Positions 1-64,000 are shown, counted from the first letter of the stretch. The stretch is 64,000 bases of DNA from Patescibacteria group bacterium (GCA_040384745.1 JAZKIT010000002.1:87425-151424); one strand, 5' to 3'. Numbers and translations are program-made. Notes: generated by a model not told the origin, from the letters alone.

Positions 1-209
1 TTTTCACGCACTTCGGCGATCTGAAGGGTGTTTTGGGCGGTGTTTTGATTGACGGGCGGCTTGGCTGGCGCGGAAGCTTGACTACTGCCGATTGGTTGCG
101 GCATGTCTGGAGGTACCGGAAAGGCCTGGGCAGGAGTGGGCGTGGCACTACCGATAGGCGGCAGACCGGGCGACACCGGTGGCTGATTAGCTGGTTGGCT
201 CGGCGGCAT
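1..209 (-). CDS. Partial CDS (N-terminus, continues past left edge). Possible T4SS VirB4/TrsE-type ATPase, by position only.
   Basis: ATG at 209 on the minus strand, open to position 3: MPPSQPANQPPVSPGLPPIGSATPTP...NTLQIAEVRE. It lies directly downstream of the PrgI-like gene, the slot usually held by the VirB4-type ATPase in Gram-positive-type T4SS loci. No ATPase motif is visible in the 69 aa available. Confidence 0.45.
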   Translation of the reverse strand, partial: MPPSQPANQPPVSPGLPPIGSATPTPAQAFPVPPDMPQPIGSSQASAPAKPPVNQNTAQNTLQIAEVRE

Positions 210-246
210 TAAAGACTCTCGTTCCCACTCGTTACGCCGATTTATG

Positions 247-1248
247 TTAGCGAAGTGATATCACTACCTCATCTTCAGAAAGTTTTTCTTTCTCGTGAAT
301 GCGATTGGCCTCTCTGGCAATCGTCTCCACCGATAAATCGGGATTATTTGCAAGGTTAATTATATCAGGCGACAACGGCTTTTCGCTAGGCTTTTCGGGC
401 TCTGGTGGAATCGGATTTTCAACCGGGGCTTGAACCGGCGTATCGCCCATAGGCGAAAGTACCGATTGGTGCATGGTTGGGTATGGGTTGAATGCCACGG
501 TAATGTCCGGCTCATCAGCGGTTGGCTGTGGCGAAGGTGCAAATAGGTCGGCGGGCGGCGCCAGCGAGGCATAAGGGTCAGTGGGTAGCACAGTTGGCGT
601 GACTGGCTGGGCGAATCCGGTCGGCGGCGGCACGGCTACGCCTGCGGATTGGACGCGAAAGCGCTCGAGCATTTTTTGGTGGCGTTGGGCGTCGACTTGG
701 TCAAGCTTGGTGTCGAGGCTCTGCCCTATTCCCATGGTCTCGTCGAGCATGTCGGGGGCTGCCTGGGCTTCTAGGTAGGCGTCATTGGTCATAGAGCCAG
801 GAGATGTTGGTATTGGACTTTGGACCCCGCGCACAGCCCAGCCACGTGAGTCGACGATACTTGCCAGGTAGCTGAGTCGCTGCTCGGCTTCGCTTTCGGA
901 AATGTCTTTGACGCGCCGGACTTCGACGACGTTCGGAACGGTAATTTCAACGAAGGCCTGGGTGCCATCGGGAACCCACATACGCTTACGTGGTTTGATG
1001 TAAAACGATACGATTGCCGCCAGGTACGTTTCCATAGGCTGGTCTTTGCGGAGCGGCAGTGCCAAGGCGCCAAACAGTAAGATTATCGGTAGCACAATGA
1101 CGAATAGCGGCAAGAACAGCTGACTTAAGAAATAGCCGATAAACCCTGCCCCGACCACGATAATCAAATAGATAAACTGCCGAAACGAAAACGGTCCGAT
1201 CAGCTTATCGTCGGCTTCGACGTCTTGGGGTACTTTATAGACTGCCAT
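247..1248 (-). CDS. PrgI-family (VirB3-like) T4SS membrane protein
   Basis: The N-terminus MAVYKVPQDVEADDKLIGPFSFRQFIYLII, followed by two TM helices, matches the PrgI-family signature as I remember it. It has a long Pro-rich C-terminal tail and is co-directional with the other T4SS-like genes. Confidence 0.75.
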   Translation of the reverse strand: MAVYKVPQDVEADDKLIGPFSFRQFIYLIIVVGAGFIGYFLSQLFLPLFVIVLPIILLFGALALPLRKDQPMETYLAAIVSFYIKPRKRMWVPDGTQAFVEITVPNVVEVRRVKDISESEAEQRLSYLASIVDSRGWAVRGVQSPIPTSPGSMTNDAYLEAQAAPDMLDETMGIGQSLDTKLDQVDAQRHQKMLERFRVQSAGVAVPPPTGFAQPVTPTVLPTDPYASLAPPADLFAPSPQPTADEPDITVAFNPYPTMHQSVLSPMGDTPVQAPVENPIPPEPEKPSEKPLSPDIINLANNPDLSVETIAREANRIHEKEKLSEDEVVISLR

Positions 1249-1256
1249 GTAAGTTT

Positions 1257-1265
1257 AGTATAGCA
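1257..1265 (-). promoter_or_regulatory. Extended -10 box (TGCTATACT on the minus strand) 8 nt upstream of the PrgI-like ATG
   Basis: The plus strand reads agtatagca. There is no Shine-Dalgarno between the box and the ATG at 1248. The same box recurs in front of many genes in this window. Confidence 0.5.
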
Positions 1266-1276
1266 ATAACTATTGA

Positions 1277-4200
1277 CTACATTCCCGCGTCAACCTTAGC
1301 GGTGTAGCTCGAGATATCCTCACCTCTTTGAAATGCAGCCAACATTTCCTGAGGTGCGCCCTTTACCTTACCAGCGGCTGTGGCATCGGCATTGAATCGT
1401 GAGATAAATGCCTTTAATTCATCTGGTTTGTCTTTGGCTAGTTTAGCAATAAGCTTCATTTGCGCTGGCTTCGACATTGAAGCGAATCTTTGGGCGCTTT
1501 GATCTGACCAGACGTCTGTCGAGTTTGAAACTTCTTTGAAGGTTTTTCCGGGTTTTTCATTGTTTGCCCAAACTTCAAAATCTCGTCCTGATGCTCGGAA
1601 GTCATTATCGAACGCGAGAATTTCCTTCAAGTCTAATTCGTCCGAGAGTGCTTTGTCGCGGGCCTCTCCTGTGGCCATCGACGCGTTCCCTTCCGTATGT
1701 GAAGATAGTGAGCGTTTGAGCGACTCAATGCCAGGCGACCCGTTTCCGCGCATTAGTTTTGCATATGCAACACGTTCTTCGGTTGTATCAGCGGCTGCAA
1801 ACCGCTGTTCTAGGGCGGAATTATCCGAAGCGACCTCGTACGGTAAGGTTGATTGAATATTCTGAATGTTTTCCATCATCTCTTTTGACTGAGATGCCTT
1901 TGCCGCGGCTGCAACTCTGCGTGCTCCGGCCGCTCCTTGTACTCCAGCCGCCGCTAACGCAACAGCCGTCGGATCACCCGATTTCGTTACGAGCTGCCCG
2001 GTGTAGTCGCTCTGCCTTGCTCTATTCGCGGAATCTAGTCGTGCGTTAGCGACATTATGAGCGACGATTTCATCGAGAGATCGAGCTTGAACTGCGTTTG
2101 CTTCAAGGTCAACGTTTGCAGTTTTCATTGCGTGTTCGGCGTCAGACTTCTGAATGCCGAATTTAGATGCTTTCGGGTCGTTTACCCCAAATGCTGCCGC
2201 TGCCGCCTTGCCCCTTGCGTCAAGCGCTTCATATTTTGAATCGCGGCGCATCCGTCCTCTTCGAAACGCATCTAATCGTCCGATACCTTTGCGCTGCTGG
2301 GCTAGCTCGGTTCGACGGTTGTCGAGACCCTTGCCTATTTGGCTTAATCGGCCACCAAGTTGTTTGCCACCCATTCGGTTGCTTCGGTCGGCTAGCCCGC
2401 TAACCCTTTGCCCTATATTGCCAGCGGCAGACAACGAACCTTTTAATATGGCCGGAACCGCGAATAGCGGAACTGCAAGCACGGCTAGGGCGACAAGTTT
2501 CAGTATCTGTTCATCGTCGCCACCTTCTCCCCCATCGCCGGCGATTCCCATCAGGATGTTCGATGCAAGCGTGCTAGCGCCAAAGACGATGCCGACGATA
2601 GGAAATACCATAAGCGTGGCCACGAAGGCCTTCCACCACTTTTTAAACCAGTCTTCGGTATTTGGTAGCAAGTAGGCGACGAACGCCAGCGGCGATACGA
2701 TGATGAGGATAAGTACGAGCGCCTGGCGGGCAACCAAGATAAGGATGATGACCGCGAGGGCAATAAGAACCGTCGGTGCAAGGGCGATTGCGACGATAAG
2801 CAGCACGCCGACCCCTGCTACGAGCATGGCTCCAATTATTTCAGACCATGTTCCCCCGTCTTCACTAGTACCAGATGCAGCGGCGGGCGTTATTTCTTGA
2901 AAGAACGAATAAATACTACTACCAACAATATTACTGGCGTCGACCATTAACGCGCAGACATAGAACGAAATATTAACTAATATGGCCGCTACTACAATAC
3001 GTGGCAGCATTTTTTTAATGCCGTAATTACTAATTCCGGCGCTGGTAATTTGCGAGTAAACGATGACCATGAACGAAATGACAAAGGCGATATTAGCGAA
3101 GTCACGGAAGGTTGACCATGCGGTTTGCGTACCCTCGTCTTGCACAAGTGCCGGGCGGACTTCAAGCAAGTCTCGCAGGAAGATGAACGCAAGGTCGTTT
3201 ATCGTAGCCAAAAAGTTCATGACCGGGCAAACGATCCAGCCGATGCCATCGATTGCGCAGGTGGTCGTGTCTTCTTCTGAGCTATCTTCTGATCCGCTTA
3301 CTTCAGTGCTCGCAAGTGCGTCGGGGTTGTCGCGTAGCCAGGTGCTATAGGCGCCGGCATTGTCGCGCGCGATATTGACTATTTGGTCACACGAACGCTT
3401 TTGGTAAGCGTCAAAACTGCCGCCGGTGGTCGCAACGTATGCCAGGTTGCTGTCACCCGTTGGTATGCCGACACCCTGAATATAGCGCAGTACCATTCCC
3501 TCACCGTCTGGAACGAACACGGGTACGGCATACTGCGAGTTACTACTGGCCGCGCCGGGAACGTCACCGCTCGATTCGTACAGCGTGGTGTTTGGGAATT
3601 CCATTTGACAGCCGCGCTGGCTGACCAATGTCGCATACGCCCGGACGTATTCCTCGGGCCCTCCGAACGCTGGCTTTTTTGAAAACGCAGCATTTTTAAA
3701 TGACTCAGCTACTTCGTCTTTGTCTTTGTCGTTGTCCCAGTCCTTGTCACCGACGCCAGCAATACAGTCGTCGACATTGCCGTCCTGGCCATCTTCGTAC
3801 TGCGCACCACTCAGGCCACAAAATGCGGTACGCGGGTTATCAAACCCAAGGTACCCGAAGGCCGTTTGAACGAGCGACTCGGTCTGGCAGTCGCGTGTTC
3901 CCTGTAAGTTAGCGCTCGCGGTTTTGCCCGGGTACATGGCGCCAAGTGCTTGGGCGCTGGTGTTGCCTTCAAAGAAGTCCCAGCTGCTCATTTCATTCGG
4001 TGTCACTTTGTCTATGTCGACGTGCCGAAAGCAGGCATATAGCCAGTAGTAGTGCTGGTGAGCGCTGGCGTTTTTGTAGACATCGTCGGCGATAAAGCTT
4101 TCACCGGGCCATTCAGGGGCGGCGCTGGCAGGCTTCGTCAATACGGGAGTTACTAGAGACGCCAGCAGAGAAAAAACGGTGAGCGCGACCACAAAGAAGA

Positions 4201-4285
4201 TTGGATTATTGCCAATCCACGCCAGCGATAGTGTGCGTGCTACCGGATTGTTTCTGTTCCCGCCTGTTCGTCGTTTTTTTGTCAT
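1277..4285 (-). CDS. Large polytopic membrane protein, VirB6/TrbL-like (putative T4SS channel component), paralogue A
   Basis: About 1002 aa. It has an N-terminal TM/signal anchor and a roughly 330-aa Cys-containing ectodomain. The boundary motif is TTCAIDGIGWIVCPVM, followed by a block of several TM helices and then a roughly 430-aa hydrophilic A/K/R/E-rich tail. It shares architecture and the boundary motif with 5361..8603. The start is set at the ATG at 4285 because the ATG at 4303 overlaps a TATAAT box. Confidence 0.6.
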   Translation of the reverse strand: MTKKRRTGGNRNNPVARTLSLAWIGNNPIFFVVALTVFSLLASLVTPVLTKPASAAPEWPGESFIADDVYKNASAHQHYYWLYACFRHVDIDKVTPNEMSSWDFFEGNTSAQALGAMYPGKTASANLQGTRDCQTESLVQTAFGYLGFDNPRTAFCGLSGAQYEDGQDGNVDDCIAGVGDKDWDNDKDKDEVAESFKNAAFSKKPAFGGPEEYVRAYATLVSQRGCQMEFPNTTLYESSGDVPGAASSNSQYAVPVFVPDGEGMVLRYIQGVGIPTGDSNLAYVATTGGSFDAYQKRSCDQIVNIARDNAGAYSTWLRDNPDALASTEVSGSEDSSEEDTTTCAIDGIGWIVCPVMNFLATINDLAFIFLRDLLEVRPALVQDEGTQTAWSTFRDFANIAFVISFMVIVYSQITSAGISNYGIKKMLPRIVVAAILVNISFYVCALMVDASNIVGSSIYSFFQEITPAAASGTSEDGGTWSEIIGAMLVAGVGVLLIVAIALAPTVLIALAVIILILVARQALVLILIIVSPLAFVAYLLPNTEDWFKKWWKAFVATLMVFPIVGIVFGASTLASNILMGIAGDGGEGGDDEQILKLVALAVLAVPLFAVPAILKGSLSAAGNIGQRVSGLADRSNRMGGKQLGGRLSQIGKGLDNRRTELAQQRKGIGRLDAFRRGRMRRDSKYEALDARGKAAAAAFGVNDPKASKFGIQKSDAEHAMKTANVDLEANAVQARSLDEIVAHNVANARLDSANRARQSDYTGQLVTKSGDPTAVALAAAGVQGAAGARRVAAAAKASQSKEMMENIQNIQSTLPYEVASDNSALEQRFAAADTTEERVAYAKLMRGNGSPGIESLKRSLSSHTEGNASMATGEARDKALSDELDLKEILAFDNDFRASGRDFEVWANNEKPGKTFKEVSNSTDVWSDQSAQRFASMSKPAQMKLIAKLAKDKPDELKAFISRFNADATAAGKVKGAPQEMLAAFQRGEDISSYTAKVDAGM

Positions 4286-4343
4286 ATATATAATAGGCCC
4301 CAAGTGAGGCCCATTATACTACGAAACACTTATGCTTACAGTA

Positions 4344-5225
4344 TTAATTGACGGGAACGACTTCGGAAACTTTCCAGACGCCGTCTTCTTGTACCCAGGT
4401 GGCGCGACCGTGTCCGGTTATCGGGGTGCTGTACGTTTCAGTGATGAATTCGTGAGCACGGTTTTGGTCGGAGTTGTCTTGACGGGTGTATTCGTATTCG
4501 ACGACGATTTCGCTACCATTGTTTGACAGCTCGACGGCCGACGTCAATGTCGTACTGTGTTCGTATGGCTCGACATCCAGCGAGTTGCCCGTGTCGGTCG
4601 TACCCATGTTGGTCAGTACGACTGCGTAATGGTTTCGGATATTGTCGTTGACTTCCCGTGCGAGGTCAGGCCGCTGTTGCCAGTCGCTGACATACAGGAC
4701 TGAAACGTAGGCGTCGTCGACCGGCTTGTTTAGCTCGGCGATGTACTGGTCGCGAGTGATTAGCGGGTCCTCATTGGCTTTCGTCTCGGGAGTCGCGCCG
4801 GTCATGAGCCATTCATTTTCCTGTTCGAATATCGCATACATGAGTGATTCGCCGTCATTGTAGCGTTCGACGGTCAATTCAGTTGGACCAACACTGGTTG
4901 TTTCGGGGGTAGCAGTTACTTCCGGAGTAGTTTCGGTAGTTGGATCAGATGTAGCTTCAGCGGTCGCTTCGGTCTGGCCTGGGTTGGGCGAAGATGTAGC
5001 GGCCGGGTTGCGTTCTGGGTTAGGGCTGGAGTCATTCTCTCCCTTTGTCAGGTAAAATCCACCGCCAATGACAGTTGCTGCAACTGCAGCGGCAAGTCCT
5101 GCGACCATTCCCTTTCGTCCTTTGCCTCCATCAACGGTGGCTTCGACATGCTGGCGTGCGGCGTCTTGTTCGGCCGGGGTTGCATTTGGGTTTGCTGGAA
5201 CTGGTCGTTCGTGACTAAGACTCAT
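4344..5225 (-). CDS. Membrane-anchored protein with T/E/P-rich linker and NTF2-like C-terminal domain (possible VirB8/PrgL analogue)
   Basis: It has one N-terminal TM helix (GLAAAVAATVIGGGFYL) and a low-complexity linker (TSSPNPGQTEATAEATSDPTTETTPEVTATPETT). The globular C-terminus ends WVQEDGVWKVSEVVPVN, a typical NTF2-like terminal strand. The VirB8 analogy is inference from topology and position. Confidence 0.5.
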   Translation of the reverse strand: MSLSHERPVPANPNATPAEQDAARQHVEATVDGGKGRKGMVAGLAAAVAATVIGGGFYLTKGENDSSPNPERNPAATSSPNPGQTEATAEATSDPTTETTPEVTATPETTSVGPTELTVERYNDGESLMYAIFEQENEWLMTGATPETKANEDPLITRDQYIAELNKPVDDAYVSVLYVSDWQQRPDLAREVNDNIRNHYAVVLTNMGTTDTGNSLDVEPYEHSTTLTSAVELSNNGSEIVVEYEYTRQDNSDQNRAHEFITETYSTPITGHGRATWVQEDGVWKVSEVVPVN

Positions 5226-5290
5226 TGTAGTGTTCCTTGCCGCTTGTATGGGGCTTTAGGTTATGACAAAGCGAATGTGCTTATGTCATT

Positions 5291-5319
5291 ACTATACACC
5301 TTATGCTTGAAAAAGTCAA
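5291..5319 (-). promoter_or_regulatory. Sigma-70-type promoter for the 293-aa gene
   Basis: The minus strand reads TTGACT, a 17-nt spacer, then TG-extended TATAGT. AAGGAA lies upstream of the ATG at 5225. Confidence 0.55.
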
Positions 5320-5360
5320 GTAGGTGGAATTGACGTCAAGGGTTGTTATTGAGGCGGAAG

Positions 5361-8300
5361 TTACTTCTTGTCGACCATTGTTAGGGGGTCGTACTCCGTT
5401 GGAATCAATCGACCGGCGGCAGTCTGGACCTCGGCGGTAGAAGGTGTCGGCGTCGTTGGGTCGAGGTAGAGCTTCATGGCTTCAAGGGCTCGCTTGTGGC
5501 GAGTTTCGAGCTTAGCGCCGATGATTGGGTCGTTCATGGCTTCATCGATAACCTCGACGTAGGCCTTGCGGTTGGCTTCGCCTGTCCTTGCGAGTTCCGA
5601 AGGATTGTCACGGAAGACCTGAAGGCTACGAACCATCTCGTCGATGTCCATCTTGCCAACCCTGTCGGCTTTGATTTTACCGGTGCCGATGTCGCGTAGA
5701 ATCGCAACTTCCGTGCCGGCCCGGTAGGTACCGGTTTGTAGGTTTGCTTTGTCTGTTCCGCTTAGGTGTGTGACCTGGTGTCCTGTCTTGGCCATGGCGT
5801 CGGCGTAAATCTGCTGGAGGTTGCGTCGTCGCTCTACTTCGTCATCGTCGAGAGTACTTGTCTTGGTCGTGTCTGCTGCGTCGTAGTAATTGCCATTTTC
5901 AAACTGCATACCTTGGGTAGCGATGTAGTCAGACATTTTTTGCATGGCGGTGTTGTTGGCTTTTTCCGAAGCGAGCTGCTTTATGGCCGCGTGGATGTGC
6001 ATATCGGTTGCCGGTTCGTTACCGCGCAGCTTACCGGTTTGGTATACCTCAATCAGTTCCTCGGGCTGGTAACCTTCGTTACTGAAGGTGCTTTCGACGG
6101 CCTCGACGTTTTGCATGTGGAGGGCTGAACCTTCCTTGTACAGTTGCGCGACCACCTTGGTACGACCATATTCATCAACACCGGCGGCACGATCCAGCAG
6201 GTTATCGTCGGCCATTAGGCGTTTTGTTAGGTTTGATTTGACGACATAGGTTGCATTAGCCTTGCGCTTCTCTTCGACCTCGATGGTTTCTTCGGACTGG
6301 CGGATGATGTCGATTTGATCAGCGACCTGGCTGGTTATTGGTCCATGGCGCCTTTGGTAGTCGTCGGTTCGCCCAGCGCTGGCTTCGACCAGGATTGATT
6401 CCCATTCGGCCTGGAGTGACTTGAGGTTCTTGGCGTTGGCCTGGCGTTCGAGCTGGCGAGAATAGACGGTGCGGTCAGTTAGGGTAATATTCTCCCAGTT
6501 CGCCTTAGCGGCGTCTTCGACCAGTTCGTTGGCTTGATTTGCTCGCCCCTGGAATTCCTGTGTCTTAATGACCTGATTTTTGAGCGTCGCGTCAGTGAGG
6601 ATGGTTTCGGCAAGCTGGGCCGAGCCTTCAACTTCGACAATCTTGGCGGCGTTTTCGCCGATACCCTTTTGGACGACGGTACGGATCTTGGCGGCACGAG
6701 CGGCGGCGTAGCGTGGCGTGGCTCCATTTGCGATGCTTTGGTTTAAGAAGCTGGTGTCGGCTTCGTTCATCTCGTCCTCATCGATCTTGGCGAGGCCGGT
6801 CGTTAGGCGAGTTTCGGTTTGCATGGCACGACGGGTAGAGTCGGTCTTTAAGAGGTCTTGCCAGTGTTGCTCGTTGTGCGATTCATGAAGGTTATGGGCA
6901 AGCTGATTGTCGCGCTTGTAGGTGTCGAGATTGCCGTAACCACGGACTGGTCGGCCAGTAATTCGACTACGGACGTCGTCTCGGACTTCGCGGTTGTCAC
7001 CACCCCAGCGGCCGGTTTGGCCGTGCCATTCGTTTTTAGCTCGCTCTTCATCGAGTCCCTTTTCTGCTTCGCGGGAGTTGTTCTTGGCGTATGAACGAGC
7101 GGCCGAGCGACGCATGTGCTGACCAAAGACCCCCGTGCGGAAGCCATTAGTACGCTGCAGTTCGGCATTCTTGGCGTTGTTACGGGCAACGTGCTCGCCG
7201 AGGCGGTCTTTATTGTAGTTCTTGTAGCGGTCGTAGAGTCCACGTTGTGGGTTGTTTATGATGCCCCCGAAGCGGTTCAGTATGCCGCCACCAAGCTTGA
7301 GGAGGAGCGGCGTAATCGCCAGAGGCGCGACCATAACACCAAGCCCTAAGATAATCGTTTCGATAGACGTAGCGCTTCGGATGATGACTTCTCCGGCGAG
7401 CTGTGCACCACCAAACACGGCACCGAATGCCGGGAACATGACAAGCATAGTGAAGAACAGGCTGCGCCATTTTTCAAACCACTTCTCGGTGTTGGGTAGT
7501 ATATAGGCCGCGAATGCCAAAGGCGCGATAGCGATAAGAATGACGATAATTGCCTGGCGCGCCGCCAGAACGAAGAACGTAACGAAGGTAAGCAGTGCCC
7601 CGCCGAACAAGAAGGGCGCCAGCATGTACCACAGGCCGGTGACGGCCGCACCGGCTGCCCCGGCGGAAAGTGCCGTGAACCCGACTGCTGCCCCGGTGCC
7701 ACCCGCCAGTACCCAGGCGGTGACGCTGGTCCAGTTGACGTCTTCGGCGGTATTTGAACCCGGTAGGACGTCGTCGCGGACCGATTCGAACAGCTGGTTA
7801 ACGCCGTAGCCGGCAATATTACTGATATCAACGGCTGCCGCACAAATGAGGTAACTGATGTTAATAAGGATGGCGACGATGACCAGCCGCGGGAGAATCT
7901 TGCGAATCCGGTAGGCGTCAAAGCCGCCCCCGACGAGGTAGCTGTAAATGATGACCAGAAAGCCGATAACGAAGGCGACATTAGCCAGGTCTCGCGAATA
8001 GACCCATACGCGGTAGATGGGGTTGTCGACCGATGTGGTGATGGGTTGGACTTCAAGGAAGCCGCGAATGCGTTCGAAGACCCAGTCCATGCCTTCGGAT
8101 ATGGCCCACATGACCGGACAGACGAGCCAGCCAACGCCTTCGATGGTGCAGTTGTTCGTCAACGAGTCGTCGGTATTGGCTATCTCGCCTGCAGGTACAG
8201 GGGTGAGCGTGATGCTTTGCTTGCCGCTTTGGTTGATGTAGCGATTGGGTGGATTAAGGGTAAAGCGCACATAGGTGGCTTCTTTTTCGCTTTTGGGTTC

Positions 8301-8603
8301 GACCACGCCATTGGCGAAGTAGATGAAGTAGACGAGGTTAGGGTTGACCGAGCTGTCGGTGTACTGGTAGATAGCCGGGCTGGCTTTTATGTCGCTTGGA
8401 AACGCGCCGATTGGGTCGACTTGGGCATATGTGTTGCCGTCGTAGACGATTGAGTCGCCTTGCCACGTAGCATCGGCCGCACTAACAGAGGGAGCGGTCG
8501 TAAAAATATACGCGAAACAGGCCACAAAGAACGTGGCCAGCAGCATGCTGAATTTCCGCGGGTTATTGCTACCACGCGGAGCTCTAACGAGAACTTCCCA
8601 CAT
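5361..8603 (-). CDS. Large polytopic membrane protein, VirB6/TrbL-like, paralogue B
   Basis: 1080 aa. It has a signal peptide (FAYIFTTAPSVSAADA), an ectodomain, the boundary motif NNCTIEGVGWLVCPVM, a multi-TM block and a roughly 620-aa hydrophilic tail. It is a paralogue of 1277..4285. Confidence 0.6.
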   Translation of the reverse strand: MWEVLVRAPRGSNNPRKFSMLLATFFVACFAYIFTTAPSVSAADATWQGDSIVYDGNTYAQVDPIGAFPSDIKASPAIYQYTDSSVNPNLVYFIYFANGVVEPKSEKEATYVRFTLNPPNRYINQSGKQSITLTPVPAGEIANTDDSLTNNCTIEGVGWLVCPVMWAISEGMDWVFERIRGFLEVQPITTSVDNPIYRVWVYSRDLANVAFVIGFLVIIYSYLVGGGFDAYRIRKILPRLVIVAILINISYLICAAAVDISNIAGYGVNQLFESVRDDVLPGSNTAEDVNWTSVTAWVLAGGTGAAVGFTALSAGAAGAAVTGLWYMLAPFLFGGALLTFVTFFVLAARQAIIVILIAIAPLAFAAYILPNTEKWFEKWRSLFFTMLVMFPAFGAVFGGAQLAGEVIIRSATSIETIILGLGVMVAPLAITPLLLKLGGGILNRFGGIINNPQRGLYDRYKNYNKDRLGEHVARNNAKNAELQRTNGFRTGVFGQHMRRSAARSYAKNNSREAEKGLDEERAKNEWHGQTGRWGGDNREVRDDVRSRITGRPVRGYGNLDTYKRDNQLAHNLHESHNEQHWQDLLKTDSTRRAMQTETRLTTGLAKIDEDEMNEADTSFLNQSIANGATPRYAAARAAKIRTVVQKGIGENAAKIVEVEGSAQLAETILTDATLKNQVIKTQEFQGRANQANELVEDAAKANWENITLTDRTVYSRQLERQANAKNLKSLQAEWESILVEASAGRTDDYQRRHGPITSQVADQIDIIRQSEETIEVEEKRKANATYVVKSNLTKRLMADDNLLDRAAGVDEYGRTKVVAQLYKEGSALHMQNVEAVESTFSNEGYQPEELIEVYQTGKLRGNEPATDMHIHAAIKQLASEKANNTAMQKMSDYIATQGMQFENGNYYDAADTTKTSTLDDDEVERRRNLQQIYADAMAKTGHQVTHLSGTDKANLQTGTYRAGTEVAILRDIGTGKIKADRVGKMDIDEMVRSLQVFRDNPSELARTGEANRKAYVEVIDEAMNDPIIGAKLETRHKRALEAMKLYLDPTTPTPSTAEVQTAAGRLIPTEYDPLTMVDKK

Positions 8604-8612
8604 AACTCTTGG

Positions 8613-8641
8613 ATTTTATCATTTTACAGAGAAAAAGTCAA
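8613..8641 (-). promoter_or_regulatory. Sigma-70-type promoter for paralogue B
   Basis: The minus strand reads TTGACT, a 17-nt spacer, then TAAAAT, with 9 nt to the ATG at 8603. Confidence 0.55.
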
Positions 8642-8724
8642 TACCCTGGCCCTTTGATAATAAGCGTAAAAATTACGGCAAAACCTTGCAGGAGCCGACG
8701 TAATATCGTATCGTATGGGTAGTT

Positions 8725-9129
8725 ATGAAAATAAAACAAATAGTAGTTTCTTTAATGCTTCCGGCATTACTGTGTGGCTTCGTCGCCGCAAGCCTTACTA
8801 CCAGCGCGGCTGGTGCCCAAAACACCTGTGGTGGCGTGGACACTTCGATTATCGCGTGTGATGCCAAGAACTCTAAAGGTGGCGGCACCGAAGACAATGG
8901 CGTGTGGGCGCTGCTGCTAATCGTGGTGAATATAATGACCGCCGGTGTCGGGATTATCGCGGTCGCGGGAATCGTCTACGGAGCGATTTTGTACACCACT
9001 GCTGAGGACAAGGCCGACCAAGTAAAGAAAGCCACCGACATTATTACGAATGTCATAATCGGACTGATTTTGTTCGCGTTGATGTACGCGGGACTGAACT
9101 TTATCGTACCGGGAGGGGTCTTTGCATGA
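8725..9129 (+). CDS. T4SS-pilin-like small membrane protein (TrbC/VirB2-like), copy P1
   Basis: It has a signal peptide, a Cys-bounded loop (TCGGVDTSIIAC) and two C-terminal TM helices separated by a short polar turn (YTTAEDKADQVKKATDII). It is the first of seven tandem genes. Confidence 0.7.
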   Translation: MKIKQIVVSLMLPALLCGFVAASLTTSAAGAQNTCGGVDTSIIACDAKNSKGGGTEDNGVWALLLIVVNIMTAGVGIIAVAGIVYGAILYTTAEDKADQVKKATDIITNVIIGLILFALMYAGLNFIVPGGVFA

Positions 9130-9629
9130 TGTATAAACTGTCCAGCTTATTTATTGCATTAGCCTTGATGGTCGGCGTGAGCGCGCTACTGTTGCCAGCT
9201 CAAGCGGCACACGCGGCAAAATTTGGACCGGGAGCAACCGGTGAAGGCGGCCAGTCCTGTGCTTCGAGCTTTCTAGGCTTCCCTGCTTGGTTTGACGGCC
9301 TGCCTCGTAAGCCGGACACCTGTCAGGTGCTGGTGTCTGAAAAGACCGAAGTCGACGATAACGGCAAGACCGTCGAGTTGGCTGATCAAAACGATTTAAG
9401 CAACTTCATTTTTATGATCATTTTGAACGTTATTGAAATTGCTCTCAGGCTGATTGGGTTTATAGCGGTCGGATTCATTATTTACGGCGGGTTCAAATAC
9501 CTTACCAGTGCCGGTTCGGCAGATCGCATAACAGCCGGCCGTAAGATTATTCAAAATGCGGTAATTGGCTTGGTGATTTCGTTCTTCTCGGTAGCGATTG
9601 TTAACCTCGTAGCGGGGAATATAGGGTGA
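9126..9629 (+). CDS. T4SS-pilin-like small membrane protein, copy P2
   Basis: Its start overlaps the P1 stop (ATGA). It has a signal peptide (PAQAAHA), a Cys...Cys loop (SCASSFLGFPAWFDGLPRKPDTC) and the same C-terminal TM-turn-TM pattern (GGFKYLTSAGSADRITAGRKIIQNAVIGLV). Confidence 0.7.
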   Translation: MMYKLSSLFIALALMVGVSALLLPAQAAHAAKFGPGATGEGGQSCASSFLGFPAWFDGLPRKPDTCQVLVSEKTEVDDNGKTVELADQNDLSNFIFMIILNVIEIALRLIGFIAVGFIIYGGFKYLTSAGSADRITAGRKIIQNAVIGLVISFFSVAIVNLVAGNIG

Positions 9630-9919
9630 TGAACCTTCTGTCTTACCTTGCGGCTCGAATTCCGGCTGGTGGCGAAACGGGTATTCCTGTCGTCACCGCT
9701 GAAAACGCGGTGAACGGTATTTTGAATACGGTGTACCTTGCTGCTGGAATTATTGCGGTCATCGTCATTATCATTAGCGGTATGTTTTATGTCATTTCGC
9801 AGGGTGACCCAAGTAAGATCAAGCGCGCGAAGGATGGTATATTATATTCGGTCGTCGGGCTTGTGGTCGTACTGTTCGCATTCATCGTGACGAATTATGT
9901 AATAGGAAGGTTTGTGTAG
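9626..9919 (+). CDS. T4SS-pilin-like small membrane protein, copy P3 (short, no Cys loop, no obvious signal peptide)
   Basis: A GTG/ATG start overlaps the P2 stop. The C-terminal pattern is SGMFYVISQGDPSKIKRAKDGILYSVVGLVVVLFAFIVTNYV. Confidence 0.65.
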   Translation: MMNLLSYLAARIPAGGETGIPVVTAENAVNGILNTVYLAAGIIAVIVIIISGMFYVISQGDPSKIKRAKDGILYSVVGLVVVLFAFIVTNYVIGRFV

Positions 9920-9923
9920 CATT

Positions 9924-10301
9924 ATGATGAGGCAAAAAATGAAGCGTATCGTATTGGCTGTCGCCATGGTACTTGGCGCCGGGGTATTCGCGGCTCTGCC
10001 GGCTGGAGCGATTAACGTATATAAGGCATGTAACGCAGCCAATGCATCTGAACCGGTTTGTCAGGCAACTGGCGAGACGGTCGATGGACCTGTTCAGGCG
10101 GTGATATCGACGTTGCTCGTTGTGATCGGAATCGTTGCGGTTATCATGATTATCGTAGGCGGCATTCGGTACACTCTGTCGAATGGCGATGCCTCACAAA
10201 TCAAATCGGCCAAGGACACTATTTTGTACGCGGTTATTGGGCTGGTCGTGGCAATAATGGCCTATGCGATTGTTAACTTCGTAGTATCACGGTTCGTCTA
10301 A
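9924..10301 (+). CDS. T4SS-pilin-like small membrane protein, copy P4
   Basis: It has a signal peptide (ALPAGA), the Cys loop ACNAANASEPVC and the conserved GGIRYTLSNGDASQIKSAKDTILYAVIGLVVAIMAYAIVNFV. The start is uncertain (9924, 9927 or 9939). Confidence 0.7.
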   Translation: MMRQKMKRIVLAVAMVLGAGVFAALPAGAINVYKACNAANASEPVCQATGETVDGPVQAVISTLLVVIGIVAVIMIIVGGIRYTLSNGDASQIKSAKDTILYAVIGLVVAIMAYAIVNFVVSRFV

Positions 10302-10317
10302 AAATTATTAAGGAGAA

Positions 10318-10737
10318 ATGAATATGATAACGACACTTCTGCACAAACTAAAGATCTCAGTATTTGTCGCTGCTGGTATAGTAGCGATCGGTTTAGCCTC
10401 GCCTGCCCCGGCGGCGATGGCGATTGACTGTGGCACTGGCGGCACCGACGCCGGCAAACCGGCCTGTAAAGTCCAACAGGGTGTTACTAAGGCGGGCGGT
10501 GCCGGTCAAGATCTTCAGCCGCAGATTCAGAACGCTATCAATGTGCTGCTGTTCATCATTGGTGTGGTTGCGGTCATCATGATTATTCTTGGTGGACTAC
10601 GGTACATCCTGTCGAATGGCGACTCGGCCCAGATTACCAGTGCTAAGAACACTATTTTGTACGCGGTCATCGGACTCGTCGTTGCACTCCTCGCCTATGC
10701 GATTGTTAACTTCGTAGTGGTGCAGTTTGTAGCATAA
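10318..10737 (+). CDS. T4SS-pilin-like small membrane protein, copy P5
   Basis: AAGGAG lies 4 nt upstream. It has a signal peptide, the Cys loop DCGTGGTDAGKPAC and the conserved GGLRYILSNGDSAQITSAKNTILYAVIGLVVALLAYAIVNFV. Confidence 0.75.
   Translation: MNMITTLLHKLKISVFVAAGIVAIGLASPAPAAMAIDCGTGGTDAGKPACKVQQGVTKAGGAGQDLQPQIQNAINVLLFIIGVVAVIMIILGGLRYILSNGDSAQITSAKNTILYAVIGLVVALLAYAIVNFVVVQFVA
10615..10682 (+). repeat. 68-nt block identical to 11053..11120 (P5/P6)
   Basis: The string aatggcgactcggcccagattaccagtgctaagaacactattttgtacgcggtcatcggactcgtcgt is read identically in both genes, while the flanking codons differ at many synonymous sites. Confidence 0.9.
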
Positions 10738-10770
10738 TGAAACAATTTGGAAAGAAAGGTACTAATTAAA

Positions 10771-11190
10771 GTGAAATCAATACTATACTCGTTCATTACT
10801 CGAACTATGGTTGCGGCGTTTATGGTTATCGGGGCGACCGTCGCGGTCGTGCCAGCACTGACGGTTCAGGCCGCCTGCGACACGACGGCAAAAGTTACCG
10901 GTGTCGGTCAAGGTGCGGAGTGTAGCAAGTCTGCCCAGCAGCGAGGCAATCTTGGTAATGTTATTGAAACCGTGACAAATGTCCTACTGTTCATCATCGG
11001 AGCGATCGCGGTCATCATGATTATCATCGGTGCTATCAAGTACACCGTCAGCAATGGCGACTCGGCCCAGATTACCAGTGCTAAGAACACTATTTTGTAC
11101 GCGGTCATCGGACTCGTCGTCGCGCTGCTTGCTTATGCGATTGTTAAATTCGTTACCGACGCATTTATCATGAAGCCTGGAGTCTCGTAG
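10771..11190 (+). CDS. T4SS-pilin-like small membrane protein, copy P6
   Basis: It has the Cys loop ACDTTAKVTGVGQGAEC and the conserved GAIKYTVSNGDSAQITSAKNTILYAVIGLVVALLAYAIVKFV. The start is uncertain (GTG 10771 or TTG 10747). Confidence 0.7.
   Translation: MKSILYSFITRTMVAAFMVIGATVAVVPALTVQAACDTTAKVTGVGQGAECSKSAQQRGNLGNVIETVTNVLLFIIGAIAVIMIIIGAIKYTVSNGDSAQITSAKNTILYAVIGLVVALLAYAIVKFVTDAFIMKPGVS
11053..11120 (+). repeat. 68-nt block identical to 10615..10682
   Basis: Same string as at 10615..10682. Confidence 0.9.
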
Positions 11191-11262
11191 CTGATAGCCC
11201 TTAACATTCACACCGACATCTGATATAAAAGAAGCAAGATTACCTGAAAGGAATACACAATT

Positions 11263-11667
11263 ATGAAAACAGCAATCACTAACATGGCGAAAGGCCTATT
11301 GGTTGTTCCGGCGCTCGCGCTCGCGCTAAGCTTTGCGGCGGTGCCAGCGGCCGAAACAACTTCAGCCTTCGATCAAGGCATTACTGACGGTGCCAATTCG
11401 GCACAAGGCACGGACCAACAGTCGGACCTATTTGGCACGACCGGTATCTTCCGCACCATTACTAACGTTCTATTGTTCCTTATCGGTGCAGTATCGGTGA
11501 TCATGCTGATCATCGGTGGTATTCGTTACACCGTTTCTGGCGGTGATAGCACGGCGGTTACCGGTGCGAAGAACACCATCCTCTATGCGATTGTTGGAAT
11601 CGTCGTCGCGCTACTGGCATTTGCCGTGGTCAACTTCGTACTCGGCAGTTTCTCTACTGATAACTAG
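11263..11667 (+). CDS. T4SS-pilin-like small membrane protein, copy P7 (no Cys loop)
   Basis: AAAGGA lies upstream. It has a signal peptide (VPAAET) and the conserved FRTITNVLLFLIGAVSVIMLIIGGIRYTVSGGDSTAVTGAKNTILYAIVGIVVALLAFAVVNFV. Its closest relative is the remote copy at 13534..13941. Confidence 0.75.
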   Translation: MKTAITNMAKGLLVVPALALALSFAAVPAAETTSAFDQGITDGANSAQGTDQQSDLFGTTGIFRTITNVLLFLIGAVSVIMLIIGGIRYTVSGGDSTAVTGAKNTILYAIVGIVVALLAFAVVNFVLGSFSTDN

Positions 11668-11694
11668 TCCCCCGCGCATCTAGTCGCAAAAAAA

Positions 11695-11723
11695 CCACTG
11701 GTCAAGTCACCAGTGGTTTTTTT
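11695..11723. terminator. Rho-independent terminator after the pilin-like array (bidirectional shape)
   Basis: CCACTGGT-caagtc-ACCAGTGG followed by T7 and preceded by A7. Confidence 0.8.
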
Positions 11724-11762
11724 ATTGAAACCAAGTACTGACAGTACTTGTGCCGCTGTCTA

Positions 11763-11800
11763 AATAAAAATACCGCCCGAGTGTAGGGGCGGTATTTTTT
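11763..11800. terminator. Bidirectional terminator, serves hsp20 on the minus strand
   Basis: TACCGCCC-gagtgtag-GGGCGGTA flanked by an A-run and T6. Confidence 0.8.
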
Positions 11801-11815
11801 ATAGCTTTTTAAAAT

Positions 11816-12304
11816 CTAGTTGATCATGATTTTCTTAGCTTGCTCTTGCTTCACTTTACCGAAGCTAATGGTCAGGACGCCGTCCTTCAACATTGCTTCG
11901 ACTTCATCTTCTCTGACTGCAACAGGCAATGCGACTGTGCGGCTAAATTCGCCCCAGTAACATTCCTGGATGTGCCAGTTTGTCGCGTCGCTATCATCGC
12001 CGCTCGAAAGCGTGCCGCTGATAGTCAGAATGCCGTCAGAAATACTGACATCAAGGTCTTCTTTGTTCACACCTGCGGTGCGAGCTTTTACGACCAGCTT
12101 CTCGTCCGTTTCGTAAACGTCGACAGCCAGTTGTCCAGGAAAATCTTCTTCCCCTTCTTCCCAGTTGTCGTCGCTACCCTGCGGTGCAGCTTGCTGCGGT
12201 GCGTCACTTTGCTGGGTCAGTTCGTCGTCGTTTAAAAACGCCGCTGCCAGCTCATCTTCAATTAATAAATCATCGTTTTGTTTACGGGCCATTGGTTCCT
12301 CCAC
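11816..12304 (-). CDS. Hsp20/alpha-crystallin family small heat-shock protein
   Basis: It has an acidic N-terminus and an alpha-crystallin core (LAVDVYETDEKLVVKARTAGVNKEDLDVSISDGILTISG...GEFSRTVALPVAVREDEVEAMLKDGVLTISFGK). A GGAGG SD is present. Confidence 0.9.
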   Translation of the reverse strand: MEEPMARKQNDDLLIEDELAAAFLNDDELTQQSDAPQQAAPQGSDDNWEEGEEDFPGQLAVDVYETDEKLVVKARTAGVNKEDLDVSISDGILTISGTLSSGDDSDATNWHIQECYWGEFSRTVALPVAVREDEVEAMLKDGVLTISFGKVKQEQAKKIMIN

Positions 12305-12339
12305 TTTACCTCAGACACTATTGACAAGTAGTCACCTTC

Positions 12340-12368
12340 AGTATAACTAATGCTTATTGTATAATCAA
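12340..12368 (-). promoter_or_regulatory. hsp20 promoter, overlapping the divergent comF -10 box
   Basis: The minus strand reads TTGATT, a 17-nt spacer, then TATACT. On the plus strand TTGTATAAT (12357-12365) faces comF. Confidence 0.5.
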
Positions 12369-12399
12369 CGCTACAGGGGTCTTAAACGTAAAAAGCACA

Positions 12400-13065
12400 A
12401 TGATTAACAAGCTATTACAAATCGTTGCTCCACACTACTGTTATGGTTGCGGAAAAGTGGGTGCCGTACTATGTCCTAATTGTAAATACGACATCGTTGA
12501 TGAGTCAATAACGGTTTGTATCGTGTGCCAAATGCCTTCAAGCGTTGGTATCTGTAGTGATTGCCATACTTCGTATACCCGGGCATGGTGTGTTGGTAAT
12601 CGTGAAGGCGTATTACGCAACATTTTGAATGCTTATAAGTTTGAGCGTGTCGTCGACATGGCTATGGCAGCAGCGTCGTTGCTTGACGAGGTGCTGCCCT
12701 CTTTGCCGCCCGACACGACTATTGTTCCGGTACCAACCGTAGCTTCGCATATACGGCAGCGAGGCTACGATCACACATTGCTCATCGCGAGAGCTTTAGG
12801 GAAGAAGCGGGAGATTCCGGTCGAGCTGCTGCTAAGCCATATTGGGTCAAGCGTGCAGCGAGGTAAGTCAAAGAAGGAGCGGTTTCAACAAGCCGAACAG
12901 GCGTATGAATGTCGGAGTTCGGCTAGCCCGGACGCGACCTACCTGCTGATTGATGACGTGGTGACGACCAATGCGACGCTACGTTCGTGTGCCGCAGAGC
13001 TCCGCCGCGCGGGTGCGCAGTCGGTCTGGGTCGCCGTGCTGGCCCGGCAAGCTCTCGACAAGTAG
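12400..13065 (+). CDS. comF: ComF family protein (ComFC-like phosphoribosyltransferase-fold competence protein)
   Basis: It has N-terminal Cys clusters (CYGCGK..CPNC..CIVC..CSDC) and the PRT-type motif LLIDDVVTTNATL. Confidence 0.85.
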   Translation: MINKLLQIVAPHYCYGCGKVGAVLCPNCKYDIVDESITVCIVCQMPSSVGICSDCHTSYTRAWCVGNREGVLRNILNAYKFERVVDMAMAAASLLDEVLPSLPPDTTIVPVPTVASHIRQRGYDHTLLIARALGKKREIPVELLLSHIGSSVQRGKSKKERFQQAEQAYECRSSASPDATYLLIDDVVTTNATLRSCAAELRRAGAQSVWVAVLARQALDK

Positions 13066-13096
13066 GCCTGACATCTGTTAAAATTGCCGAGTGCCT

Positions 13097-13186
13097 GGAG
13101 AGGTGACCGAGTGGTTTATGGTAACGGTCTTGAAAACCGTCGTGGTGTTAAAGCTACCGAGAGTTCGAATCTCTCCCTCTCCGCCA
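13097..13186 (+). tRNA. tRNA-Ser (anticodon UGA), CCA encoded
   Basis: Acceptor GGAGAGG/CCTCTCC. Anticodon stem ACGGT/ACCGT with loop CTTGAAA. Long variable arm. T-arm with GTTCGAATC. Confidence 0.9.
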
Positions 13187-13221
13187 AGAAAAACGACGAC
13201 CGTCTGGTCGTCATTTTTCTT
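13187..13221. terminator. Hairpin terminator after tRNA-Ser(UGA), bidirectional shape
   Basis: AAGAAAAAC-GACGACC-gtct-GGTCGTC-ATTTTTCTT. Confidence 0.75.
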
Positions 13222-13508
13222 GGCTGTTCGGTTAAGATTTGAACTCTCGGGTGCCGCGAAGTGGCACGAACCGAGAGTTCGGTGCAGCGAATGAAGTGAA
13301 AAAGTGTTTACATTTTTTCACGAACGAGCGGAAAAGCAATCTATGATTGCGCTATCTTTCTCTTCTCTGGGGGGGGTGACCGCCCGATGAGCCCTGCGTA
13401 AGCACTCATCGGGCGGGACTGGCGGTAGTGGGAACCCGGAGGGGCAATGCTCTAGGCAGAGCGCCTGGGTCGGACTTCCGTCAATCTAAGCTCCCTCTTC
13501 AGGAGCCT
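13222..13508 (-). ncRNA. Candidate structured non-coding RNA of unknown class. Strand and ends are tentative.
   Basis: This non-coding block is GC-rich, whereas the other spacers are AT-rich. It contains several strong hairpins: an 11-bp stem CGCCCGATGAG/CTCATCGGGCG, GCTCT/AGAGC, GCAATC/GATTGC and GTGAAAAA/TTTTTCAC. A G8 run sits at 13369-13376. The minus-strand extended -10 TGCTAAAAT (13515-13523) lies just after the P8 stop, and the bidirectional terminator at 13187-13221 could end the transcript. Confidence 0.35.
13236..13281 (+). repeat. Hairpin built from copies of the upstream tRNA T-arm (element A)
   Basis: The 5' arm gatttgaactctcgg is the reverse complement of tRNA positions 13157-13171 (14 of 15). 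The 3' arm ccgagagttcg is an exact 11-nt direct copy of 13157-13167. There is an inner hairpin GTGCC-gcgaagt-GGCAC. Confidence 0.8.
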
Positions 13509-13533
13509 GTCTCTATTTTAGCAGGGGTAATCC

Positions 13534-13941
13534 CTAGACGTTCGTACCAGCAGAACTACCGGCGGTAAAGCTGTTGAGTACGAAGTTGATGATGGCGTAG
13601 GCCAGTAAGGCCACGATAACACCGACGATGGCATACAAAATGGTGTTCTTGGCCGCCGTGACCGCTGTGGCGTTGCCGCCAGACACGACGTAGCGCAGCC
13701 CACCGATGATAATCATGATGACTGAAATCGCGCCAAGTACGAACAGCAGGACGTTGGTAATAGTTCGAAAGATACCAGTTTGGCCGAACAAGTCGGTTGT
13801 CTGGTCAGTTCCGCGGGCAGAATCGGCGCCACCCTGTATGCTGCCGTCGAATCCCATGGCGGTCGGTACGACCATGACCGCAAGTGACAGTGATGCGACA
13901 AGAATTGATGGAGCAAGGCTTCGGATAACGTTCTTGATCAT
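13534..13941 (-). CDS. T4SS-pilin-like small membrane protein, remote copy P8
   Basis: AAAGGA lies 5 nt upstream of the ATG at 13941. FRTITNVLLFVLGAISVIMIIIGGLRYVVSGGNATAVTAAKNTILYAIVGVIVALLAYAIINFV is close to P7 at the protein level. Confidence 0.75.
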   Translation of the reverse strand: MIKNVIRSLAPSILVASLSLAVMVVPTAMGFDGSIQGGADSARGTDQTTDLFGQTGIFRTITNVLLFVLGAISVIMIIIGGLRYVVSGGNATAVTAAKNTILYAIVGVIVALLAYAIINFVLNSFTAGSSAGTNV

Positions 13942-14142
13942 GAGGTTCCTTTGATTAATCGTTATCTTTAATATAAGCAATGCTACGCGAAAAGTCTACC
14001 CACCCGCCCCTGTTATGTGCTACAATTACTCAAGTTGGCGCCCAAGTGGCTGCTGCGTGAAACGCAAATCAAAGACGGTTAAACCGGCCCCGCGGTATGC
14101 TTTCACCGGTACATTCTGAAGCGCGAACGACTTATGCCCTAC

Positions 14143-14235
14143 GGAGGGGTACCCAAGTGGCTTAAGGGGACGGTTTGCTAAATCGTTAGTCCGGAGAGAT
14201 CTGGAGCGGGAGTTCGAATCTCCCCTCCTCCGCCA
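14143..14235 (+). tRNA. tRNA-Ser (anticodon GCU), CCA encoded
   Basis: Acceptor GGAGGGG/CTCCTCC. Anticodon stem ACGGT/ATCGT with loop TTGCTAA. Long variable arm. T-arm GGGAG-TTCGAAT-CTCCC. Confidence 0.9.
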
Positions 14236-14270
14236 AATTAAAGTCCGACCATCCGGTCGGTTTTTAATTT
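14236..14270 (+). terminator. Hairpin terminator after tRNA-Ser(GCU)
   Basis: CCGACC-atcc-GGTCGG followed by T5, flanked by AAATTAAA/TTTTTAATTT. Confidence 0.75.
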
Positions 14271-14281
14271 GCTTTGGACGT

Positions 14282-14333
14282 GAAATTCGAACTCCCGCGC
14301 GACTTGCTGAAAGCAAATTGGCGGCAAGTTCGG
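14282..14333 (+). repeat. Hairpin containing an inverted copy of the upstream tRNA T-arm (element B)
   Basis: gaaattcgaactcccgc is the reverse complement of tRNA positions 14206-14222 (15 of 17). It pairs with gcggcaagttcgg and has an inner hairpin TTGCT-gaa-AGCAA. Confidence 0.7.
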
Positions 14334-14387
14334 CAGACGCTGTTATTTTAATTGACTCCTCTACACGTGACATTCATAATGCTCTTA

Positions 14388-14957
14388 ATGCTTAAACACA
14401 AACATAATGGATTTACGATAGTCGAATTACTCATCGTAATCGTCGTTATTGGGATTCTTGCGGCAATAACCATCGTTGCCTATAACGGTATTCAGGTCAG
14501 GGCTAAAAATACATCCGCTGCTTCAACCGCTAAAGGAATGGTTTCTATGCTCAAGACGTATTCTGTTAGTAATACGACATTACAAGCAAATACCGTTACT
14601 AAAGACCACCTTTGCTTAGGCAACCCAGGAGAGTTCCCTGCGATTTCTGGAATGGGAGCTGGGGAATGTCGTAACGACATTGGCATGGGAAATTGGAAAG
14701 CTGATGATAATTTCGCGTCCGAGCTTGGCAAAGTCGGTAGGGCATCGAGTGCTACAGCGCTAGTGACTGCAACCGACGGCCAAAGGTATAGGGGCATTTG
14801 GTACGACGATAATAGCGCTACCGACCCTAGGGTTTACTATGCACTTCAAGGAGCAAGCCAAACGTGTGCAGTGAGCGGGGCGACTGCAGTGAGCGGTAAT
14901 GGAATTACTATATGCAACGTCAGAATAGACTTCATGATTAACTACCTCGCCCCCTAG
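14388..14957 (+). CDS. Type IV pilin (prepilin N-terminal cleavage/methylation domain)
   Basis: MLKHKHNG|FTIVELLIVIVVIGILAAITIVAYNG is a class III signal peptide. CATAAT (14375-14380) lies 7 nt upstream and there is no SD. Two upstream in-frame ATGs are less likely. Confidence 0.85.
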   Translation: MLKHKHNGFTIVELLIVIVVIGILAAITIVAYNGIQVRAKNTSAASTAKGMVSMLKTYSVSNTTLQANTVTKDHLCLGNPGEFPAISGMGAGECRNDIGMGNWKADDNFASELGKVGRASSATALVTATDGQRYRGIWYDDNSATDPRVYYALQGASQTCAVSGATAVSGNGITICNVRIDFMINYLAP

Positions 14958-15040
14958 TACGTTGCAAATTAGAGCATCTAGCGAGTTCACTTTTGGATAC
15001 GGAGACGCGGTTAACTGGTTCATTTAGTTCGGTGAAGTGA

Positions 15041-15071
15041 ATGAAAGAAAGCGCAAAGCACTTTCTTTCAT
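15041..15071. terminator. Bidirectional hairpin between the convergent pilin genes
   Basis: ATGAAAGAAAGCGC-aaa-GCACTTTCTTTCAT (13 of 14 bp). Confidence 0.6.
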
Positions 15072-15117
15072 GAATGAGTGGAAGGGCCAGCTCGCTGGCG
15101 ATAATCCCCTCCCTATC

Positions 15118-15642
15118 TTAAAGTTGGACGGGCATGGCCGTCCGGCATATGGTGCCGGACCCATTGGGGGCCGAATTGAGGAAATAGCCGCTACTGATTA
15201 CAGGGCATGTCACGCTGGACTGTAGGATGTACGCGATATACCAGCCGGTGTAGTTACCGCCTTTAGTCGTGTCGGGTTCGGTGCCGTAAGAGAGGGTCAT
15301 ATTAGCGGGAGCGGGTTGTGTGGGATAGCTTGGCGATACCTGTCTAAGAGCAGTCATGAGAATATCGCTATCTGCCTGAACTGCGCCTGCCCAGCAGCTC
15401 GCCGTGCCGTCGAAGCATGCTCTTAAGGTCAGCCCTGCTGGGTATGAACCGTTTTGCACCAAGTAAAGACGGAGTGTCTTGGCATGGGTTGAGACAATTG
15501 AGTGCGTTTGGGTGTTGGCAGTTTTGGTTTTGACTCCGTTGAACGCAATGACGGCGATACTGGCGAGAACACCGATGACCACGATGACGATCAGGAGTTC
15601 GACTATCGTGAAGCCGCGATTGATTTGTAGCATTTTGCCCAT
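15118..15642 (-). CDS. Type IV pilin
   Basis: MGKMLQINRG|FTIVELLIVIVVIGVLASIAVIAFNG. The minus-strand TGCTATACT (15651-15659) lies 8 nt upstream of the ATG. Confidence 0.85.
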   Translation of the reverse strand: MGKMLQINRGFTIVELLIVIVVIGVLASIAVIAFNGVKTKTANTQTHSIVSTHAKTLRLYLVQNGSYPAGLTLRACFDGTASCWAGAVQADSDILMTALRQVSPSYPTQPAPANMTLSYGTEPDTTKGGNYTGWYIAYILQSSVTCPVISSGYFLNSAPNGSGTICRTAMPVQL

Positions 15643-15713
15643 TACGGTTCAGTATAGCAATACTCTTTATGTGCTGCCCATTTCGCTCATGCTCCTCGTG
15701 ATATACTATCCCC

Positions 15714-16268
15714 ATGCAACCAGAGCCGCCAATCGCCCCAGCCACTCCCGTAACGGAGCCAGTTCAGGCTTCTGAAATGCCGGTTACCGAATCGACCGAT
15801 CTTCCCGAGATCCAGCCGGTTCAATGGCAGGCACCAGAGTATACCCAGGAACAACGATCACCATGGTGGTTCGTCGGCTTTTGGGTCGTAACCGTTCTTC
15901 TGATGGTAATCGCCGCTTTTGTTATGAAGTCATGGTCGTTCGCAATTTTGGTGCCAGCAATGGCCGCCGCACTCATGATTTACTCGCACCGGCCGCCCCG
16001 GATGCTCAATTACGTATTAAGCAGTAAGGGTGTCTATATTAATGAAAAGCTCCATCCGATGGGTGAATTCAAGAGTTTTGGCATTATGAAAGACGAGTCG
16101 ATACCGAGTCTTATGCTCATTCCGATTAAGCGATTTCGCCCCGGACTGACGCTACACTTCCCTGCCGAATACGGCGAAGCAATCGTCGACCTACTTGGTC
16201 AGCGCATCCCAATGCAGGAACTGACACTCGACTTGTTTGATAAGGTGATTCGTAAACTTCACATTTAG
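15714..16268 (+). CDS. Hypothetical membrane protein (two TM helices, Pro/Glu-rich N-terminus)
   Basis: Clean 184-aa ORF. TM pair WWFVGFWVVTVLLMVIAAFVM / FAILVPAMAAALMIY. No recognised motif. Confidence 0.6.
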   Translation: MQPEPPIAPATPVTEPVQASEMPVTESTDLPEIQPVQWQAPEYTQEQRSPWWFVGFWVVTVLLMVIAAFVMKSWSFAILVPAMAAALMIYSHRPPRMLNYVLSSKGVYINEKLHPMGEFKSFGIMKDESIPSLMLIPIKRFRPGLTLHFPAEYGEAIVDLLGQRIPMQELTLDLFDKVIRKLHI

Positions 16269-16439
16269 TTGAACTTAGTATCGGTTCTCCTTTCAATTCT
16301 AAAAAGAATCAATGCTAGGTTTCGGTTGCCCGGACCACCTCTGTTATGCTACAATCAATCCTGTTCGTCTTTCATAGACCGAAGGCACCTTATAGTTACA
16401 ACACTGGGGGCACGTACCAAATTTTCGTGCCTTTAGTAA

Positions 16440-16516
16440 GCACCCGTAGCTCAGCTGGATAGAGTGTCGGCTTGCGGAGCCGAAGGCCAGTGGTTCGAAT
16501 CCACTCGGGTGTACCA
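16440..16516 (+). tRNA. tRNA-Arg (anticodon GCG), CCA encoded
   Basis: Acceptor GCACCCG/CGGGTGT. Anticodon stem TCGGC/GCCGA with loop TTGCGGA. T-arm AGTGG-TTCGAAT-CCACT. Confidence 0.85.
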
Positions 16517-16553
16517 AGAAAATAAGGTTAGCGAAAGCTAGCCTTATTTTCTT
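16517..16553 (+). terminator. Hairpin terminator after tRNA-Arg
   Basis: AAATAAGGTTAGC-gaaa-GCTAGCCTTATTT followed by TC TT. Confidence 0.7.
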
Positions 16554-16570
16554 GGTATTTCGTTGCGTTT

Positions 16571-16617
16571 CGGTTCACTGGCGCAGCAACTTTAGCCGAT
16601 GCAAGCCAGTGGTTCGG
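16571..16617 (+). repeat. Hairpin whose 3' arm copies the upstream tRNA T-arm (element C)
   Basis: gccagtggttcg (16605-16616) is an exact 12-nt direct copy of tRNA positions 16487-16498. It pairs with cactggc (16576-16582) plus wobble pairs. Confidence 0.7.
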
Positions 16618-16680
16618 TCGTTAGTCTCATGCCCGATTTGTCGACACATAGATCAACGCGCACTACCCTTTTCGGGTGGC

Positions 16681-17220
16681 TTAAGCGACTATCCGGCTCA
16701 CTATCGGAGACTCATCACTTTCGATTGCCTCTACAACTCGCGATGTCGCAGTGCGAGAGAGTAATGCAAGTAGCCTCTCGCGGCCAACGTTTTCGCCGTG
16801 GATCACTGCTTCGGAATGTGCAATGCTTCCGTCTTTCATCTTTACCTTCGGGCGGGTCCACACAATAACACAGTCCTCATACCCGCCTTCGTATACAGCT
16901 ACTTCGTCGGGTCTTTGGAGTACTTCGGCCTCGACTTTTTCGGGGGTGTCTTCGAACTTCGTTCCGTCATTGAATCGCGCAAGAGAGCTTAACTTTTTGT
17001 CATCCGAAGGTCTACCCATGATGCCTCGGACTTTTTCGATATAACTCACAAGATCTTCGGCAGTCGACCACATGACACTCTGTCCATTTTCGTCGATTTC
17101 GAAATGAACGTATTCTTCGCCCACGAACTCCGCATATAGAAGATCCATCTCCTCGAAGCCTGGGCTCGGCTCGTCCTTGATCCGCACCGTTTCCCATGTG
17201 ATTTCTGTATGACTTGTCAT
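16681..17220 (-). CDS. Hypothetical acidic protein
   Basis: 179-aa ORF from ATG 17220 (MTSHTEITWETVRIKDEP...). No recognised motif. Confidence 0.6.
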   Translation of the reverse strand: MTSHTEITWETVRIKDEPSPGFEEMDLLYAEFVGEEYVHFEIDENGQSVMWSTAEDLVSYIEKVRGIMGRPSDDKKLSSLARFNDGTKFEDTPEKVEAEVLQRPDEVAVYEGGYEDCVIVWTRPKVKMKDGSIAHSEAVIHGENVGRERLLALLSRTATSRVVEAIESDESPIVSRIVA

Positions 17221-17390
17221 AGTAATTATTACGATACAGAAGTTAGCTGGACTTATCAAACAGTAGGCTATTAGGACTACGTTGCGGACTAACTAAAATA
17301 TTTTTACGGCTAGATTATAGCGGTGTGAATTAATTCGCATATAGTACCAGCTAAGCAGCGCATACTGAGAAGTATTAATAGGAGGTTGAA

Positions 17391-17762
17391 ATGATACATA
17401 TAACATCAACTCACGCGAACTTTAGTGTCAATGACATCGAGGCGGCCAAAGACTTCTATGTGAATAAGCTCGGGCTTAGGCTTTATAAAGAACGGAAGGA
17501 TAATATCGTGCTTCAAAGTACGTCTGAAAGCAAAGTGAATATATACCTTAAAGAGGATCATGCCCCTTGGAACTCGACCGTTTTAGGTATTGAGGTGGAC
17601 GACCTAGAAAGCGCCCTCACTGACCTGGCCGAGAGCGGCGTTACGGTTGAAAAGGTACCTGGAACGGACGACAAAGGAATCATGCACGATACCGATACGG
17701 GTGATGTTGCGTGGTGCAAAGATCCAGCCGGTAACTGGGTGTGCATTAGTACCGGCGTATAG
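17391..17762 (+). CDS. VOC/glyoxalase-bleomycin resistance family protein
   Basis: AGGAGG SD. The N-terminal HANFSVNDIEAAKDFYVNKLGLRL is typical of a glyoxalase-fold beta-alpha-beta module. 123 aa. Confidence 0.75.
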   Translation: MIHITSTHANFSVNDIEAAKDFYVNKLGLRLYKERKDNIVLQSTSESKVNIYLKEDHAPWNSTVLGIEVDDLESALTDLAESGVTVEKVPGTDDKGIMHDTDTGDVAWCKDPAGNWVCISTGV

Positions 17763-17875
17763 ATTAACGCGCACTATCCACTTGGGTGTGCCATTTGCGT
17801 TATACATAAAACTACCCTGCCTTATGTATGGAGTAGTTTGCCCGTAATAACCATATGCTTTATAACTAAGGCAGA

Positions 17876-18403
17876 ATGAAAACGCAAAAAGGCTTCACGA
17901 TAGTCGAGCTACTGATAGTTATAGTAGTCATGGCTATCTTGGCCGCGATAACAATTGTAGCGTTTAATGGTGTCCGTCAGAGAGCCGAAGACACCAAACT
18001 TGTTTCTGTTATCAATAGTTACATAAAAGCCGTAAAGTTATATAAAGCCGAAAACGGTACTTATCCGAATGTTTCAACGTTTTGTCTTGGCGTAGAGGGT
18101 GATTTGCCAGCAACTGCCAGGTTTGCCAATAATATCTGCGGCCAAGGTAACTGTGGTAACTGCTTGCGCAATGACACTTTAAACGCTGCACTCGCGCCTT
18201 ATATGAAAACTCCGCCCCGTGCCAACTTTACGGAAGAATTTCTTAGAAATAACGGGCAATACTTACGAGGCATAATATATTCGGGCGACGCCGGCTCATA
18301 CTACTACTCGTACCCAATCAAACCAAATCGGTCTTGCCCCATAGGTAATGTTGAATTTACCGAAACCAATGTAAGGAGTTGTTATGATTATGTGGATAGT
18401 TAA
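17876..18403 (+). CDS. Type IV pilin
   Basis: MKTQKG|FTIVELLIVIVVMAILAAITIVAFNG, with several Cys in the C-terminal head domain. Confidence 0.85.
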   Translation: MKTQKGFTIVELLIVIVVMAILAAITIVAFNGVRQRAEDTKLVSVINSYIKAVKLYKAENGTYPNVSTFCLGVEGDLPATARFANNICGQGNCGNCLRNDTLNAALAPYMKTPPRANFTEEFLRNNGQYLRGIIYSGDAGSYYYSYPIKPNRSCPIGNVEFTETNVRSCYDYVDS

Positions 18404-18451
18404 TGCTGGTTAGATTAGTAGTTTAGAAGCGTGTTGCGGCTGGACTGTGAG

Positions 18452-18892
18452 TTAGCTCACTTCTCTTTCGGCTAAAGCCTTAACTCGATTCAATGCCTTG
18501 GGGTAGCTGATTTTAAACTCTTCCTCCAGTTCTGATGGAACGTCAAACGCAACGGATAAGGTTGTAATGCCGTCGTTCTCTGTTAACAAGTAACTTTCTT
18601 GGCCACCAGTCCATTCTTTTTCACGTTCTCGCTCCCCGTTATCTTGCGTATCTGCACTGTGTCTGAGGAGTAAAAACTCGCCCGGCGTCAGCTTTTCGAC
18701 CAAGCTCGTTACGCCGTACCCGCCGCTTGAGGAAATAAACTGTACTTCATTGCCCTCGTTAAGTTCGCCAACCATGTACGTTCCTGGGTCAATGATACTC
18801 GCCCATTGCCGAAAGGGTTCGTCTTGCCACAGGGTATCCCAAACCTTTTCTTTGGGTGCATGTATTTCAACCTGGAATTGCATTTCATTCAT
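18452..18892 (-). CDS. SRPBCC/AHSA1-like family protein
   Basis: EIHAPKEKVWDTLWQDEPFRQWAS... is the typical START/AHSA1-like N-terminus. 146 aa. Confidence 0.65.
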   Translation of the reverse strand: MNEMQFQVEIHAPKEKVWDTLWQDEPFRQWASIIDPGTYMVGELNEGNEVQFISSSGGYGVTSLVEKLTPGEFLLLRHSADTQDNGEREREKEWTGGQESYLLTENDGITTLSVAFDVPSELEEEFKISYPKALNRVKALAEREVS

Positions 18893-18974
18893 AGTTTCAT
18901 TTTAGCTCAAAACACGCAGCTATAGGTAATAGGTGCAGGCCGTGTCCGTTGAATCGAACTGGTATTATGAGAGT

Positions 18975-19223
18975 ATGAAGAACACATGGAATTCGAGTGA
19001 CCCGGAGCTGCAGCGGAGGTGCGTCGATGCCGTCATAGCCCGGGTCGATGATATTGGTGATTCGTCTGCCGGAATTATTGCGGCGCAAGATATTATCGAT
19101 ATAGTCACCGAGCATTTAGCACCCGAAATCTATAACAACGGCGTTAGTGACGCTCAAAAAATGATTGTGGCCAAAATGACCGATCTTGAAATTGAGCTTG
19201 ATGGGCTCCGTCGGAGTTCGTAA
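18975..19223 (+). CDS. DUF2164-like small protein
   Basis: IGDSSAGIIAAQDIIDIVTEHLAPEIYNNGVSDAQKMIVAKMTDLEIEL resembles the DUF2164 pattern from memory. Confidence 0.55.
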   Translation: MKNTWNSSDPELQRRCVDAVIARVDDIGDSSAGIIAAQDIIDIVTEHLAPEIYNNGVSDAQKMIVAKMTDLEIELDGLRRSS

Positions 19224-19915
19224 TGCCTACTTCCAAAAAACAACCGGTTCCCCAGCAGATTCAATTTATGGCTGGCTTCGTTATTCCAACCATCATTCTA
19301 CTGACGCTCAGCGACGAATCGAAGCTCGGACCGCTTCTTGGCATGGCATTATCGCTGGCCTTCCCCGTTACGGTCGAACTGTATGCGCTTTTGACGGGCC
19401 GTAAACAAAGCCTCATCTCACTATTCGCCATTATCGGAATATTGCTTATTGGGGCAATCAGCCTATTCGGGTTGAGTGAAGAGTGGCTGGCTGCCAGGCG
19501 TGCGGCGATTTATGCGATTGCCGCATTCGGGCTTATTGTGGTGGCGCGATTCAGGCCGCGGTTGATTGACGCGGGGCTCGGACGGCTATTCGACATGTCG
19601 GTAGTTATGGCTGCGGCGCACAGGCGTCAACGTGAGGATGAACTACGCCGAACGACTACGATGGCCGTGTATATACTCGCATTCGTGCTGCTCGCGGTGG
19701 CAATTTGGAGTTATATTTTGACGCTCATCGTTATAACCGCGCCGACCGGATCGAGTGCCTTCAATGCCGAGTACGCCCAGCTGCGCATACTTAGTCTGCC
19801 CTTTGTGACGCTACCACTCATGGTCGCCACCGTCGGACTAGTCATGTATGTATTCTCGCGGCTGGAACGACTAACTGGTATCGAAACTGAACAGTTGCTG
19901 AAAAAGAAGCGCTAA
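19223..19915 (+). CDS. Polytopic membrane protein (tentatively VC0807/septation-protein-A-like)
   Basis: Six predicted TM segments. Its start overlaps the previous stop. The family name is from memory only. Confidence 0.55.
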   Translation: MPTSKKQPVPQQIQFMAGFVIPTIILLTLSDESKLGPLLGMALSLAFPVTVELYALLTGRKQSLISLFAIIGILLIGAISLFGLSEEWLAARRAAIYAIAAFGLIVVARFRPRLIDAGLGRLFDMSVVMAAAHRRQREDELRRTTTMAVYILAFVLLAVAIWSYILTLIVITAPTGSSAFNAEYAQLRILSLPFVTLPLMVATVGLVMYVFSRLERLTGIETEQLLKKKR

Positions 19916-20241
19916 GCTCGTTGCTGGTACAGACTCGAGTCTCGGGGGCTCGATGAATCGTGGAAATCGTCTGTGTTCTCGAACGACGAGGCGGCAAAGG
20001 CGCCGGTAATCAATAGCAGGATGAACAGAAGCAGGACGGCAAGCGCGAATAGGACGGACAATCCGCCCATAATGATGCCAGCGATACTCATGCCTTTGTT
20101 TATTGGGTTCTTTAGTCCCATAATTCCGGTAATGATGGCCGGAATGCCGGTTAAGATACTCATGCCGGTGAGCGAAAGGATTCCGAGTACCAGCGAAGCG
20201 ATAGCAAGGTTGTTGGCTTCTGGCTGCTTTGGTTCGGTCAT
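19912..20241 (-). CDS. DUF4190-like small membrane protein
   Basis: LAIASLVLGILSLTGMSILTGIPAIITGIMGLK...GMSIAGIIMGGLSVL is the typical DUF4190 pattern. Confidence 0.65.
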   Translation of the reverse strand: MTEPKQPEANNLAIASLVLGILSLTGMSILTGIPAIITGIMGLKNPINKGMSIAGIIMGGLSVLFALAVLLLFILLLITGAFAASSFENTDDFHDSSSPRDSSLYQQRA

Positions 20242-20290
20242 GACTTCAGTGTACGCCCTTATCTGTTAAAATGAAATAACGGCAACAAAT

Positions 20291-20380
20291 GGAGAGGTGT
20301 CTGAGTGGTTTAAGGTGCACGACTCGAAATCGTGTGTGCGGTTAAACGTACCGGGAGTTCGAATCTCCCCCTCTCCGCCA
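20291..20380 (+). tRNA. tRNA-Ser (anticodon CGA), CCA encoded
   Basis: Acceptor GGAGAGG/CCTCTCC. Anticodon stem CACGA/TCGTG with loop CTCGAAA. Long variable arm. CTGTTAAAAT box upstream. Confidence 0.9.
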
Positions 20381-20393
20381 AGAGATTATTTTT

Positions 20394-21233
20394 ATGACCA
20401 ATCACTACGAATCACGCACGATTAACGTTATCTCGCTGAACGCGATGCTCGACAAAAAGCGGACCGACCAGGGGCTAATATTACCGCAGGATGAGCGTGT
20501 TCAGTCACTCGCAGCGACCATCAATAATTTCTCTGCCGAAAAAAGTGTCGTCGGTGTTCAGGAGGTGTTTAAAAGTGCCGCGCAGCACAACGGCGAAGTG
20601 CTTGCCGAACTGTGCGGCTACGGTCCCGGCTTTTGTGTTGAGCATAATCAACGACAAAATGCCTATCCCGGCGACAATCGTGGACGAGCCGATGAATACC
20701 TGCTGATGTTCGGTGAACTGGTCGACCGCGTCGACGACATCGACCTTGGCGATTGCCGCCACGCCGCCCTGGCGGACATTGGCGGAATCGCAATCGCGAT
20801 GGTGCACCCCAGAGCCGGGCGGTCCCTGAAGGCTCGATCGGCCCGCAAAGACCAAATGATTACTTTGGTAGACGCATTGAGCGGCTACGAAAGCGCCGTC
20901 GTATTCGGTGATTTGAACGAGCCGCCAGTCAGGTATGTATCTGCCGGACGCGACTATCTTGGGCGGCATGGATTCCGGTCGGCCAATGCGCTGCTCAGAC
21001 AGCCTTATCCACGAACGTACCCGACGGACGCATATAAGGAAATCCGGGGTATAACCCGACCGTTGCCCCTCGACGACATACTTGTTCGAGGTGAGCGGGT
21101 GCGCGTGCTGGCGGCGGGTGTGCTTGAAGCGGTGACTGAACAGCGGGCACAAACCGAAAAATACAGTGCGGCACCAATGGAAGCGAGTGACCATGTGGGC
21201 GTGTTTGCGACGCTTGACTTAGGCCAGATATGA
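20394..21233 (+). CDS. Endonuclease/exonuclease/phosphatase (EEP) family protein
   Basis: INVISLNAM near the N-terminus, VVFGDLNE in the middle and SDHVGVFATLDL at the C-terminus are the typical EEP catalytic motifs. Confidence 0.75.
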   Translation: MTNHYESRTINVISLNAMLDKKRTDQGLILPQDERVQSLAATINNFSAEKSVVGVQEVFKSAAQHNGEVLAELCGYGPGFCVEHNQRQNAYPGDNRGRADEYLLMFGELVDRVDDIDLGDCRHAALADIGGIAIAMVHPRAGRSLKARSARKDQMITLVDALSGYESAVVFGDLNEPPVRYVSAGRDYLGRHGFRSANALLRQPYPRTYPTDAYKEIRGITRPLPLDDILVRGERVRVLAAGVLEAVTEQRAQTEKYSAAPMEASDHVGVFATLDLGQI

Positions 21234-21282
21234 CTGAACCCCCGGCGAGCGGGGGCTCGAGCCAGGGGTAGTAGGAACATGG

Positions 21283-22050
21283 TCAGGCCTTCAGCCGCGA
21301 GAACCCTTCTTCGGGCGCAAGTGTCAAAAGGACGGGATCGATGTTTTCAACGAGAACACCGAGCGTGTTGTGCAGTTCTTCAACCAGCGTCAGGAGCGCT
21401 TCCGGGACGGATGCGACGTCGGGATCGAGGGTGAAGATTGGCAGGTCGTCGCTGTCGGAGTCGAACTCCTTCAAGTGGCGTCGGACTGTCTTCAGGACCT
21501 GATTGTAGACGTAGTTCTCCAGAGCGTCGTTGCCTTCCTGGGCTCGCTTCACCTGGTACACCTGAGTCAGCGACTTGTAAATTGCCTCCTCGTCATCTTC
21601 GACTCGCCAGTCAATCACCAGCAAATACCAGATGTTCTTGTCGTTGAAGGTTGCCTTGGTGGGATTGCCAAAGTCGGGTTCTTCGGGGGTGCTTCGTTTA
21701 CGAACGCTCTGCACCACCACGTCGAACCAGTGCTTGACGTAGAAGTGCTTCTTGCCCGGCAGCAGCAGTGTGCGCTTACCGGTCTTGCGCTTCGCGACAA
21801 TCTTGCCCCAGCGTCGGCGGTAGCCACGCTCGCCTTCCTCGAGGTTCTCGTTGGCAAAAATGCCGTGGCGAACCAGGAAGAACAGACCGAAGAACGTTCC
21901 CGCTACGATGGTGCTCCACTTGATCGCAGACAGGACGCTGAAATCTCCAGACATGACCTGCGTTGCAAGGCCCGGTCCGAACGGAAGTGCTACCACCGTA
22001 AGAACCGTCGAAGTGCCAATGAGCCAGGCGGCTCCTTTTCTCATGTTCAC
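21283..22050 (-). CDS. Hypothetical membrane-anchored protein
   Basis: AGGAGG lies 9 nt upstream of GTG 22050 (ATG 22044 is the alternative). It has two N-terminal TM helices and a charged C-terminal domain. The long plus-strand ORF 21370..22182 is its antisense shadow. Confidence 0.6.
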   Translation of the reverse strand: MNMRKGAAWLIGTSTVLTVVALPFGPGLATQVMSGDFSVLSAIKWSTIVAGTFFGLFFLVRHGIFANENLEEGERGYRRRWGKIVAKRKTGKRTLLLPGKKHFYVKHWFDVVVQSVRKRSTPEEPDFGNPTKATFNDKNIWYLLVIDWRVEDDEEAIYKSLTQVYQVKRAQEGNDALENYVYNQVLKTVRRHLKEFDSDSDDLPIFTLDPDVASVPEALLTLVEELHNTLGVLVENIDPVLLTLAPEEGFSRLKA

Positions 22051-22178
22051 TGTGGTACACCTCCTTCTCGGAATAGGCCACAGATACCTAAACCATACCA
22101 TGCCTTGTCAGCCTGCGATAGATATTTTTTCGTTGTCTTTTTAAATACACGCAACACTACCTGGGATATAATGAAGCT

Positions 22179-22577
22179 ATGACAGAACCAAGCGTTTTCA
22201 CCAGAATCATCAACGGCGAGATTCCGAGCCACAAGGTGTACGAAGACGAGCACACGCTCGCCTTCCTCGATATCTATGCCGTCATTAAGGGACACACTCT
22301 CGTAATCCCAAAGAATCAGGTCGAATTTATGTGGGATCTGGACGACGAAACGTACCAGGCGGTGACTGAGACTGTAAAAAAAGTTGCGCTTCGTTTGCGC
22401 GAACACATGGGAACAAAATATGTTGCCGAAAAGGTTATCGGTGTCGATGTGCCCCATGCGCATGTGCACCTCATTCCATTTAACGACACCAGCGACGTTC
22501 ACCGGGCGAATCGGGAGAATGCCGACCCTGACCACGAGGCGCTCGCCCAGCTGGCCAAAGATTTGTATTTCGAATGA
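22179..22577 (+). CDS. HIT (histidine triad) family protein
   Basis: IFTRIINGEIPS...HTLVIPK...HAHVHLIP. TATAAT lies 6 nt upstream of the ATG. Confidence 0.9.
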   Translation: MTEPSVFTRIINGEIPSHKVYEDEHTLAFLDIYAVIKGHTLVIPKNQVEFMWDLDDETYQAVTETVKKVALRLREHMGTKYVAEKVIGVDVPHAHVHLIPFNDTSDVHRANRENADPDHEALAQLAKDLYFE

Positions 22578-23029
22578 TAACGGTTCTTAGTATTGGCAAG
22601 AAGCACGAAGAGTGGGTTCAAGCTGGCATTGAACGCTACGAACGGCGCCTGCGTCAGCCATTCGATGTGCAGTGGGTATTGTTGCCACATAGTTCGCTCG
22701 AAGGTCGTCAGGCCCGCCTGGAGGAGTCGGAGCGCATATTGTCACGACTTCACGACGATGCGTATGTGGTATTGCTCGATGAAACGGGTCGGATGGTCGA
22801 CTCCCCAGAGCTGTCGCGGCTCATCGACGTTCAGCACGTAGGTGCTAAGGCGGTGACGATCGTTATTGGGGGTGCTTATGGTGTCGATGAGCGCATACAC
22901 GCGCGAGCGAATATGGTGCTGTCGCTTTCGAAACTGGTCTTTCCGCACCAACTCGTCAGGCTCATTGTTATTGAGCAGCTCTACCGTGCTCAAGAGATAT
23001 CACGGGGTGGCAGGTACCATCACGAATAA
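22574..23029 (+). CDS. rlmH: 23S rRNA (pseudouridine1915-N3)-methyltransferase RlmH
   Basis: SPOUT-type C-terminus IVIGGAYGVDERI...LSLSKLVFPHQLVRLIVIEQLYRA. ATGA overlap with the HIT gene. Confidence 0.85.
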   Translation: MITVLSIGKKHEEWVQAGIERYERRLRQPFDVQWVLLPHSSLEGRQARLEESERILSRLHDDAYVVLLDETGRMVDSPELSRLIDVQHVGAKAVTIVIGGAYGVDERIHARANMVLSLSKLVFPHQLVRLIVIEQLYRAQEISRGGRYHHE

Positions 23030-23047
23030 ACAGAGTACGACCGTATA

Positions 23048-23076
23048 TTGACATTTAATCAAGCTTATGCTACTAT
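23048..23076 (+). promoter_or_regulatory. Canonical sigma-70 promoter
   Basis: TTGACA, a 17-nt spacer, then TACTAT (TGC-extended). Confidence 0.6.
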
Positions 23077-23103
23077 GAAGTAGTAAACCAATCAAAAACA
23101 AAT

Positions 23104-23424
23104 ATGTTCAACCTTACTTTTACTGCACCAATTTCACTCTTCGTTAGCCTGGCCGCCTTGGCCGGTGTGACACTTCACGATACGAAGCTCGACAAGCTTG
23201 CGACGTCGTTCGCTGGTATCCCTGCCCTAATGTCGCACGCTGAATCTGGAGCGAGAAGCATGTCGGGTGATCCGCATACGCATGTCGAACGAGTCAGCCT
23301 TAATAACATGCAATCGTCGCAGCCACGCTTGGCGCCGCGTGCCGACCACAAGAAGCACATGATTCAGAAGAATATGCCCAAAGGCGCCCATCGCTATGAC
23401 GGCTACGCCCTTCCTATCGCTTAG
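23104..23424 (+). CDS. Hypothetical secreted/anchored protein
   Basis: It has an N-terminal hydrophobic segment and is basic/His-rich. No recognised motif. Confidence 0.45.
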   Translation: MFNLTFTAPISLFVSLAALAGVTLHDTKLDKLATSFAGIPALMSHAESGARSMSGDPHTHVERVSLNNMQSSQPRLAPRADHKKHMIQKNMPKGAHRYDGYALPIA

Positions 23425-25979
23425 TCGGTGATGATCTGAAGCTCGTTTTGCAGTCGTTCGATCAGCTGCTTGGCCTCATTGGCCTCGGTGCGCGTGGCGT
23501 CGACCAGTTCGGTCGGCGCTTTTAGTACGTAGCGGTCATTGGCCAGTCGAGCGGCCAGATTTTGCAGTCGTGCCTTCGCCTCGGCCAGCCGTACTTCGAG
23601 GTTCGATTGGTGCTCGTACAGGGTCTCTTCGTCAATCACTAACCAGGCTTCTCTGCCACTGTTAGCCAGGCGAAGTCCACGTGGCTGCTCGGTGTGCTCA
23701 ATCGATTTCAAATGAGCGAGCTTGGCGATCAGTTCGGCGTTATCAGCTACCAGGCTGTCACTATGATAATTGACGACATATTTCTTATTACCCGGTAGTT
23801 CTGCGGTGACGAACCGGATTTCGTTGACGAGTGATTGGACTCGTTCGAATTCGGCGCTGGCAATGTCGTTAAATTCGGCTTGTTCGGGCCAAGTGGCCGA
23901 AATAATCATAGTCCCCTTTTCATACCATGGCAGTGTCTGCCAGATGGTTTCGGTCACAAACGGCGCAAACGGATGGGCTAACCGAAGGGCTGTGTCGAGG
24001 GTCCAGGCCAGCATGTCGGGGTTGTCTTGTTGCTTCGAGGCTTCAATGTACCAGTCGGCCAGGCTACTCCAGATGGTGTGATAGACCACGTCGGATGCCT
24101 CGGCGAAGCGGTAATCGGCTAGCAGATCTTCGATTTGCTGAGCGGCACCGGTTAGTTCGCGCACGATCCAGTGGTCGGCTAACGATTTTGGCTGCGGGTC
24201 GGCCAGGCGGTAGTTGTCGCCCAGTTTGTCTTCGACGAATCGGGCGATGTTCCATAGCTTATTACAGAAGTTACGGCCGGCGACAACCTTGGTGGTACTG
24301 AAGGCTTGGTCCTGCCCTGCTGAACGCGATGCGACCAGGCCAAGACGGAGCGCGTCCGAGCCATATTGGCTCAGCGTTTCTATCGGGTTGATAACGTTCC
24401 CCTTTGATTTGCTCATCTTTTGACCATGCTCATCAAGGACGAGGCCGTGCAGGTAGACGTCTTTAAAGGGCACCTTGCCGGTGACCTTTAGCCCTAGCAT
24501 GATCATGCGCGATACCCAGGGGTACAAGATGTCATGCCCGGTTTCCATGACGGAATTCGGGTAAAAGCGGCTGAGTTCGCCCCCGTTTAGGTAGTCGGTG
24601 GTGATGAACGGCCACTGTGCACTGGTGAACCAGGTGTCAAAGGTGTCTTCTTCCCTTCGGTACGACTTGCCGTCGACAATAATGTGCGGTTCGTCGACCC
24701 GTTCGTCATAAATCCAGTCGGTCGGGTCGGCATCGTTCTGGAAGGCCGGAATTGGGATACCCCAGGGGATTTGGCGTGACAGGTTCCAGTCACGGATATT
24801 TTGAAGGTAATTAACGAGTTGTTTTTTGCGTGCCTCGGGGTAAAAACGAATTTGTTGCTCGTCGATTGCCTTGATTGCCTCGGCGGCAAGCGGCTTCATT
24901 GATACGAACCACTGGTCCTTGACCAGCGGCTGAATGACGCTACCGCACTTGTAGCAGTGCCCTACGGCGTGTTCGATGGCAGTATCGCCCCGAAGGAGCT
25001 CTGCGGCTTGCAGCGCCGCCAGTACGCGTTTGCGAGCCTCTTGGCTCGACAGGCCGGCGAACTGTGAGGGGACGTTAATCATGGTGTCGTCAAAGTCGAT
25101 GACTTGGATGCGTTCAAGGTTGTGCCGGTTGCCTACTTCGAAGTCGTTGGGGTCGTGAGCCGGAGTGATCTTGACGGCGCCGGTGCCAAATGCCGGGTCG
25201 ACATATTCATCGGCGATGACCGGAATTTCGCGTTCTGTTAGGGGTAGCAACACCCGTGAACCGATGAGATGTTTGTAACGTTCATCGTCGGGGTGGACGG
25301 CGATTGCCGTGTCTCCCAGTAACGTTTCGGGTCGGGTGGTCGCCACGACGATTTCGGCAATCTTGTCGAGCGTTGGGTAGGCAATCTTGTATAACTTCCC
25401 CTTCTCTGTCTTATGTTCGACTTCGATATCAGCAAAACTAGTGTGGTGCGTCGTACAGTAGTTGACGATGCGCTCACCTCTGTAAATTAACCCCTCATCC
25501 CACAGCTGCTTGAAGGTTTTATAGGCGGTCGAAATGACTTTTTCGTCCAAGGTAAAGACCAGGTCATCCCAGCTAGCGCTAACGCCGAGTGCCCGCAGCT
25601 GCAGTTCCATGTCGCCGCGTTTTTCATCAACGAAGTTCCAGACCTGGGCGTACAGTTGTTCACGTGAAAAATCGAAGCGACTTTGGTTCTTTTTTGCCAG
25701 TTCTTTTTCATAGACGACCCAGGTTTCAAACCCAGCATGGTCGGCACCAGGGATGTAGGCGACATCCCTGCCCTTCATGCGGTAAAAACGAGCCAGAATG
25801 TCTTCGAGGTCTGCCATAAGGGCGTGGCCTATGTGCAGGTTGCCGTTAGCGTTCGGTGGTGGCATGACAATGGCATACGGTTCGCCCTGGCCGCTTGGCT
25901 TAAAGGCGCCAGTAGACTCCCACATGGCATAAATGTTTGGTTCGTAGGTATTCGGTTCGTAGGTCTTGGGTAAATTCAT
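23421..25979 (-). CDS. valS: Valine--tRNA ligase
   Basis: HIGH-type PPPNANGNLHIGHAL, KMSKS (KMSKSKGN), a class Ia editing domain and a C-terminal coiled coil. ATG 25979 is preferred over the upstream GTG. Confidence 0.95.
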   Translation of the reverse strand: MNLPKTYEPNTYEPNIYAMWESTGAFKPSGQGEPYAIVMPPPNANGNLHIGHALMADLEDILARFYRMKGRDVAYIPGADHAGFETWVVYEKELAKKNQSRFDFSREQLYAQVWNFVDEKRGDMELQLRALGVSASWDDLVFTLDEKVISTAYKTFKQLWDEGLIYRGERIVNYCTTHHTSFADIEVEHKTEKGKLYKIAYPTLDKIAEIVVATTRPETLLGDTAIAVHPDDERYKHLIGSRVLLPLTEREIPVIADEYVDPAFGTGAVKITPAHDPNDFEVGNRHNLERIQVIDFDDTMINVPSQFAGLSSQEARKRVLAALQAAELLRGDTAIEHAVGHCYKCGSVIQPLVKDQWFVSMKPLAAEAIKAIDEQQIRFYPEARKKQLVNYLQNIRDWNLSRQIPWGIPIPAFQNDADPTDWIYDERVDEPHIIVDGKSYRREEDTFDTWFTSAQWPFITTDYLNGGELSRFYPNSVMETGHDILYPWVSRMIMLGLKVTGKVPFKDVYLHGLVLDEHGQKMSKSKGNVINPIETLSQYGSDALRLGLVASRSAGQDQAFSTTKVVAGRNFCNKLWNIARFVEDKLGDNYRLADPQPKSLADHWIVRELTGAAQQIEDLLADYRFAEASDVVYHTIWSSLADWYIEASKQQDNPDMLAWTLDTALRLAHPFAPFVTETIWQTLPWYEKGTMIISATWPEQAEFNDIASAEFERVQSLVNEIRFVTAELPGNKKYVVNYHSDSLVADNAELIAKLAHLKSIEHTEQPRGLRLANSGREAWLVIDEETLYEHQSNLEVRLAEAKARLQNLAARLANDRYVLKAPTELVDATRTEANEAKQLIERLQNELQIITD

Positions 25980-25987
25980 AATCCTAG

Positions 25988-26028
25988 TTTTCACGTGAAA
26001 AGTATTATCTGCGAGATATTCACGTGAA
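25988..26028. promoter_or_regulatory. Two copies of the perfect palindrome TTCACGTGAA (candidate operator pair) upstream of valS
   Basis: TTTTCACGTGAAAA at 25988-26001 and TTCACGTGAA at 26019-26028, with centres 29 bp apart. No other copy was seen in the window. Confidence 0.45.
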
Positions 26029-26103
26029 AAAGCAATAATTCCACGTTTCCACCCCTGCTTTTCTGCGTTTCAGTATAGCATAAGGGGCGCTATAATAAGG
26101 GGA

Positions 26104-27060
26104 ATGAATGACGTAACGACCTGTAATGACCGCGCCGAATGGAACGAACTCGTAAAGGCATCGAACGGACACCCGCTTCAGTTATGGGGCTGGGGGGACG
26201 TCAAAGCCGCTCATGGCTGGCGCGTCGAGCGCATACGGGCAGGGAAGGGCGGTGCGCAGCTGCTGATACGAGCGTTACCAGGACCGTTAGGTCCGTTGGT
26301 GTATATCCCGCGGGGGCCATTTGGCACTATGCTGTCGGATGAGTCAGTTCGACGTGCACTGTTGGAGTACATCAAAAAGACCTACCGGCCAACGCTTGTG
26401 ACGGTCGAGCCTGACACGACTGGAACCCTATCGTGGAAAGGCTGGAAACGGTCGTCGAACCATATACTGCTGGCACGGACGGCCGTTATGGACTTGGGGC
26501 GGTCCGATGACGACCTGATGCGAGTGATGAGTAAGAAAACCCGCCAATACATTCGTAAGTCGGGTGGGGAAGGGGTTGATGTCGTAACGGCCCAAAACTT
26601 AGCCGATGTGGACGAGTGTCTGGCGATTTACAAGCAGACCGCGCGACGGGCCGGTTTTGCGCTGCATGGAGACGAGTATTATCACGATATCTATACCAAT
26701 TTGGGTGATGACTCACCGATCTACATGGCGAAACGCCAGGGGGTTACCGTAGCGTTCTTGTGGCCGATTGTCACACCAGAAGTCGCCTTCGAACTGTACG
26801 GGGGAATGAACGACGAGGGCCAACGGGTGCGGGCGAACTACCACCTTAAATGGAGCGTCATTCAGGCCATGAAGGCCCGAGGGGTGAAGCGCTACGACGT
26901 GAATGGGCTGTTAAACGACGGCGTATCGGCGTTCAAACAGGGATTTATTCCTGATGAAACACACCTGAGTGGAACCTATGACTACCCGATGTCGCCACTG
27001 TACATCGTATGGAGTACGTTACTACCGACGGCAAAGAAGATTGCGCGCAAGCTGCGCTAA
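26104..27060 (+). CDS. FemAB-family peptidoglycan bridge aminoacyltransferase (FemX-like)
   Basis: The N-terminus W..LV..S....PLQLWGWGDVK and the overall length are typical of the FemAB family. TATAAT lies 7 nt upstream of the ATG. Confidence 0.75.
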   Translation: MNDVTTCNDRAEWNELVKASNGHPLQLWGWGDVKAAHGWRVERIRAGKGGAQLLIRALPGPLGPLVYIPRGPFGTMLSDESVRRALLEYIKKTYRPTLVTVEPDTTGTLSWKGWKRSSNHILLARTAVMDLGRSDDDLMRVMSKKTRQYIRKSGGEGVDVVTAQNLADVDECLAIYKQTARRAGFALHGDEYYHDIYTNLGDDSPIYMAKRQGVTVAFLWPIVTPEVAFELYGGMNDEGQRVRANYHLKWSVIQAMKARGVKRYDVNGLLNDGVSAFKQGFIPDETHLSGTYDYPMSPLYIVWSTLLPTAKKIARKLR

Positions 27061-28250
27061 ACGTTCCAGACCGTTTGGGCCATGGAAAGGCTAGGGTGGA
27101 CACTGACGCTGTCGACGGGGGTTGGATCGAGCGTTTGGGCCCGGAAGTACCCAAGGGCGGCAATCATGGCTGCGTTATCGGTGCAGAGTGACATGGGGGC
27201 ATACTCGACAGGGAAGGGGAGTTTTTCAGATAACTGCCGACGGAGTTCTTGATTGGCCGCAGCGCCGCCGGCAATGACGACCGACGCGGGTGAATGTTCG
27301 TGAACGGCCTTAACGGTTGCATCTACCAGTGTCTTGACCGCGGTGTGCTGAAAGCTGGCTGCGAAGTCTGCCCGCTGGACGTCGTTTAAAAGCCCTGGGA
27401 GCTTATGTGAGGCAAAAGTGTGGTCAACGCCTACTTCGCGTTGAATAGACCTTAGAACGGCCGTCTTAAGGCCCGAGAACGAAAAGTCGTACGGACTTTT
27501 AAGTTTTGCCTTGGGGAGGGCGTACCTGAGCGGGTCACCTTGGGTAGCGATAGCTGCGATAGCCGGGCCGCCAGGGTAGGGAAGGCCAAGCATACGGGCG
27601 ACTTTGTCGAAGGCTTCGCCGACGGCATCATCGAGAGTTTCACCGAGTAGTCGGTAGTCGCCATGTCCCTCGAACAGGACGAGCTGCGAATGGAGGCCGC
27701 TGACGGCCAGGGCGAGCATTGGGAAAGTGGGCTGACGAGAGGGCAATTTTAATGCATCGCCTGCTCGCCCGATGGTGCCGTCGGGACGCACTTCATGCCG
27801 GGACTGCGTCTCGGGTTGCGTTCCGCTTGAAGGTCCCGACGAAACATCGGGCGAACGGCTCGACCCTAGCGAATCGGATTGCTCGGTGATAAAGTTAGCG
27901 TAAATATGCCCTTCAACGTGGTGGACGGGGTAGAGTGGCTTGTCATGAAGCTCTGCCAGCATGCGGGCGGCGAGTACTCCGACGAGTAACGAGCCGACGA
28001 GTCCAGGGGCATTTGCAACAGCGATGGCATCAATATCGTCCCAAGTGACACCTGCTTCACGCAGTGCCTGACGAATGACAGGGTTGATGACTTCGATATG
28101 CGAGCGTGCGGCGACTTCGGGGACAACCCCGCCGTATTCGGCGTGGATATCGACCTGCGAATTGACGACGTTCGACAGTAATCGACGACCATCTTGAACC
28201 ACGGCGGCGGCCGTTTCGTCACAACTACTTTCAATTCCTAAGATAATCAC
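27057..28250 (-). CDS. tsaD: tRNA N6-adenosine threonylcarbamoyltransferase TsaD, with a roughly 50-aa low-complexity insertion
   Basis: MIILGIESSCDETAAAVV, YGGVVPEVAARSH, VHHVEGH, DDAVGEAFDK, CTDNAAMIA. An extra Ser/Pro-rich segment occupies 27732-27884. Confidence 0.9.
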   Translation of the reverse strand: MIILGIESSCDETAAAVVQDGRRLLSNVVNSQVDIHAEYGGVVPEVAARSHIEVINPVIRQALREAGVTWDDIDAIAVANAPGLVGSLLVGVLAARMLAELHDKPLYPVHHVEGHIYANFITEQSDSLGSSRSPDVSSGPSSGTQPETQSRHEVRPDGTIGRAGDALKLPSRQPTFPMLALAVSGLHSQLVLFEGHGDYRLLGETLDDAVGEAFDKVARMLGLPYPGGPAIAAIATQGDPLRYALPKAKLKSPYDFSFSGLKTAVLRSIQREVGVDHTFASHKLPGLLNDVQRADFAASFQHTAVKTLVDATVKAVHEHSPASVVIAGGAAANQELRRQLSEKLPFPVEYAPMSLCTDNAAMIAALGYFRAQTLDPTPVDSVSVHPSLSMAQTVWNV

Positions 28251-28297
28251 TGGCTACAAGTATAACTGTTCGGTAGTAGAAGTGGTAAAATAGGCCA

Positions 28298-29587
28298 ATG
28301 AAACAAGCGCTTTCGCGGGTAGTCAGGCAGCACGTTCCACATAGTGGCGTGCGCGCCATTGAAGAAGCGTATCGCATAGGCAGGGTCAGGGCTGTTAGCG
28401 CGTACTACGGCAATCCGGCTCGTTCGCTTAGGGTCATCGGAGTAACGGGGACGAATGGCAAAACCACCACCGTCAATTTTATAAACGAGATACTAAAAGA
28501 GGCTGGGCACACGACGGCTATGTTCTCGACGGCTACCATAGAGGTTGCTGGCAAGTCGGAGCGCAACGAACTGAACGCGACGGTCGCGAGCACGAGCGAG
28601 ATGCAGCGGTTCTTCCGCCGCGCCAAGCGGGCCCGGGTGGATTTTGTCATATTAGAATTCCCCAGCCATGCTCTGCACCAGCACAAGCTGGACACCGTAC
28701 CGGTCGAGGTGGCGGTGATGACCAACCTGACCCAAGATCACCTGGACTACCACGGGACGATGGAGCAGTATGCTGCCGTTAAGGCTAAGTTGTTCGAGCG
28801 CGCACCGAAGTTCATTGTGCTGAACCGTGACGACGAGTGGTACGAATACTTCGACCAGTTCCCGGCCAAGTCGCAAAAAATTACGTATGGCAAACACGAC
28901 ACGGCCGATGCCCGGATTGACCGGGTCAAGCTGTTTCGTAAAGGAACCGAAATCGATCTGACGATTGACCATCAGACCAAACTCGAACTGGCAACGGCAT
29001 TGCCCGGGGAATTTAACGCTTATAACGCCGCCGCTGCCGCGTCGGTGGCGTACTTGCTGGGTCTGAAGCTGGACGATATCGCTGAGGGGGTCGCCAATCT
29101 TGACTCGATTCCTGGTCGGTTCGACCGGATCGAGGCTGAAAAAGGCTTCGACATCGTCGTCGACTACGCACATACGCCCGATGCACTCGAAAAACTACTG
29201 CAAACCGCCAAATCTATCACGAAGCGACGAGTCATATTAGTGTTTGGCGCCTGCGGTGACCGCGATAAGAGTAAACGTCCAATTATGGGTGAAATCGCCG
29301 CCAAACTTGCCGATCGGGTGTTTTTAACCGACGAAGAAAGCTATAACGAGAACCCGGATGACATTAGGGCGCAGATATTCGAGGGGATTAAAGCTGCCAA
29401 GGGTCAGATGCGAACGACCGAAGTGCCCGACCGCCGCGACGCGATTAAAAAAGCACTCGATGTGGCGAAAAAAGGCGACACTGTGCTCGTGACCGGCATG
29501 GGTCACGAAATCTATCGTATCGTCAACGGCGAACGATTACCGTGGAACGACGAGCAAGTCGTGCGTGAACTGCTCGCAGAATCCTAG
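28298..29587 (+). CDS. murE: Mur ligase, MurE-like (short N-terminus)
   Basis: GVTGTNGKTTT P-loop near aa 50, and DYAHTPDALEKLL. The C-terminal specificity region reads TDEESYNENPDD. TGGTAAAAT lies 6 nt upstream of the ATG. Confidence 0.7.
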   Translation: MKQALSRVVRQHVPHSGVRAIEEAYRIGRVRAVSAYYGNPARSLRVIGVTGTNGKTTTVNFINEILKEAGHTTAMFSTATIEVAGKSERNELNATVASTSEMQRFFRRAKRARVDFVILEFPSHALHQHKLDTVPVEVAVMTNLTQDHLDYHGTMEQYAAVKAKLFERAPKFIVLNRDDEWYEYFDQFPAKSQKITYGKHDTADARIDRVKLFRKGTEIDLTIDHQTKLELATALPGEFNAYNAAAAASVAYLLGLKLDDIAEGVANLDSIPGRFDRIEAEKGFDIVVDYAHTPDALEKLLQTAKSITKRRVILVFGACGDRDKSKRPIMGEIAAKLADRVFLTDEESYNENPDDIRAQIFEGIKAAKGQMRTTEVPDRRDAIKKALDVAKKGDTVLVTGMGHEIYRIVNGERLPWNDEQVVRELLAES

Positions 29588-29594
29588 AGACACC

Positions 29595-30653
29595 TTAGTA
29601 GTACGATTGGCGGTAGCGTTTGTAATACAACCGTCGGACGAGCTTTTCGACGTAACGGTGCCACAGGGTAGCTTTCCAGCCGACGACGGGGATTTCGAAT
29701 GCACCGACGAACTGCGTCGCCTGTTTGTTGAAACTCGTTTTAAAACGGGCTAGTCCGGCAAACGGGTGGTCAGGGTTCTTGATTTGAGAGAGTGGCGGGA
29801 CGCCAGCGAGGTCGTGTTGCAGCGAGCCATGCTGTTTTGCCCACTGGATAACATGCCACTGAAGCAGGTGGCTGGCACCGTATGCGGTCCGCTGTCGAAC
29901 ACTGGCGCCGTCTTTGTACATACTTTTTGCCCCCAGTACCATGGCGAATGCACCGGCTACCAACTGACCTTCATAATAGGCAAAGAATAGCTGACCACTG
30001 CCGATGGCTTCGTAGGCCCGGTAAAAGTCACGATAATACTGGGGTGGTCGGATAGCAAACCCAGCGCCGGTCGCGGTTGCGTTGAATAGCTCGTACATCG
30101 CTTGGCAGTTGTCATCGGTGGCTGGCATCGCCTGGATGCTCACGCCGTCACGTTCGGCCCGACGAATGGCGTGACGGCCTTTTTGATTCAGATTCGTCAT
30201 AATGTCATCAAGATTTGGCGCGAGATCGACAAACACGGTGGCGTAATTCAACTGGACCGGTGCGGTTGGTATCAGTCCGAGCGACGAAACATCGACCGTG
30301 TGATCAAGCTCGGGTTCGATTTTTATAGTGAAGACGCCGTGGTCGGCGGCAAAGTCGCGAAGTTCGGTGCAGAGTGCGCGCAGGTCATCAACCGAAGTGG
30401 TGCTGGGACCTTTTGGGCAGTACCAGACCTTACCAAGCAGGGGAATGCGTTTTTCGATGACTGCGACGGCACGGTCTCCGACGAACAGGAAGCGCGCGGT
30501 CCAACCGGTTCGTGTTTTTTGGTCGATGAACTGCTTCGCTTGTAGGATATTACCGCCATCGGGATTCTTTATGATGTGGTCGTTCCAGGTCGAGATTTCT
30601 TCAGCGGTTGCAAAGCGAGTGGTCATGCGTTTTATTGTAGCGTGGTTCGGCAC
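29595..30653 (-). CDS. FemAB-family aminoacyltransferase, second copy
   Basis: 352 aa with the same architecture as 26104..27060, but strongly diverged. Confidence 0.7.
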   Translation of the reverse strand: MPNHATIKRMTTRFATAEEISTWNDHIIKNPDGGNILQAKQFIDQKTRTGWTARFLFVGDRAVAVIEKRIPLLGKVWYCPKGPSTTSVDDLRALCTELRDFAADHGVFTIKIEPELDHTVDVSSLGLIPTAPVQLNYATVFVDLAPNLDDIMTNLNQKGRHAIRRAERDGVSIQAMPATDDNCQAMYELFNATATGAGFAIRPPQYYRDFYRAYEAIGSGQLFFAYYEGQLVAGAFAMVLGAKSMYKDGASVRQRTAYGASHLLQWHVIQWAKQHGSLQHDLAGVPPLSQIKNPDHPFAGLARFKTSFNKQATQFVGAFEIPVVGWKATLWHRYVEKLVRRLYYKRYRQSYY

Positions 30654-30693
30654 GATGTGATGAAAATACAGGAGAGGACGAGCCGGACGATTG

Positions 30694-30720
30694 TTAGCAC
30701 TCGACCTTGACGAGTGCTAA
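30694..30720. promoter_or_regulatory. CIRCE element (HrcA operator) upstream of groES
   Basis: TTAGCACTC-N9-GAGTGCTAA matches the consensus perfectly. It overlaps a TTGACG -35, with TACAAT 18 nt downstream. Confidence 0.9.
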
Positions 30721-30778
30721 GAACCCTTAGTACAATAAGAGGCATTGAACCAATAGAATGTAACGGAGGAATTAACGC

Positions 30779-31045
30779 GTGAGTTCACCTATTACCCCCC
30801 TTGGCGACCGAGTCGTCGCAGTGCGCGAAACCGCACCAGAAAAGACAGCCAGCGGACTGTTTTTGCCCGACAATGCCAAAGAAAAGCCCGTCGTTGCCAA
30901 AGTGGTTGCGGTCGGCAAAGACGCCAAGGCCGTGAAGGTCGGGGACAAGATTTTGTATAAGGAATACGCCACGACCGAACTGAAGATTAACGGTACTGAA
31001 TACCTGGTTGTCAAAGAAGAGGATGTCTTAGGTACCGTGTCATGA
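30779..31045 (+). CDS. groES: Co-chaperonin GroES
   Basis: ITPLGDRVVAVRE...TASGLFLPDNAKEKP..AKVVAVG. GTG start with a GGAGG SD. Confidence 0.9.
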   Translation: MSSPITPLGDRVVAVRETAPEKTASGLFLPDNAKEKPVVAKVVAVGKDAKAVKVGDKILYKEYATTELKINGTEYLVVKEEDVLGTVS

Positions 31046-31236
31046 ACCTCGGCATCGCCCAAAGCATGACGCTGCTGATTATCGCCCTCTTGGCGATTGT
31101 AATACTGCTACGAATCTTAGTGGTAGTTCACAAGCAGACCGGACGCGTGAAAGAGCTTGAGATGCGAATGAAAGCAATGGAAAAAATGGATGTCGATCCC
31201 GAATCTATCACCACAACTGAGCAAAAGGAGAAATAA
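31042..31236 (+). CDS. Small single-pass membrane protein encoded between groES and groEL
   Basis: ATGA overlap with the groES stop. It has a TM helix (SMTLLIIALLAIVILLRILVVV) and a charged tail, and it ends 2 nt before the groEL ATG. The groEL SD lies inside its 3' end. Confidence 0.55.
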   Translation: MNLGIAQSMTLLIIALLAIVILLRILVVVHKQTGRVKELEMRMKAMEKMDVDPESITTTEQKEK

Positions 31237-31238
31237 GC

Positions 31239-32882
31239 ATGGCTAAACGAGTATTTTATGACGATGACGCCCGCGAACGAGTGCTGGGCGGTGCTAAGGC
31301 ACTGTACGACGCTGTTAAAGTAACCTACGGCCCCAAGGGCAATAATGTGGTTATAGCTAAAGGATACGGTGGTCCGACCGTCACGCACGACGGCGTGACC
31401 GTGGCTGAAAGCATTGAGCTGCCTGAAGACGACGACAAGACGCTCGGCTATAAAGTCGGAGCCGAACTGATTAAGCAGGCCGCAAGCAAGCTGAACAAGT
31501 CAGCCGGTGATGGTACAACGACCGTGACTGTGTTGACGTATAGCATTTTAAAAGAGGCTAACCGGCTGATTGCTGCGGGGCATAACCCACAGGAACTGCG
31601 CCGCGGAATCGAGGAAGCAGGCAAGCAAGTCATCGCCCAACTCGACACGATGAGCGAAAGCATTGAAGGTAATACTGAGCGGGTGGCTGAGGTCGCGACG
31701 ATTTCTGCCGGTGACGAAACGATCGGTACGTTGATTGCCGATGTCATCGCCAAGGTCGGTAAAGACGGCGTCGTGACCGTCGAAGCCGGTCAGGGGCTTG
31801 AAATGGAGGCCGAAGTGGTCGAAGGTTTCAGCTTAGACCGTGGCTGGGCGAGCCCGTTCTTCGTAACCGATGCCGGTCGCCAAGAAGCCGTGTTTACTAA
31901 ACCATCGGTCGTCATTACCGATAAAAAAATTAGTACCGCCGCTGAACTGCTGCCTTTGATTGAAAAGATGGCGCAGGCTGGCAAAAAAGACATCGTGCTG
32001 ATCGCCGATGATGTCGACGGGGAAGCCCTGAGTATTCTTGTGCTGAACAAGCTGAAGGGTGTCCTGAATACCGTGGTCGTCAAAGCGCCAAGTTTTGGTG
32101 ATCGCCGCAAGGACGTCATGGCTGATATTGCCAATCTGACTGGTGGCCAGGTAATTTCTGAAGACCAGGGACTGACGTTTGAAAACGTTGGGCTTGAAGT
32201 GGTCGGAAGCGCTCGCAAGGTGATAGTTGGCAAAGATGAAACGACGATTATCGAAGGCGCTGGTCACGGTGATGCGATTGCTACCCGTATTAAGCAGATT
32301 TTGGCTCAAGCAGAAAACGCTAGTAGCGAATACGATAAAGAGCAGTTTGAAAAACGAGCAGCCGCCTTGAGTGGCAAGGTTGCTGTTATTAAGGTGGGTG
32401 GTGCGACCGAAACCGAAATTGACGAAAAGAAGTTTCGGGTTGATGATGCCGTCGCCGCGACGAAAGCCGCGTTGGCCGAGGGTATCGTTGCCGGTGGTGG
32501 CGTGACACTTGTGAACTTGGCGGCGAGTATTACCGCCAGCGGAGCCGATAGTGTGTCGGCGGGCCGTTCGATTCTGAAGAATGCGCTCAAGCAGCCATTC
32601 CTGCAGATTACCGCTAACGCCGGACTAAACTCGGAAGCGCTGCTTGCGCAGGTCGAAAGTGGCAAGCCGGGCTTCGGCGTCAATGTCATGAGTCCGGAAA
32701 AAGGGCTGATTGACGTCAAGAAAGCTGGCGTCATTGACCCGGCTCGCGTAACTAAAGAAGCGGTCCAAAACGCCGTATCGATTGCTAGTACGGCAGCGAC
32801 CATGGGTGCGTTGATCGTAGAGATTCCCGAAAAGGAAAGCTCGATGCAAGGTATGGGCGGCGGCATGCCAGGCATGATGTAG
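31239..32882 (+). CDS. groEL: Chaperonin GroEL
   Basis: AKRVFYDDDARERVLGG..., AGDGTTTVTVL, and a C-terminal GMGGGMPGMM. Confidence 0.97.
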   Translation: MAKRVFYDDDARERVLGGAKALYDAVKVTYGPKGNNVVIAKGYGGPTVTHDGVTVAESIELPEDDDKTLGYKVGAELIKQAASKLNKSAGDGTTTVTVLTYSILKEANRLIAAGHNPQELRRGIEEAGKQVIAQLDTMSESIEGNTERVAEVATISAGDETIGTLIADVIAKVGKDGVVTVEAGQGLEMEAEVVEGFSLDRGWASPFFVTDAGRQEAVFTKPSVVITDKKISTAAELLPLIEKMAQAGKKDIVLIADDVDGEALSILVLNKLKGVLNTVVVKAPSFGDRRKDVMADIANLTGGQVISEDQGLTFENVGLEVVGSARKVIVGKDETTIIEGAGHGDAIATRIKQILAQAENASSEYDKEQFEKRAAALSGKVAVIKVGGATETEIDEKKFRVDDAVAATKAALAEGIVAGGGVTLVNLAASITASGADSVSAGRSILKNALKQPFLQITANAGLNSEALLAQVESGKPGFGVNVMSPEKGLIDVKKAGVIDPARVTKEAVQNAVSIASTAATMGALIVEIPEKESSMQGMGGGMPGMM

Positions 32883-32896
32883 TGCGCTGAGCCACA

Positions 32897-32931
32897 TAAA
32901 AAATACCCGGAATGAATCCGGGTATTTTTTT
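32897..32931. terminator. Bidirectional terminator after groEL
   Basis: ATACCCGG-aatgaat-CCGGGTAT flanked by A6 and T7. Confidence 0.85.
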
Positions 32932-32942
32932 AAGTCACGATT

Positions 32943-33404
32943 CTATTGTTTTGGTGCGCTTAGGAAGTCAATTTCCTTGATGATGTCCAGTAAGGCCTGG
33001 GCGCGACGTGATTCGTCCTCGATCAGCTTAGCGGTTTCGTGGGCTGGCTCAATGAGAGTTTTGTCATCGGTCGAGCGTAGGAGTAGCAGGTAGGTGTCGA
33101 ACTTTTCTTCAGCTGGAATATTTAGTTTGTCGACAAGGGGGCGTAGTTCCGACAAAGCTTCCTGTTTGACGCCGTTTAAGTCATCGCTCCCAAGAGTAGG
33201 GGAGATTGGCGGGACGGTGATTTCTGGTGCAACGAGAGGTTCAGGTGCGACGACTACGGCATCTGCCGGAGGTACGATTGTACCGGCTCCAGCATCGGCT
33301 GCTGCGTCTGCCTGCATGTCGACACCAGCTAACACCTTAGCCAGTTCCTGGTCGTCACTGATTGGTTGTTGCGTCGTCGAATCGATCGGTTCTATATTTG
33401 CCAT
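32943..33404 (-). CDS. Hypothetical acidic protein
   Basis: 153-aa ORF with an Ala/Pro/Val-rich middle and a helical C-terminus. No recognised motif. Confidence 0.55.
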   Translation of the reverse strand: MANIEPIDSTTQQPISDDQELAKVLAGVDMQADAAADAGAGTIVPPADAVVVAPEPLVAPEITVPPISPTLGSDDLNGVKQEALSELRPLVDKLNIPAEEKFDTYLLLLRSTDDKTLIEPAHETAKLIEDESRRAQALLDIIKEIDFLSAPKQ

Positions 33405-33564
33405 GCCCACCCCTGATAATGATTATGCTTCTAAGTTGGTCTTACTGTATCATAGAAGGAACGAGCGAGTAAAGAAGGCGAGTTTGCTCACTTTCTTTTG
33501 AGCCGTGAACTTCGTATATTGCAATAAGCAATATAATATAGAATTACTCGCAAGGAGGCCTGAG

Positions 33565-34590
33565 ATGCTTGATGATATGAATGTCCTAAAACAGCGCGAC
33601 CCGCAAGATGCACTCGGTGTGGCCGGGGCGCAGTGGGAATACTTTACACGTTCGTTCGATGCGACGTTTACGCCCCAGCGGCCGGTACAGAATATCGTCT
33701 GGGCCGGCATGGGAGGATCGGCCTTGCCGGCCGTAATCGTCCAAAGCTGGCCACGTCTGAAGTTGCCATTCGAAATTAGCCGTGACTACGAAATCCCGGC
33801 CTACGTCGGACCCGACACGCTGTTCGTTGCCTCTAGCTATTCGGGGAATACCGAAGAGACGCTTGAAGCTTTGTCGAAAGCCGAAGCAGCTGGCGCTCAA
33901 ATCGTCGTGATCGCTGCGGGTGGTAAGCTGGCTGCGGCAGCGCATGAAAAGGACTATCCATTATTTACAATTCCGGCTGGTATTCAGCCGCGCATGGCGA
34001 CGTTTTACTTCGTTAATGCCTTTTTGCACGTTGTGAAAGAGCTCAATTCGACGGTCGAAGATGTGTCCGAACTGGCCAGTATTGGCGAATGGCTGAAGAA
34101 TGAATCGGCCGCGTGGGGCTCGACTCAGCCGCTTGAGCATAACATCGCCAAACAGCTTGCCACCCAGTTAGTCGGCAAGACAGTTATTATGTATTCAGGC
34201 CCGAAGCTATACCCAGCTGCGAACAAATGGAAAATCTGTTTTAACGAGAATGCCAAGAACACCGCCTGGGGCAATTACTATCCCGAACTCAACCATAACG
34301 AATTCATCGGTTGGAGCTCACACCCGGTTGAAAAGCCGTTCGCAGTCGTCGAGATTCGCAGTCCGCTTGAACACGCCCGCACGCAAAAGCGCTTCGAAGT
34401 GACCGAACGGTTGCTCAGTGGCAAGCGCCCAGCGCCAATCGTCATTACACCGCGCGGCGAAACGGTGTTGCAGCAACTTGCCTGGAGCTTTGCGCTCGGC
34501 GACTTCGTCAGTATCTACCTCGGTATCATGAACGGCGTCAATCCGACGCCGGTCGAGCTGGTCGAGAAGCTCAAAGTTGAACTTGGCTAG
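33565..34590 (+). CDS. Bifunctional phosphoglucose/phosphomannose isomerase (SIS domains)
   Basis: AAGGAGG SD before ATG 33565. GMGGSALPA and SYSGNTEETL SIS motifs. C-terminal PGI/PMI-type domain. Confidence 0.75.
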   Translation: MLDDMNVLKQRDPQDALGVAGAQWEYFTRSFDATFTPQRPVQNIVWAGMGGSALPAVIVQSWPRLKLPFEISRDYEIPAYVGPDTLFVASSYSGNTEETLEALSKAEAAGAQIVVIAAGGKLAAAAHEKDYPLFTIPAGIQPRMATFYFVNAFLHVVKELNSTVEDVSELASIGEWLKNESAAWGSTQPLEHNIAKQLATQLVGKTVIMYSGPKLYPAANKWKICFNENAKNTAWGNYYPELNHNEFIGWSSHPVEKPFAVVEIRSPLEHARTQKRFEVTERLLSGKRPAPIVITPRGETVLQQLAWSFALGDFVSIYLGIMNGVNPTPVELVEKLKVELG

Positions 34591-34592
34591 GC

Positions 34593-35144
34593 CTAGTCGT
34601 CGTATTTGCCGAATACCCATGTCGAAGCAGACGCAGTCGCAGTCACGGTGGCCTCGGGGCATGGCCGAAATGTCGCAGATTCGCTAGGCGTCAGTGTACC
34701 TTCGGCGCCATAAATTCGAAGCAGGTACCACCCTTTGGTAAGAGTCGTGCAGCCCCATGTCGTTGCCGAGCCCTTATAGTATTGATAATATCGCGTGCAG
34801 TCGTTGGGCGAAGGTAGCGGGGGACGGGTTATCGTACTAGAATTTACCAGTCCCAGAAGCCACCTGCCTTCTGTGTCCCAGCTATAGGCGTACCCGACGC
34901 CGACGCTCGGGCATGTCGTTAGCGGATTATTCGTAGCATACGTGGCAGGGTATGTACCGCCGCTGGTGGTCTTATGAACCTCAAGTGCTTTCATGATAGA
35001 TTTGGCATCGCCGTAGCGTGCATTATCTCGGGCTTTCGATTGGATGCTTCCGAAGGCAATCGTGGTTATGGCTGCGAGAATGCCAATCACTACAATAACA
35101 ATCAACAGTTCGACGATTGTAAAACCGCTTATGTTTTTCTTCAT
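34593..35144 (-). CDS. Type IV pilin, immediately downstream of the ABC transporter genes
   Basis: MKKNISG|FTIVELLIVIVVIGILAAITTIAFGS. The upstream part of the 274-aa track ORF overlaps the permease gene and is rejected. Confidence 0.85.
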   Translation of the reverse strand: MKKNISGFTIVELLIVIVVIGILAAITTIAFGSIQSKARDNARYGDAKSIMKALEVHKTTSGGTYPATYATNNPLTTCPSVGVGYAYSWDTEGRWLLGLVNSSTITRPPLPSPNDCTRYYQYYKGSATTWGCTTLTKGWYLLRIYGAEGTLTPSESATFRPCPEATVTATASASTWVFGKYDD

Positions 35145-35150
35145 GGAAGT

Positions 35151-35159
35151 AGTATAGCA
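35151..35159 (-). promoter_or_regulatory. Extended -10 (TGCTATACT) 6 nt upstream of the pilin ATG
   Basis: The plus strand reads agtatagca, located in the 19-nt gap between the permease stop and the pilin start. Confidence 0.5.
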
Positions 35160-35163
35160 GTGA

Positions 35164-36390
35164 TTAATGATAGCGACGGAGGGACTCAATTGGGTCTTTG
35201 TGAGCGGCACGAATCGCTGGATAAAGGCCGAATAGTACGCCGACACCGACCGAGAGTCCGAAGGCCCAGCCAACGATTGACCAGCTGAAGGTTGGGTCGT
35301 ACGGAATAAGCAGACTGACGACAAACGCGATGAAATAACCGCCCAGGAAACCGAGAACACCGCCGAGGATGCTGATAATAAGCGCTTCGATAAGAAACTG
35401 GGTGACGATTGTTCCATTGCTGGCGCCGACGGCCTTTCGTAGGCCGATTTCGCGGGTGCGTTCTGACACGCCCACTAGCATGATATTCATAATGCCAATA
35501 CCGCCGACTAGGAGTGAAATGCTGGCAATGACAGCCATAACAACGCTGACGAAGCGGAAAAGTTCCGAGGTCGGCTGAGCGATTTCGCGGCCGGTAAATA
35601 CATCGCTGTCGTCTTGATCGTCGTGGTTCTCGCTAAGGGATTGCTCGATTTGCGTTCCGTAGGCCTGCATGTTCGTTCCGGGCTTGGCTTTAGCGTTAAT
35701 TTGCTGAATTTGGGCGACGCCACCGTTGAACAACTTGCCGCTTTCGAGTGAGATAATTGCTGCATAGTCAAAATCGATATTATTGTAATTGATTGGGTTA
35801 TTCTGGCGCTTCACGATGCCGATGACGGTGAAGCTTTGGCCGCGGATCATAAAGTTCTGGCCGACCGACTGTTCGGTTCCGAATAGGTCGATTGAGAGCT
35901 GGGTCCCGATGACCGCGGTATTCTGCTTAGTGACACTGTCGATGAACTGGCCTTCGGCGACTTCGAGACCACTGATATCTTGTAGCGAAGGCGTAGTGGC
36001 CAGTACGATGCTTTCGCTCGGGGTGACCGAACTGGTGCGAACCGCACCCGATATGGTCATGAGTGGTGCGACCGCTTCGGTGTCGGGCAGGTCGCCAATC
36101 GAAACACTGTCGCGTTCCTGCAGAGGACTGGTCGAATACGCGTTGGAAGGCGAAGGGTTGGACAAATCAGCCAGGGTTGGTTGGCCGACATTCGGGCGGA
36201 TGACTGCGATTGAACCGCCTAGGTCGGCGACTTGTTTACTGATGACCTTATTGACTCCGCCTGACAGTGCCAATATGGCTGTAATGCTGGCCACACCGAT
36301 GGCGACGCCAAGCATGGTCAAGAACGCGCGCAGCTTGGAGCGGTCAATCGATTGACGGGCTATGCGGTAATGATCGCTGAGAAGAATCAT
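35164..36390 (-). CDS. ABC transporter permease, MacB/FtsX-like
   Basis: It has an N-terminal TM, a large periplasmic-type domain and a C-terminal FtsX 3-TM bundle (LLVGGIGIMNIMLVGVSERTREIGLRKAVGA). Confidence 0.85.
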   Translation of the reverse strand: MILLSDHYRIARQSIDRSKLRAFLTMLGVAIGVASITAILALSGGVNKVISKQVADLGGSIAVIRPNVGQPTLADLSNPSPSNAYSTSPLQERDSVSIGDLPDTEAVAPLMTISGAVRTSSVTPSESIVLATTPSLQDISGLEVAEGQFIDSVTKQNTAVIGTQLSIDLFGTEQSVGQNFMIRGQSFTVIGIVKRQNNPINYNNIDFDYAAIISLESGKLFNGGVAQIQQINAKAKPGTNMQAYGTQIEQSLSENHDDQDDSDVFTGREIAQPTSELFRFVSVVMAVIASISLLVGGIGIMNIMLVGVSERTREIGLRKAVGASNGTIVTQFLIEALIISILGGVLGFLGGYFIAFVVSLLIPYDPTFSWSIVGWAFGLSVGVGVLFGLYPAIRAAHKDPIESLRRYH

Positions 36391-37184
36391 GACTTTTTGG
36401 CCTTTCGTTTCGACTGCTTTTTGCGGGATTTTGGCTGCTTACTGAGCGGTCGCTTTTCGTCTGAATCGCTGTTGGCGATGAGCGGTGCGGCCGTGTCGGT
36501 GTCGATTTTACCGTCTAGCATCGTAATGACGCGGGTAGCGTAGGTCGTCAGATTCGGGTTGTGAGTCACCATAAGGATGGTGTTACCTTTCCTATGAATC
36601 TCGGACAGTTCTTCCATAATGATGTGACTCGACTTTGAATCGAGGTTGCCGGTTGGTTCGTCGGCCAGAATAATGCTCGGGTCGCTAACGAGTGCCCGGG
36701 CAATGGCGACGCGCTGGGTTTGGCCGCCACTTAGCTGCCACGGCATGTAGTACTCGCGTTCCTGCAAATGAAAACTTTTCAACACGTCGCTGGCACGCTG
36801 TAGGCGCTTCATGTGGTGTAGCCCGCTGTAGGTGAGGGGAAGAGCGACGTTTTCAAGCACGTTCAATCGTTCGATCAAATTGAAGCTTTGGAAAATAAAG
36901 CCGATTTGGCGGGCGCGAATACGGGCTTGCTTGGCGCCGCGCAGGTCCTCGACGTTCTTGCCATCGAGTACGTATTCGCCGTCGGTTGCCCGGTCCAGCA
37001 TGCCGATAAGATTAAGCAGCGTCGTCTTGCCGCAGCCGCTTGGGCCCATGATAGCGATAAATTCACCCTTCTGAACGGTCAAGTCAACCCCGTCGAGCGC
37101 GTAGTGTTCGGCGTCACCAATCCCGAACCGTTTCTTCAGGTCCGATAGTTGAATGACTGGTTCGCTCGCAGATTTGGCCGACAT
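36387..37184 (-). CDS. ABC transporter ATP-binding protein (MacB/LolD-type) with Lys-rich C-terminal tail
   Basis: Walker [13 protein letters not shown], signature [15 protein letters not shown], Walker [12 protein letters not shown]. The tail reads [17 protein letters not shown]. Confidence 0.9.
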
Positions 37185-37269
37185 ATGTTCTTATTATAGG
37201 AATCGTTTTACGGTTAACGCAACCTTTAGCGGTCCGTTAATTTAACAACTGGTATAATTCCCTATATAA

Positions 37270-37359
37270 GGAGAGGTGTCCGAGTGGCCGAAGGAGCACG
37301 CTTGGAAAGCGTGTAGGGGAGCAATCCTCTCAAGGGTTCGAATCCCTTTCTCTCCGCCA
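37270..37359 (+). tRNA. tRNA-Ser (anticodon GGA), CCA encoded
   Basis: Acceptor GGAGAGG. Anticodon stem CACGC/GCGTG with loop TTGGAAA. Long variable arm. T-arm AGGGTTCGAATCCCT. TGGTATAAT upstream. Confidence 0.9.
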
Positions 37360-37395
37360 AATTCGTGCAGATTAATTTAATAGAAAGAAATACTC

Positions 37396-38448
37396 ATGAT
37401 CATAGTTATATTTTGTGGCGGATCGGGAACTCGACTGTGGCCGCTTTCAACCCACCATAATCCAAAGCAGCTCATTAACATCGTCGATGATATGTCGTCG
37501 CTCCAAGCGGCGTACAAAAGGGCACGTTTAATTACCGACAAAGTATACCTGCTGCCTGAATCTCGACTTGTCCAATCGATTAAGAATCAGTTGCCGGAGC
37601 TTACGGACGATCAAATAATAAATGAGCCTGGGTTGCGGGGCACTGCTAATTGTTTATTGGCCGCGATTGATAAAATCGCACGACAAGACGAAATCAATGA
37701 ACCTGTCGCATTTATCCACGCCGATCACTTCATTCGTGATACAAAAGGCTTTAAGCGTTCACTCGAAGTTGCCGCAGAGGTTTCGACCAAGACGAACCGG
37801 TTGACTCTCATAGGCATTGAGCCGACATACGCCGCGACTGGATTCGGTTATATTAAAAAAGACCAGGCAATTAATGGAGTCACAAATGCGTATGACGTAG
37901 CCGAGTTTAAAGAAAAGCCCGACTACCATACTGCGAGCGCATTCTTTGCCTCTGGAGAATATTTATGGAACTGTGGCTATTTCGTTGCGTCCGTCAGTAC
38001 GTTCGTATCAGTAATGAGCAAGAGTGCACCTGAGCTTTTTGGGAGTTACGAGCGCCTGAAGCAAGTTCCCGAAGTGGGTAGTGATGAGTACACGGACACT
38101 TATTTATCGTTGGAATCAGACGCTATAGACTACGCTCTTATAGAGAAGGTTGATGACCTTGTCGTCGTGCCGGCAAACTTTGACTGGGCTGACATCGGTT
38201 CGTTCAATGATGCTCATTCAGTCAGTCAGCTCGACGTCAACGCGAATTACGTAAAAGGTGACGTATACGCGGTCGACCTTGAGAATTCATATGTTCGCAA
38301 CGACACCGAAACCCCGCTTGCGGTCATAGGCCTCGATAATGTCGTAGTTGTTAATACGGTGAATGGCTTACTCGTGGCTCGTAAGGACCTGAGCCATAAG
38401 GTAGGGGATATCGCAAAGAAAATTCAGGCCAATGAAACTCAACAGTAG
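37396..38448 (+). CDS. Sugar-phosphate nucleotidyltransferase, mannose-1-phosphate guanylyltransferase-like
   Basis: The N-terminal FCGGSGTRLWPLS is the NTP-transferase signature. 350 aa with no isomerase domain. Confidence 0.8.
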   Translation: MIIVIFCGGSGTRLWPLSTHHNPKQLINIVDDMSSLQAAYKRARLITDKVYLLPESRLVQSIKNQLPELTDDQIINEPGLRGTANCLLAAIDKIARQDEINEPVAFIHADHFIRDTKGFKRSLEVAAEVSTKTNRLTLIGIEPTYAATGFGYIKKDQAINGVTNAYDVAEFKEKPDYHTASAFFASGEYLWNCGYFVASVSTFVSVMSKSAPELFGSYERLKQVPEVGSDEYTDTYLSLESDAIDYALIEKVDDLVVVPANFDWADIGSFNDAHSVSQLDVNANYVKGDVYAVDLENSYVRNDTETPLAVIGLDNVVVVNTVNGLLVARKDLSHKVGDIAKKIQANETQQ

Positions 38449-39895
38449 TCGAGTAGCGGCGCCTATTCGACGTCATCGCTTGACGCTGATTTCGTTCGTG
38501 ACCGGGTTTAGCCTGTTGACGTACGAACTGGCGGCGGCACGGGTCTTGGCGCCGAGTATCGGTAGCTCGACGTATGTCTGGACTGGTGTCATTGGCGTCA
38601 TTATCGCGGCACTCAGCCTTGGGTTCTTTGTGGGCGGTCGGGTGGCCGATGCACGCAATAAGATCACCGACCTTGCTTGGCTGCTTTTACTCGCCAGTCT
38701 TATGGCAGTCCTAACACTGATTGCGTACGAAGGCATGTTGCAGTCAATCGTTGAATCGATTCAAGACAGCCGGCTCCAGGCGGTCGTCGCCGCGCTGACG
38801 CTATTTGCACCGACCAGCTTTTTTATCGGTATGACAAGTCCGTATCTGGCGAAATTAAACGTGCAGTCGTTGACATCAACTGGCCGTTCTATCGCGTCGC
38901 TTGATATGTTCAACGCCATCGGTGGTATCACGGGCACCTTCGTAACCGGATTCATTCTGTTCGGATACATTGGCGCCCACGAGGCGATCGGACTGGTGGC
39001 GGTGTTACTACTTTTGATCAGCTGGCTCGTGGCGCCGCGGTGGTACATGGCCCAACGGCTCGCTGTCTCAGCGGTGCTGTTGTTATGCGCGCTGACACCA
39101 GCGAGCGCACTGCCCGGCGTGGTAAAGATTGACACGGCAAGCGCTCATTACGAAGTTATCAAGGGATTCATTGATACCCGTCAGGTGACCGGACTCGTGA
39201 CTGGTCCATCTGGCACGCAATCGGCGGTGTACGCCAGCGGCGTCGACGAGCCGGTCTTTTGGTACAACCGCGAAGTCAGTCGTCTGGCGCTGGAGCGTCG
39301 TCCCGATTCGGTACTGATTCTGGGTGGAGGCGCCTTTACATTGCCGCAGTACCTGAGCGAACAGCTGCCCGATAGCTCGATCGACGTGGTTGAGATTGAC
39401 CCCGAACTAAAAGAAATTTCCGAGCGACACTTTAGGTATACCAGCCCGTCGAACGTTTCCGAGACATTTACCGACGCACGGGCTTATGTGAACCAGACTG
39501 ACAAACGCTATGATCTTATCGTGGTTGACGTCTACGGCGACGCATCAATTCCGTTTACCTTTATGACGGCCGAATACGGTAAAGCGGTCGCATCGATACT
39601 TCAGCCCGGTGGCATCGTCGTGGCGAACGTCATTGGCGGGCTGAGTGGTGGTTGCAGGGAAGCGCTGGCATCCGTCGATGCGGCCTATCGATCACAGCTG
39701 CCGTATGCGTACTATTCGATCGAACAGGGCCGTGACGAGCGTCGAACCAACTTTGTCATGGTCTATAGCAAAACAGCCGAGTCATTCGAAGGACTCGGCC
39801 GACTTGAGCTTCCGGCCCGTCAGGCGTTTAGTGATAACTTTGCCCCCGCAGAACGACTACACTACCAGTGTCAGCAAGTGCGCTCACAAGTTTAG
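38432..39895 (+). CDS. Fused polytopic membrane / spermidine-synthase-like methyltransferase-fold protein
   Basis: About 7 N-terminal TM helices, followed by VLILGGGAFTLPQYL, IDVVEIDPEL and YDLIVVDVYGD. Confidence 0.75.
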   Translation: MKLNSSRVAAPIRRHRLTLISFVTGFSLLTYELAAARVLAPSIGSSTYVWTGVIGVIIAALSLGFFVGGRVADARNKITDLAWLLLLASLMAVLTLIAYEGMLQSIVESIQDSRLQAVVAALTLFAPTSFFIGMTSPYLAKLNVQSLTSTGRSIASLDMFNAIGGITGTFVTGFILFGYIGAHEAIGLVAVLLLLISWLVAPRWYMAQRLAVSAVLLLCALTPASALPGVVKIDTASAHYEVIKGFIDTRQVTGLVTGPSGTQSAVYASGVDEPVFWYNREVSRLALERRPDSVLILGGGAFTLPQYLSEQLPDSSIDVVEIDPELKEISERHFRYTSPSNVSETFTDARAYVNQTDKRYDLIVVDVYGDASIPFTFMTAEYGKAVASILQPGGIVVANVIGGLSGGCREALASVDAAYRSQLPYAYYSIEQGRDERRTNFVMVYSKTAESFEGLGRLELPARQAFSDNFAPAERLHYQCQQVRSQV

Positions 39896-40030
39896 CGCTT
39901 CTTATTACGATATTATTAACCACAAGCGCTACATGTAGCGTTGTAAATAACAAACGGTACGCTAGACCTGGCACACCAGGGGTAGTGTATACCGCTCCTG
40001 GTTGTAGTCAAAAAAACGGCTAAAAAATAC

Positions 40031-40059
40031 TTGCACCGTCCACATATAGGGTCTATATT
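40031..40059 (+). promoter_or_regulatory. Candidate nrd promoter
   Basis: TTGCAC, a 17-nt spacer, then TATATT. This implies a roughly 160-nt leader before GTG 40229. Confidence 0.5.
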
Positions 40060-40086
40060 AGGTCGCAGACCACTACATATGTAGTT
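40043..40086. promoter_or_regulatory. Two candidate NrdR boxes
   Basis: ATATAG-ggt-CTATAT (40044-40058) and the perfect 14-bp palindrome ACTACATATGTAGT (40072-40085). Both are AT-rich palindromes of the acaCwAtATaTwGtgt type and overlap the promoter and start region. Confidence 0.5.
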
Positions 40087-40228
40087 GTTCAATAAAATAC
40101 ACAGTAACGCAAGGCACCACTACTGCACCACGGGCCCGTCTAAGGGGTCAGATTGCTTTGTGTTCTCTTCTCGCTGGGGGGCGAGCTGTGTACGAACATA
40201 AAATAACAAACCTAATAGGGGACAACAC

Positions 40229-42652
40229 GTGAACGGAATCCATGTGGTAAAGCGCGACGGCACCCGCGAACCATTCGACGCTAACATGATTAACCTGGCT
40301 TTGGTAAAAGCTTCAGAAGGCCTACCAGACCAAATCTCAAAAGTCGTACAGGTTGCTACCGAGCTACAATTGACATTATTTGACGGCATTACTAGCGAAC
40401 AGCTGGACGAAGCGGTGATTCACACCGCACTGCAAAACGTAAAAGACGACCCGGACTTCGACACTATCGCCGCCCGACTCCTATTAAAGAACGTCTACAA
40501 AAACATCTTGGGTAACTACGAGACCGAAGCTGAACTAAAAAAGCTTCACGAAACAAAGTTTGCCGAGTACGTGAAGTTTGGTGTCAAGCAAGGCCTGCTT
40601 GACGCTCGCATGAGCGACCCGAAGGTCTTTGACATCAAAAGGCTGGCCGCAGCCCTCGATCCTTCACGTGACGGACTGAGTAAATATCTTGGCGTCGTCA
40701 CCAACAAGAACCGCTACGCACTGCGCAAACAGTCTGGCGCACCGATTGAAGTTCCACAGTTTACCCACATGCGTATCGCTATGGGACTGTCGTTTAACGA
40801 AGCCAACCCAACCGATATGGCCATCGACTTTTATAAGCACATGTCGAATCTGGACTACGTTCCTGGCGGCTCGACCCGTGTGAACGCTGGGGGTTCATTC
40901 CCGCAGCTGTCAAACTGTTTCCTACTGGAAGTTCAGGACGACATGGAATCAATCGCCAAAGGTATTCGTGATGTCATGTGGATTGCCAAGGGGACGGGTG
41001 GCATTGGCATTAGCCTGAACAAGCTTCGTGCTGCCGGTAGCCCGGTCAAAACGACCAATACTGAATCAACCGGCCCAATCCCGTTCATGAAAATGATCGA
41101 CACGGCACTATTCGCCGTTTCACGTAAAGGTAAAAAAGCCGGCGCGGCAGCCATTTACATGGAAAACTGGCACCTTAACTTCCCGCAGTTCCTGGACCTT
41201 AAGCAGAACTCGGGTGACCCGTACCTGCGTACTCGTCTGGCTAACACGGCCGTATTCATCAGCGACGAATTTATGAAGCGCGTCCAGAAGAACGAAGACT
41301 GGTACTTGTTTGACCCAGCCGAAGTCGAAGATCTGTCAGAACTGTACGGCGCTGAATTCTCGGCTCGCTACGCTGAATATGTGAAGTTGGCTGAAGCTGG
41401 CAAAATGCGTGACTTCATTAAGATTCCCGCTTTGCAGCAGTTCCGCCAGATTTTGACGGTACTTCAGGCGACCAGCCACCCGTGGCTGACCTGGAAAGAC
41501 ACTATTAATGTGCGTGCCTTGAACAACAACACCAGCACGATTCACCTGTCTAACCTGTGTACTGAAATTACCTTGCCGCAAGACGCCGACAACACGGCTG
41601 TTTGTAACCTAGTTTCAATCAATCTATCGGCCCACCTCCGGGAAGACAAGACGTGGGACTGGGACCGCTTGGCGGCCAGTGCTCGTTCGGCTGTTCGCCA
41701 GCTGGACAACCTGTGTGATATTACCAATACTCCAATCCCTGAAGCGATGCGTTCAAACCTGATGAACCGCGCGCTAGGACTTGGTGTGATGGGTTTCACA
41801 GACGTCATTGAAAAACTGAGTCATAGTTATGAGAGCGAAGAAGCCTACGCGCTGATTGACCAACTGGTCGAATTCGTCAGTTACCACGCTATCGACGAAT
41901 CAGCTGAACTGGCTAAGGTCCGTGGATCGTACGACACCTTCAAGGGCAGCGGTTGGAGCAAGGGAATCTTACCAATCGATACGCTTGATGCACTGGCCGC
42001 TGACCGCAAGGTGAAGGTCAACGTCAACCGCAAGTCAAAGCTTGATTGGGAAGTGCTGCGCAAAAAGGTCAAAAAGGGTATGCGAAATGCAACGCTGATG
42101 GCCATCGCGCCAACCGCGAACATCGCGCACATCGCTGGCACCACCCCAGGTCTTGACCCACAGTTCGCACAGATTTTCTCTCGTAGTACCTTGAATGGCA
42201 AGTTCCTCGAAGTGAACACTAACCTTGTTCGCGACCTTCGTGCACTCGGCCTGTGGGACGAAGTAAAAGACGAGCTACTGGCAAAGCAGGGTGACATTCA
42301 GGGAATCGACGCGATTCCACAGCACCTTAAGGATGTCTACAAAACCAGCTTCCAGCTGAGCCCCTACGCTTTCATCGAAGTCGCGGCTCGAGCCCAGAAG
42401 TGGGTCGACCAAGCCATCAGTCGTAATATGTACCTTGAAACGCGCAACATCGACGACTACGTCGAAATCTACAGCGAAGCATGGCGCCGTGGACTGAAGA
42501 CGACGTACTACCTACACGTCAAACCACGCCACCAGGCTGAGCAGTCAACCACCAGGGTGAATAAGTCAGAAGAAATGGCGAAATCAAGCGGCGGCGCTCG
42601 TAAGAGTGGATTCGGCTTCGCGAAAAAACAAGCAGTGGAGGCGACGTCATGA
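40229..42652 (+). CDS. nrdA: Ribonucleoside-diphosphate reductase alpha subunit (class I) with ATP-cone
   Basis: ATP-cone VVKRDGTREPFDANMI. The catalytic region has NLCTEI, and the C-terminal tail has Tyr residues (TTYYLH). Confidence 0.93.
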   Translation: MNGIHVVKRDGTREPFDANMINLALVKASEGLPDQISKVVQVATELQLTLFDGITSEQLDEAVIHTALQNVKDDPDFDTIAARLLLKNVYKNILGNYETEAELKKLHETKFAEYVKFGVKQGLLDARMSDPKVFDIKRLAAALDPSRDGLSKYLGVVTNKNRYALRKQSGAPIEVPQFTHMRIAMGLSFNEANPTDMAIDFYKHMSNLDYVPGGSTRVNAGGSFPQLSNCFLLEVQDDMESIAKGIRDVMWIAKGTGGIGISLNKLRAAGSPVKTTNTESTGPIPFMKMIDTALFAVSRKGKKAGAAAIYMENWHLNFPQFLDLKQNSGDPYLRTRLANTAVFISDEFMKRVQKNEDWYLFDPAEVEDLSELYGAEFSARYAEYVKLAEAGKMRDFIKIPALQQFRQILTVLQATSHPWLTWKDTINVRALNNNTSTIHLSNLCTEITLPQDADNTAVCNLVSINLSAHLREDKTWDWDRLAASARSAVRQLDNLCDITNTPIPEAMRSNLMNRALGLGVMGFTDVIEKLSHSYESEEAYALIDQLVEFVSYHAIDESAELAKVRGSYDTFKGSGWSKGILPIDTLDALAADRKVKVNVNRKSKLDWEVLRKKVKKGMRNATLMAIAPTANIAHIAGTTPGLDPQFAQIFSRSTLNGKFLEVNTNLVRDLRALGLWDEVKDELLAKQGDIQGIDAIPQHLKDVYKTSFQLSPYAFIEVAARAQKWVDQAISRNMYLETRNIDDYVEIYSEAWRRGLKTTYYLHVKPRHQAEQSTTRVNKSEEMAKSSGGARKSGFGFAKKQAVEATS

Positions 42653-42733
42653 CCGACTGTACATGCGCATGCAACTGCTGCTAATAAAACTGAACCATCC
42701 AAACAAAATAATAGGGTATAAGGGATTAACGAA

Positions 42734-42907
42734 ATGAACGCAACTCAAATCATCAACGACGAAATGACACTCGAAGAAAAATTGGCCGCGATCGACCAAG
42801 CTATGCTGAACGCGCAGGCAGTTGCCGACGACCAGGCAAAAGCGAACGGCCACGTTGCGGCACCACTCGACCCGGCTGACCTGACAATGTGCGAAGGCTG
42901 TCAGTAA
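42734..42907 (+). CDS. Small acidic ORF a (57 aa) between nrdA and nrdB
   Basis: MNATQIINDEMTLEEKLAAIDQAMLNAQAVADDQAKANGHVAAPLDPADLTMCEGCQ. AAGGGA lies upstream. It falls below the 60-aa cutoff of the ORF track. Confidence 0.45.
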   Translation: MNATQIINDEMTLEEKLAAIDQAMLNAQAVADDQAKANGHVAAPLDPADLTMCEGCQ

Positions 42908-43068
42908 TGGCAAACACGGGCGAAGATCTAGACATTACGCCGCGACATATCGAGGATGATCAAGATGTGATAACCGGCATGGACTTCGTCATCGACATGG
43001 CAGAGTTCCGTGGCCGTCACTTTGGCCAGGGTGTTCTCGACCTCGAAGACGTCATGGTGAGCGTATAA
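42907..43068 (+). CDS. Small acidic ORF b (53 aa)
   Basis: Its ATG overlaps the ORF a stop (TAATG). MANTGEDLDITPRHIEDDQDVITGMDFVIDMAEFRGRHFGQGVLDLEDVMVSV. Confidence 0.4.
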   Translation: MANTGEDLDITPRHIEDDQDVITGMDFVIDMAEFRGRHFGQGVLDLEDVMVSV

Positions 43069-43082
43069 TTAAAGGAGTGGGC

Positions 43083-43289
43083 ATGACGGAACGGCAGGGA
43101 GATTATGACTATCGAACGACTGACCGTCACTTAAGCCTCGTGCAGCCCGAAGAGAGCGAAGTCGAGTACGACGAAAGCTTCGTCGGACCAAGCGGATTTG
43201 ACGTTCGAATCATTTTCCAAGGCAAAGATGTCGTGAAGAACAGAAAAAGGCTACTGGGCGAAATCGCACGTAGAGCAACCGAAGACTAA
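43083..43289 (+). CDS. Small acidic ORF c (68 aa)
   Basis: AAGGAG lies 6 nt upstream. MTERQGDYDYRTTDRHLSLVQPEESEVEYDESFVGPSGFDVRIIFQGKDVVKNRKRLLGEIARRATED. Confidence 0.5.
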   Translation: MTERQGDYDYRTTDRHLSLVQPEESEVEYDESFVGPSGFDVRIIFQGKDVVKNRKRLLGEIARRATED

Positions 43290-43309
43290 TAAGGTATAAG
43301 GAGGAAACA

Positions 43310-44368
43310 ATGGCAGGAATATTAGGCACCGGTATTCAGGATGGTTTGCTCCTGAAGCCAGTTCATTACCAATGGGCAATGGACCTGTACGATCAGGCCG
43401 TTGCGAACACATGGTTCCCGAATGAGATTCAACTTGGTCAGGACCTGAGCGACTGGAAGAAGATGAGCGATGAGGAAAAACACGCACTGACGTACCTTAT
43501 GAGCTACTTCAACCCAAACGAATTGCTCGTTAACAAGGCACTGGCGTTCGGTGTATACCCATACGTCAACGCGGCGGAATGTCACTTGTACCTGGCAAAG
43601 CAGATGTGGGAAGAAGCCAACCACTGTATGAGCTTTGAATATGTGCTTGAAACATTCCCGATTGACCGCGAAACCGCATACAACGCTCACAACGATGTAC
43701 CGAGCATGGTTGCGAAAGAAGAATTTACCACGAAGTACATCACTCGTATGACCGAGCAAACGCTCGACATTACGACGACCGAAGGTAAAAAAGACTTCGT
43801 TAAAAACCTAATAGCATACAACATCATCCTCGAAGGCGTCTGGTTCTACAGCGGCTTCATGGTGGCACTGTCGTTTCGTCAGCGAAATCTTATGCGTAAC
43901 TTTGGTTCGCTTATGGACTGGGTGATCCGTGACGAGTCGCTGCACCTTAAGTTTGGTATCAACTTGATTCTGACGACACTCGAAGAAAACGAAGATCTTC
44001 AGACCGAAGAGTTTGCCGCCGAAATCAAGCAAATGATTCTCGACGCCGTTGAGATGGAAGAGCAGTACAATAATGACTTACTGCCAAAGGGCATCTTGGG
44101 GCTGAACGCCGAATACGTTAATCAGTATGTTAAGTACCTGACCGACCGACGACTTGAAGAGCTTGGGTTCGAAGCACATTACAAGGTGTCTAACCCAGCT
44201 AAGTGGATGGCGGCAGCCAACGACACCCTCCAGCTCGTCAACTTCTTCGAGTCGACCAACACTAGTTACGAAGTGAACTCTGGCGGCAGTAGCTCAAGCA
44301 AGGCAGGGCAGAGCCCGGCTGCCGATCGTGGTGAAAATGACCCCGACAGTAGCATTCTGAACAAGTAA
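43310..44368 (+). CDS. nrdB: Ribonucleoside-diphosphate reductase beta subunit
   Basis: AAGGAGG SD. It carries ferritin-like di-iron motifs (EEANHCMSF, ILEGVWFYSGF, RDESLH). Confidence 0.93.
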   Translation: MAGILGTGIQDGLLLKPVHYQWAMDLYDQAVANTWFPNEIQLGQDLSDWKKMSDEEKHALTYLMSYFNPNELLVNKALAFGVYPYVNAAECHLYLAKQMWEEANHCMSFEYVLETFPIDRETAYNAHNDVPSMVAKEEFTTKYITRMTEQTLDITTTEGKKDFVKNLIAYNIILEGVWFYSGFMVALSFRQRNLMRNFGSLMDWVIRDESLHLKFGINLILTTLEENEDLQTEEFAAEIKQMILDAVEMEEQYNNDLLPKGILGLNAEYVNQYVKYLTDRRLEELGFEAHYKVSNPAKWMAAANDTLQLVNFFESTNTSYEVNSGGSSSSKAGQSPAADRGENDPDSSILNK

Positions 44369-44448
44369 CTTTCACAATTCGGCGAAAAGGGGTGCGGAAC
44401 AGCATTTGTCGGCCGCGCCTTTTTTCACCCCAAAATTAAGGAAAAATC

Positions 44449-44541
44449 ATGGATATAAAGACAACGATTCAGACATCATCGCTCATCATTGCACTGGCAG
44501 TTATTTATTCGTTGATCTTTACGATTGAAGCGGGGCGTTAA
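44449..44541 (+). CDS. Possible 30-aa hydrophobic peptide
   Basis: AAGGAAAAATC-ATG. MDIKTTIQTSSLIIALAVIYSLIFTIEAGR. Support is weak: the ORF plus an SD-like element only. Confidence 0.25.
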   Translation: MDIKTTIQTSSLIIALAVIYSLIFTIEAGR

Positions 44542-44544
44542 GTC

Positions 44545-45132
44545 GTGAAGACCGAGATTGAAGTCAAATTCTTGAATGTCGACATAGACGATATTTGTCA
44601 GCGACTTACCAAGCTTGGTGCGCAGCTTGAACAGCCGATGCGCCTTATGAAGCGGGCGCTCATCGAGACCGATGAGATGAAGCAGCGAAATGGTTATCTT
44701 CGTATTCGGGATGAGGGTGATAAAGTAACGGCTACCTATAAACAGTTTACCGAAAATTCACTGACTGGCGCGAGTGAACGCGAAATCGTCGTGAGTGACT
44801 TTGAAGAAACTATCGCCATTTTCGAAGAGTTTGGCTTACATTACTACACTTTTCAGGAATCGAAGCGAGAGACATGGAAGCTTGGTGACGCCGAAGTCGT
44901 CATCGACGAATGGCCATGGATTCCTCCGTACATCGAAATCGAAGGTGATAGCGAGCTTATAGTGACCGATGCCGCAAAACTTCTTGGCTTTGATTGGGCT
45001 GACGGAGTTTTTGGTTCAGTTGACGTAATTTATAACAAAGAATTTCCTAGTATGACAGTCAGGGGAGTGATTGACATCGCGGAAGTACGCTTTGGCGCGC
45101 CGGTGCCTGAGCAATTTGGAGCGCGTGCGTAA
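44545..45132 (+). CDS. CYTH-domain protein (class IV adenylate cyclase / triphosphatase family)
   Basis: The N-terminal EIEVKF signature fits a triphosphate-tunnel pattern. GTG start. Confidence 0.7.
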   Translation: MKTEIEVKFLNVDIDDICQRLTKLGAQLEQPMRLMKRALIETDEMKQRNGYLRIRDEGDKVTATYKQFTENSLTGASEREIVVSDFEETIAIFEEFGLHYYTFQESKRETWKLGDAEVVIDEWPWIPPYIEIEGDSELIVTDAAKLLGFDWADGVFGSVDVIYNKEFPSMTVRGVIDIAEVRFGAPVPEQFGARA

Positions 45133-45932
45133 TGGACGCGTTTTGGTTCGCGCTGTCACTCACGTTCCTCGCGGGATTCGCCACATTGATTGGGGCCGTA
45201 CTGGCCACACTCAAGCAGTTTACGTCGCGCGCGGCAATGGCGGTTTCTCTCGGCTTCTCAGCCGGTGCAATCCTATACGTTTCGCTCACCGATATATTGA
45301 ATAAAAGCGTTGATTCGTTTGCCGAGCTTTATAGTGACCCGGGCGTTAGTTATGGCATGATGACCTTGGCGTTCTTTGTAGGCATCGGCCTCATGGTGCT
45401 GGTTGATCGTTTCATACCATCCGAAATCAACCCAGACGACCAAGAGGGGACGCAAGATTCTGACACCGCATTGAGGCGTAAGCTTATGCGGGGTGGGCTA
45501 TTTATCGGCTTGGCGCTGTGCCTGCACAACTTCCCAGAAGGGTTCTTGGTGTTCATGACCGCCTACGATGATCCGAGTGTCGGTATTGCCATCGCTGTCG
45601 CGCTCGCAATCCACAACATCCCCGAAGGCATCGCTATCGCTGGGCCGCTGTATGCGGCAACAAAGCAGAAATTCAGGTCTATCGCCATCGCCACCGCTAC
45701 TGGTATTGCCGAGCCAGTCGGCGCGGTGCTCGGCTTTTTGCTGCTAAGGGAATTCTTAAATGATACGTTGTTCGGCTGGGTCTTTGGCGTGGTGGCCGGC
45801 ATGATGGTGTTCATCTGCGTCAACGAAATTTTGCCTGCTGCACACCGTTTTGAAACAAAGCAACGACAGACCACTTATGGCTTTATTGCTGGCATGGCGG
45901 TGTTGGCAGGTAGTATTACGTTGCTGCAATAA
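45132..45932 (+). CDS. zupT: ZIP-family zinc transporter ZupT
   Basis: LHNFPEGFLVF and IHNIPEGIAIAGPLY motifs. About 8 TM segments. Confidence 0.85.
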   Translation: MDAFWFALSLTFLAGFATLIGAVLATLKQFTSRAAMAVSLGFSAGAILYVSLTDILNKSVDSFAELYSDPGVSYGMMTLAFFVGIGLMVLVDRFIPSEINPDDQEGTQDSDTALRRKLMRGGLFIGLALCLHNFPEGFLVFMTAYDDPSVGIAIAVALAIHNIPEGIAIAGPLYAATKQKFRSIAIATATGIAEPVGAVLGFLLLREFLNDTLFGWVFGVVAGMMVFICVNEILPAAHRFETKQRQTTYGFIAGMAVLAGSITLLQ

Positions 45933-45946
45933 GGGCAGTACAGAGG

Positions 45947-45955
45947 TGCTACAAT
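45947..45955 (+). promoter_or_regulatory. Extended -10 TGCTACAAT 7 nt upstream of the RM-like gene ATG
   Basis: No SD lies between the box and ATG 45963. Confidence 0.5.
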
Positions 45956-45962
45956 AAGCCAT

Positions 45963-48900
45963 ATGACCGAAGCTAATCTTCAGACTATAATCGCCAAATA
46001 TCTAGAAGAAATAACGGAACAGTTTTACAGTGGCCATGCCATAGAGCATGCATACCGTCCCGCGCTGCAGACATTGATGTCTAGCTTTGAAGACACGGTA
46101 GCGGTCAACGATCCGAAACATTCCGAACATGGTGCACCGGATTTTGTATTTTTAAAAAAATCGAACACCAAAATTATCAAAGGCTATGCCGAAGCCAAAG
46201 ACATCACGGTTAGTCTCGATAAGACTGAGAAGACCAATCAGATGCAGCGCTACGGTGGTTACGCCAATCTGTTCCTGACAGATTATTTGGAATTCCGTTT
46301 TTTCAAAAACGGTGAAAAATATCAGACGATTAGTCTAGGACATGTTAAGGACGGCAAGCTATATAAGACGCCAGAGAACGGTGAGATGTTGGCACGTGAG
46401 CTGGCTGCATTTTTGGAATTACCACCAGAAAAAATCAAAAGTGGGCGACGCTTGGCGGAAATCATGGGCGGCAAGGCGCGCCGTATTCGCGACAATGTTG
46501 TACAGTACTTGGCCGAAGATGACGATAAGTCGACTGAGTTATTAAAGATCTACGAGATGATGAAAAAACTTCTCGTGCACGACCTTACCGAGGAAAAGTT
46601 TGCCGACATGTACGCTCAGACGTTGGTTTATGGTTTGTTCGTTGCGCGTTACGGCGATAGCACACAGGAGTCGTTCGATCGCAGCGAGGCACGCGACCTA
46701 GTACCAAAAAGCAATCCATTCTTGCGACATTTCTTCGACCACATCGTCGGACCGAACTTCGATGTTCGACTCGGCTACATCGTAGATGAACTATGCGAAG
46801 TTTTTAGCGTGTCGAACGTGCAAGAGATAGTCCATAAACATCTACGCATCCAGGACGAAACCAGTGACTCTAAGGACCCGATCATACATTTTTATGAGGA
46901 TTTCTTACACGAATACGACCCTGCTGAACGCAAACGCATGGGCGCGTACTATACTCCGATTCCGGTGGTAAAGTTCATCGTCCGCCATGTCGACAAGATA
47001 TTGAAAGAAGAATTCGGCATTACTAAAGGTTTGGCGAGTGACCAAACCATCGATCACTGGGTCGAGACCGGCCAGGACATGCGTGCCGACAAGCGTACCA
47101 AGCTTAAGACTGGCTATAACGTCAAACTGCCTCGTGTTCAAGTGCTCGACCCGGCCGTCGGCACCGCTACGTTCCTCAACGAAACCATAAAGTTCATTTA
47201 CGAGGGCTTCAAGGGCCAAGAGGGTAGGTGGCCTGGCTATGTTAACGACAACCTAGTGAAACGTCTGCACGGCTTCGAGCTGATGATGGCGCCGTATACT
47301 ATCGCGCATCTCAAGCTCGGTATGACGCTGAAAGAAACTGGTGTCGAAAACTTGAAAGACCGCCTCGGCGTCTACCTCACGAACACGTTAGAAGAAGGCG
47401 TTCCAATGCAGCCTGATTTGTTCAGCTTTGGCTTAGCCGAAGCCGTCAGTGACGAGTCGCGCCATGCCGCCGAGATAAAGAGCGAGCGACCAGTCATGGT
47501 AGTGATGGGCAATCCGCCGTATTCCGTCAGTAGCAATAACAAGAGTAAATACATAGAAAATCTGGTCGCCGACTATAAGAAGGATTTGAACGAGCGCAAT
47601 ATTCAGCCGCTCAGTGATGATTACATCAAATTCATCCGCTTTGCCGAGGAAATGGTTGCCAAAAACGGCAGCGGAATTGTGGCTATGATTACGAATAATT
47701 CCTATATCGACGGTCTGATTCACCGCCAAATGCGTAAGCATTTGCTACAGACGTTCGACAAGATTTACGTACTAGACTTGCACGGTAACAGCAAGAAAAA
47801 GGAAGTTGCTTCAGATGGCGGTAGGGATGAAAACGTGTTTGATATTCAACAGGGAGTCGGAATTATCTTCGCTGTTAAAACAGGCAAAAAACAACCAGAT
47901 ACACTTGCTGACTTATTCCATGACACAGTAAAAGGAACACGAAAATATAAATTTGAGTATCTTGATAGCCACGGAAATGGAAGTGAGTTTGCTTTTGTCC
48001 AGAAGCCTATTGCGCCTAGATACGCATTCGGATGGGAGAATACGTTAGATGCGAGCGAGTATTCGAAGTACGTAAGTGTAAGGGAGTTAATGCCCGCTGG
48101 CGATGTCGGAGTGGCATCGTATCGAGATAGTTTCGCAACAGATATAGAAAAAGACCTTCTCGCACAACGCATGCGCGATTATTACACCGCTCCAACGCAA
48201 GACCTTGTTAGTAAGTATGGACTAAAAGAATCAAAAAGTTTTTCTATCCAAGAACGTCGTCAAGACGCTCACTTTGATGAAACTAAAATTAAAAAAATTC
48301 AGTATAGACCTTTCGATTCAAGATGGATTTATTACTCAAGCGATGTCGCAGATCGGCTAAGACCGAAAACTTCAAAACACATGTTGAAAGAGAATTTGGC
48401 CCTAAGTGTTCTTAGGAATTCTAGAGATGCTGAAGTCAATGACAAAGTTTTTGTTGTAGACATATTGGCCGATAAAAGCGTTACTTCTTCTCTGGACAAT
48501 GCGGTAGTCTTTCCGCTTTACTTACATAACGAAGACGGCACTCGCACCCAAAACTTCAACCCAGCCGAACTTTCCGCACTCAAGCGCAATCTTACGGCCG
48601 GTTCGTCGCCAGAGGACATTCTGGACTACATCTATGCGGTTCTCCACTCGCCGGCCTACCGTGCCAAATACAAAGAACTCCTAAAGATCGATTTCCCACG
48701 TGTGCCAGCACCAGCCAGCGACACCGAATTCACCCGTCTTGTCGTCCTTGGCCGACAACTCCGCGAACTTCACCTCATGAAATCACCATTTATCGCCAAC
48801 TACGACACCACATACCCCGAAGCCGGTAGTGATGAAGTCGAAAAGATCAGTTTCGCTACAGACATTACGGGTGGTGGTCAGTACGCTACAGGTAGTGTAT

Positions 48901-49106
48901 ACATCAACGAAACACAGTATTTTGGTAATGTACCTGAGGTCGCGTGGAACTTTTATATCGGCGGTTACCAACCCGTTCAAAAATGGCTCAAAGACCGTAA
49001 AGGTCGAAAACTTTCTAGCAATGACCTCGATCATTACCAAAAAATCATCAAGATTTTGATAGAAACCGACCGGATTATGAAAGACATTGATAATGTGGCC
49101 GCCTGA
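45963..49106 (+). CDS. Single-chain restriction-modification-type enzyme: PD-(D/E)xK-like nuclease + N6-adenine methyltransferase + type-ISP-like C-terminal domain, no helicase
   Basis: The N-terminus GAPDFVFLK...GYAEAKD is nuclease-like. GAYYTPIPVV, VLDPAVGTATFL (SAM motif I) and VMGNPPYSVSS (motif IV) mark the methyltransferase. The C-terminus YIYAVLHSPAYRAKYKELLKIDFPRVP is the pattern I associate with type ISP / type IIG enzymes. Confidence 0.75.
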   Translation: MTEANLQTIIAKYLEEITEQFYSGHAIEHAYRPALQTLMSSFEDTVAVNDPKHSEHGAPDFVFLKKSNTKIIKGYAEAKDITVSLDKTEKTNQMQRYGGYANLFLTDYLEFRFFKNGEKYQTISLGHVKDGKLYKTPENGEMLARELAAFLELPPEKIKSGRRLAEIMGGKARRIRDNVVQYLAEDDDKSTELLKIYEMMKKLLVHDLTEEKFADMYAQTLVYGLFVARYGDSTQESFDRSEARDLVPKSNPFLRHFFDHIVGPNFDVRLGYIVDELCEVFSVSNVQEIVHKHLRIQDETSDSKDPIIHFYEDFLHEYDPAERKRMGAYYTPIPVVKFIVRHVDKILKEEFGITKGLASDQTIDHWVETGQDMRADKRTKLKTGYNVKLPRVQVLDPAVGTATFLNETIKFIYEGFKGQEGRWPGYVNDNLVKRLHGFELMMAPYTIAHLKLGMTLKETGVENLKDRLGVYLTNTLEEGVPMQPDLFSFGLAEAVSDESRHAAEIKSERPVMVVMGNPPYSVSSNNKSKYIENLVADYKKDLNERNIQPLSDDYIKFIRFAEEMVAKNGSGIVAMITNNSYIDGLIHRQMRKHLLQTFDKIYVLDLHGNSKKKEVASDGGRDENVFDIQQGVGIIFAVKTGKKQPDTLADLFHDTVKGTRKYKFEYLDSHGNGSEFAFVQKPIAPRYAFGWENTLDASEYSKYVSVRELMPAGDVGVASYRDSFATDIEKDLLAQRMRDYYTAPTQDLVSKYGLKESKSFSIQERRQDAHFDETKIKKIQYRPFDSRWIYYSSDVADRLRPKTSKHMLKENLALSVLRNSRDAEVNDKVFVVDILADKSVTSSLDNAVVFPLYLHNEDGTRTQNFNPAELSALKRNLTAGSSPEDILDYIYAVLHSPAYRAKYKELLKIDFPRVPAPASDTEFTRLVVLGRQLRELHLMKSPFIANYDTTYPEAGSDEVEKISFATDITGGGQYATGSVYINETQYFGNVPEVAWNFYIGGYQPVQKWLKDRKGRKLSSNDLDHYQKIIKILIETDRIMKDIDNVAA

Positions 49107-49581
49107 ATGGCCTGGCGATTGGCTTGACTGGCTGACGCTCGTAGGAGCAATATTGGGTATTTTATCGGCTATAAAATTATTCGCATCAAATCTTTGGTTA
49201 AATAGGTTCCAACGAGTTGCGCTAGTCGCGGCAGAACAGGCGTGTACAAAAGACATTCACATAATAAAGCCGATGGGGGGTAGTGTAGTTTTCCATTTAG
49301 CGACTAAAGACAACGAATGGAAAATTTCTAACGATTTTTATAATCATATCAATAAAGTGTGCGGCGATACCGTCGGTCAATCAAGGGCGAACCTCATTTA
49401 CCTCGACGAACTTGTGAGAAAGGGTTCATTTGTCCATATCATTGAGCAATCGAGCATAGAGGGCATGAAGGATGAGAGTTATGCAATAACCGCGAAAGGT
49501 TTACGGTATGCCAAAATATTAAAGTTGTTCGTACATCCACCGGATAATACAGACAAATTAGGTCAACAAGACCAGAGCTAG
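49093..49581 (+). CDS. Hypothetical membrane-anchored protein with possible winged-helix C-terminus
   Basis: It overlaps the last 14 nt of the RM-like gene. TM helix WLTLVGAILGILSAIKLF. LIYLDELVRKGSFVHII...YAITAKGLRYAK is wHTH-like. The gene is AT-rich. Confidence 0.5.
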   Translation: MWPPEWPGDWLDWLTLVGAILGILSAIKLFASNLWLNRFQRVALVAAEQACTKDIHIIKPMGGSVVFHLATKDNEWKISNDFYNHINKVCGDTVGQSRANLIYLDELVRKGSFVHIIEQSSIEGMKDESYAITAKGLRYAKILKLFVHPPDNTDKLGQQDQS

Positions 49582-49686
49582 TCGTAGCAAGTAAAACGCC
49601 CGCGCATATTTCAATGCAGGAGTGCATGTTTCGTATTGAATATATTTTTAGTAAACTATGTGTAGTTAACAACAGGAGGAACGACG

Positions 49687-49887
49687 ATGCATAACGTAAA
49701 AAATGTCAAAGTAGACGGTGGTGCAGGGCAGCTAGGGTTCATCTTCTTTATGGCGTACGTGGGTGCGGCGGTGTACTTTATTGATAAATCATCAGGCGCA
49801 TTCCTCGATGTAATTTGGGCGCTGATTCAAGCCATCGCCTGGCCAGCTTTCCTAGTGTTCCACGCTATGCAGGGCCTCGGAGTTTAA
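49687..49887 (+). CDS. Small two-TM membrane protein
   Basis: AGGAGG SD. LGFIFFMAYVGAAVYFI and WALIQAIAWPAFLVF. Confidence 0.5.
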   Translation: MHNVKNVKVDGGAGQLGFIFFMAYVGAAVYFIDKSSGAFLDVIWALIQAIAWPAFLVFHAMQGLGV

Positions 49888-49889
49888 GG

Positions 49890-50315
49890 CTAGACCCGGA
49901 CGCCTTCGCGGGCTTTGTTGGCCCAGACATCGGCCAGTTCGTTGCCTTCGTCACCGTTGTGACCGCGCACCCAGACTAGCGTGGCATTAGAAGAACGAAA
50001 CAGCGGGCAGACTTCCTGCACGATATCGAGGTTCTTAATTTCGCCGCCTTTTTTCTTCCAGCCATTGGCTTCCCAGGTAAGGGACCATTTGGTTATGACG
50101 TTAATCCAAAACTCACTGTCGGTATAAATGCTGCATTCTTTACCATTGGCATGCTTGAGCGCTGCCATGACGGCAAAACCTTCCATACGAATGTTAGTAG
50201 TGTGTTCGCCGCTTGGTTCTGAGCCCAGTGCGACTGGTTGTTTGTTGTGTATGACGGCGTAGCCTCCAGGACCCGGGTTGGGACTGGCGCTACCATCGGT
50301 GTAGTACGTAAGCAT
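49890..50315 (-). CDS. rnhA: Ribonuclease HI
   Basis: YTDGSASPNPGPGGYAVI, E in MEGFAVMAAL, IYTDSEF, and VWVRGHNGDEGNELAD. Confidence 0.9.
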   Translation of the reverse strand: MLTYYTDGSASPNPGPGGYAVIHNKQPVALGSEPSGEHTTNIRMEGFAVMAALKHANGKECSIYTDSEFWINVITKWSLTWEANGWKKKGGEIKNLDIVQEVCPLFRSSNATLVWVRGHNGDEGNELADVWANKAREGVRV

Positions 50316-50353
50316 TATTCAAGTATACATAACTAAGGTGCTACACTGTTGAT

Positions 50354-51298
50354 ATGTCTGGCAAGAATAGACGCTTTGTTACGTTCGGAGCACTGGTCGC
50401 CCCGCTCGTCATCGTTGTTCTTGCGACAATCTTAAGCCTTGAGGTAGGCGATCGGTTCCGGACGGAACTGGCTTCACGATTCGAGGCAGATGCCGAAACT
50501 TCGTTGCGCTCTGCTACGGATGGCCTCGACGGATACAGCGACCTGCTATACGCGGGGAGGGCTATGTCGCTCAGTAGCGAAAAAGTAACCACGAGCGAGT
50601 GGCGGACGTTTTATAACCAACAGTCGCTGTTTGACCGCTACCCGGGCGTTAGCTCTATTGCCTACGTCGAAAGCGTACCAACCGCCGAATTAACTGCATT
50701 TGAGCAACAAATGAAGTCGCCTGACTACTTTGGCCCGTCGTTTCGGCTCGATGAAATGTCGCAGCGACCACAGCATAGTCTTGTCAGCTCGTATATCAGT
50801 CAAAACGACCTAACGGCAATCGTTGGTATGGATCTCACTCGGCTGGACGACCGCAATGCGGTCTACGAGTCGGCAGCTGCCAAGGGCGCAGTAGTGGCGA
50901 GTCCACCTTTTAAACTAGCCACTGGATACGAAGGGTTTTTTAGCGTGCTGGCGGTGTACCGCAACGACACCTTAGACGGCTTTGTGTTGAGCTCGTTTCG
51001 GTTTGATACCCTGATGAAGCGCTTATTCAGCGATGAATCGTTCGGGTACCGGGTGACCGATGTAACGACAACTAAGCCGACACAGTTGTATGCATCGAGC
51101 GGCTTCGATACTACTGGGTATCTTCTCGAACGGAAGTTCGATGTTGGCGGGCGAGCATGGAAGGTTGAAATAACCAGAGATATTGATACCCGAGCAGTAG
51201 GCTTCTTGCTGCCTGCTGCGATTATGACGACCGCCTTGATACTGGCGGCCACGATGTACCTGTATTCAATTAGAGCCTCAGGTCGCCGAGCACCATAA
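50354..51298 (+). CDS. Stand-alone CHASE-type extracytoplasmic sensor domain protein, with no output domain
   Basis: It has an N-terminal TM, a CHASE1-like core (EWRTFYNQQSLFDRYPGVSSIAYVESVP...GMDL...ESAAAKGAVVASPPFKL), a C-terminal TM, and then only about 10 residues. Confidence 0.6.
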   Translation: MSGKNRRFVTFGALVAPLVIVVLATILSLEVGDRFRTELASRFEADAETSLRSATDGLDGYSDLLYAGRAMSLSSEKVTTSEWRTFYNQQSLFDRYPGVSSIAYVESVPTAELTAFEQQMKSPDYFGPSFRLDEMSQRPQHSLVSSYISQNDLTAIVGMDLTRLDDRNAVYESAAAKGAVVASPPFKLATGYEGFFSVLAVYRNDTLDGFVLSSFRFDTLMKRLFSDESFGYRVTDVTTTKPTQLYASSGFDTTGYLLERKFDVGGRAWKVEITRDIDTRAVGFLLPAAIMTTALILAATMYLYSIRASGRRAP

Positions 51299-51418
51299 AT
51301 TGAGCATGTGCTGGAAGCCAGTGTACGAATGACAACGGTAACCATAAGTGGTGTACGATTAAATCACAACACCCTACCCATAGTGTTTTGTAAAATAATA
51401 TTGCTATAATGAAATTCC

Positions 51419-53047
51419 ATGGAAGAAACGAACCACCATGGGGTTAAAAACACGAAACAGAAATACATATTTGTGACAGGCGGTGTCCTGTCGGGGGTAG
51501 GGAAAGGTATCACTGCAGCCAGTATTGGCGCGGTCTTGCAGGCCAAAGGTGCATACGTTTCTATACAAAAATGTGACCCGTATCTCAATGTAGATGCGGG
51601 TCTTTTGAATCCCGCAGAACACGGCGAATGCTTTGTAACGAAAGATGGTGCCGAAACCGACTTGGACCTTGGTCATTACGAACGGTTTTTAGACATTGAA
51701 CTAACTCAAAAGAACGCTAGCCTGGCAGGTCAGATTTTAAGCGAGCTGATTGCCAGCGAGCGAGCGGGTGAGCTGCGCGGCAAAACGGTGCAGCTCGTGC
51801 CGCACTTTACTTACGCTATTCAGGACAAGATTGCCGCCGCAGCTACTATTGATGCTAATCAATCAGACGTACATATCGTTGAAATTGGTGGTACGGTAGG
51901 TGATTACGAGGGCCTGGCGTTCGTTGAAGCGATTCGCGAATTTGCTGCCCGTGTTGGCCGCGAGAACTGTTTATATGTACATGTGGTATATGTACCATTC
52001 ATTGGTACCAGTAAGGAATTTAAGACTAAGCCGGCGCAGAATGCCATGCAGGACCTGCGCTCGTTCGGTATTTTCCCCGACGCTGTCATTGTGCGCACCG
52101 AACAGCAAGCACCCGAAAGCGTTGCTCGTAAAATCAGTCTGTTGTCTGGCGTTCCGCAGGACTATGTAGTCGGCATGCCGAATGTCGACACGGTATACCG
52201 TATTCCAGAAATTATCGCCGCGTCACCGCTTCATGATTTGTTAGCTAAGTTTACTGGTAACGACACGAAGCCAGAGCTGAGCAAATGGCAGCGACTCATT
52301 ACAGCCGTCAATGACACGCCCAAAAAGAACGTGACGGTAGGACTAGTCGCGAAATACATGGATAATGAGGACACCTACTTGTCGGTCACCGAAGCCGTTA
52401 AGGCGGCCGGTTGGACATTGGGGACCGGTGTGGATATTCAGTGGATTAACGCCGAAACGTGTGACGAAAAAGACTTCGCATCGGTTGACGCGCTTATCGT
52501 ACCTGGTGGTTTTGGCGAACGGGGCATCGAAGGCAAAATCGCCGCTGCGTCTTACGCCTTAGAGCACAAAAAACCGTATCTTGGTTTGTGCCTTGGTTTG
52601 CAAGTAGCAGTGGTTGCCGCCGCACGGCGGGGCGGATTAACGGATGCCAACAGTACTGAATTTAATCCGGCAACCGAGCATGACGTCGTCTACATTATGG
52701 AAGGGCAGATAGGCAAGGAATCGACCGGCGGTACGCTACGACTTGGCGATTACCCAGCGGTACTGACGCCAGGTTCGCTGGCTGCTCAAACCTACGAATC
52801 AACCGAAATCGTCGAACGTCACCGCCATCGCTACGAAGTGAACCAGGCATTTAAAGGCGAAATCGAGAAGGGTGGACTGGCTATTAGCGGCACGAGCCCG
52901 GACGGTAGTTTAGTTGAGTTTGTCGAAGCGACTAATCACCCGTACTTCCTGGCTACTCAGGCACACCCGGAATTCAAAAGCCGACCGTTCAAGGCGCATC
53001 CGATGTTCCTTGGGTTACTTCGAGCTACGGGCCGACAGAAGTCATAG
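51419..53047 (+). CDS. pyrG: CTP synthase
   Basis: KYIFVTGGVLSGVGKGI, and a GATase domain with GLCLGLQ. TGCTATAAT lies 8 nt upstream of the ATG. Confidence 0.95.
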   Translation: MEETNHHGVKNTKQKYIFVTGGVLSGVGKGITAASIGAVLQAKGAYVSIQKCDPYLNVDAGLLNPAEHGECFVTKDGAETDLDLGHYERFLDIELTQKNASLAGQILSELIASERAGELRGKTVQLVPHFTYAIQDKIAAAATIDANQSDVHIVEIGGTVGDYEGLAFVEAIREFAARVGRENCLYVHVVYVPFIGTSKEFKTKPAQNAMQDLRSFGIFPDAVIVRTEQQAPESVARKISLLSGVPQDYVVGMPNVDTVYRIPEIIAASPLHDLLAKFTGNDTKPELSKWQRLITAVNDTPKKNVTVGLVAKYMDNEDTYLSVTEAVKAAGWTLGTGVDIQWINAETCDEKDFASVDALIVPGGFGERGIEGKIAAASYALEHKKPYLGLCLGLQVAVVAAARRGGLTDANSTEFNPATEHDVVYIMEGQIGKESTGGTLRLGDYPAVLTPGSLAAQTYESTEIVERHRHRYEVNQAFKGEIEKGGLAISGTSPDGSLVEFVEATNHPYFLATQAHPEFKSRPFKAHPMFLGLLRATGRQKS

Positions 53048-53110
53048 TGAGTAGCTCGACAATCGTAAAGTAATAGCGCTTATGTATAGCAGTATGATAG
53101 TGTAAAAAAT

Positions 53111-53317
53111 ATGAAAAAAGATACGCCACCAATGATTCAAACACCCGATTCCATACGTGAATCACTCGCGATTATCGAGCAATGTATGGGCAGCGTAGTA
53201 CTTAAGATCGTCGAGAATGATGTATCTGCACGGATTGTTTCTCGTCGAGTTTCCGAAGGCCTGTTTGGAATTGCTCCAACCGAGAATAAAAACCTCGAAG
53301 CGCTTAGGGACGAATAG
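53111..53317 (+). CDS. Hypothetical small protein
   Basis: 68-aa ORF with no recognised motif. Confidence 0.35.
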   Translation: MKKDTPPMIQTPDSIRESLAIIEQCMGSVVLKIVENDVSARIVSRRVSEGLFGIAPTENKNLEALRDE

Positions 53318-53350
53318 TAGGCCTAGCGCGCCTCTGTTATAATCGGCGTA

Positions 53351-55015
53351 ATGAATACGGCCGTACAAGACGCAGTCAAACAGCTCTACGATATTGACGT
53401 CGAAGTTGTTTTGACGCGTCCCGAGCCGCAATTTGGTGAGTATAGTACCAATATCGCACTGCAGCTAGCTGGTCGTTTGCAGCGGAACCCCCGTGAGGTA
53501 GCGAGCGAGATCGCTGAACGCCTCAAACAATCCGAGGCCTTCGCCCAGGCGGAAGTTGCCGGACCGGGATTTATTAACCTTCGAGTAAGCGACCAGGCAC
53601 TGTACGCCTTGGCTGACGCGACTGCCCGTCCGCTGAACGAAGGTGTCAATTACGTGATTGAATACAGCTGCCCGAATGCGTTCAAAGAACTGCACACCGG
53701 TCATTTGTACCAGACGATTTTCGGCGACATATTAGCTCGAATGATTGAACGGTCGGGCGCGACGGTACATCGCACCAGCTTTGGCGGTGACGTTGGTTTG
53801 CACGTGGCGAAATGTTTGTGGGGTATGGTGGCGGAATTTGGTGGAATTGACGCCGCAAGATTAGACGCGGTTGAGTCGACTCCGTTTGAGCGGGCGGCCT
53901 GGATTAGTACGATGTACGTTAAAGGCGCGGCTGCCTACGAAAATGATTCGGACGCCAAAGCCGAAATCGATCAGTTAAACGTGACGATTTATGGATTTCA
54001 CGCGACCAACGACCGCGACTCGGCGCTGGCTAAATTGTATTGGACGACGCGCCAGTGGAGCTTTGATTACTTTGATGCCTTCTATGACCTCGTGAAAGTC
54101 GACCACATGCGCTATTACCCTGAAAGTGCGACGGCACCGACCGGCATGGGTGTAGTGAAAGAACAGCTTGCCAAGGGTCGACTGAAAGAATCGGACGGTG
54201 CCGTGGTGTTCGAGGGTGACGAATCAAAGCACCTGCATACACGCGTGTTCGTAACGAGCAAGGGCCTGCCGACCTACGAGACCAAAGACATCGGGGTGAT
54301 TTGGCAAGAAAAGGCCGACTACAATTTCGATAAACGAATACTCATAACGGGCAATGATCAGTTCGAATATATGCGCGTGGTGTTTGCGGCCGCTGAAACG
54401 TTCCGGCCGGAACTGGCTAATACGATGACACACCTGCCGCACGGGACCGTACGTTTTGGTGACGGCAGCAAAATGAGCTCGCGATTAGGTAACGTGGCGC
54501 GCGCCGCTGACGTTATAGACAGCGTCCGTGAGAAAGTAAGGGAACTCGTGAAAGATGAATCCCAGGTTGAATCCGTCACTTTGGGCGCGATAAAATACGT
54601 ATTCGCCAAATACCGCATTGGCGGTGATATTTCTTTCGACATTGAAGAAACTGTCAGTCTGAACGGTAACTCGGGCCCGTATTTACAGTATGCTCATGCT
54701 AGGGCGCGTAGCATCATGCGTAAGTCGACCGTAGAAGCTGCGGACGACGTTACTCTCGATGAGTCCGAACGGTCACTGCTGCGAAAGCTGAGCGAATATT
54801 CCGAAATGACCGAGCGAGCCACGCGTGAACTTATGACACACCACATTTGTAACTATCTGTACGAACTGGCTCAGACCTTCAATCGGTTTTACGAAAAATC
54901 CCATATTGTCGGTGACGAGCGCGAAGCCGTCCGGCTTGGCCTGGTGCGCCGTTACGCCGCAACGCTGGCCGACGGGCTTAGTCTACTGGGCATCGAAGCA
55001 CCTGAACAGCTATAG
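53351..55015 (+). CDS. argS: Arginine--tRNA ligase
   Basis: HIGH-type PNAFKELHTGHL, a DALR anticodon-binding C-terminus, and MSSRLGN in place of KMSKS. TGTTATAAT lies 7 nt upstream. Confidence 0.93.
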   Translation: MNTAVQDAVKQLYDIDVEVVLTRPEPQFGEYSTNIALQLAGRLQRNPREVASEIAERLKQSEAFAQAEVAGPGFINLRVSDQALYALADATARPLNEGVNYVIEYSCPNAFKELHTGHLYQTIFGDILARMIERSGATVHRTSFGGDVGLHVAKCLWGMVAEFGGIDAARLDAVESTPFERAAWISTMYVKGAAAYENDSDAKAEIDQLNVTIYGFHATNDRDSALAKLYWTTRQWSFDYFDAFYDLVKVDHMRYYPESATAPTGMGVVKEQLAKGRLKESDGAVVFEGDESKHLHTRVFVTSKGLPTYETKDIGVIWQEKADYNFDKRILITGNDQFEYMRVVFAAAETFRPELANTMTHLPHGTVRFGDGSKMSSRLGNVARAADVIDSVREKVRELVKDESQVESVTLGAIKYVFAKYRIGGDISFDIEETVSLNGNSGPYLQYAHARARSIMRKSTVEAADDVTLDESERSLLRKLSEYSEMTERATRELMTHHICNYLYELAQTFNRFYEKSHIVGDEREAVRLGLVRRYAATLADGLSLLGIEAPEQL

Positions 55016-55064
55016 CTTGCTCGCACGGAAGGGCAGGCGTATAATTTTGAATTAGGATTACCCT

Positions 55065-55133
55065 ATGAGAAACATCATGAAACAATTCGGACTCGTTATT
55101 ATTGTCCGCTTCATGGCGTCCTCGGCCGCGTAG
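55065..55133 (+). CDS. Possible 22-aa hydrophobic peptide with its own promoter and terminator
   Basis: TATAAT at 55040-55045 and AGGA 7 nt before the ATG. MRNIMKQFGLVIIVRFMASSAA. A hairpin terminator lies 23 nt downstream. Confidence 0.3.
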   Translation: MRNIMKQFGLVIIVRFMASSAA

Positions 55134-55155
55134 TTCTAGATTTGAACGAACAATC

Positions 55156-55186
55156 GCCGCCGAGGGACTTACCTCGGCGGCTTTAT
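55156..55186 (+). terminator. Rho-independent terminator
   Basis: GCCGCCGAGG-gactta-CCTCGGCGGC followed by TTTAT. Confidence 0.7.
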
Positions 55187-55239
55187 CGTTCACCCAACAA
55201 TCGGAAGGCCCGATCTTCCGACGTACCTAGGGAGGAACT

Positions 55240-55491
55240 TTGGCACCATCAGATAACGTGTTCGATCTGGTGCTGACTGCGCTCCGCAGCCAGCAGCCGG
55301 TGTACACCGCACCAGATCAGCCACAACAGGTCTTTGCAAAACTTGGCCTGAGCACGCCAGAACGGCCGGTCCAGATCATCCAGACCCTCGTCGCCAGCGG
55401 CGAAATCGTCGTTGGCCGTGAGGATGATGACCCGAACGGCGACCACAAGCGTCCCGCCAAGAAGTTTTGCGATAGCTACCGCGTTCGCTGA
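55240..55491 (+). CDS. Hypothetical small protein (TTG start)
   Basis: GGGAGG lies 6 nt upstream of the TTG. Third-position GC is about 75% in a 20-codon sample, above the local norm. Confidence 0.45.
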   Translation: MAPSDNVFDLVLTALRSQQPVYTAPDQPQQVFAKLGLSTPERPVQIIQTLVASGEIVVGREDDDPNGDHKRPAKKFCDSYRVR

Positions 55492-55499
55492 CTCCCTCT

Positions 55500-55547
55500 C
55501 CCGAGGGGCGACCAAAGCGGCATACATCCGCACGGTCGCCCCTCGGG
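55500..55547 (+). terminator. Long GC-rich hairpin after the 83-aa ORF
   Basis: CCCGAGGGGCGACC-20 nt-GGTCGCCCCTCGGG. The T5 run sits 8 nt further downstream, so its terminator function is uncertain. Confidence 0.45.
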
Positions 55548-55622
55548 GCAAACACTTTTTCGTATTTAGCACCTACTGGGTGCTATAATTTTTGCAACAA
55601 GCTTATTCAAGGAGGAAAGAGC

Positions 55623-56063
55623 ATGGCGACGAACAAATCAGCAGCGACATCAGCAGCCGAAGCAAAGCGACAAGCCACCAGAGCAAAGGCCGAAGCGGTC
55701 AAGGCGCGTGCTGAAGCGGTGAAAGCTCGCGCAGCAAGTGGTCATGCGGCTGGATTTATGAATTTCATCCGCGAACAGGGCGTCATTGGCCTGGCGGTCG
55801 GTCTAGCTATCGGTACCGCAGCAGGTGCCAGTGTGAAGACGCTCGTCGATAATTTCATTAACCCTATCGTCGGATTCGTGCTTGGCGGAGCTGACCTTTC
55901 TGGTATCGTGTGGGAAACGGGATTGAAGAATGGTGACAAGGAACTAATATTCGGATGGGGCGCGATTTTGAGTTCACTCATCACGCTTACAGCGACGGCA
56001 CTGGTCGTTTACCTTATTATCCACGCTGCAAAGCTAGATAAGCTCGACAAGAAAAAAGACTAG
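55623..56063 (+). CDS. mscL: Large-conductance mechanosensitive channel MscL with Ala/Lys-rich N-terminal extension
   Basis: FMNFIREQGVIGLAVGLAIGTAAG...LVDNFINPIVG. The roughly 40-aa extension contains the repeat KAEAVKARAEAVKARA. Confidence 0.85.
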   Translation: MATNKSAATSAAEAKRQATRAKAEAVKARAEAVKARAASGHAAGFMNFIREQGVIGLAVGLAIGTAAGASVKTLVDNFINPIVGFVLGGADLSGIVWETGLKNGDKELIFGWGAILSSLITLTATALVVYLIIHAAKLDKLDKKKD

Positions 56064-56145
56064 TCTGCCGCCCAGGCAGCCACGAAATACTCCGGATTCC
56101 CCGGAGTATTTTTATGGGCGTATAATCGTATAAGAAGGAGGTGCC

Positions 56146-57336
56146 ATGCTAGACCACGCGCACGATATGATTACCCGAGCCGCCGAACAACTGAGCCTAA
56201 GCCAGCAGCAGACGAACGACTTGCTACGACTGGACGCCCTACATAAGGCGACCATCGCCACCGATTCCGCAAAATACGAAGCCTTCCGGTTCCAGCACAG
56301 CGATAAACGTGGGCCATACAAAGGGGGTATTCGATTTCACCCCCAGGTAAACGAAGACGAAGTGAAGGCACTAGCTACACTAATGAGCGTCAAGTCGGCG
56401 GCCGTCGATATTCCAATGGGCGGCGGCAAGGGCGGCGTAGTGATTGACGCTAAAAATACGAGTGTTGACGAGCTTGAAGCTGTGTCGCGCGGATTTGTAC
56501 GGGAATTTTATGAACATATTGGTCCTGACAAGGACGTCCCGGCACCGGACGTGAATACGGACAGTCGCATCATTGACTGGATGGTAGACGAATACGAGCA
56601 GCTTTCGGGTGATACGACCAAGGCGTCATTTACCGGAAAATCACTCGGGAATGGTGGATCGGAAGGTCGGACTGAAGCAACGGGTCACGGCGGTATGATT
56701 GCGCTGCGGGAATACTGCGCGGCGAATGGTCTGAGCACGCGCGGCATGCGTGTCGCCATTCAGGGACTCGGCAACGTTGGATTTTATTTTGCACAGTTAG
56801 CCCAACGTGAACTGGGTGTGCGTATCGTGGCGGTGTCTAATTCATCTTCGACGCTTACCAGTCAGGCCGGTTTTGATTTTATAAACCTCAAGTTTTCACG
56901 TGGAGTCGCTGATGAACTGAAGCAATCGGCCGACGCAGTGGCATCGTCAGATGACATTCTATCGAGCGATGTCGACGTGTTGGTGCTGGCAGCGCTGGAA
57001 GATGCGGTCAACGGTGACAATCAGGTTGAAATTAAGGGGCGTGTGGTTCTGGAGCTTGCTAACGGGCCGCTTGATACGGCGGCACTCGATGCGCTGGAAG
57101 GTCGCGGAGTGAACGTGATACCCGACGTCATTGCTAACGCTGGTGGCGTGATTGTCAGCTACTTAGAATGGAAGCAGAACAAGGCTTCAGAGCATTGGAG
57201 CGAGCAACAGGTGAATAGCGAGCTAGAACGCATTATGTCGGCAGCTATGACGACGGCCACTGAGCGTGCCGAGCACGACGACATTAGCCTAAAAGAGGCA
57301 GCGTTTGTTATCGCTCTCGAGCGACTGATACAGTAA
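56146..57336 (+). CDS. Glu/Leu/Phe/Val dehydrogenase family (glutamate dehydrogenase-like)
   Basis: GPYKGGIRFHP, MGGGKGGV, and the Rossmann motif GLGNVG. Confidence 0.88.
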   Translation: MLDHAHDMITRAAEQLSLSQQQTNDLLRLDALHKATIATDSAKYEAFRFQHSDKRGPYKGGIRFHPQVNEDEVKALATLMSVKSAAVDIPMGGGKGGVVIDAKNTSVDELEAVSRGFVREFYEHIGPDKDVPAPDVNTDSRIIDWMVDEYEQLSGDTTKASFTGKSLGNGGSEGRTEATGHGGMIALREYCAANGLSTRGMRVAIQGLGNVGFYFAQLAQRELGVRIVAVSNSSSTLTSQAGFDFINLKFSRGVADELKQSADAVASSDDILSSDVDVLVLAALEDAVNGDNQVEIKGRVVLELANGPLDTAALDALEGRGVNVIPDVIANAGGVIVSYLEWKQNKASEHWSEQQVNSELERIMSAAMTTATERAEHDDISLKEAAFVIALERLIQ

Positions 57337-57386
57337 AATACGATATACTTAACACAGTTAACTAAATACAACCGACAGGAGGATTA

Positions 57387-57962
57387 GTGAGGATTGCAAT
57401 CGTAGTAGGTACTACCAGGGAAGCCCGTGTAACGCCACGCCTGGCGCAGTGGGTAATGAATGCAGCTAAACAGCGTAGTGACGCAGAGTTTGCATCACTT
57501 GATCTTCGTGATTTTTCAATCCCAATGCTCGAAGAAGCACCGTGGCTTGAAGATCGCCACCTGACCGATGGCACCAAGCGCTGGCTTGACGAACTTGGCA
57601 AGGCTGACGGCGTCATTATCGTGACGGGAGAATATAATCACACTATTCCGGCGGTACTGAAGAACGCCTTCGACCACACCCACGGCGAAATGATGCGTAA
57701 GCCGGTTGCCATTGTGTCGCACGGCGTTAATAGCGGTGTTAGGGCCAACGAACACCTTCGTCAAATGCTTAACAGCAACATGGGTGCATTCTCTATTTCA
57801 GCCACCGTGACATACTTTGGAAACATCGCTGAAGCGCTCGATGAGCACGGCAACGCAACGACCGAAAATAAGCTGAACGATGGCAAGCTTCAGGCGCTTT
57901 TGGATGACATCGTTTGGTACACAGGCGCGATAACTCGTGCCAAGACGGACTCGCATGACTGA
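57387..57962 (+). CDS. NADPH-dependent FMN reductase family protein
   Basis: IAIVVGTTREARVT and IIVTGEYNHTIPAVLKNAFD. GTG start with an AGGAGG SD. Confidence 0.8.
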   Translation: MRIAIVVGTTREARVTPRLAQWVMNAAKQRSDAEFASLDLRDFSIPMLEEAPWLEDRHLTDGTKRWLDELGKADGVIIVTGEYNHTIPAVLKNAFDHTHGEMMRKPVAIVSHGVNSGVRANEHLRQMLNSNMGAFSISATVTYFGNIAEALDEHGNATTENKLNDGKLQALLDDIVWYTGAITRAKTDSHD

Positions 57963-58347
57963 CGATATATACAAATCAAAACTCTCGGCCGAACAGTACC
58001 GAGTATTACGCGAAAAGGGAACCGAGGCACCAGGGTCGGGTACGTACGTGGACTTTTACGAAGATGGCACGTACGCTTGTGCGGCGTGCGGTCAGACATT
58101 ATTTTCGAGCGGTACGAAGTATGAATCGACCATGCCCGGGTTGATTGGTTGGCCGGCGTTTAGCGATGCTGCCGACCGCGGGGCGGTCAAGCTAGAAGAT
58201 GATACCTCAATGGGCATGCAGCGCACCGAAGTACTTTGCAGTAATTGCGGCAGTCACCTGGGGCACCTGTTTCCAGACGACAGCTCGCCGAACGGGCAGC
58301 ACTACTGTATTAATTCAGTTTGTCTTGATTTCACGGCAAAAAAATAA
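57955..58347 (+). CDS. msrB: Peptide-methionine (R)-S-oxide reductase MsrB
   Basis: YRVLREKGTEAPGSG, CAACG..LFSS, GWPAF, RTEVLCSNCGSHLGHLF. ATGA overlap with the upstream gene. Confidence 0.9.
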   Translation: MTDDIYKSKLSAEQYRVLREKGTEAPGSGTYVDFYEDGTYACAACGQTLFSSGTKYESTMPGLIGWPAFSDAADRGAVKLEDDTSMGMQRTEVLCSNCGSHLGHLFPDDSSPNGQHYCINSVCLDFTAKK

Positions 58348-58370
58348 CCCTCAACCAGAGAGTAGTGACT

Positions 58371-58404
58371 GAGCACGTCGCGGGGAATTCCCCGCGACGT
58401 GCTC
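58371..58404. terminator. Perfect 15-bp GC-rich hairpin between convergent genes
   Basis: GAGCACGTCGCGGGG-aatt-CCCCGCGACGTGCTC, with no adjacent T-run. Confidence 0.5.
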
Positions 58405-58410
58405 ATCTCG

Positions 58411-58776
58411 TCAGGCCCTTGCGGGAAGGAGCACCTGGCGGCCGTTCTGGTGGCTGGTCTTCTTGGCGAAGCTCGCTTGCCTCCGGTTCAGCGCCATCGC
58501 TCCCTTGCCGGTCAGCCGAAGCCCCGTTCTGGGGCTGAAGCTGACGTAGCCGAGGTTGATCAGCACGCCGATAGCGCCGCGCATCTTCGCGCTGCGCCTC
58601 TCGTGCGAACGGCCAAGCTTGGCGGGTCGCCTGTGGAGCGACACGCACTTGTCGGCTGCGTCGTGCTCGCTGTCAGCCCTGATGGCGCGCTCTTCCTGGC
58701 AGTCCAGGATTGCGAGTACGACCGGCATGGCGTGGGCGATTCTGCTGTCCGAGTGATGGAACGGAGAAGTTGACAC
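58411..58776 (-). CDS. Hypothetical Arg-rich protein in a GC-rich, GC3-extreme islet (possible winged-helix)
   Basis: In this frame, 19 of 20 third codon positions are G/C in 58441-58500. The other frames and the plus-strand ORF lack this bias. The likely start is GTG 58776 with GGAAAGAG upstream. GVLINLGYVSFSPRTGLRLTGKGAMAL is wHTH-like. Confidence 0.6.
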   Translation of the reverse strand: MSTSPFHHSDSRIAHAMPVVLAILDCQEERAIRADSEHDAADKCVSLHRRPAKLGRSHERRSAKMRGAIGVLINLGYVSFSPRTGLRLTGKGAMALNRRQASFAKKTSHQNGRQVLLPARA

Positions 58777-58903
58777 AAGTGTCTCTTTCCTGTCGAGATA
58801 CCGATGACTTTTGTCAACGGATTTATATACAATACAATTTAAATTTATAAAAAGCAATAATCGTTTCGACATGTCACCACAGTTACGATATACTTACGTA
58901 ATT

Positions 58904-59440
58904 ATGACTAAAAAAGCCTCACTTCTCTGGATGGACCTTGAGATGACCGGTCTTGACCCGAAGGAAGACCGCATTCTTGAAGTTGCCGCTATCGTGACCG
59001 ACTGGGATTTCAACGAAATCGCCACCTACACAGCCGTTAAAAAAGTCGGACCAAGCTTAGTAAAGACCCGGATGGTCGGGGAGTTCTGGGAAAAGTTTCC
59101 GAGCGTGCGCGATGCACTCGTCGAGCAGAATCTCGACGGCAAGAACGGCCGAACGGTCGAAAATGAGTTGCTTGAATTCATTGATAAGCATTTTGACGCT
59201 AAAACCCGTGTACTCCTTGCCGGTAACTCGATCCATCAGGACCGTAAGTTCATTGAGAACGAATGGAGTCGGCTCGATACTCGGCTGCACTACCGCATGC
59301 TCGACGTTAGCGCCTGGAAAGTAGTGTTTGGAGGCAAATACAAGAAGCAGTTCGCCAAGCCCGAAGCCCACCGGGCTCTCGAAGACATTCGGGGCAGTAT
59401 TGAAGAACTGCAATACTATCTGAAGCGAGTGAAGGTATGA
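58904..59440 (+). CDS. orn: Oligoribonuclease
   Basis: LLWMDLEMTGLDP..DRILEVAAIVTD, NSIHQDRKFI, and HRALEDIRGSIEEL (DEDDh). Confidence 0.9.
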   Translation: MTKKASLLWMDLEMTGLDPKEDRILEVAAIVTDWDFNEIATYTAVKKVGPSLVKTRMVGEFWEKFPSVRDALVEQNLDGKNGRTVENELLEFIDKHFDAKTRVLLAGNSIHQDRKFIENEWSRLDTRLHYRMLDVSAWKVVFGGKYKKQFAKPEAHRALEDIRGSIEELQYYLKRVKV

Positions 59441-59775
59441 CGCACAAGCAGCTCGAAGACTACTTACTGGAATTTCCGAATACCTGGCTCGATTTTCCAT
59501 TTGGCGAAGGCACCAGCGTCTACAAAGTCGGCGACAAAGACAGCGGCGAAGGGAAGATGTTCGCACTCATCGCCGACAACTCAAAGCCACTTCGCGTCAG
59601 CCTGAAATGTGACCCCATACTGGCTGAAACCTTACGTGAAAAATACGAGACGATCGTACCGGGCTTTCATTTGAACAAAAAGCATTGGAATACCATTATA
59701 TGCTCGGGTCAGTTGTCGGACGATGACATTAAAGATTTTGCTCGACTGAGTTACAACTTAGTCGCCGTAGCCTAA
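59437..59775 (+). CDS. MmcQ/YjbR family protein
   Basis: FPFGEGTSVYKVG..KMFALI...VSLKCDP......PGFHLNKKHWNTI. Confidence 0.75.
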   Translation: MTHKQLEDYLLEFPNTWLDFPFGEGTSVYKVGDKDSGEGKMFALIADNSKPLRVSLKCDPILAETLREKYETIVPGFHLNKKHWNTIICSGQLSDDDIKDFARLSYNLVAVA

Positions 59776-59782
59776 GGAGCTA

Positions 59783-60439
59783 CTACGAGGCGTTAAAGGT
59801 TTCGAGGCCTTCGACGATCGGCTTGATGTTACTGTCGGCTGTTTCCAGGGTTGCCCGTAAGCTCTTACTGCCTGACTTTTTGTACAGCACTGCCATTTCG
59901 CTTCGAAGTGTCTTCAGCTCGTAGCTCATTTCGCGGGCGTACGTACGGTCGTATACGGCGTTTAGTCGAGCATCTTCAAGGCGGCCGCTCAACTCTTCGA
60001 AGTCGGCCGTCACCGCGGCAACGGAGGAGTTCTTTTTATCTTTGAGGCTGATGTCTTGGGCCTTGAGTGGTTCTACGAGGTCGCGGTTCGTATTGGTAAG
60101 CGAAAGCCGCAGGCTACTGTTGAGTGTGCGCAGTTCGCTGCTTTGCACGTCATCTTCAGCTGCCACCGAAATGGTTCGTAGGTTATCGAACTTGGCTGCC
60201 ACGGCGGCGAGTGACGATGGAGACGGACCGCCACTGGCTGAAAATACGCCGACAATTACGATGATAGCCAGAATCAGTACGCCAACAATGAGTCCCCATA
60301 GAACGGCAGGGTTCATGGTTTTAACCTGGGGCGTCGCTGCGATCTGGTTTAAATAATCAGTCGATAGCGGTTGCGCTTGTTGAAGAAACTGCTCGACAGG
60401 TTGCGGTGGCGGCGATTGATACGGATCATTCGGTTGCAT
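59783..60439 (-). CDS. Hypothetical membrane-anchored protein
   Basis: It has a Pro/Gln-rich N-terminus, one TM (AVLWGLIVGVLILAIIVIVGVF) and a helical ectodomain. The start could be ATG 60439 or GTG 60457. Confidence 0.55.
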   Translation of the reverse strand: MQPNDPYQSPPPQPVEQFLQQAQPLSTDYLNQIAATPQVKTMNPAVLWGLIVGVLILAIIVIVGVFSASGGPSPSSLAAVAAKFDNLRTISVAAEDDVQSSELRTLNSSLRLSLTNTNRDLVEPLKAQDISLKDKKNSSVAAVTADFEELSGRLEDARLNAVYDRTYAREMSYELKTLRSEMAVLYKKSGSKSLRATLETADSNIKPIVEGLETFNAS

Positions 60440-60606
60440 ATGTAATGATTTAAGCACAAACGATAACAGAGGGGAAGCAATTGAGGGAGTGTTCTATCCT
60501 CCCGGTACGGCTTTTGGAGTGAATTCAAAAGCCGACCCTCCACTCGCTCAAGCTTGTCTTGCGCCCCGTACTTCGTGAACAGGGGTAGGCAGAGTATACT
60601 ACTAGT

Positions 60607-64000: not shown

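Follow-up and report, generated by a model that had tools for sequence, protein, structure and literature searches.

The membrane genes that open this stretch of Patescibacteria DNA raise the question of whether they belong to a conjugative element or to a T4SS through which an epibiont contacts its host. Throughout, the window denotes the whole 64-kb stretch of DNA that was analysed. A preliminary description of the window had favoured secretion or host contact over conjugation in a reduced, probably epibiotic genome, and this preference is supported by the match to the published T4SS of Southlakia epibionticum (Wang et al., 2023, Cell, PMC10633639) and to a survey of T4SSs across Patescibacteria (Quinonero-Coronel et al., 2025, PMC12102498). 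We conclude that the region is very probably the membrane-platform half of the origin-proximal T4SS that Saccharimonadia carry on the chromosome and inherit vertically, and that it is orthologous to SEML1_0006-0019 of S. epibionticum, with the orthology based on synteny, lengths, and annotation. The system has already been described in Saccharibacteria, and the locus is a further example of it rather than a new kind.

Gene content and organization of the locus

Five co-directional genes lie on the minus strand, and all five ORFs of the preliminary description were confirmed. They are the 5′ part of a TrsD/TraC-like gene (1..209, translated as the N-terminal 69 aa), a gene for a 333-aa PrgI/VirB3-like membrane protein (247..1248), giant A, an extended VirB6/TrbL-like protein (1277..4285, or to 4303 from a TTG start), an NTF2-like bitopic protein of 293 aa (4344..5225), and giant B, an extended VirB6-like protein (5361..8603). 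The span first proposed for the module, 1-8603, holds these genes but leaves out seven divergent VirB2-like pilin genes on the plus strand (8725..11667). These lie at 8725-9129, 9126-9629, 9626-9919, 9912-10301, 10318-10737, 10747-11190, and 11263-11667, all match the Pfam T4SS_pilin model (PF18895, E 1e-5 to 5e-13), and are followed by a strong terminator-like hairpin of 13 pairs and a T run (11766..11799, plus strand). Arrays of five to seven pilin genes were found in 58 of 81 related loci.

The truncated gene at the left edge had been placed in the VirB4 position. Its full form (291 aa, contig record L001, 11040-11915) is TrsD-like and not an ATPase; it has a precomputed PF26593 TraC-like match and no match in our local Pfam scan, and homologues occupy the equivalent position in 64 of the 81 loci. 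TrsD has been described as a remote homologue of the N-terminal part of VirB4. Extending the contig leftward, we found the VirB4-type ATPase (632 aa) as the very next gene, with Pfam matches to P-loop_TraG (2.8e-28), AAA_10 (5.7e-12), and DUF87 (3.2e-08). Still farther left are an M23 peptidase, a GH43-lysozyme-CHAP hydrolase, and dnaN, the last about 9.6 kb from the start of the window. The module runs from seven divergent pilins through giant B, the NTF2-like protein, giant A, PrgI, the TrsD-like protein, and VirB4 to the M23 peptidase and the lysozyme/CHAP hydrolase, with dnaN beyond it. The PrgI assignment made earlier held firmly (Pfam PrgI at residues 5-90, E=1.7e-14; score 54.5 bits, cut-off 27); this protein has two hydrophobic segments at about 16-62 and a long Pro/Ala-rich C-terminal extension after the domain. 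Its gene is syntenic in 70 of the 81 loci, and the PrgI-TrsD-VirB4 order is kept in most of them.

It had also been proposed that most genes of the module carry their own promoter-like box. Promoter-like boxes were not enriched in the region (seven observed, compared with 9.5 ± 3.5 in shuffled sequences) and occur only ahead of the 293-aa gene and giant B, which does not support that proposal. The box upstream of giant B, TTGACT-17-TAAAAT with an extended TG (8613..8641, minus strand), lies in the divergent intergenic region and is a candidate by consensus match only. The remaining gaps in the minus-strand module measure 28-58 nt, and these genes therefore look like an operon.

Two giant paralogues with a shared junction motif

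The preliminary description took the two giants to be paralogues, and BLASTP bears this out (E=1e-52, 30% identity over 482 aa), with the similarity confined to a Cys motif and the TM block. Giant A comprises 1002 aa, or 1008 aa if translation starts at the TTG at 4303. It has a signal or anchor sequence at 24-49, a Cys-rich alpha/beta ectodomain of about 290 aa (~60-328), the motif CAIDGIGWIVCPVM at residues 343-356, five long hydrophobic helices at 384-619, and a helical tail of about 380 aa (620-1002) that is probably cytoplasmic. Giant B comprises 1080 aa, or 1061 aa from an internal ATG, and consists of a signal peptide at ~18-42, a short ectodomain (~43-150), the motif CTIEGVGWLVCPVM at residues 152-165, a TM block at 201-441, and a tail at ~450-1080. 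An ectodomain of roughly 330 aa containing Cys had been ascribed to both; this comes close for giant A, but that of giant B spans only about 110 aa and has no additional Cys. The long tails likewise stand, although their lengths (~380 aa in giant A and ~630 aa in giant B) differ from the 430-620 aa first given.

The near-identity of the boundary motif in the two proteins was confirmed by the two sequences above. Residues C343, G349, W350, C353, and P354 of giant A are invariant across 72 homologues, and CxxxGxGWxxCP is a signature of the family. The junction, with its two cysteines invariant family-wide, would be extracellular. The giant A ectodomain is confidently folded in the model and had no fold match in the PDB.

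Kinship of the giants with VirB6/TrbL

The kinship of the giants with VirB6 is weak but consistent. In local Pfam scans, both window proteins fell below the TrbL gathering thresholds, with E-values from 0.015 to 0.43 (giant A, TrbL_4 0.015 and TrbL 0.43; giant B, TrbL 0.083), while giant A has a precomputed PF19590 TrbL_3 match. The TrbL threshold (PF04610) was reached by seven of ten close homologues, with at least 25.9 bits over model positions ~25-209 of 215, and among at least 899 giant homologues most have precomputed TrbL_3 matches and some TrbL. Because it is the homologues and not the window proteins that reach the threshold, VirB6/TrbL membership of the latter rests on transitive homology. 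When the AF2 model of giant A was compared with 350,542 PDB chains using Foldseek, R388 TrwI/VirB6 took the top three ranks, with non-significant scores (E 0.18-0.63, prob 0.28-0.87, TM 0.27-0.39). Each of the two is a helix bundle with a membrane anchor close to the N terminus (TrwI from PDB 7o3v, 8rt9, 8rtd), but they share 13-17% identity, and TrwI (~270 aa) has neither the ectodomain nor the tail. No VirB6 link was found by profile search of PDB sequences, by tblastn against plasmids, or by hhalign against pCW3 TcpH. The VirB6-like label proposed earlier is thus weakly favoured by the homologues and the Foldseek rank, and not by threshold scores of the window proteins; similarity in the HMM and structural comparisons exists but is weak.

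Database labels suggest instead that the giants are unrelated polytopic proteins rather than T4SS channel components. NCBI names the 1002-aa protein an 'O-antigen polymerase', and the S. epibionticum counterparts carry K01992 (a KEGG ABC-2 permease) and one weak 'ABC transporter permease' label, which would fit with the sub-threshold TrbL scores. Local Pfam and NCBIfam scans, however, returned no O-antigen-polymerase or ABC-permease match, while homologues pass the TrbL threshold, the best PDB fold matches are VirB6, and the genes invariably lie between the pilin array and PrgI-TrsD-VirB4. We therefore consider the unrelated-protein explanation extremely improbable. The polytopic architecture of giant A, with its five long hydrophobic helices and a gene that adjoins PrgI, is in keeping with a VirB6-like role.

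The tails and the duplicated channel component had been held to fall outside the classical model. This does not stand, as extended VirB6 proteins have already been described for MPF_FA systems. A FEMS review, citing Bao et al. (2009), gives them at least five hydrophobic helices and large hydrophilic extensions, and its citations suggest that they occur in Rickettsiales too. The abstract of an Anaplasma paper reports that a Rickettsiales T4SS has duplicated components and virB6-4 genes whose C-terminal extensions are unusual. The Anaplasma and Rickettsiales systems are diderm and have VirD4, and the likeness of their extended VirB6 proteins to our giants is one of described architecture. In contrast to those proteins, the giants combine an N-terminal secreted ectodomain with the conserved CxxxGxGWxxCP junction.

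The NTF2-like protein

Structure prediction confirmed the NTF2-like end that had been noted on the TM-anchored 293-aa protein. A TM helix (~41-59) and a disordered T/E/P-rich linker (to ~112) precede a domain at residues 115-293 that AF2 modelled with pLDDT of ~85-95 as three helices and a four-stranded sheet. All top Foldseek matches were NTF2-like. The VirB8 domain of PrgL ranked 21st (E=0.011, prob 0.96) and OrfG 36th, with RsgI9, ARC6, and polyketide cyclases ahead of both. There was no VirB8 or TcpC match in Pfam or NCBIfam, the hhalign probability against TcpC was 0.1%, and these searches gave no specific affinity for the VirB8 family over other NTF2-like proteins. A possible VirB8/PrgL analogue had been proposed; the TM helix and the NTF2-like domain within a T4SS cluster agree with this, but VirB8-specific affinity does not follow, and the predicted fold is best called VirB8-compatible rather than VirB8-specific. 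Positional homologues were found in 44 loci. The S. epibionticum counterpart, SEML1_0012, is annotated as NTF2-like and was scored non-essential. In Patescibacteria, VirB8 homologues were reported almost only from the class ABY1 (PMC12102498).

Conservation and comparison with known systems

In the synteny comparison suggested in the preliminary description, the same gene order recurred in 81 loci, nearly all of them with titles naming Saccharibacteria or Saccharimonadia, and our locus matched S. epibionticum gene for gene. The identical position and order across these Saccharimonadia loci argue for vertical inheritance. Two giants were present in 43 loci, as opposed to a single giant in 22, where the upstream (B) copy is the one missing. 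Of the 43 upstream copies, 38 had another upstream copy as their nearest neighbour outside their own locus; A and B are old orthologue groups. Among species-representative genomes, relatives share at most ~42-60% identity in the giant.

In S. epibionticum ML1, SEML1_0007-0019 equal this locus in order, strands, and lengths: an M23-type giant, VirB4 (1839 nt), a TrsD-like gene (882 nt), PrgI, a giant of 2997 nt, an NTF2-like gene (837 nt), a giant of 3267 nt, and divergent pilins. Both of its giants carry T4SS or TrbL-VirB6 structural labels and ARM-like tails. That cluster was described as an apparent T4SS that includes predicted pilins, in which neither coupling nor relaxase proteins could be recognised, and was essential by Tn-seq (PMC10633639); the requirement for epibiotic growth was shown for S. 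epibionticum only. The locus studied here comes from a different, uncultured lineage, has seven pilins compared with six (a count taken from reviews), and encodes a hydrolase with an extra GH43 domain.

The survey of Patescibacteria reports a clade in which TrsD adjoins VirB4, pilin arrays hold 2-11 genes, relaxases are absent, and the locus is near dnaA/dnaN (PMC12102498). Our locus shares with this clade the TrsD-like and PrgI-like genes beside virB4, the VirB2-like array, the lack of a relaxase, the peptidase and lysozyme genes downstream of virB4, and the nearby replication genes. The survey's wording for S. epibionticum is 'the detected virB6 gene' (PMC12102498); here we resolved two VirB6-like paralogues and the NTF2-like protein and traced them across the 81 loci.

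Monoderm conjugative T4SSs (MPF_FATA and MPF_FA, namely pCF10 Prg, pGO1 Trs, and pCW3 Tcp) share the PrgI/VirB3-like protein, TrsD, VirB4, a large multidomain VirB1-like hydrolase, and a bitopic NTF2-like protein, and the VirB6-like proteins of MPF_FA are likewise large, at 700-900 aa, and carry extra domains. Using hhalign, we detected no homology to pCW3 TcpH or TcpC. These shared parts, and the common ancestry of the Patescibacteria VirB4 clade with MPF_FATA conjugation systems, would be expected of an integrated conjugative element, or its decayed remnant, that moves DNA between cells. Unlike the monoderm systems, however, the locus is chromosomal and next to the origin, and it has VirB2-like pilins, which Gram-positive systems do not. 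The preliminary description had reported no relaxase, coupling protein, or integrase in 64 kb, and had held that an adjoining relaxase, T4CP, or oriT would speak for conjugation. We found no relaxase, T4CP, integrase, or recombinase among window ORFs of at least ~190 aa or within the adjoining 10 kb on the left, and neither a relaxase nor a T4CP adjoins the locus. Its GC content is uniform with the flanks, it sits beside dnaN, and the remaining window encodes housekeeping functions (aaRS, GroEL, RNR, DnaG, sigma-70, and others). A tblastn search of 72,556 plasmids gave no match to the giant core. Together with the conserved position, these observations make a conjugative origin very improbable. 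Since the locus has neither relaxase nor coupling protein, the apparatus most likely serves epibiont-host contact and molecule transfer at the attachment site rather than conjugation. A coupling protein could sit elsewhere in the genome, which is the case in S. epibionticum.

Proposed mechanism

From other T4SSs, we infer how this machine may be assembled, how its parts would lie in the membrane, and what it could transport; for substrate and direction this is conjecture. VirB4, TrsD, and PrgI would form a membrane-bound energising complex, and the VirB6-like giants a central platform at which pilin subunits leave the membrane and assemble into a VirB2-type pilus or conduit. The N-terminal ectodomain of giant A would project outward, with the R/K-rich helical tails of both giants in the cytoplasm. 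The hydrolases would open the cell wall, and the machine would then transfer proteins or other molecules at the epibiont-host attachment site.

Instead of exporting effectors, the conduit might act like H. pylori ComB and use the pilus to bring in nucleotides, DNA, or other building blocks from the host. Members of the group cannot make nucleotides, amino acids, or fatty acids de novo, neither a T4CP nor a relaxase is present in the locus, a PNAS perspective puts the T4SS forward as a possible route of nucleotide acquisition with ComB as precedent, and a FEMS review speculates on uptake via the pilus. No sequence feature here points to a direction of transport, however, and ComB-type systems act with ComEC, yet deletion of comEC left the viability of S. 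epibionticum unaffected. We regard import as rather unlikely. It differs from the proposed transfer on substrate and direction only, and the identity assignment is common to both.

A more specific joint reading, distinctly unlikely as a complete account, would make the VirB6 paralogues a heteromeric base for the VirB2 pilus. The Cys-rich ectodomain of giant A would then be VirB5-like, taking the stalk or tip role that VirB5 has in diderm systems; VirB5 is a binding partner of VirB6 in R388, and no VirB5 occurs in this locus. In place of the coupling protein that is missing, the long ARM-like cytoplasmic tails would serve as a dock for cargo, and the tube would correspond to the ~8.6-9 nm 'lance/conduit' that cryo-ET revealed between Mycosynbacter and the Gordonia host. 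As a secondary point of this reading, orphan pairs of a giant and an NTF2-like gene in Microbacteriaceae chromosomes would be a sign of genes passing between the lineages of epibiont and host.

Significance

Few machines are known to be indispensable to the epibiotic way of life of CPR bacteria, and the saccharibacterial T4SS is one of them. The new details are small: two old groups of VirB6-like orthologues, of which B is optional; the CxxxGxGWxxCP family signature; an ectodomain confidently folded in the model and unmatched in the PDB; and an NTF2-like partner that S. epibionticum can do without. Such details could help to direct structural work and domain-deletion genetics in cultivable relatives.

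Gene content of the module

The ORF listing confirmed five co-directional minus-strand genes at the left end of the window: the 5' end of a truncated gene (1-209), a PrgI-like gene of 333 aa (247-1248; Pfam PrgI E = 1.7e-14, VirB3-like), the genes for the two very large membrane proteins, giant A (1002 or 1008 aa; 1277-4285 or 4303) and giant B (1080 aa; 5361-8603), and between these a 293-aa gene (4344-5225). Neighbouring genes are separated by 28-58 nt, apart from a gap of 135 nt before the 293-aa gene. The preliminary description gave most of these genes a promoter-like box of their own, which did not hold: seven boxes were found against 9.5 ± 3.5 expected, preceding the giant B and 293-aa genes only, and the short gaps elsewhere in the cluster fit co-transcription.

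[quoted passage not shown] Divergent from the giants are seven VirB2-like pilin genes (8725-11667), all matching Pfam T4SS_pilin, and a strong terminator-like hairpin follows the array in a hairpin scan (11766-11799). On the other side, the truncated gene had been placed at the VirB4 position. In L001, the locus record for the window's own contig with its left flank (NCBI GCA_040384005.1, reached by way of the PrgI protein), its complete form is a 291-aa TraC/TrsD-like protein (L001 11040-11915) and not an ATPase, but the next gene to the left does encode a VirB4-type ATPase (632 aa; P-loop_TraG 2.8e-28, AAA_10, DUF87). An M23 peptidase (1267 aa; L001 13865-17668) adjoins VirB4, followed leftward by a 732-aa hydrolase with GH43, phage-lysozyme and CHAP domains (L001 17662-19860), then a 245-aa gene and, on the other strand, dnaN.

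Residues 871-1069 of the M23 peptidase weakly match the endonuclease/exonuclease/phosphatase family (E = 3.4e-4), with similar segments in 14 related loci; a separate 279-aa protein of this family is encoded at window 20394-21233. The GH43 domain of the VirB1-like hydrolase (E = 1.3e-48) is fused to the phage-type lysozyme and CHAP domains in only three of 81 related loci. GH43 enzymes act on arabinan or xylan, and this domain might be a hint of a host with arabinogalactan in its wall.

Paralogy and architecture of the giants

The paralogy of giants A and B is real: they align by BLASTP at E = 1e-52 with 30% identity across 482 residues, and the similarity covers the junction motif and the hydrophobic block only and leaves the N-terminal regions and tails outside. 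The motif reads CAIDGIGWIVCPVM in giant A (residues 343-356) and CTIEGVGWLVCPVM in giant B (residues 152-165). Five of its positions (C343, G349, W350, C353, P354) are invariant across 72 aligned giant homologues, and the remaining homologues carry looser forms. A single architecture had been proposed for both proteins; the motif and hydrophobic block are indeed common to them, but the ectodomain is ~290 aa with six further cysteines in giant A and ~110 aa without further cysteines in giant B, with tails of ~380 and ~630 aa, respectively.

In the AF2 model of giant A, built from the 72-sequence alignment (mean pLDDT 76), residues 60-328 form a confidently predicted alpha/beta ectodomain and residues 384-619 five long hydrophobic helices; the tail is helical. 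K/R-rich segments occur in the loop after TM1 (GIKKMLPR), the loop after TM3 (PNTEDWFKKWWK) and the first part of the tail, while the remaining loops are acidic; this charge pattern predicts an extracellular ectodomain and a cytoplasmic tail. The ectodomain of giant A had no match among PDB sequences, and searches of this ectodomain, both tails and the NTF2-like domain of the 293-aa protein against PHROGs gave nothing useful.

Assignment of the giants to VirB6

The proposal that the giants are VirB6-like stands by transitive homology and context. In local Pfam searches both fell below threshold (TrbL_4 0.015; TrbL 0.43 for giant A and 0.083 for giant B). A precomputed TrbL_3 match for giant A (PF19590), like that of the 291-aa protein to PF26593 (TraC-like), was absent from the local Pfam hmmscan; the releases behind the two Pfam sources may not be the same. 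Giant A has at least 899 homologues, the majority with precomputed TrbL_3 or TrbL matches, and in seven of ten close homologues a match spanning almost all of the Pfam TrbL model reached the gathering score. The three best PDB matches to the giant A model were TrwI/VirB6 chains of the R388 T4SS, at E-values (0.2-0.6) that are not significant. A search of PDB sequences with a profile built from 121 giant homologues returned low-complexity tail matches only and no VirB6, none of 72,556 plasmids matched the giant core by tblastn at E ≤ 0.1, and hhalign of the giant alignment with pCW3 TcpH gave a probability of 3.7%, a weak test given that the template was a single sequence. A full HMMER scan with the 306-aa giant core recovered 18,339 cluster representatives at E ≤ 1e-3, of which 4,326 reached E ≤ 1e-30; the best 150 matches were all long (~600-1480 aa).

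The giants belong to the 'extended VirB6' kind described for MPF_FA systems (FEMS nomenclature review, 2025). Long tails and a VirB6 duplication, which had been considered beyond known models, are both already within them, according to this review and a paper on Anaplasma VirB6 paralogues. Two database labels look like misannotations: the NCBI name 'O-antigen polymerase' (window 1277-4285) has no Pfam or NCBIfam match in support, and no scan supports the KEGG K01992 ABC-2 permease label of the counterparts in Southlakia epibionticum.

The 293-aa NTF2-like protein

A profile search aimed at enlarging the family of the 293-aa protein yielded only two proteins, and the structure of the 293-aa protein was therefore predicted from a four-sequence alignment. 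In the AF2 model, a TM helix and a disordered linker precede a C-terminal domain (115-293, pLDDT ~85-95) of three helices and a four-stranded sheet. The leading Foldseek matches of this domain were all NTF2-like, and of the VirB8 domains that of PrgL ranked 21st and that of OrfG 36th; hhalign of the family with TcpC gave a probability of 0.1%, again a weak test with a single-sequence template. The NTF2-like end noted earlier is thus upheld, while the fold match is generic and a VirB8-like role is plausible from context. The S. epibionticum counterpart (837 nt; NTF2-like domain, ECOD e4ec6D1) was non-essential at 3/3 time points and is dispensable, unlike the rest of its cluster (Wang et al., 2023; PMC10633639).

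Conservation across related loci

Giant relatives in species-representative genomes numbered 573, the best 80 being almost all titled Saccharibacteria or Saccharimonadia. Annotation of the loci of the best relatives by HMM and jackhmmer revealed a conserved order of pilins (divergent), (giant B, NTF2-like), giant A, PrgI, TrsD, VirB4, M23 and lysozyme. Two co-directional giants were present in 43 loci (two core-HMM matches in 44) and one giant only in 22 of those with enough upstream sequence. Of the 43 A copies, 35 had another A copy as their nearest neighbour in another locus, and of the 43 B copies, 38 had another B copy; the upstream (B) and downstream (A) copies are separate orthologue groups, so the duplication is old, with one copy absent from part of the class. 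Single giants were somewhat closer to A.

Two actinobacterial records, Pseudoclavibacter sp. CFCC 11306 (NZ_WBKF01000001.1; locus L078, 8309-12418) and a MAG titled Microbacterium sp. (locus L052, 8113-12295), hold only an NTF2-like gene and one extended VirB6-like giant, recovered by the core HMM at 1.8e-90 and 6.2e-98, respectively. PrgI, TrsD, VirB4 and pilins were not found within 10 kb of either pair. These giants share only 33-45% identity with the Saccharibacterial ones, on which ground recent horizontal transfer was rejected as their source; any transfer would be old. The Microbacterium record is possibly a misbinning. The Pseudoclavibacter pair neighbours genes for an Eco57I-type methylase, IrrE/HTH, a ResIII helicase and GmrSD, and its GC content is lower (0.52-0.54 vs. 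0.56-0.59).

Genomic context

The window's other ORFs of at least about 190 aa are housekeeping or ordinary chromosomal genes, including class I tRNA synthetase, ArgRS, FemAB, TsaD, Mur ligase, GroEL, PGI, MacB/FtsX with an ABC ATPase, ribonucleotide reductase, CTP synthase, GDH, DnaG, sigma-70, a type ISP restriction enzyme and a ZIP transporter. No relaxase, coupling protein, integrase or recombinase was among them, in agreement with the preliminary description; the left flank also had no DNA-processing gene, so the absence covers about 74 kb. GC content is even along the window.

The type ISP restriction-modification enzyme (1047 aa; window 45963-49106; Type_ISP_C 5.5e-81, N6_Mtase, Eco57I) is encoded inside the window's lower-GC stretch (0.45-0.47 at 46-50 kb). 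Two proteins with a prokaryotic N-terminal methylation motif (window 14352-14957 and 34593-35417) are type IV pilin-like and represent a pilus system separate from the T4SS pilins. Four tRNA-Ser genes (tga, gct, cga, gga) and one tRNA-Arg occur within 25 kb (window 13097-37359). FemAB-family genes at window 26104-27060 and 29595-30653, on either side of TsaD and Mur ligase, suggest peptidoglycan cross-bridge synthesis. A CHASE-domain protein is encoded at window 50354-51298.

Relation to the described system and proposed role

This system has already been described and experimentally characterized in the relative S. epibionticum, a Saccharibacterium whose apparent T4SS, SEML1_0006-0019, is essential by Tn-seq, is closest in kind to Gram-positive conjugative T4SSs, and has essential predicted pilins and no recognisable coupling or relaxase proteins (Wang et al., 2023; PMC10633639). 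Gene order and strands are as in the window locus and gene lengths are close: a VirB4/TraC gene (1839 nt), an 882-nt gene, a PrgI gene (903 nt), a 2997-nt gene (best structural match 'Type IV secretion system protein', ARM-repeat-like tail), the 837-nt gene and a 3267-nt gene (best match 'TrbL/VirB6', ARM-like tail), with divergent pilins beyond (PMC10633639 and its supplementary tables). SEML1_0011 of this cluster tolerates many insertions, so that a portion of it, perhaps the tail, may not be needed. A survey of Patescibacteria identified a separate VirB4 clade that has common ancestry with MPF_FATA; it also found TrsD and PrgI homologues adjoining virB4, arrays of 2-11 VirB2-like genes, hardly any relaxases and a locus near dnaA/dnaN (Quinonero-Coronel et al., 2025; PMC12102498), and the system is also treated in the 2025 FEMS nomenclature review. 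The observations of the preliminary description were largely real and its interpretation, a secretion or host-contact apparatus, was right in its main thrust. What is new here is limited to the A and B orthologue groups, the conserved Cys junction, the ectodomain with no PDB match, and the orphan giant and NTF2-like pairs in two Microbacteriaceae records.

In another Saccharibacterium, cryo-ET has revealed a tube of 8.6-9 nm running from parasite to host. Conjugative pili fall in a similar size range. If the machine works like solved T4SSs, its energy would come from VirB4, TrsD and PrgI, the VirB2-like pilins would be assembled on a platform of the VirB6-like giants, and the cell wall would be opened by the hydrolases. 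In the literature, export of effectors and import of nutrients or nucleotides are both open alternatives (PNAS perspective; FEMS review). Given the absence of a relaxase and T4CP, the machine probably mediates host contact and the transfer of proteins or other molecules.

Follow-up and report, generated by a model that had tools for sequence, protein, structure and literature searches.

Why should one T4SS locus encode so many pilin-like proteins? The question is raised by a 64-kb stretch of DNA from a Patescibacteria group bacterium (64,000 nucleotides, hereafter the window), in which seven small genes, P1 to P7, follow one another beside a T4SS-like module. Saccharibacteria need their T4SS in order to grow on the host, and its pilin array has been singled out in reviews as its most unusual feature. 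The first-pass annotation of the window read the array as a hypervariable repertoire for surface display or host specificity, and gave as an alternative a major pilin accompanied by several minor or tip pilins.

Organization of the locus

We found the seven tandem ORFs at 8725-11667 (+), each as first annotated: P1 (8725-9129), P2 (9126-9629), P3 (9626-9919, 97 aa, GTG start), P4 (9912-10301), P5 (10318-10737), P6 (10747-11190), and P7 (11263-11667). The eighth member, P8, is present too, unlinked and on the other strand (13534-13980, -). A search of the 64-kb window with a profile built from these eight proteins retrieved no additional pilin copy. The stops and starts had been described as overlapping, which holds for P1/P2 (ATGA) and P2/P3 (GTGA, the GTG start of P3 overlapping the stop of P2), by 4 nt each. 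The overlap of P3 and P4 depends on P4 starting at TTG 9912, and its true start is probably ATG 9927, judging from orthologue alignments and start-codon context. P5 is preceded by an AAGGAG ribosome-binding site. Behind P7 lies a two-way intrinsic terminator (11688-11723; A7, 8-bp stem, 6-nt loop, T7), followed by a second hairpin (11766-11799), and the region 11668-11810 has a fold z-score of -7.9. The overlapping or closely spaced genes and the strong terminator argue for P1-P7 being an operon. Its presumed promoter region is the divergent intergenic stretch of 121 bp upstream of P1 (8604-8724), where promoter-like hexamers, as consensus matches only, occur on both strands.

On the other side of this region, and divergent from the array as previously noted, lies a gene for a VirB6-like membrane protein of 1080 aa (5361-8603, -), with a weak match to PF04610 TrbL (E=0.083). 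A second VirB6-like paralogue of 1008 aa (1277-4303, -) shares 33% identity with it over 411 aa (E=6e-58), and is followed by a PrgI family (VirB3-like) protein (247-1248, -; PF12666, E=1.7e-14). The window's own two VirB6-like genes have almost no match in Pfam or NCBIfam; their identity rests on the PF19590 TrbL_3 matches of the homologues of both and on the annotation of S. epibionticum ML1, where the counterpart of the 5361-8603 gene is SEML1_0013. VirB4 is absent from the window; in ML1 it sits past PrgI (PMC10633639). The array is thus encoded with T4SS core genes, namely PrgI and two VirB6-like proteins.

Family membership

All of P1-P7 match PF18895 T4SS_pilin (E 1e-5 to 5e-13). The gathering cut-off of this family is 26.6 bits, and P2 (28.2), P3 (44.2), P4 (41.0), P5 (49.4), P6 (45.6), P7 (37.0), and P8 (32.2) score above it, P1, the most divergent class, falling slightly under (26.0). 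P1-class proteins are still found by the hairpin profile, and P1 homologues show a weak PF18895 match. Together with the linkage to VirB6-like and PrgI genes, these matches bear out the proposed T4SS-pilin-like identity of all eight proteins. The comparison with PF04956 (TrbC/VirB2), which had been suggested as a further check, gave less: P4 (27.0 bits, E=5e-6) and P3 (19.3 bits) are both below the cut-off of 27.9, and the remaining pilins of the window have no match to that family. The similarity of P4 to PF04956 is therefore remote and near-threshold, the VirB2/TrbC cut-off not being reached. P3-P6 are, by their profile scores, homologous to NF045849 (Mbov_0395, a pilin-like conjugal transfer protein of Mycoplasma ICE) without being members, since P4 (39.5 bits), P3 (39.0), P6 (34.2), and P5 (33.9) all score under its equivalog cut-off of 40 bits. 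A protein 100% identical to P7 carries the NCBI name "pilin".

Structural comparisons were less informative. The profile search of PDB sequences returned nothing but a chance match to MacB, and hhalign against the Agrobacterium VirB2 gave a probability of 0.1%, a weak test as the template was one sequence. Searching the PDB with the model of P7 using Foldseek gave a best E-value of 1.8, which is non-significant, the helical hairpin being too simple to discriminate; the conjugative pilin of A. pernix (8dfu) ranked 24th (E=6.5, TM 0.51 on target).

Topology and cysteine pairs

Every member has two C-terminal hydrophobic helices (Kyte-Doolittle 2.3-3.2), and all except P3 have signal-peptide-like N-termini with small residues at -3/-1, as judged by rule of thumb. 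The loop joining the helices is net positive in P2-P8 and has a net charge of -1 in P1, while the N-terminal segment, or ectodomain, is acidic. This is the topology of VirB2/TrbC proteins (signal peptide, two hydrophobic helices, short charged loop), with P3 lacking the signal peptide. In P7, AlphaFold2 places a two-helix hairpin at 62-91 and 96-132 (pLDDT 87-98). [quoted passage not shown]

The cysteines point in the same direction. We recovered the pairs annotated in P1, P2, P4, P5, and P6, with 9, 20, 9, 11, and 14 residues between the cysteines, respectively, which corrects the spacings given for P1 (10) and P2 (21). P3 has neither signal peptide nor Cys and P7 has no Cys, as claimed. Among 302 pilins, the ectodomain contains no Cys in 152, one in 18, and two in 121, and its Cys frequency is 2.9%, against a background of 0.58% and a hairpin value of 0.32%. 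By this distribution, the pairs are a real feature of the family, and both their pairing and the enrichment argue that the ectodomain is outside.

These features bear on the original reading of the TM7x array, described as a "Sec-secreted array" (McLean et al. 2020, PMC7427843), which drew on the analogy of pertussis toxin and took the products for effectors or toxin subunits secreted by the T4SS. The N-terminal Sec signals and the position beside T4SS genes (PMC7427843) fit this proposal, and later papers keep the effector label. Yet it requires soluble secreted subunits, and what we find is two strongly hydrophobic C-terminal helices per member, no soluble domain, and a match to a pilin family; the reported similarity to Ptx S1 amounts to 11% identity (PMC7427843). 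Given the two helices in every member we reject this reading, which we regard as hardly credible.

The pilin classes are conserved across Saccharibacteria

The order P1-P2-P3-mid-mid-P7, with P8 nearby, recurs in around 55 Saccharibacteria loci; between 1 and 4 mid-array genes are present, and some of these arose by independent duplication. The best match across genomes is the positional orthologue in 100% of the cases for P1 (156/156) and P2, in 88% for the last gene and in 76% for P3, the concordance for P1, P2, and the last gene being computed across 13 diverse genomes. The similarity of the paralogues was overstated at first. A hairpin is present in all, but it is not invariant (23-71% identity, with only 6 invariant columns across the seven), and the consensus originally given for it fits P4-P8 and only loosely P1-P3. 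The ectodomains of paralogues are indeed unalignable (9-28% identity, except for P7/P8 at 55%), whereas those of orthologues are conserved.

P1 has a signal peptide (1-31), an ectodomain (32-60) with the Cys35/Cys45 loop CGGVDTSIIAC, a hairpin (61-134), and a C-terminal PGGVF motif; the pattern C-G-G-x-x-T-x-[IV]-x-x-C is kept between orthologues, and 15/16 of those with two Cys have a spacing of 9. P2 has a signal peptide (1-30), a long ectodomain (31-95), and a hairpin (96-167), and its Cys45/Cys66 flank a conserved FLGFPAWFDGL motif, with the pattern C-x4-FLTFPAW[YF]xGL...C kept between orthologues. Both loop patterns persist across genomes whose VirB6-like proteins are just 35-50% identical. 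A P3-class protein either occupies position 3, invariably with a length of 93-108 aa, or is joined to the end of P2, and none of 36 orthologues has an ectodomain Cys. The fusion makes one double-hairpin protein and is found in at least 12 loci of two distant groups, implying a fixed partnership of P2 and P3. P4 and P5 are both core-type pilins. The Cys pair of P4 (Cys40/Cys50) is conserved in close orthologues. P5 (Cys38/Cys50) has the ectodomain least conserved among orthologues (mean identity 21%, compared with 66% for the hairpin). P7 is the best-conserved member of the array (hairpin identity to orthologues 79%) and a candidate major subunit. Its closest paralogue, P8, also lacks Cys, and is 64% identical to its orthologues in the ectodomain and 83% in the hairpin.

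P6 (Cys44/Cys59) stands apart. Only in the 3' half is it related to P5, with 82% identical hairpin DNA, the 5' half being unrelated; dS between the two genes is 0.56-0.69 in the hairpin and about 2.3 in the signal peptide and ectodomain. Rapid positive selection as the source of the ectodomain difference was rejected, as synonymous sites there are saturated too. An orthologue of P6 was not found in the genomes L003, L081, or L084, and sequence comparison identifies it as the sole lineage-specific extra gene, a P5-related mosaic.

Diversifying selection on the ectodomains, the expectation attached to the repertoire, did not appear. In 15 close genome pairs the pooled dN/dS is 0.00-0.25 for ectodomains and 0.02-0.16 for hairpins, values that are pairwise and region-pooled, such that positive selection at a few sites could escape detection. 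Fast divergence is nevertheless seen in some ectodomains when close genomes are compared, such as that of a P5-type gene (dN 0.245 between L004 and L006) and that of the first gene (dN/dS 0.67 between L047 and L050). These alignments show that the classes P1, P2, P3, P4/P5-type, and P7/P8-type are old, syntenic, and under purifying selection.

Could the array nevertheless be a set of interchangeable pilins, whose differing exposed loops widen the host range or evade recognition? Such a role has been tentatively raised for Patescibacteria arrays in PMC12102498, as for the VirB2 copies of Bartonella and Anaplasma, and would suit the unalignable ectodomains on more similar hairpins, the independent mid-array duplications, the poorly conserved P5-type ectodomains, and the P5/P6 mosaic, which suggests recombination between copies. 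Against it, positional orthology holds class-wide for P1, P2, P3, and the last gene, the P1 and P2 loops are conserved, dN/dS is far under 1 in the pooled exposed regions, and the P2-P3 fusions imply a fixed partnership. Instead of recent copies closer to one another than to their orthologues, we find that only P6 and some mid-array genes are recent. In ML1, moreover, all six genes of the T4SS pilin array (SEML1_0014-0019) were scored essential by Tn-seq (Wang et al. 2023, PMC10633639 Table S1), which argues against redundancy, even if the essentiality of the upstream genes could reflect a polar effect on the last one; the P8 counterpart, SEML1_0024, was scored non-essential (PMC10633639). We thus consider the repertoire proposed at first quite improbable, and the alternative of a major pilin plus several distinct pilins a better fit to these results.

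A probable heteromeric structure

Our preferred reading, to which we give a probability of roughly two in three, is that the locus is a Saccharimonadia T4SS pilin operon, the counterpart of SEML1_0014-0019 plus P6, and that its conserved and distinct products are subunits of one heteromeric structure. These would be non-redundant parts, probably assembling on the neighboring VirB6-like platform, in the manner proposed for VirB2 on VirB6 and for PrgF on PrgH. Packing would be through the hairpin, with the loops lining the lumen and the N-terminal segments on the outside, these extracytoplasmic segments being predicted to be short and often stapled by one Cys pair. P7-type subunits may form the bulk of the structure, P1-P3 may be specialized base, adaptor, or tip subunits, and P2 and P3 would be direct neighbors in a 1:1 ratio.

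The same proteins might instead never leave the cytoplasmic membrane, where they would form a hetero-oligomeric ring or a channel accessory for the T4SS, with no extracellular pilus. The Foldseek matches include hairpins of the ATP synthase subunit c type, the class given to SEML1_0018 in Table S2 of Wang et al. (PMC10633639), P3 has no signal peptide, and to date a conjugative pilus has been seen on no monoderm. Still, family and context indicate pilins assembling on VirB6, and an exposed surface with a function is suggested by the Cys pairs and by the conservation of outward-facing motifs. In addition, cryo-ET of M. amalyticus, a related Saccharimonadia parasite, revealed a short "lance" or conduit, a tube that measures 8.6-9.0 nm across, extends for about 60-70 nm, and carries a barb at its tip (PMC11880426). 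A purely membrane-resident role therefore seems unlikely.

The heteromeric structure could even be such a lance, an idea that we put forward tentatively and hold to be possible, if doubtful. The VirB6-like platform would carry six to eight conserved pilin classes, one upon the other in a set sequence. P7-type subunits would make the tube, P1, P2, and P3 (the last two paired 1:1) its base, adaptor, or barbed tip, and the disulfide-stapled loops the outer surface meeting the host envelope. If true, a monoderm would here possess a T4SS tube of heteromeric composition.

Comparison with known systems

Several major and minor pilins build the type II secretion and type IV pilus filaments, and paralogues build the flagellar rod; in each case one ordered axial structure arises from several paralogues, which have the packing helix in common and differ in their outer parts. 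Their folds and assembly machines are unrelated to those of the array, and the likeness is an analogy only.

This type of array is already known, having been published in S. epibionticum ML1, in TM7x, and across Patescibacteria. As in the window, ML1 has PrgI, a VirB6-like gene, a small gene, and another VirB6-like gene on one strand, divergent pilins (132, 185, 103, 126, 127, and 138 aa), and, after the array, Hsp20, a ComF-like gene, tRNA-Ser, and a further pilin on the opposite strand. The likeness was judged by layout, with PF18895 matches at corresponding positions, and not by sequence. The window has seven genes where ML1 has six, the difference being P6. In TM7x, 3/6 array genes rise in stable symbiosis. 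In Patescibacteria, 441 VirB2-like arrays were reported, plentiful in Saccharimonadia, with 2-11 tandem PF18895/PF04956 genes near T4SS genes and a mean within-array identity of 25% (Quinonero-Coronel et al. 2025, PMC12102498). A term search of the texts of PMC12102498 and PMC7427843 found no mention of positional orthology, P2-P3 fusion, disulfide, or signal peptide. These studies lean to host-range versatility or effectors, and our data favor neither.

Classical VirB2/TrbC/TraA conjugative pilins share with the array the signal peptide, the two hydrophobic helices, the basic loop, and the VirB6 linkage, but are single genes of diderms. The premise of one pilin per classical locus is however incomplete, as it omits the Patescibacteria arrays and those of Bartonella and Anaplasma. 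The latter, as cited in PMC12102498, also combine a host-associated T4SS with several VirB2-like genes in tandem; their copies are interpreted as immune-evasion or host-binding variants, whereas those of the window are mostly ancient, differentiated, and conserved. The array also resembles the systems of NF045849 and of PrgF; the latter is a VirB2-like pilin of a Gram-positive T4SS, for which assembly on a pentamer of VirB6 has been modelled (ter Beek et al. 2025 preprint). Like the array, they involve a monoderm T4SS and, near the VirB6 gene, a gene for a small protein of two helices and a charged loop. Unlike it, they are conjugative and lack a Cys-looped ectodomain, and the inspected examples have only one candidate per plasmid clearly modelled as pilus, compared with 7-8 differentiated copies in the window; for ML1, neither a relaxase nor a coupling protein has been reported. 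The system in the window is not of a new kind. Our comparison leads away from models of antigenic variation or of effectors and sharpens the question, since conserved distinct subunits, conserved disulfide-type loops, and a recurrent P2-P3 fusion direct experiments toward a heteromer with a defined subunit order.

A seven-gene array of T4SS pilin-like proteins

The seven tandem genes reported in the first-pass annotation at 8725-11667 are all present in the ORF list, on the + strand: P1 (8725-9129), P2 (9126-9629), P3 (9626-9919), P4 (9912-10301), P5 (10318-10737), P6 (10747-11190), and P7 (11263-11667). P1 and P2 overlap by 4 nt, as do P2 and P3 (GTGA, 9626-9629). A strong two-way terminator lies 3' of P7 (11688-11723), followed by a second hairpin (11766-11799), and given this terminator P1-P7 look like a single operon. 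An eighth member of the family, P8, is unlinked (13534-13980, -), and a profile made from P1-P8 revealed no further copies in the window.

The T4SS-pilin-like identity proposed for these genes was confirmed by HMM search: all seven matched Pfam PF18895 (T4SS_pilin), P2-P7 over the cut-off and P1 with 26.0 vs 26.6 bits. A protein 100% identical to P7 is named 'MAG: pilin [Patescibacteria group bacterium]' in NCBI. AlphaFold2 gave a confident two-helix hairpin for P7, a fold too simple to discriminate between families: Foldseek reached an E-value of 1.8 at best and placed an archaeal conjugative pilin 24th. No match came from searching PDB sequences or from hhalign with Agrobacterium VirB2. Near-threshold matches to PF04956 and to NF045849, the NCBIfam family of pilin-like conjugal transfer proteins of Mycoplasma ICEs (P3 39.0 and P4 39.5 bits vs a cut-off of 40), support a remote kinship with monoderm T4SS pilins. 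The NF045849 scores hint that such pilins were already in monoderm-type T4SS, and were not borrowed from diderms.

Genomic surroundings

To the left of the array lie a PrgI family (VirB3-like) gene and two paralogous VirB6-like proteins of ~1000 aa (1277-4303 and 5361-8603, both -), which are 33% identical over 411 aa and whose homologues carry PF19590 (TrbL_3). The second, of 1080 aa, is divergent from P1-P7. Both are conserved in related loci, and a 293-aa gene (4344-5225) sits between them. To the right are Hsp20, a ComF-like gene, tRNA-Ser, P8, and type IV pilin-like genes; the remainder of the window consists of housekeeping genes.

The Hsp20 gene (11816-12304, -) comes immediately after the pilin operon, as it does in all of the related loci that were checked. 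The counterpart of this gene in S. epibionticum ML1 was scored essential, and a link with the handling of pilins is possible. After the tRNA-Ser(tga) gene (13097-13186) comes an inverted repeat with 45-nt arms that are 80% complementary (13157-13201 / 13206-13250). The first arm takes in the tRNA 3' end, and the repeat could be a terminator or an integration-site scar; at the corresponding position ML1 carries an additional gene of 1.4 kb. Just beyond P8, three small genes carry the type IV pilin N-terminal methylation motif PF07963 (14352-14957, +; 15118-15642, -; 17876-18403, +), so that type IV pilin-like genes adjoin those for T4SS pilins. Further on, a Type ISP restriction-modification enzyme of 1047 aa (45963-49106, +; PF18135 and PF02384) lies in a region of lower GC (0.45-0.47).

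Ectodomains, hairpins, and the origin of P6

P1, P2, P4, P5, and P6 each carry a single Cys pair in the ectodomain, the variable stretch that separates the signal peptide from the first helix of the C-terminal hairpin. The pairs were correctly identified at first pass; the residues between them number 9, 20, 9, 11, and 14, which corrects the 10 and 21 given for P1 and P2. P3 indeed lacks a signal peptide and Cys, and P7 and P8 lack Cys. Among 302 distinct pilins, the ectodomain has no Cys in 152, one in 18, two in 121, and at least three in 11. Cys makes up 2.9% of residues in these ectodomains, compared with a background of 0.58% and with 0.32% for hairpins, and the pairing fits extracellular disulfides. 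The hairpin had been called invariant, which is overstated: identity among paralogues is 23-71%, and the consensus quoted for all copies describes P4-P8.

P5 and P6 form a mosaic (10318-11190). The 3' halves, which encode the hairpins, share 82% DNA identity (dS 0.56-0.69), whereas the 5' halves (signal peptide and ectodomain) are synonymously saturated (dS ~2.3). Low hairpin dS together with a saturated 5' half suggests that P6, the only recent array member, arose by chimeric duplication or gene conversion. Fast adaptive change was rejected as an explanation of the P5/P6 ectodomains, since synonymous sites are saturated there too. In close relatives, a sixth gene was gained independently, from P7 rather than P5.

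A conserved set, probably of distinct subunits

The first-pass annotation favored a hypervariable repertoire for host specificity or surface display over a major pilin with several minor or tip pilins. We compared 80 loci found via the VirB6-like protein, all of them (80/80) from Saccharibacteria, and six found via P7 homologues. The array is kept at the same place and orientation in ~55 loci. P1 and P2 come first, then a P3 of just 93-108 aa and between one and four genes of P4/P5 type, and a gene of P7 type closes the array; a gene of P8 type frequently lies close by. Across 13 diverse genomes, the best match in each other genome fell in the same positional class in 100% of cases for P1 and P2, 88% for the last gene, 76% for P3, and 62% for the mid genes. 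Paralogue-specific ectodomain motifs are kept among orthologues: C-G-G-x-x-T-x-[IV]-x-x-C in P1 (Cys spacing 9 in 15 of the 16 two-Cys orthologues), C-x4-FLTFPAW[YF]xGL...C in P2, and the Cys pair in P4, while P8 ectodomains share 64% identity.

In 15 close genome pairs, Nei-Gojobori dN/dS values were 0.00-0.25 in ectodomains and 0.02-0.16 in hairpins; a few genes, namely those of P5 type and some at the first position, are locally fast. These values speak against diversifying selection on the ectodomains taken as a whole, which, despite evolving faster than hairpins, appear to remain under purifying selection. Together with the conserved order, positional orthology, and motifs, they argue against the repertoire and support the alternative of a major pilin with several distinct pilins. 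The family membership, conservation, and synteny of the array are direct observations, and its products are best read as non-redundant, pilin-like parts of a single structure associated with the T4SS. Such subunits would assemble on VirB6-like proteins, and we infer that they co-assemble, have separate roles, and form a filament.

Within the array, length differs most from lineage to lineage at the N-terminus of P1 orthologues, where insertions of 0 to ~120 aa, at times with extra Cys, precede the conserved CGG..C loop (L007, L008, L081-L083).

P2 and P3, separate in the window, are elsewhere joined in one protein of 229-275 aa that contains two hairpin domains; such fusions occur in at least 12 loci of two distant groups (L003, L005, L081-L086; L070, L072, L076-L078; for example L084:6231-6956). 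A protein of the same length in L073 has best matches to P2 and P3. The fusion fits the predicted topology, in which P2 ends and the signal-peptide-less P3 starts outside the membrane. The linker of L003 and L005 has its own Cys pair. In L070, L072, L076, and L077, which belong to the clade that combines P2-P3 fusions with a distant VirB6-like protein, the interval from the VirB6-like gene to the fusion gene contains no ORF of P1 type, P1 being missing or located elsewhere.

Comparison with known systems

The array is real but already described in the literature. It was found across Saccharibacteria and read as Sec-exported effectors (McLean et al. 2020, PMC7427843). A later study reported 441 arrays of 2-11 genes with a mean identity of 25% and suggested versatility toward hosts (Quinonero-Coronel et al. 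2025, PMC12102498). PrgF, the VirB2-like pilin of a Gram-positive T4SS, was modelled assembling on a VirB6 pentamer (2025 preprint). Cryo-ET of M. amalyticus revealed a tube with a density at its tip, 61-70 nm in length and 8.6-9.0 nm in width (PMC11880426); that it is the product of such an array is speculation. The closest precedent in layout is ML1 (Wang et al. 2023, PMC10633639), where each pilin is assigned PF18895 (Table S2) and all six array genes (SEML1_0014-0019) were scored essential, whereas a separate pilin, SEML1_0024, was non-essential. The surrounding layout equals that of the window, but the ML1 array has six + strand pilin genes (399, 558, 312, 381, 384, and 417 bp; Table S1) instead of seven.
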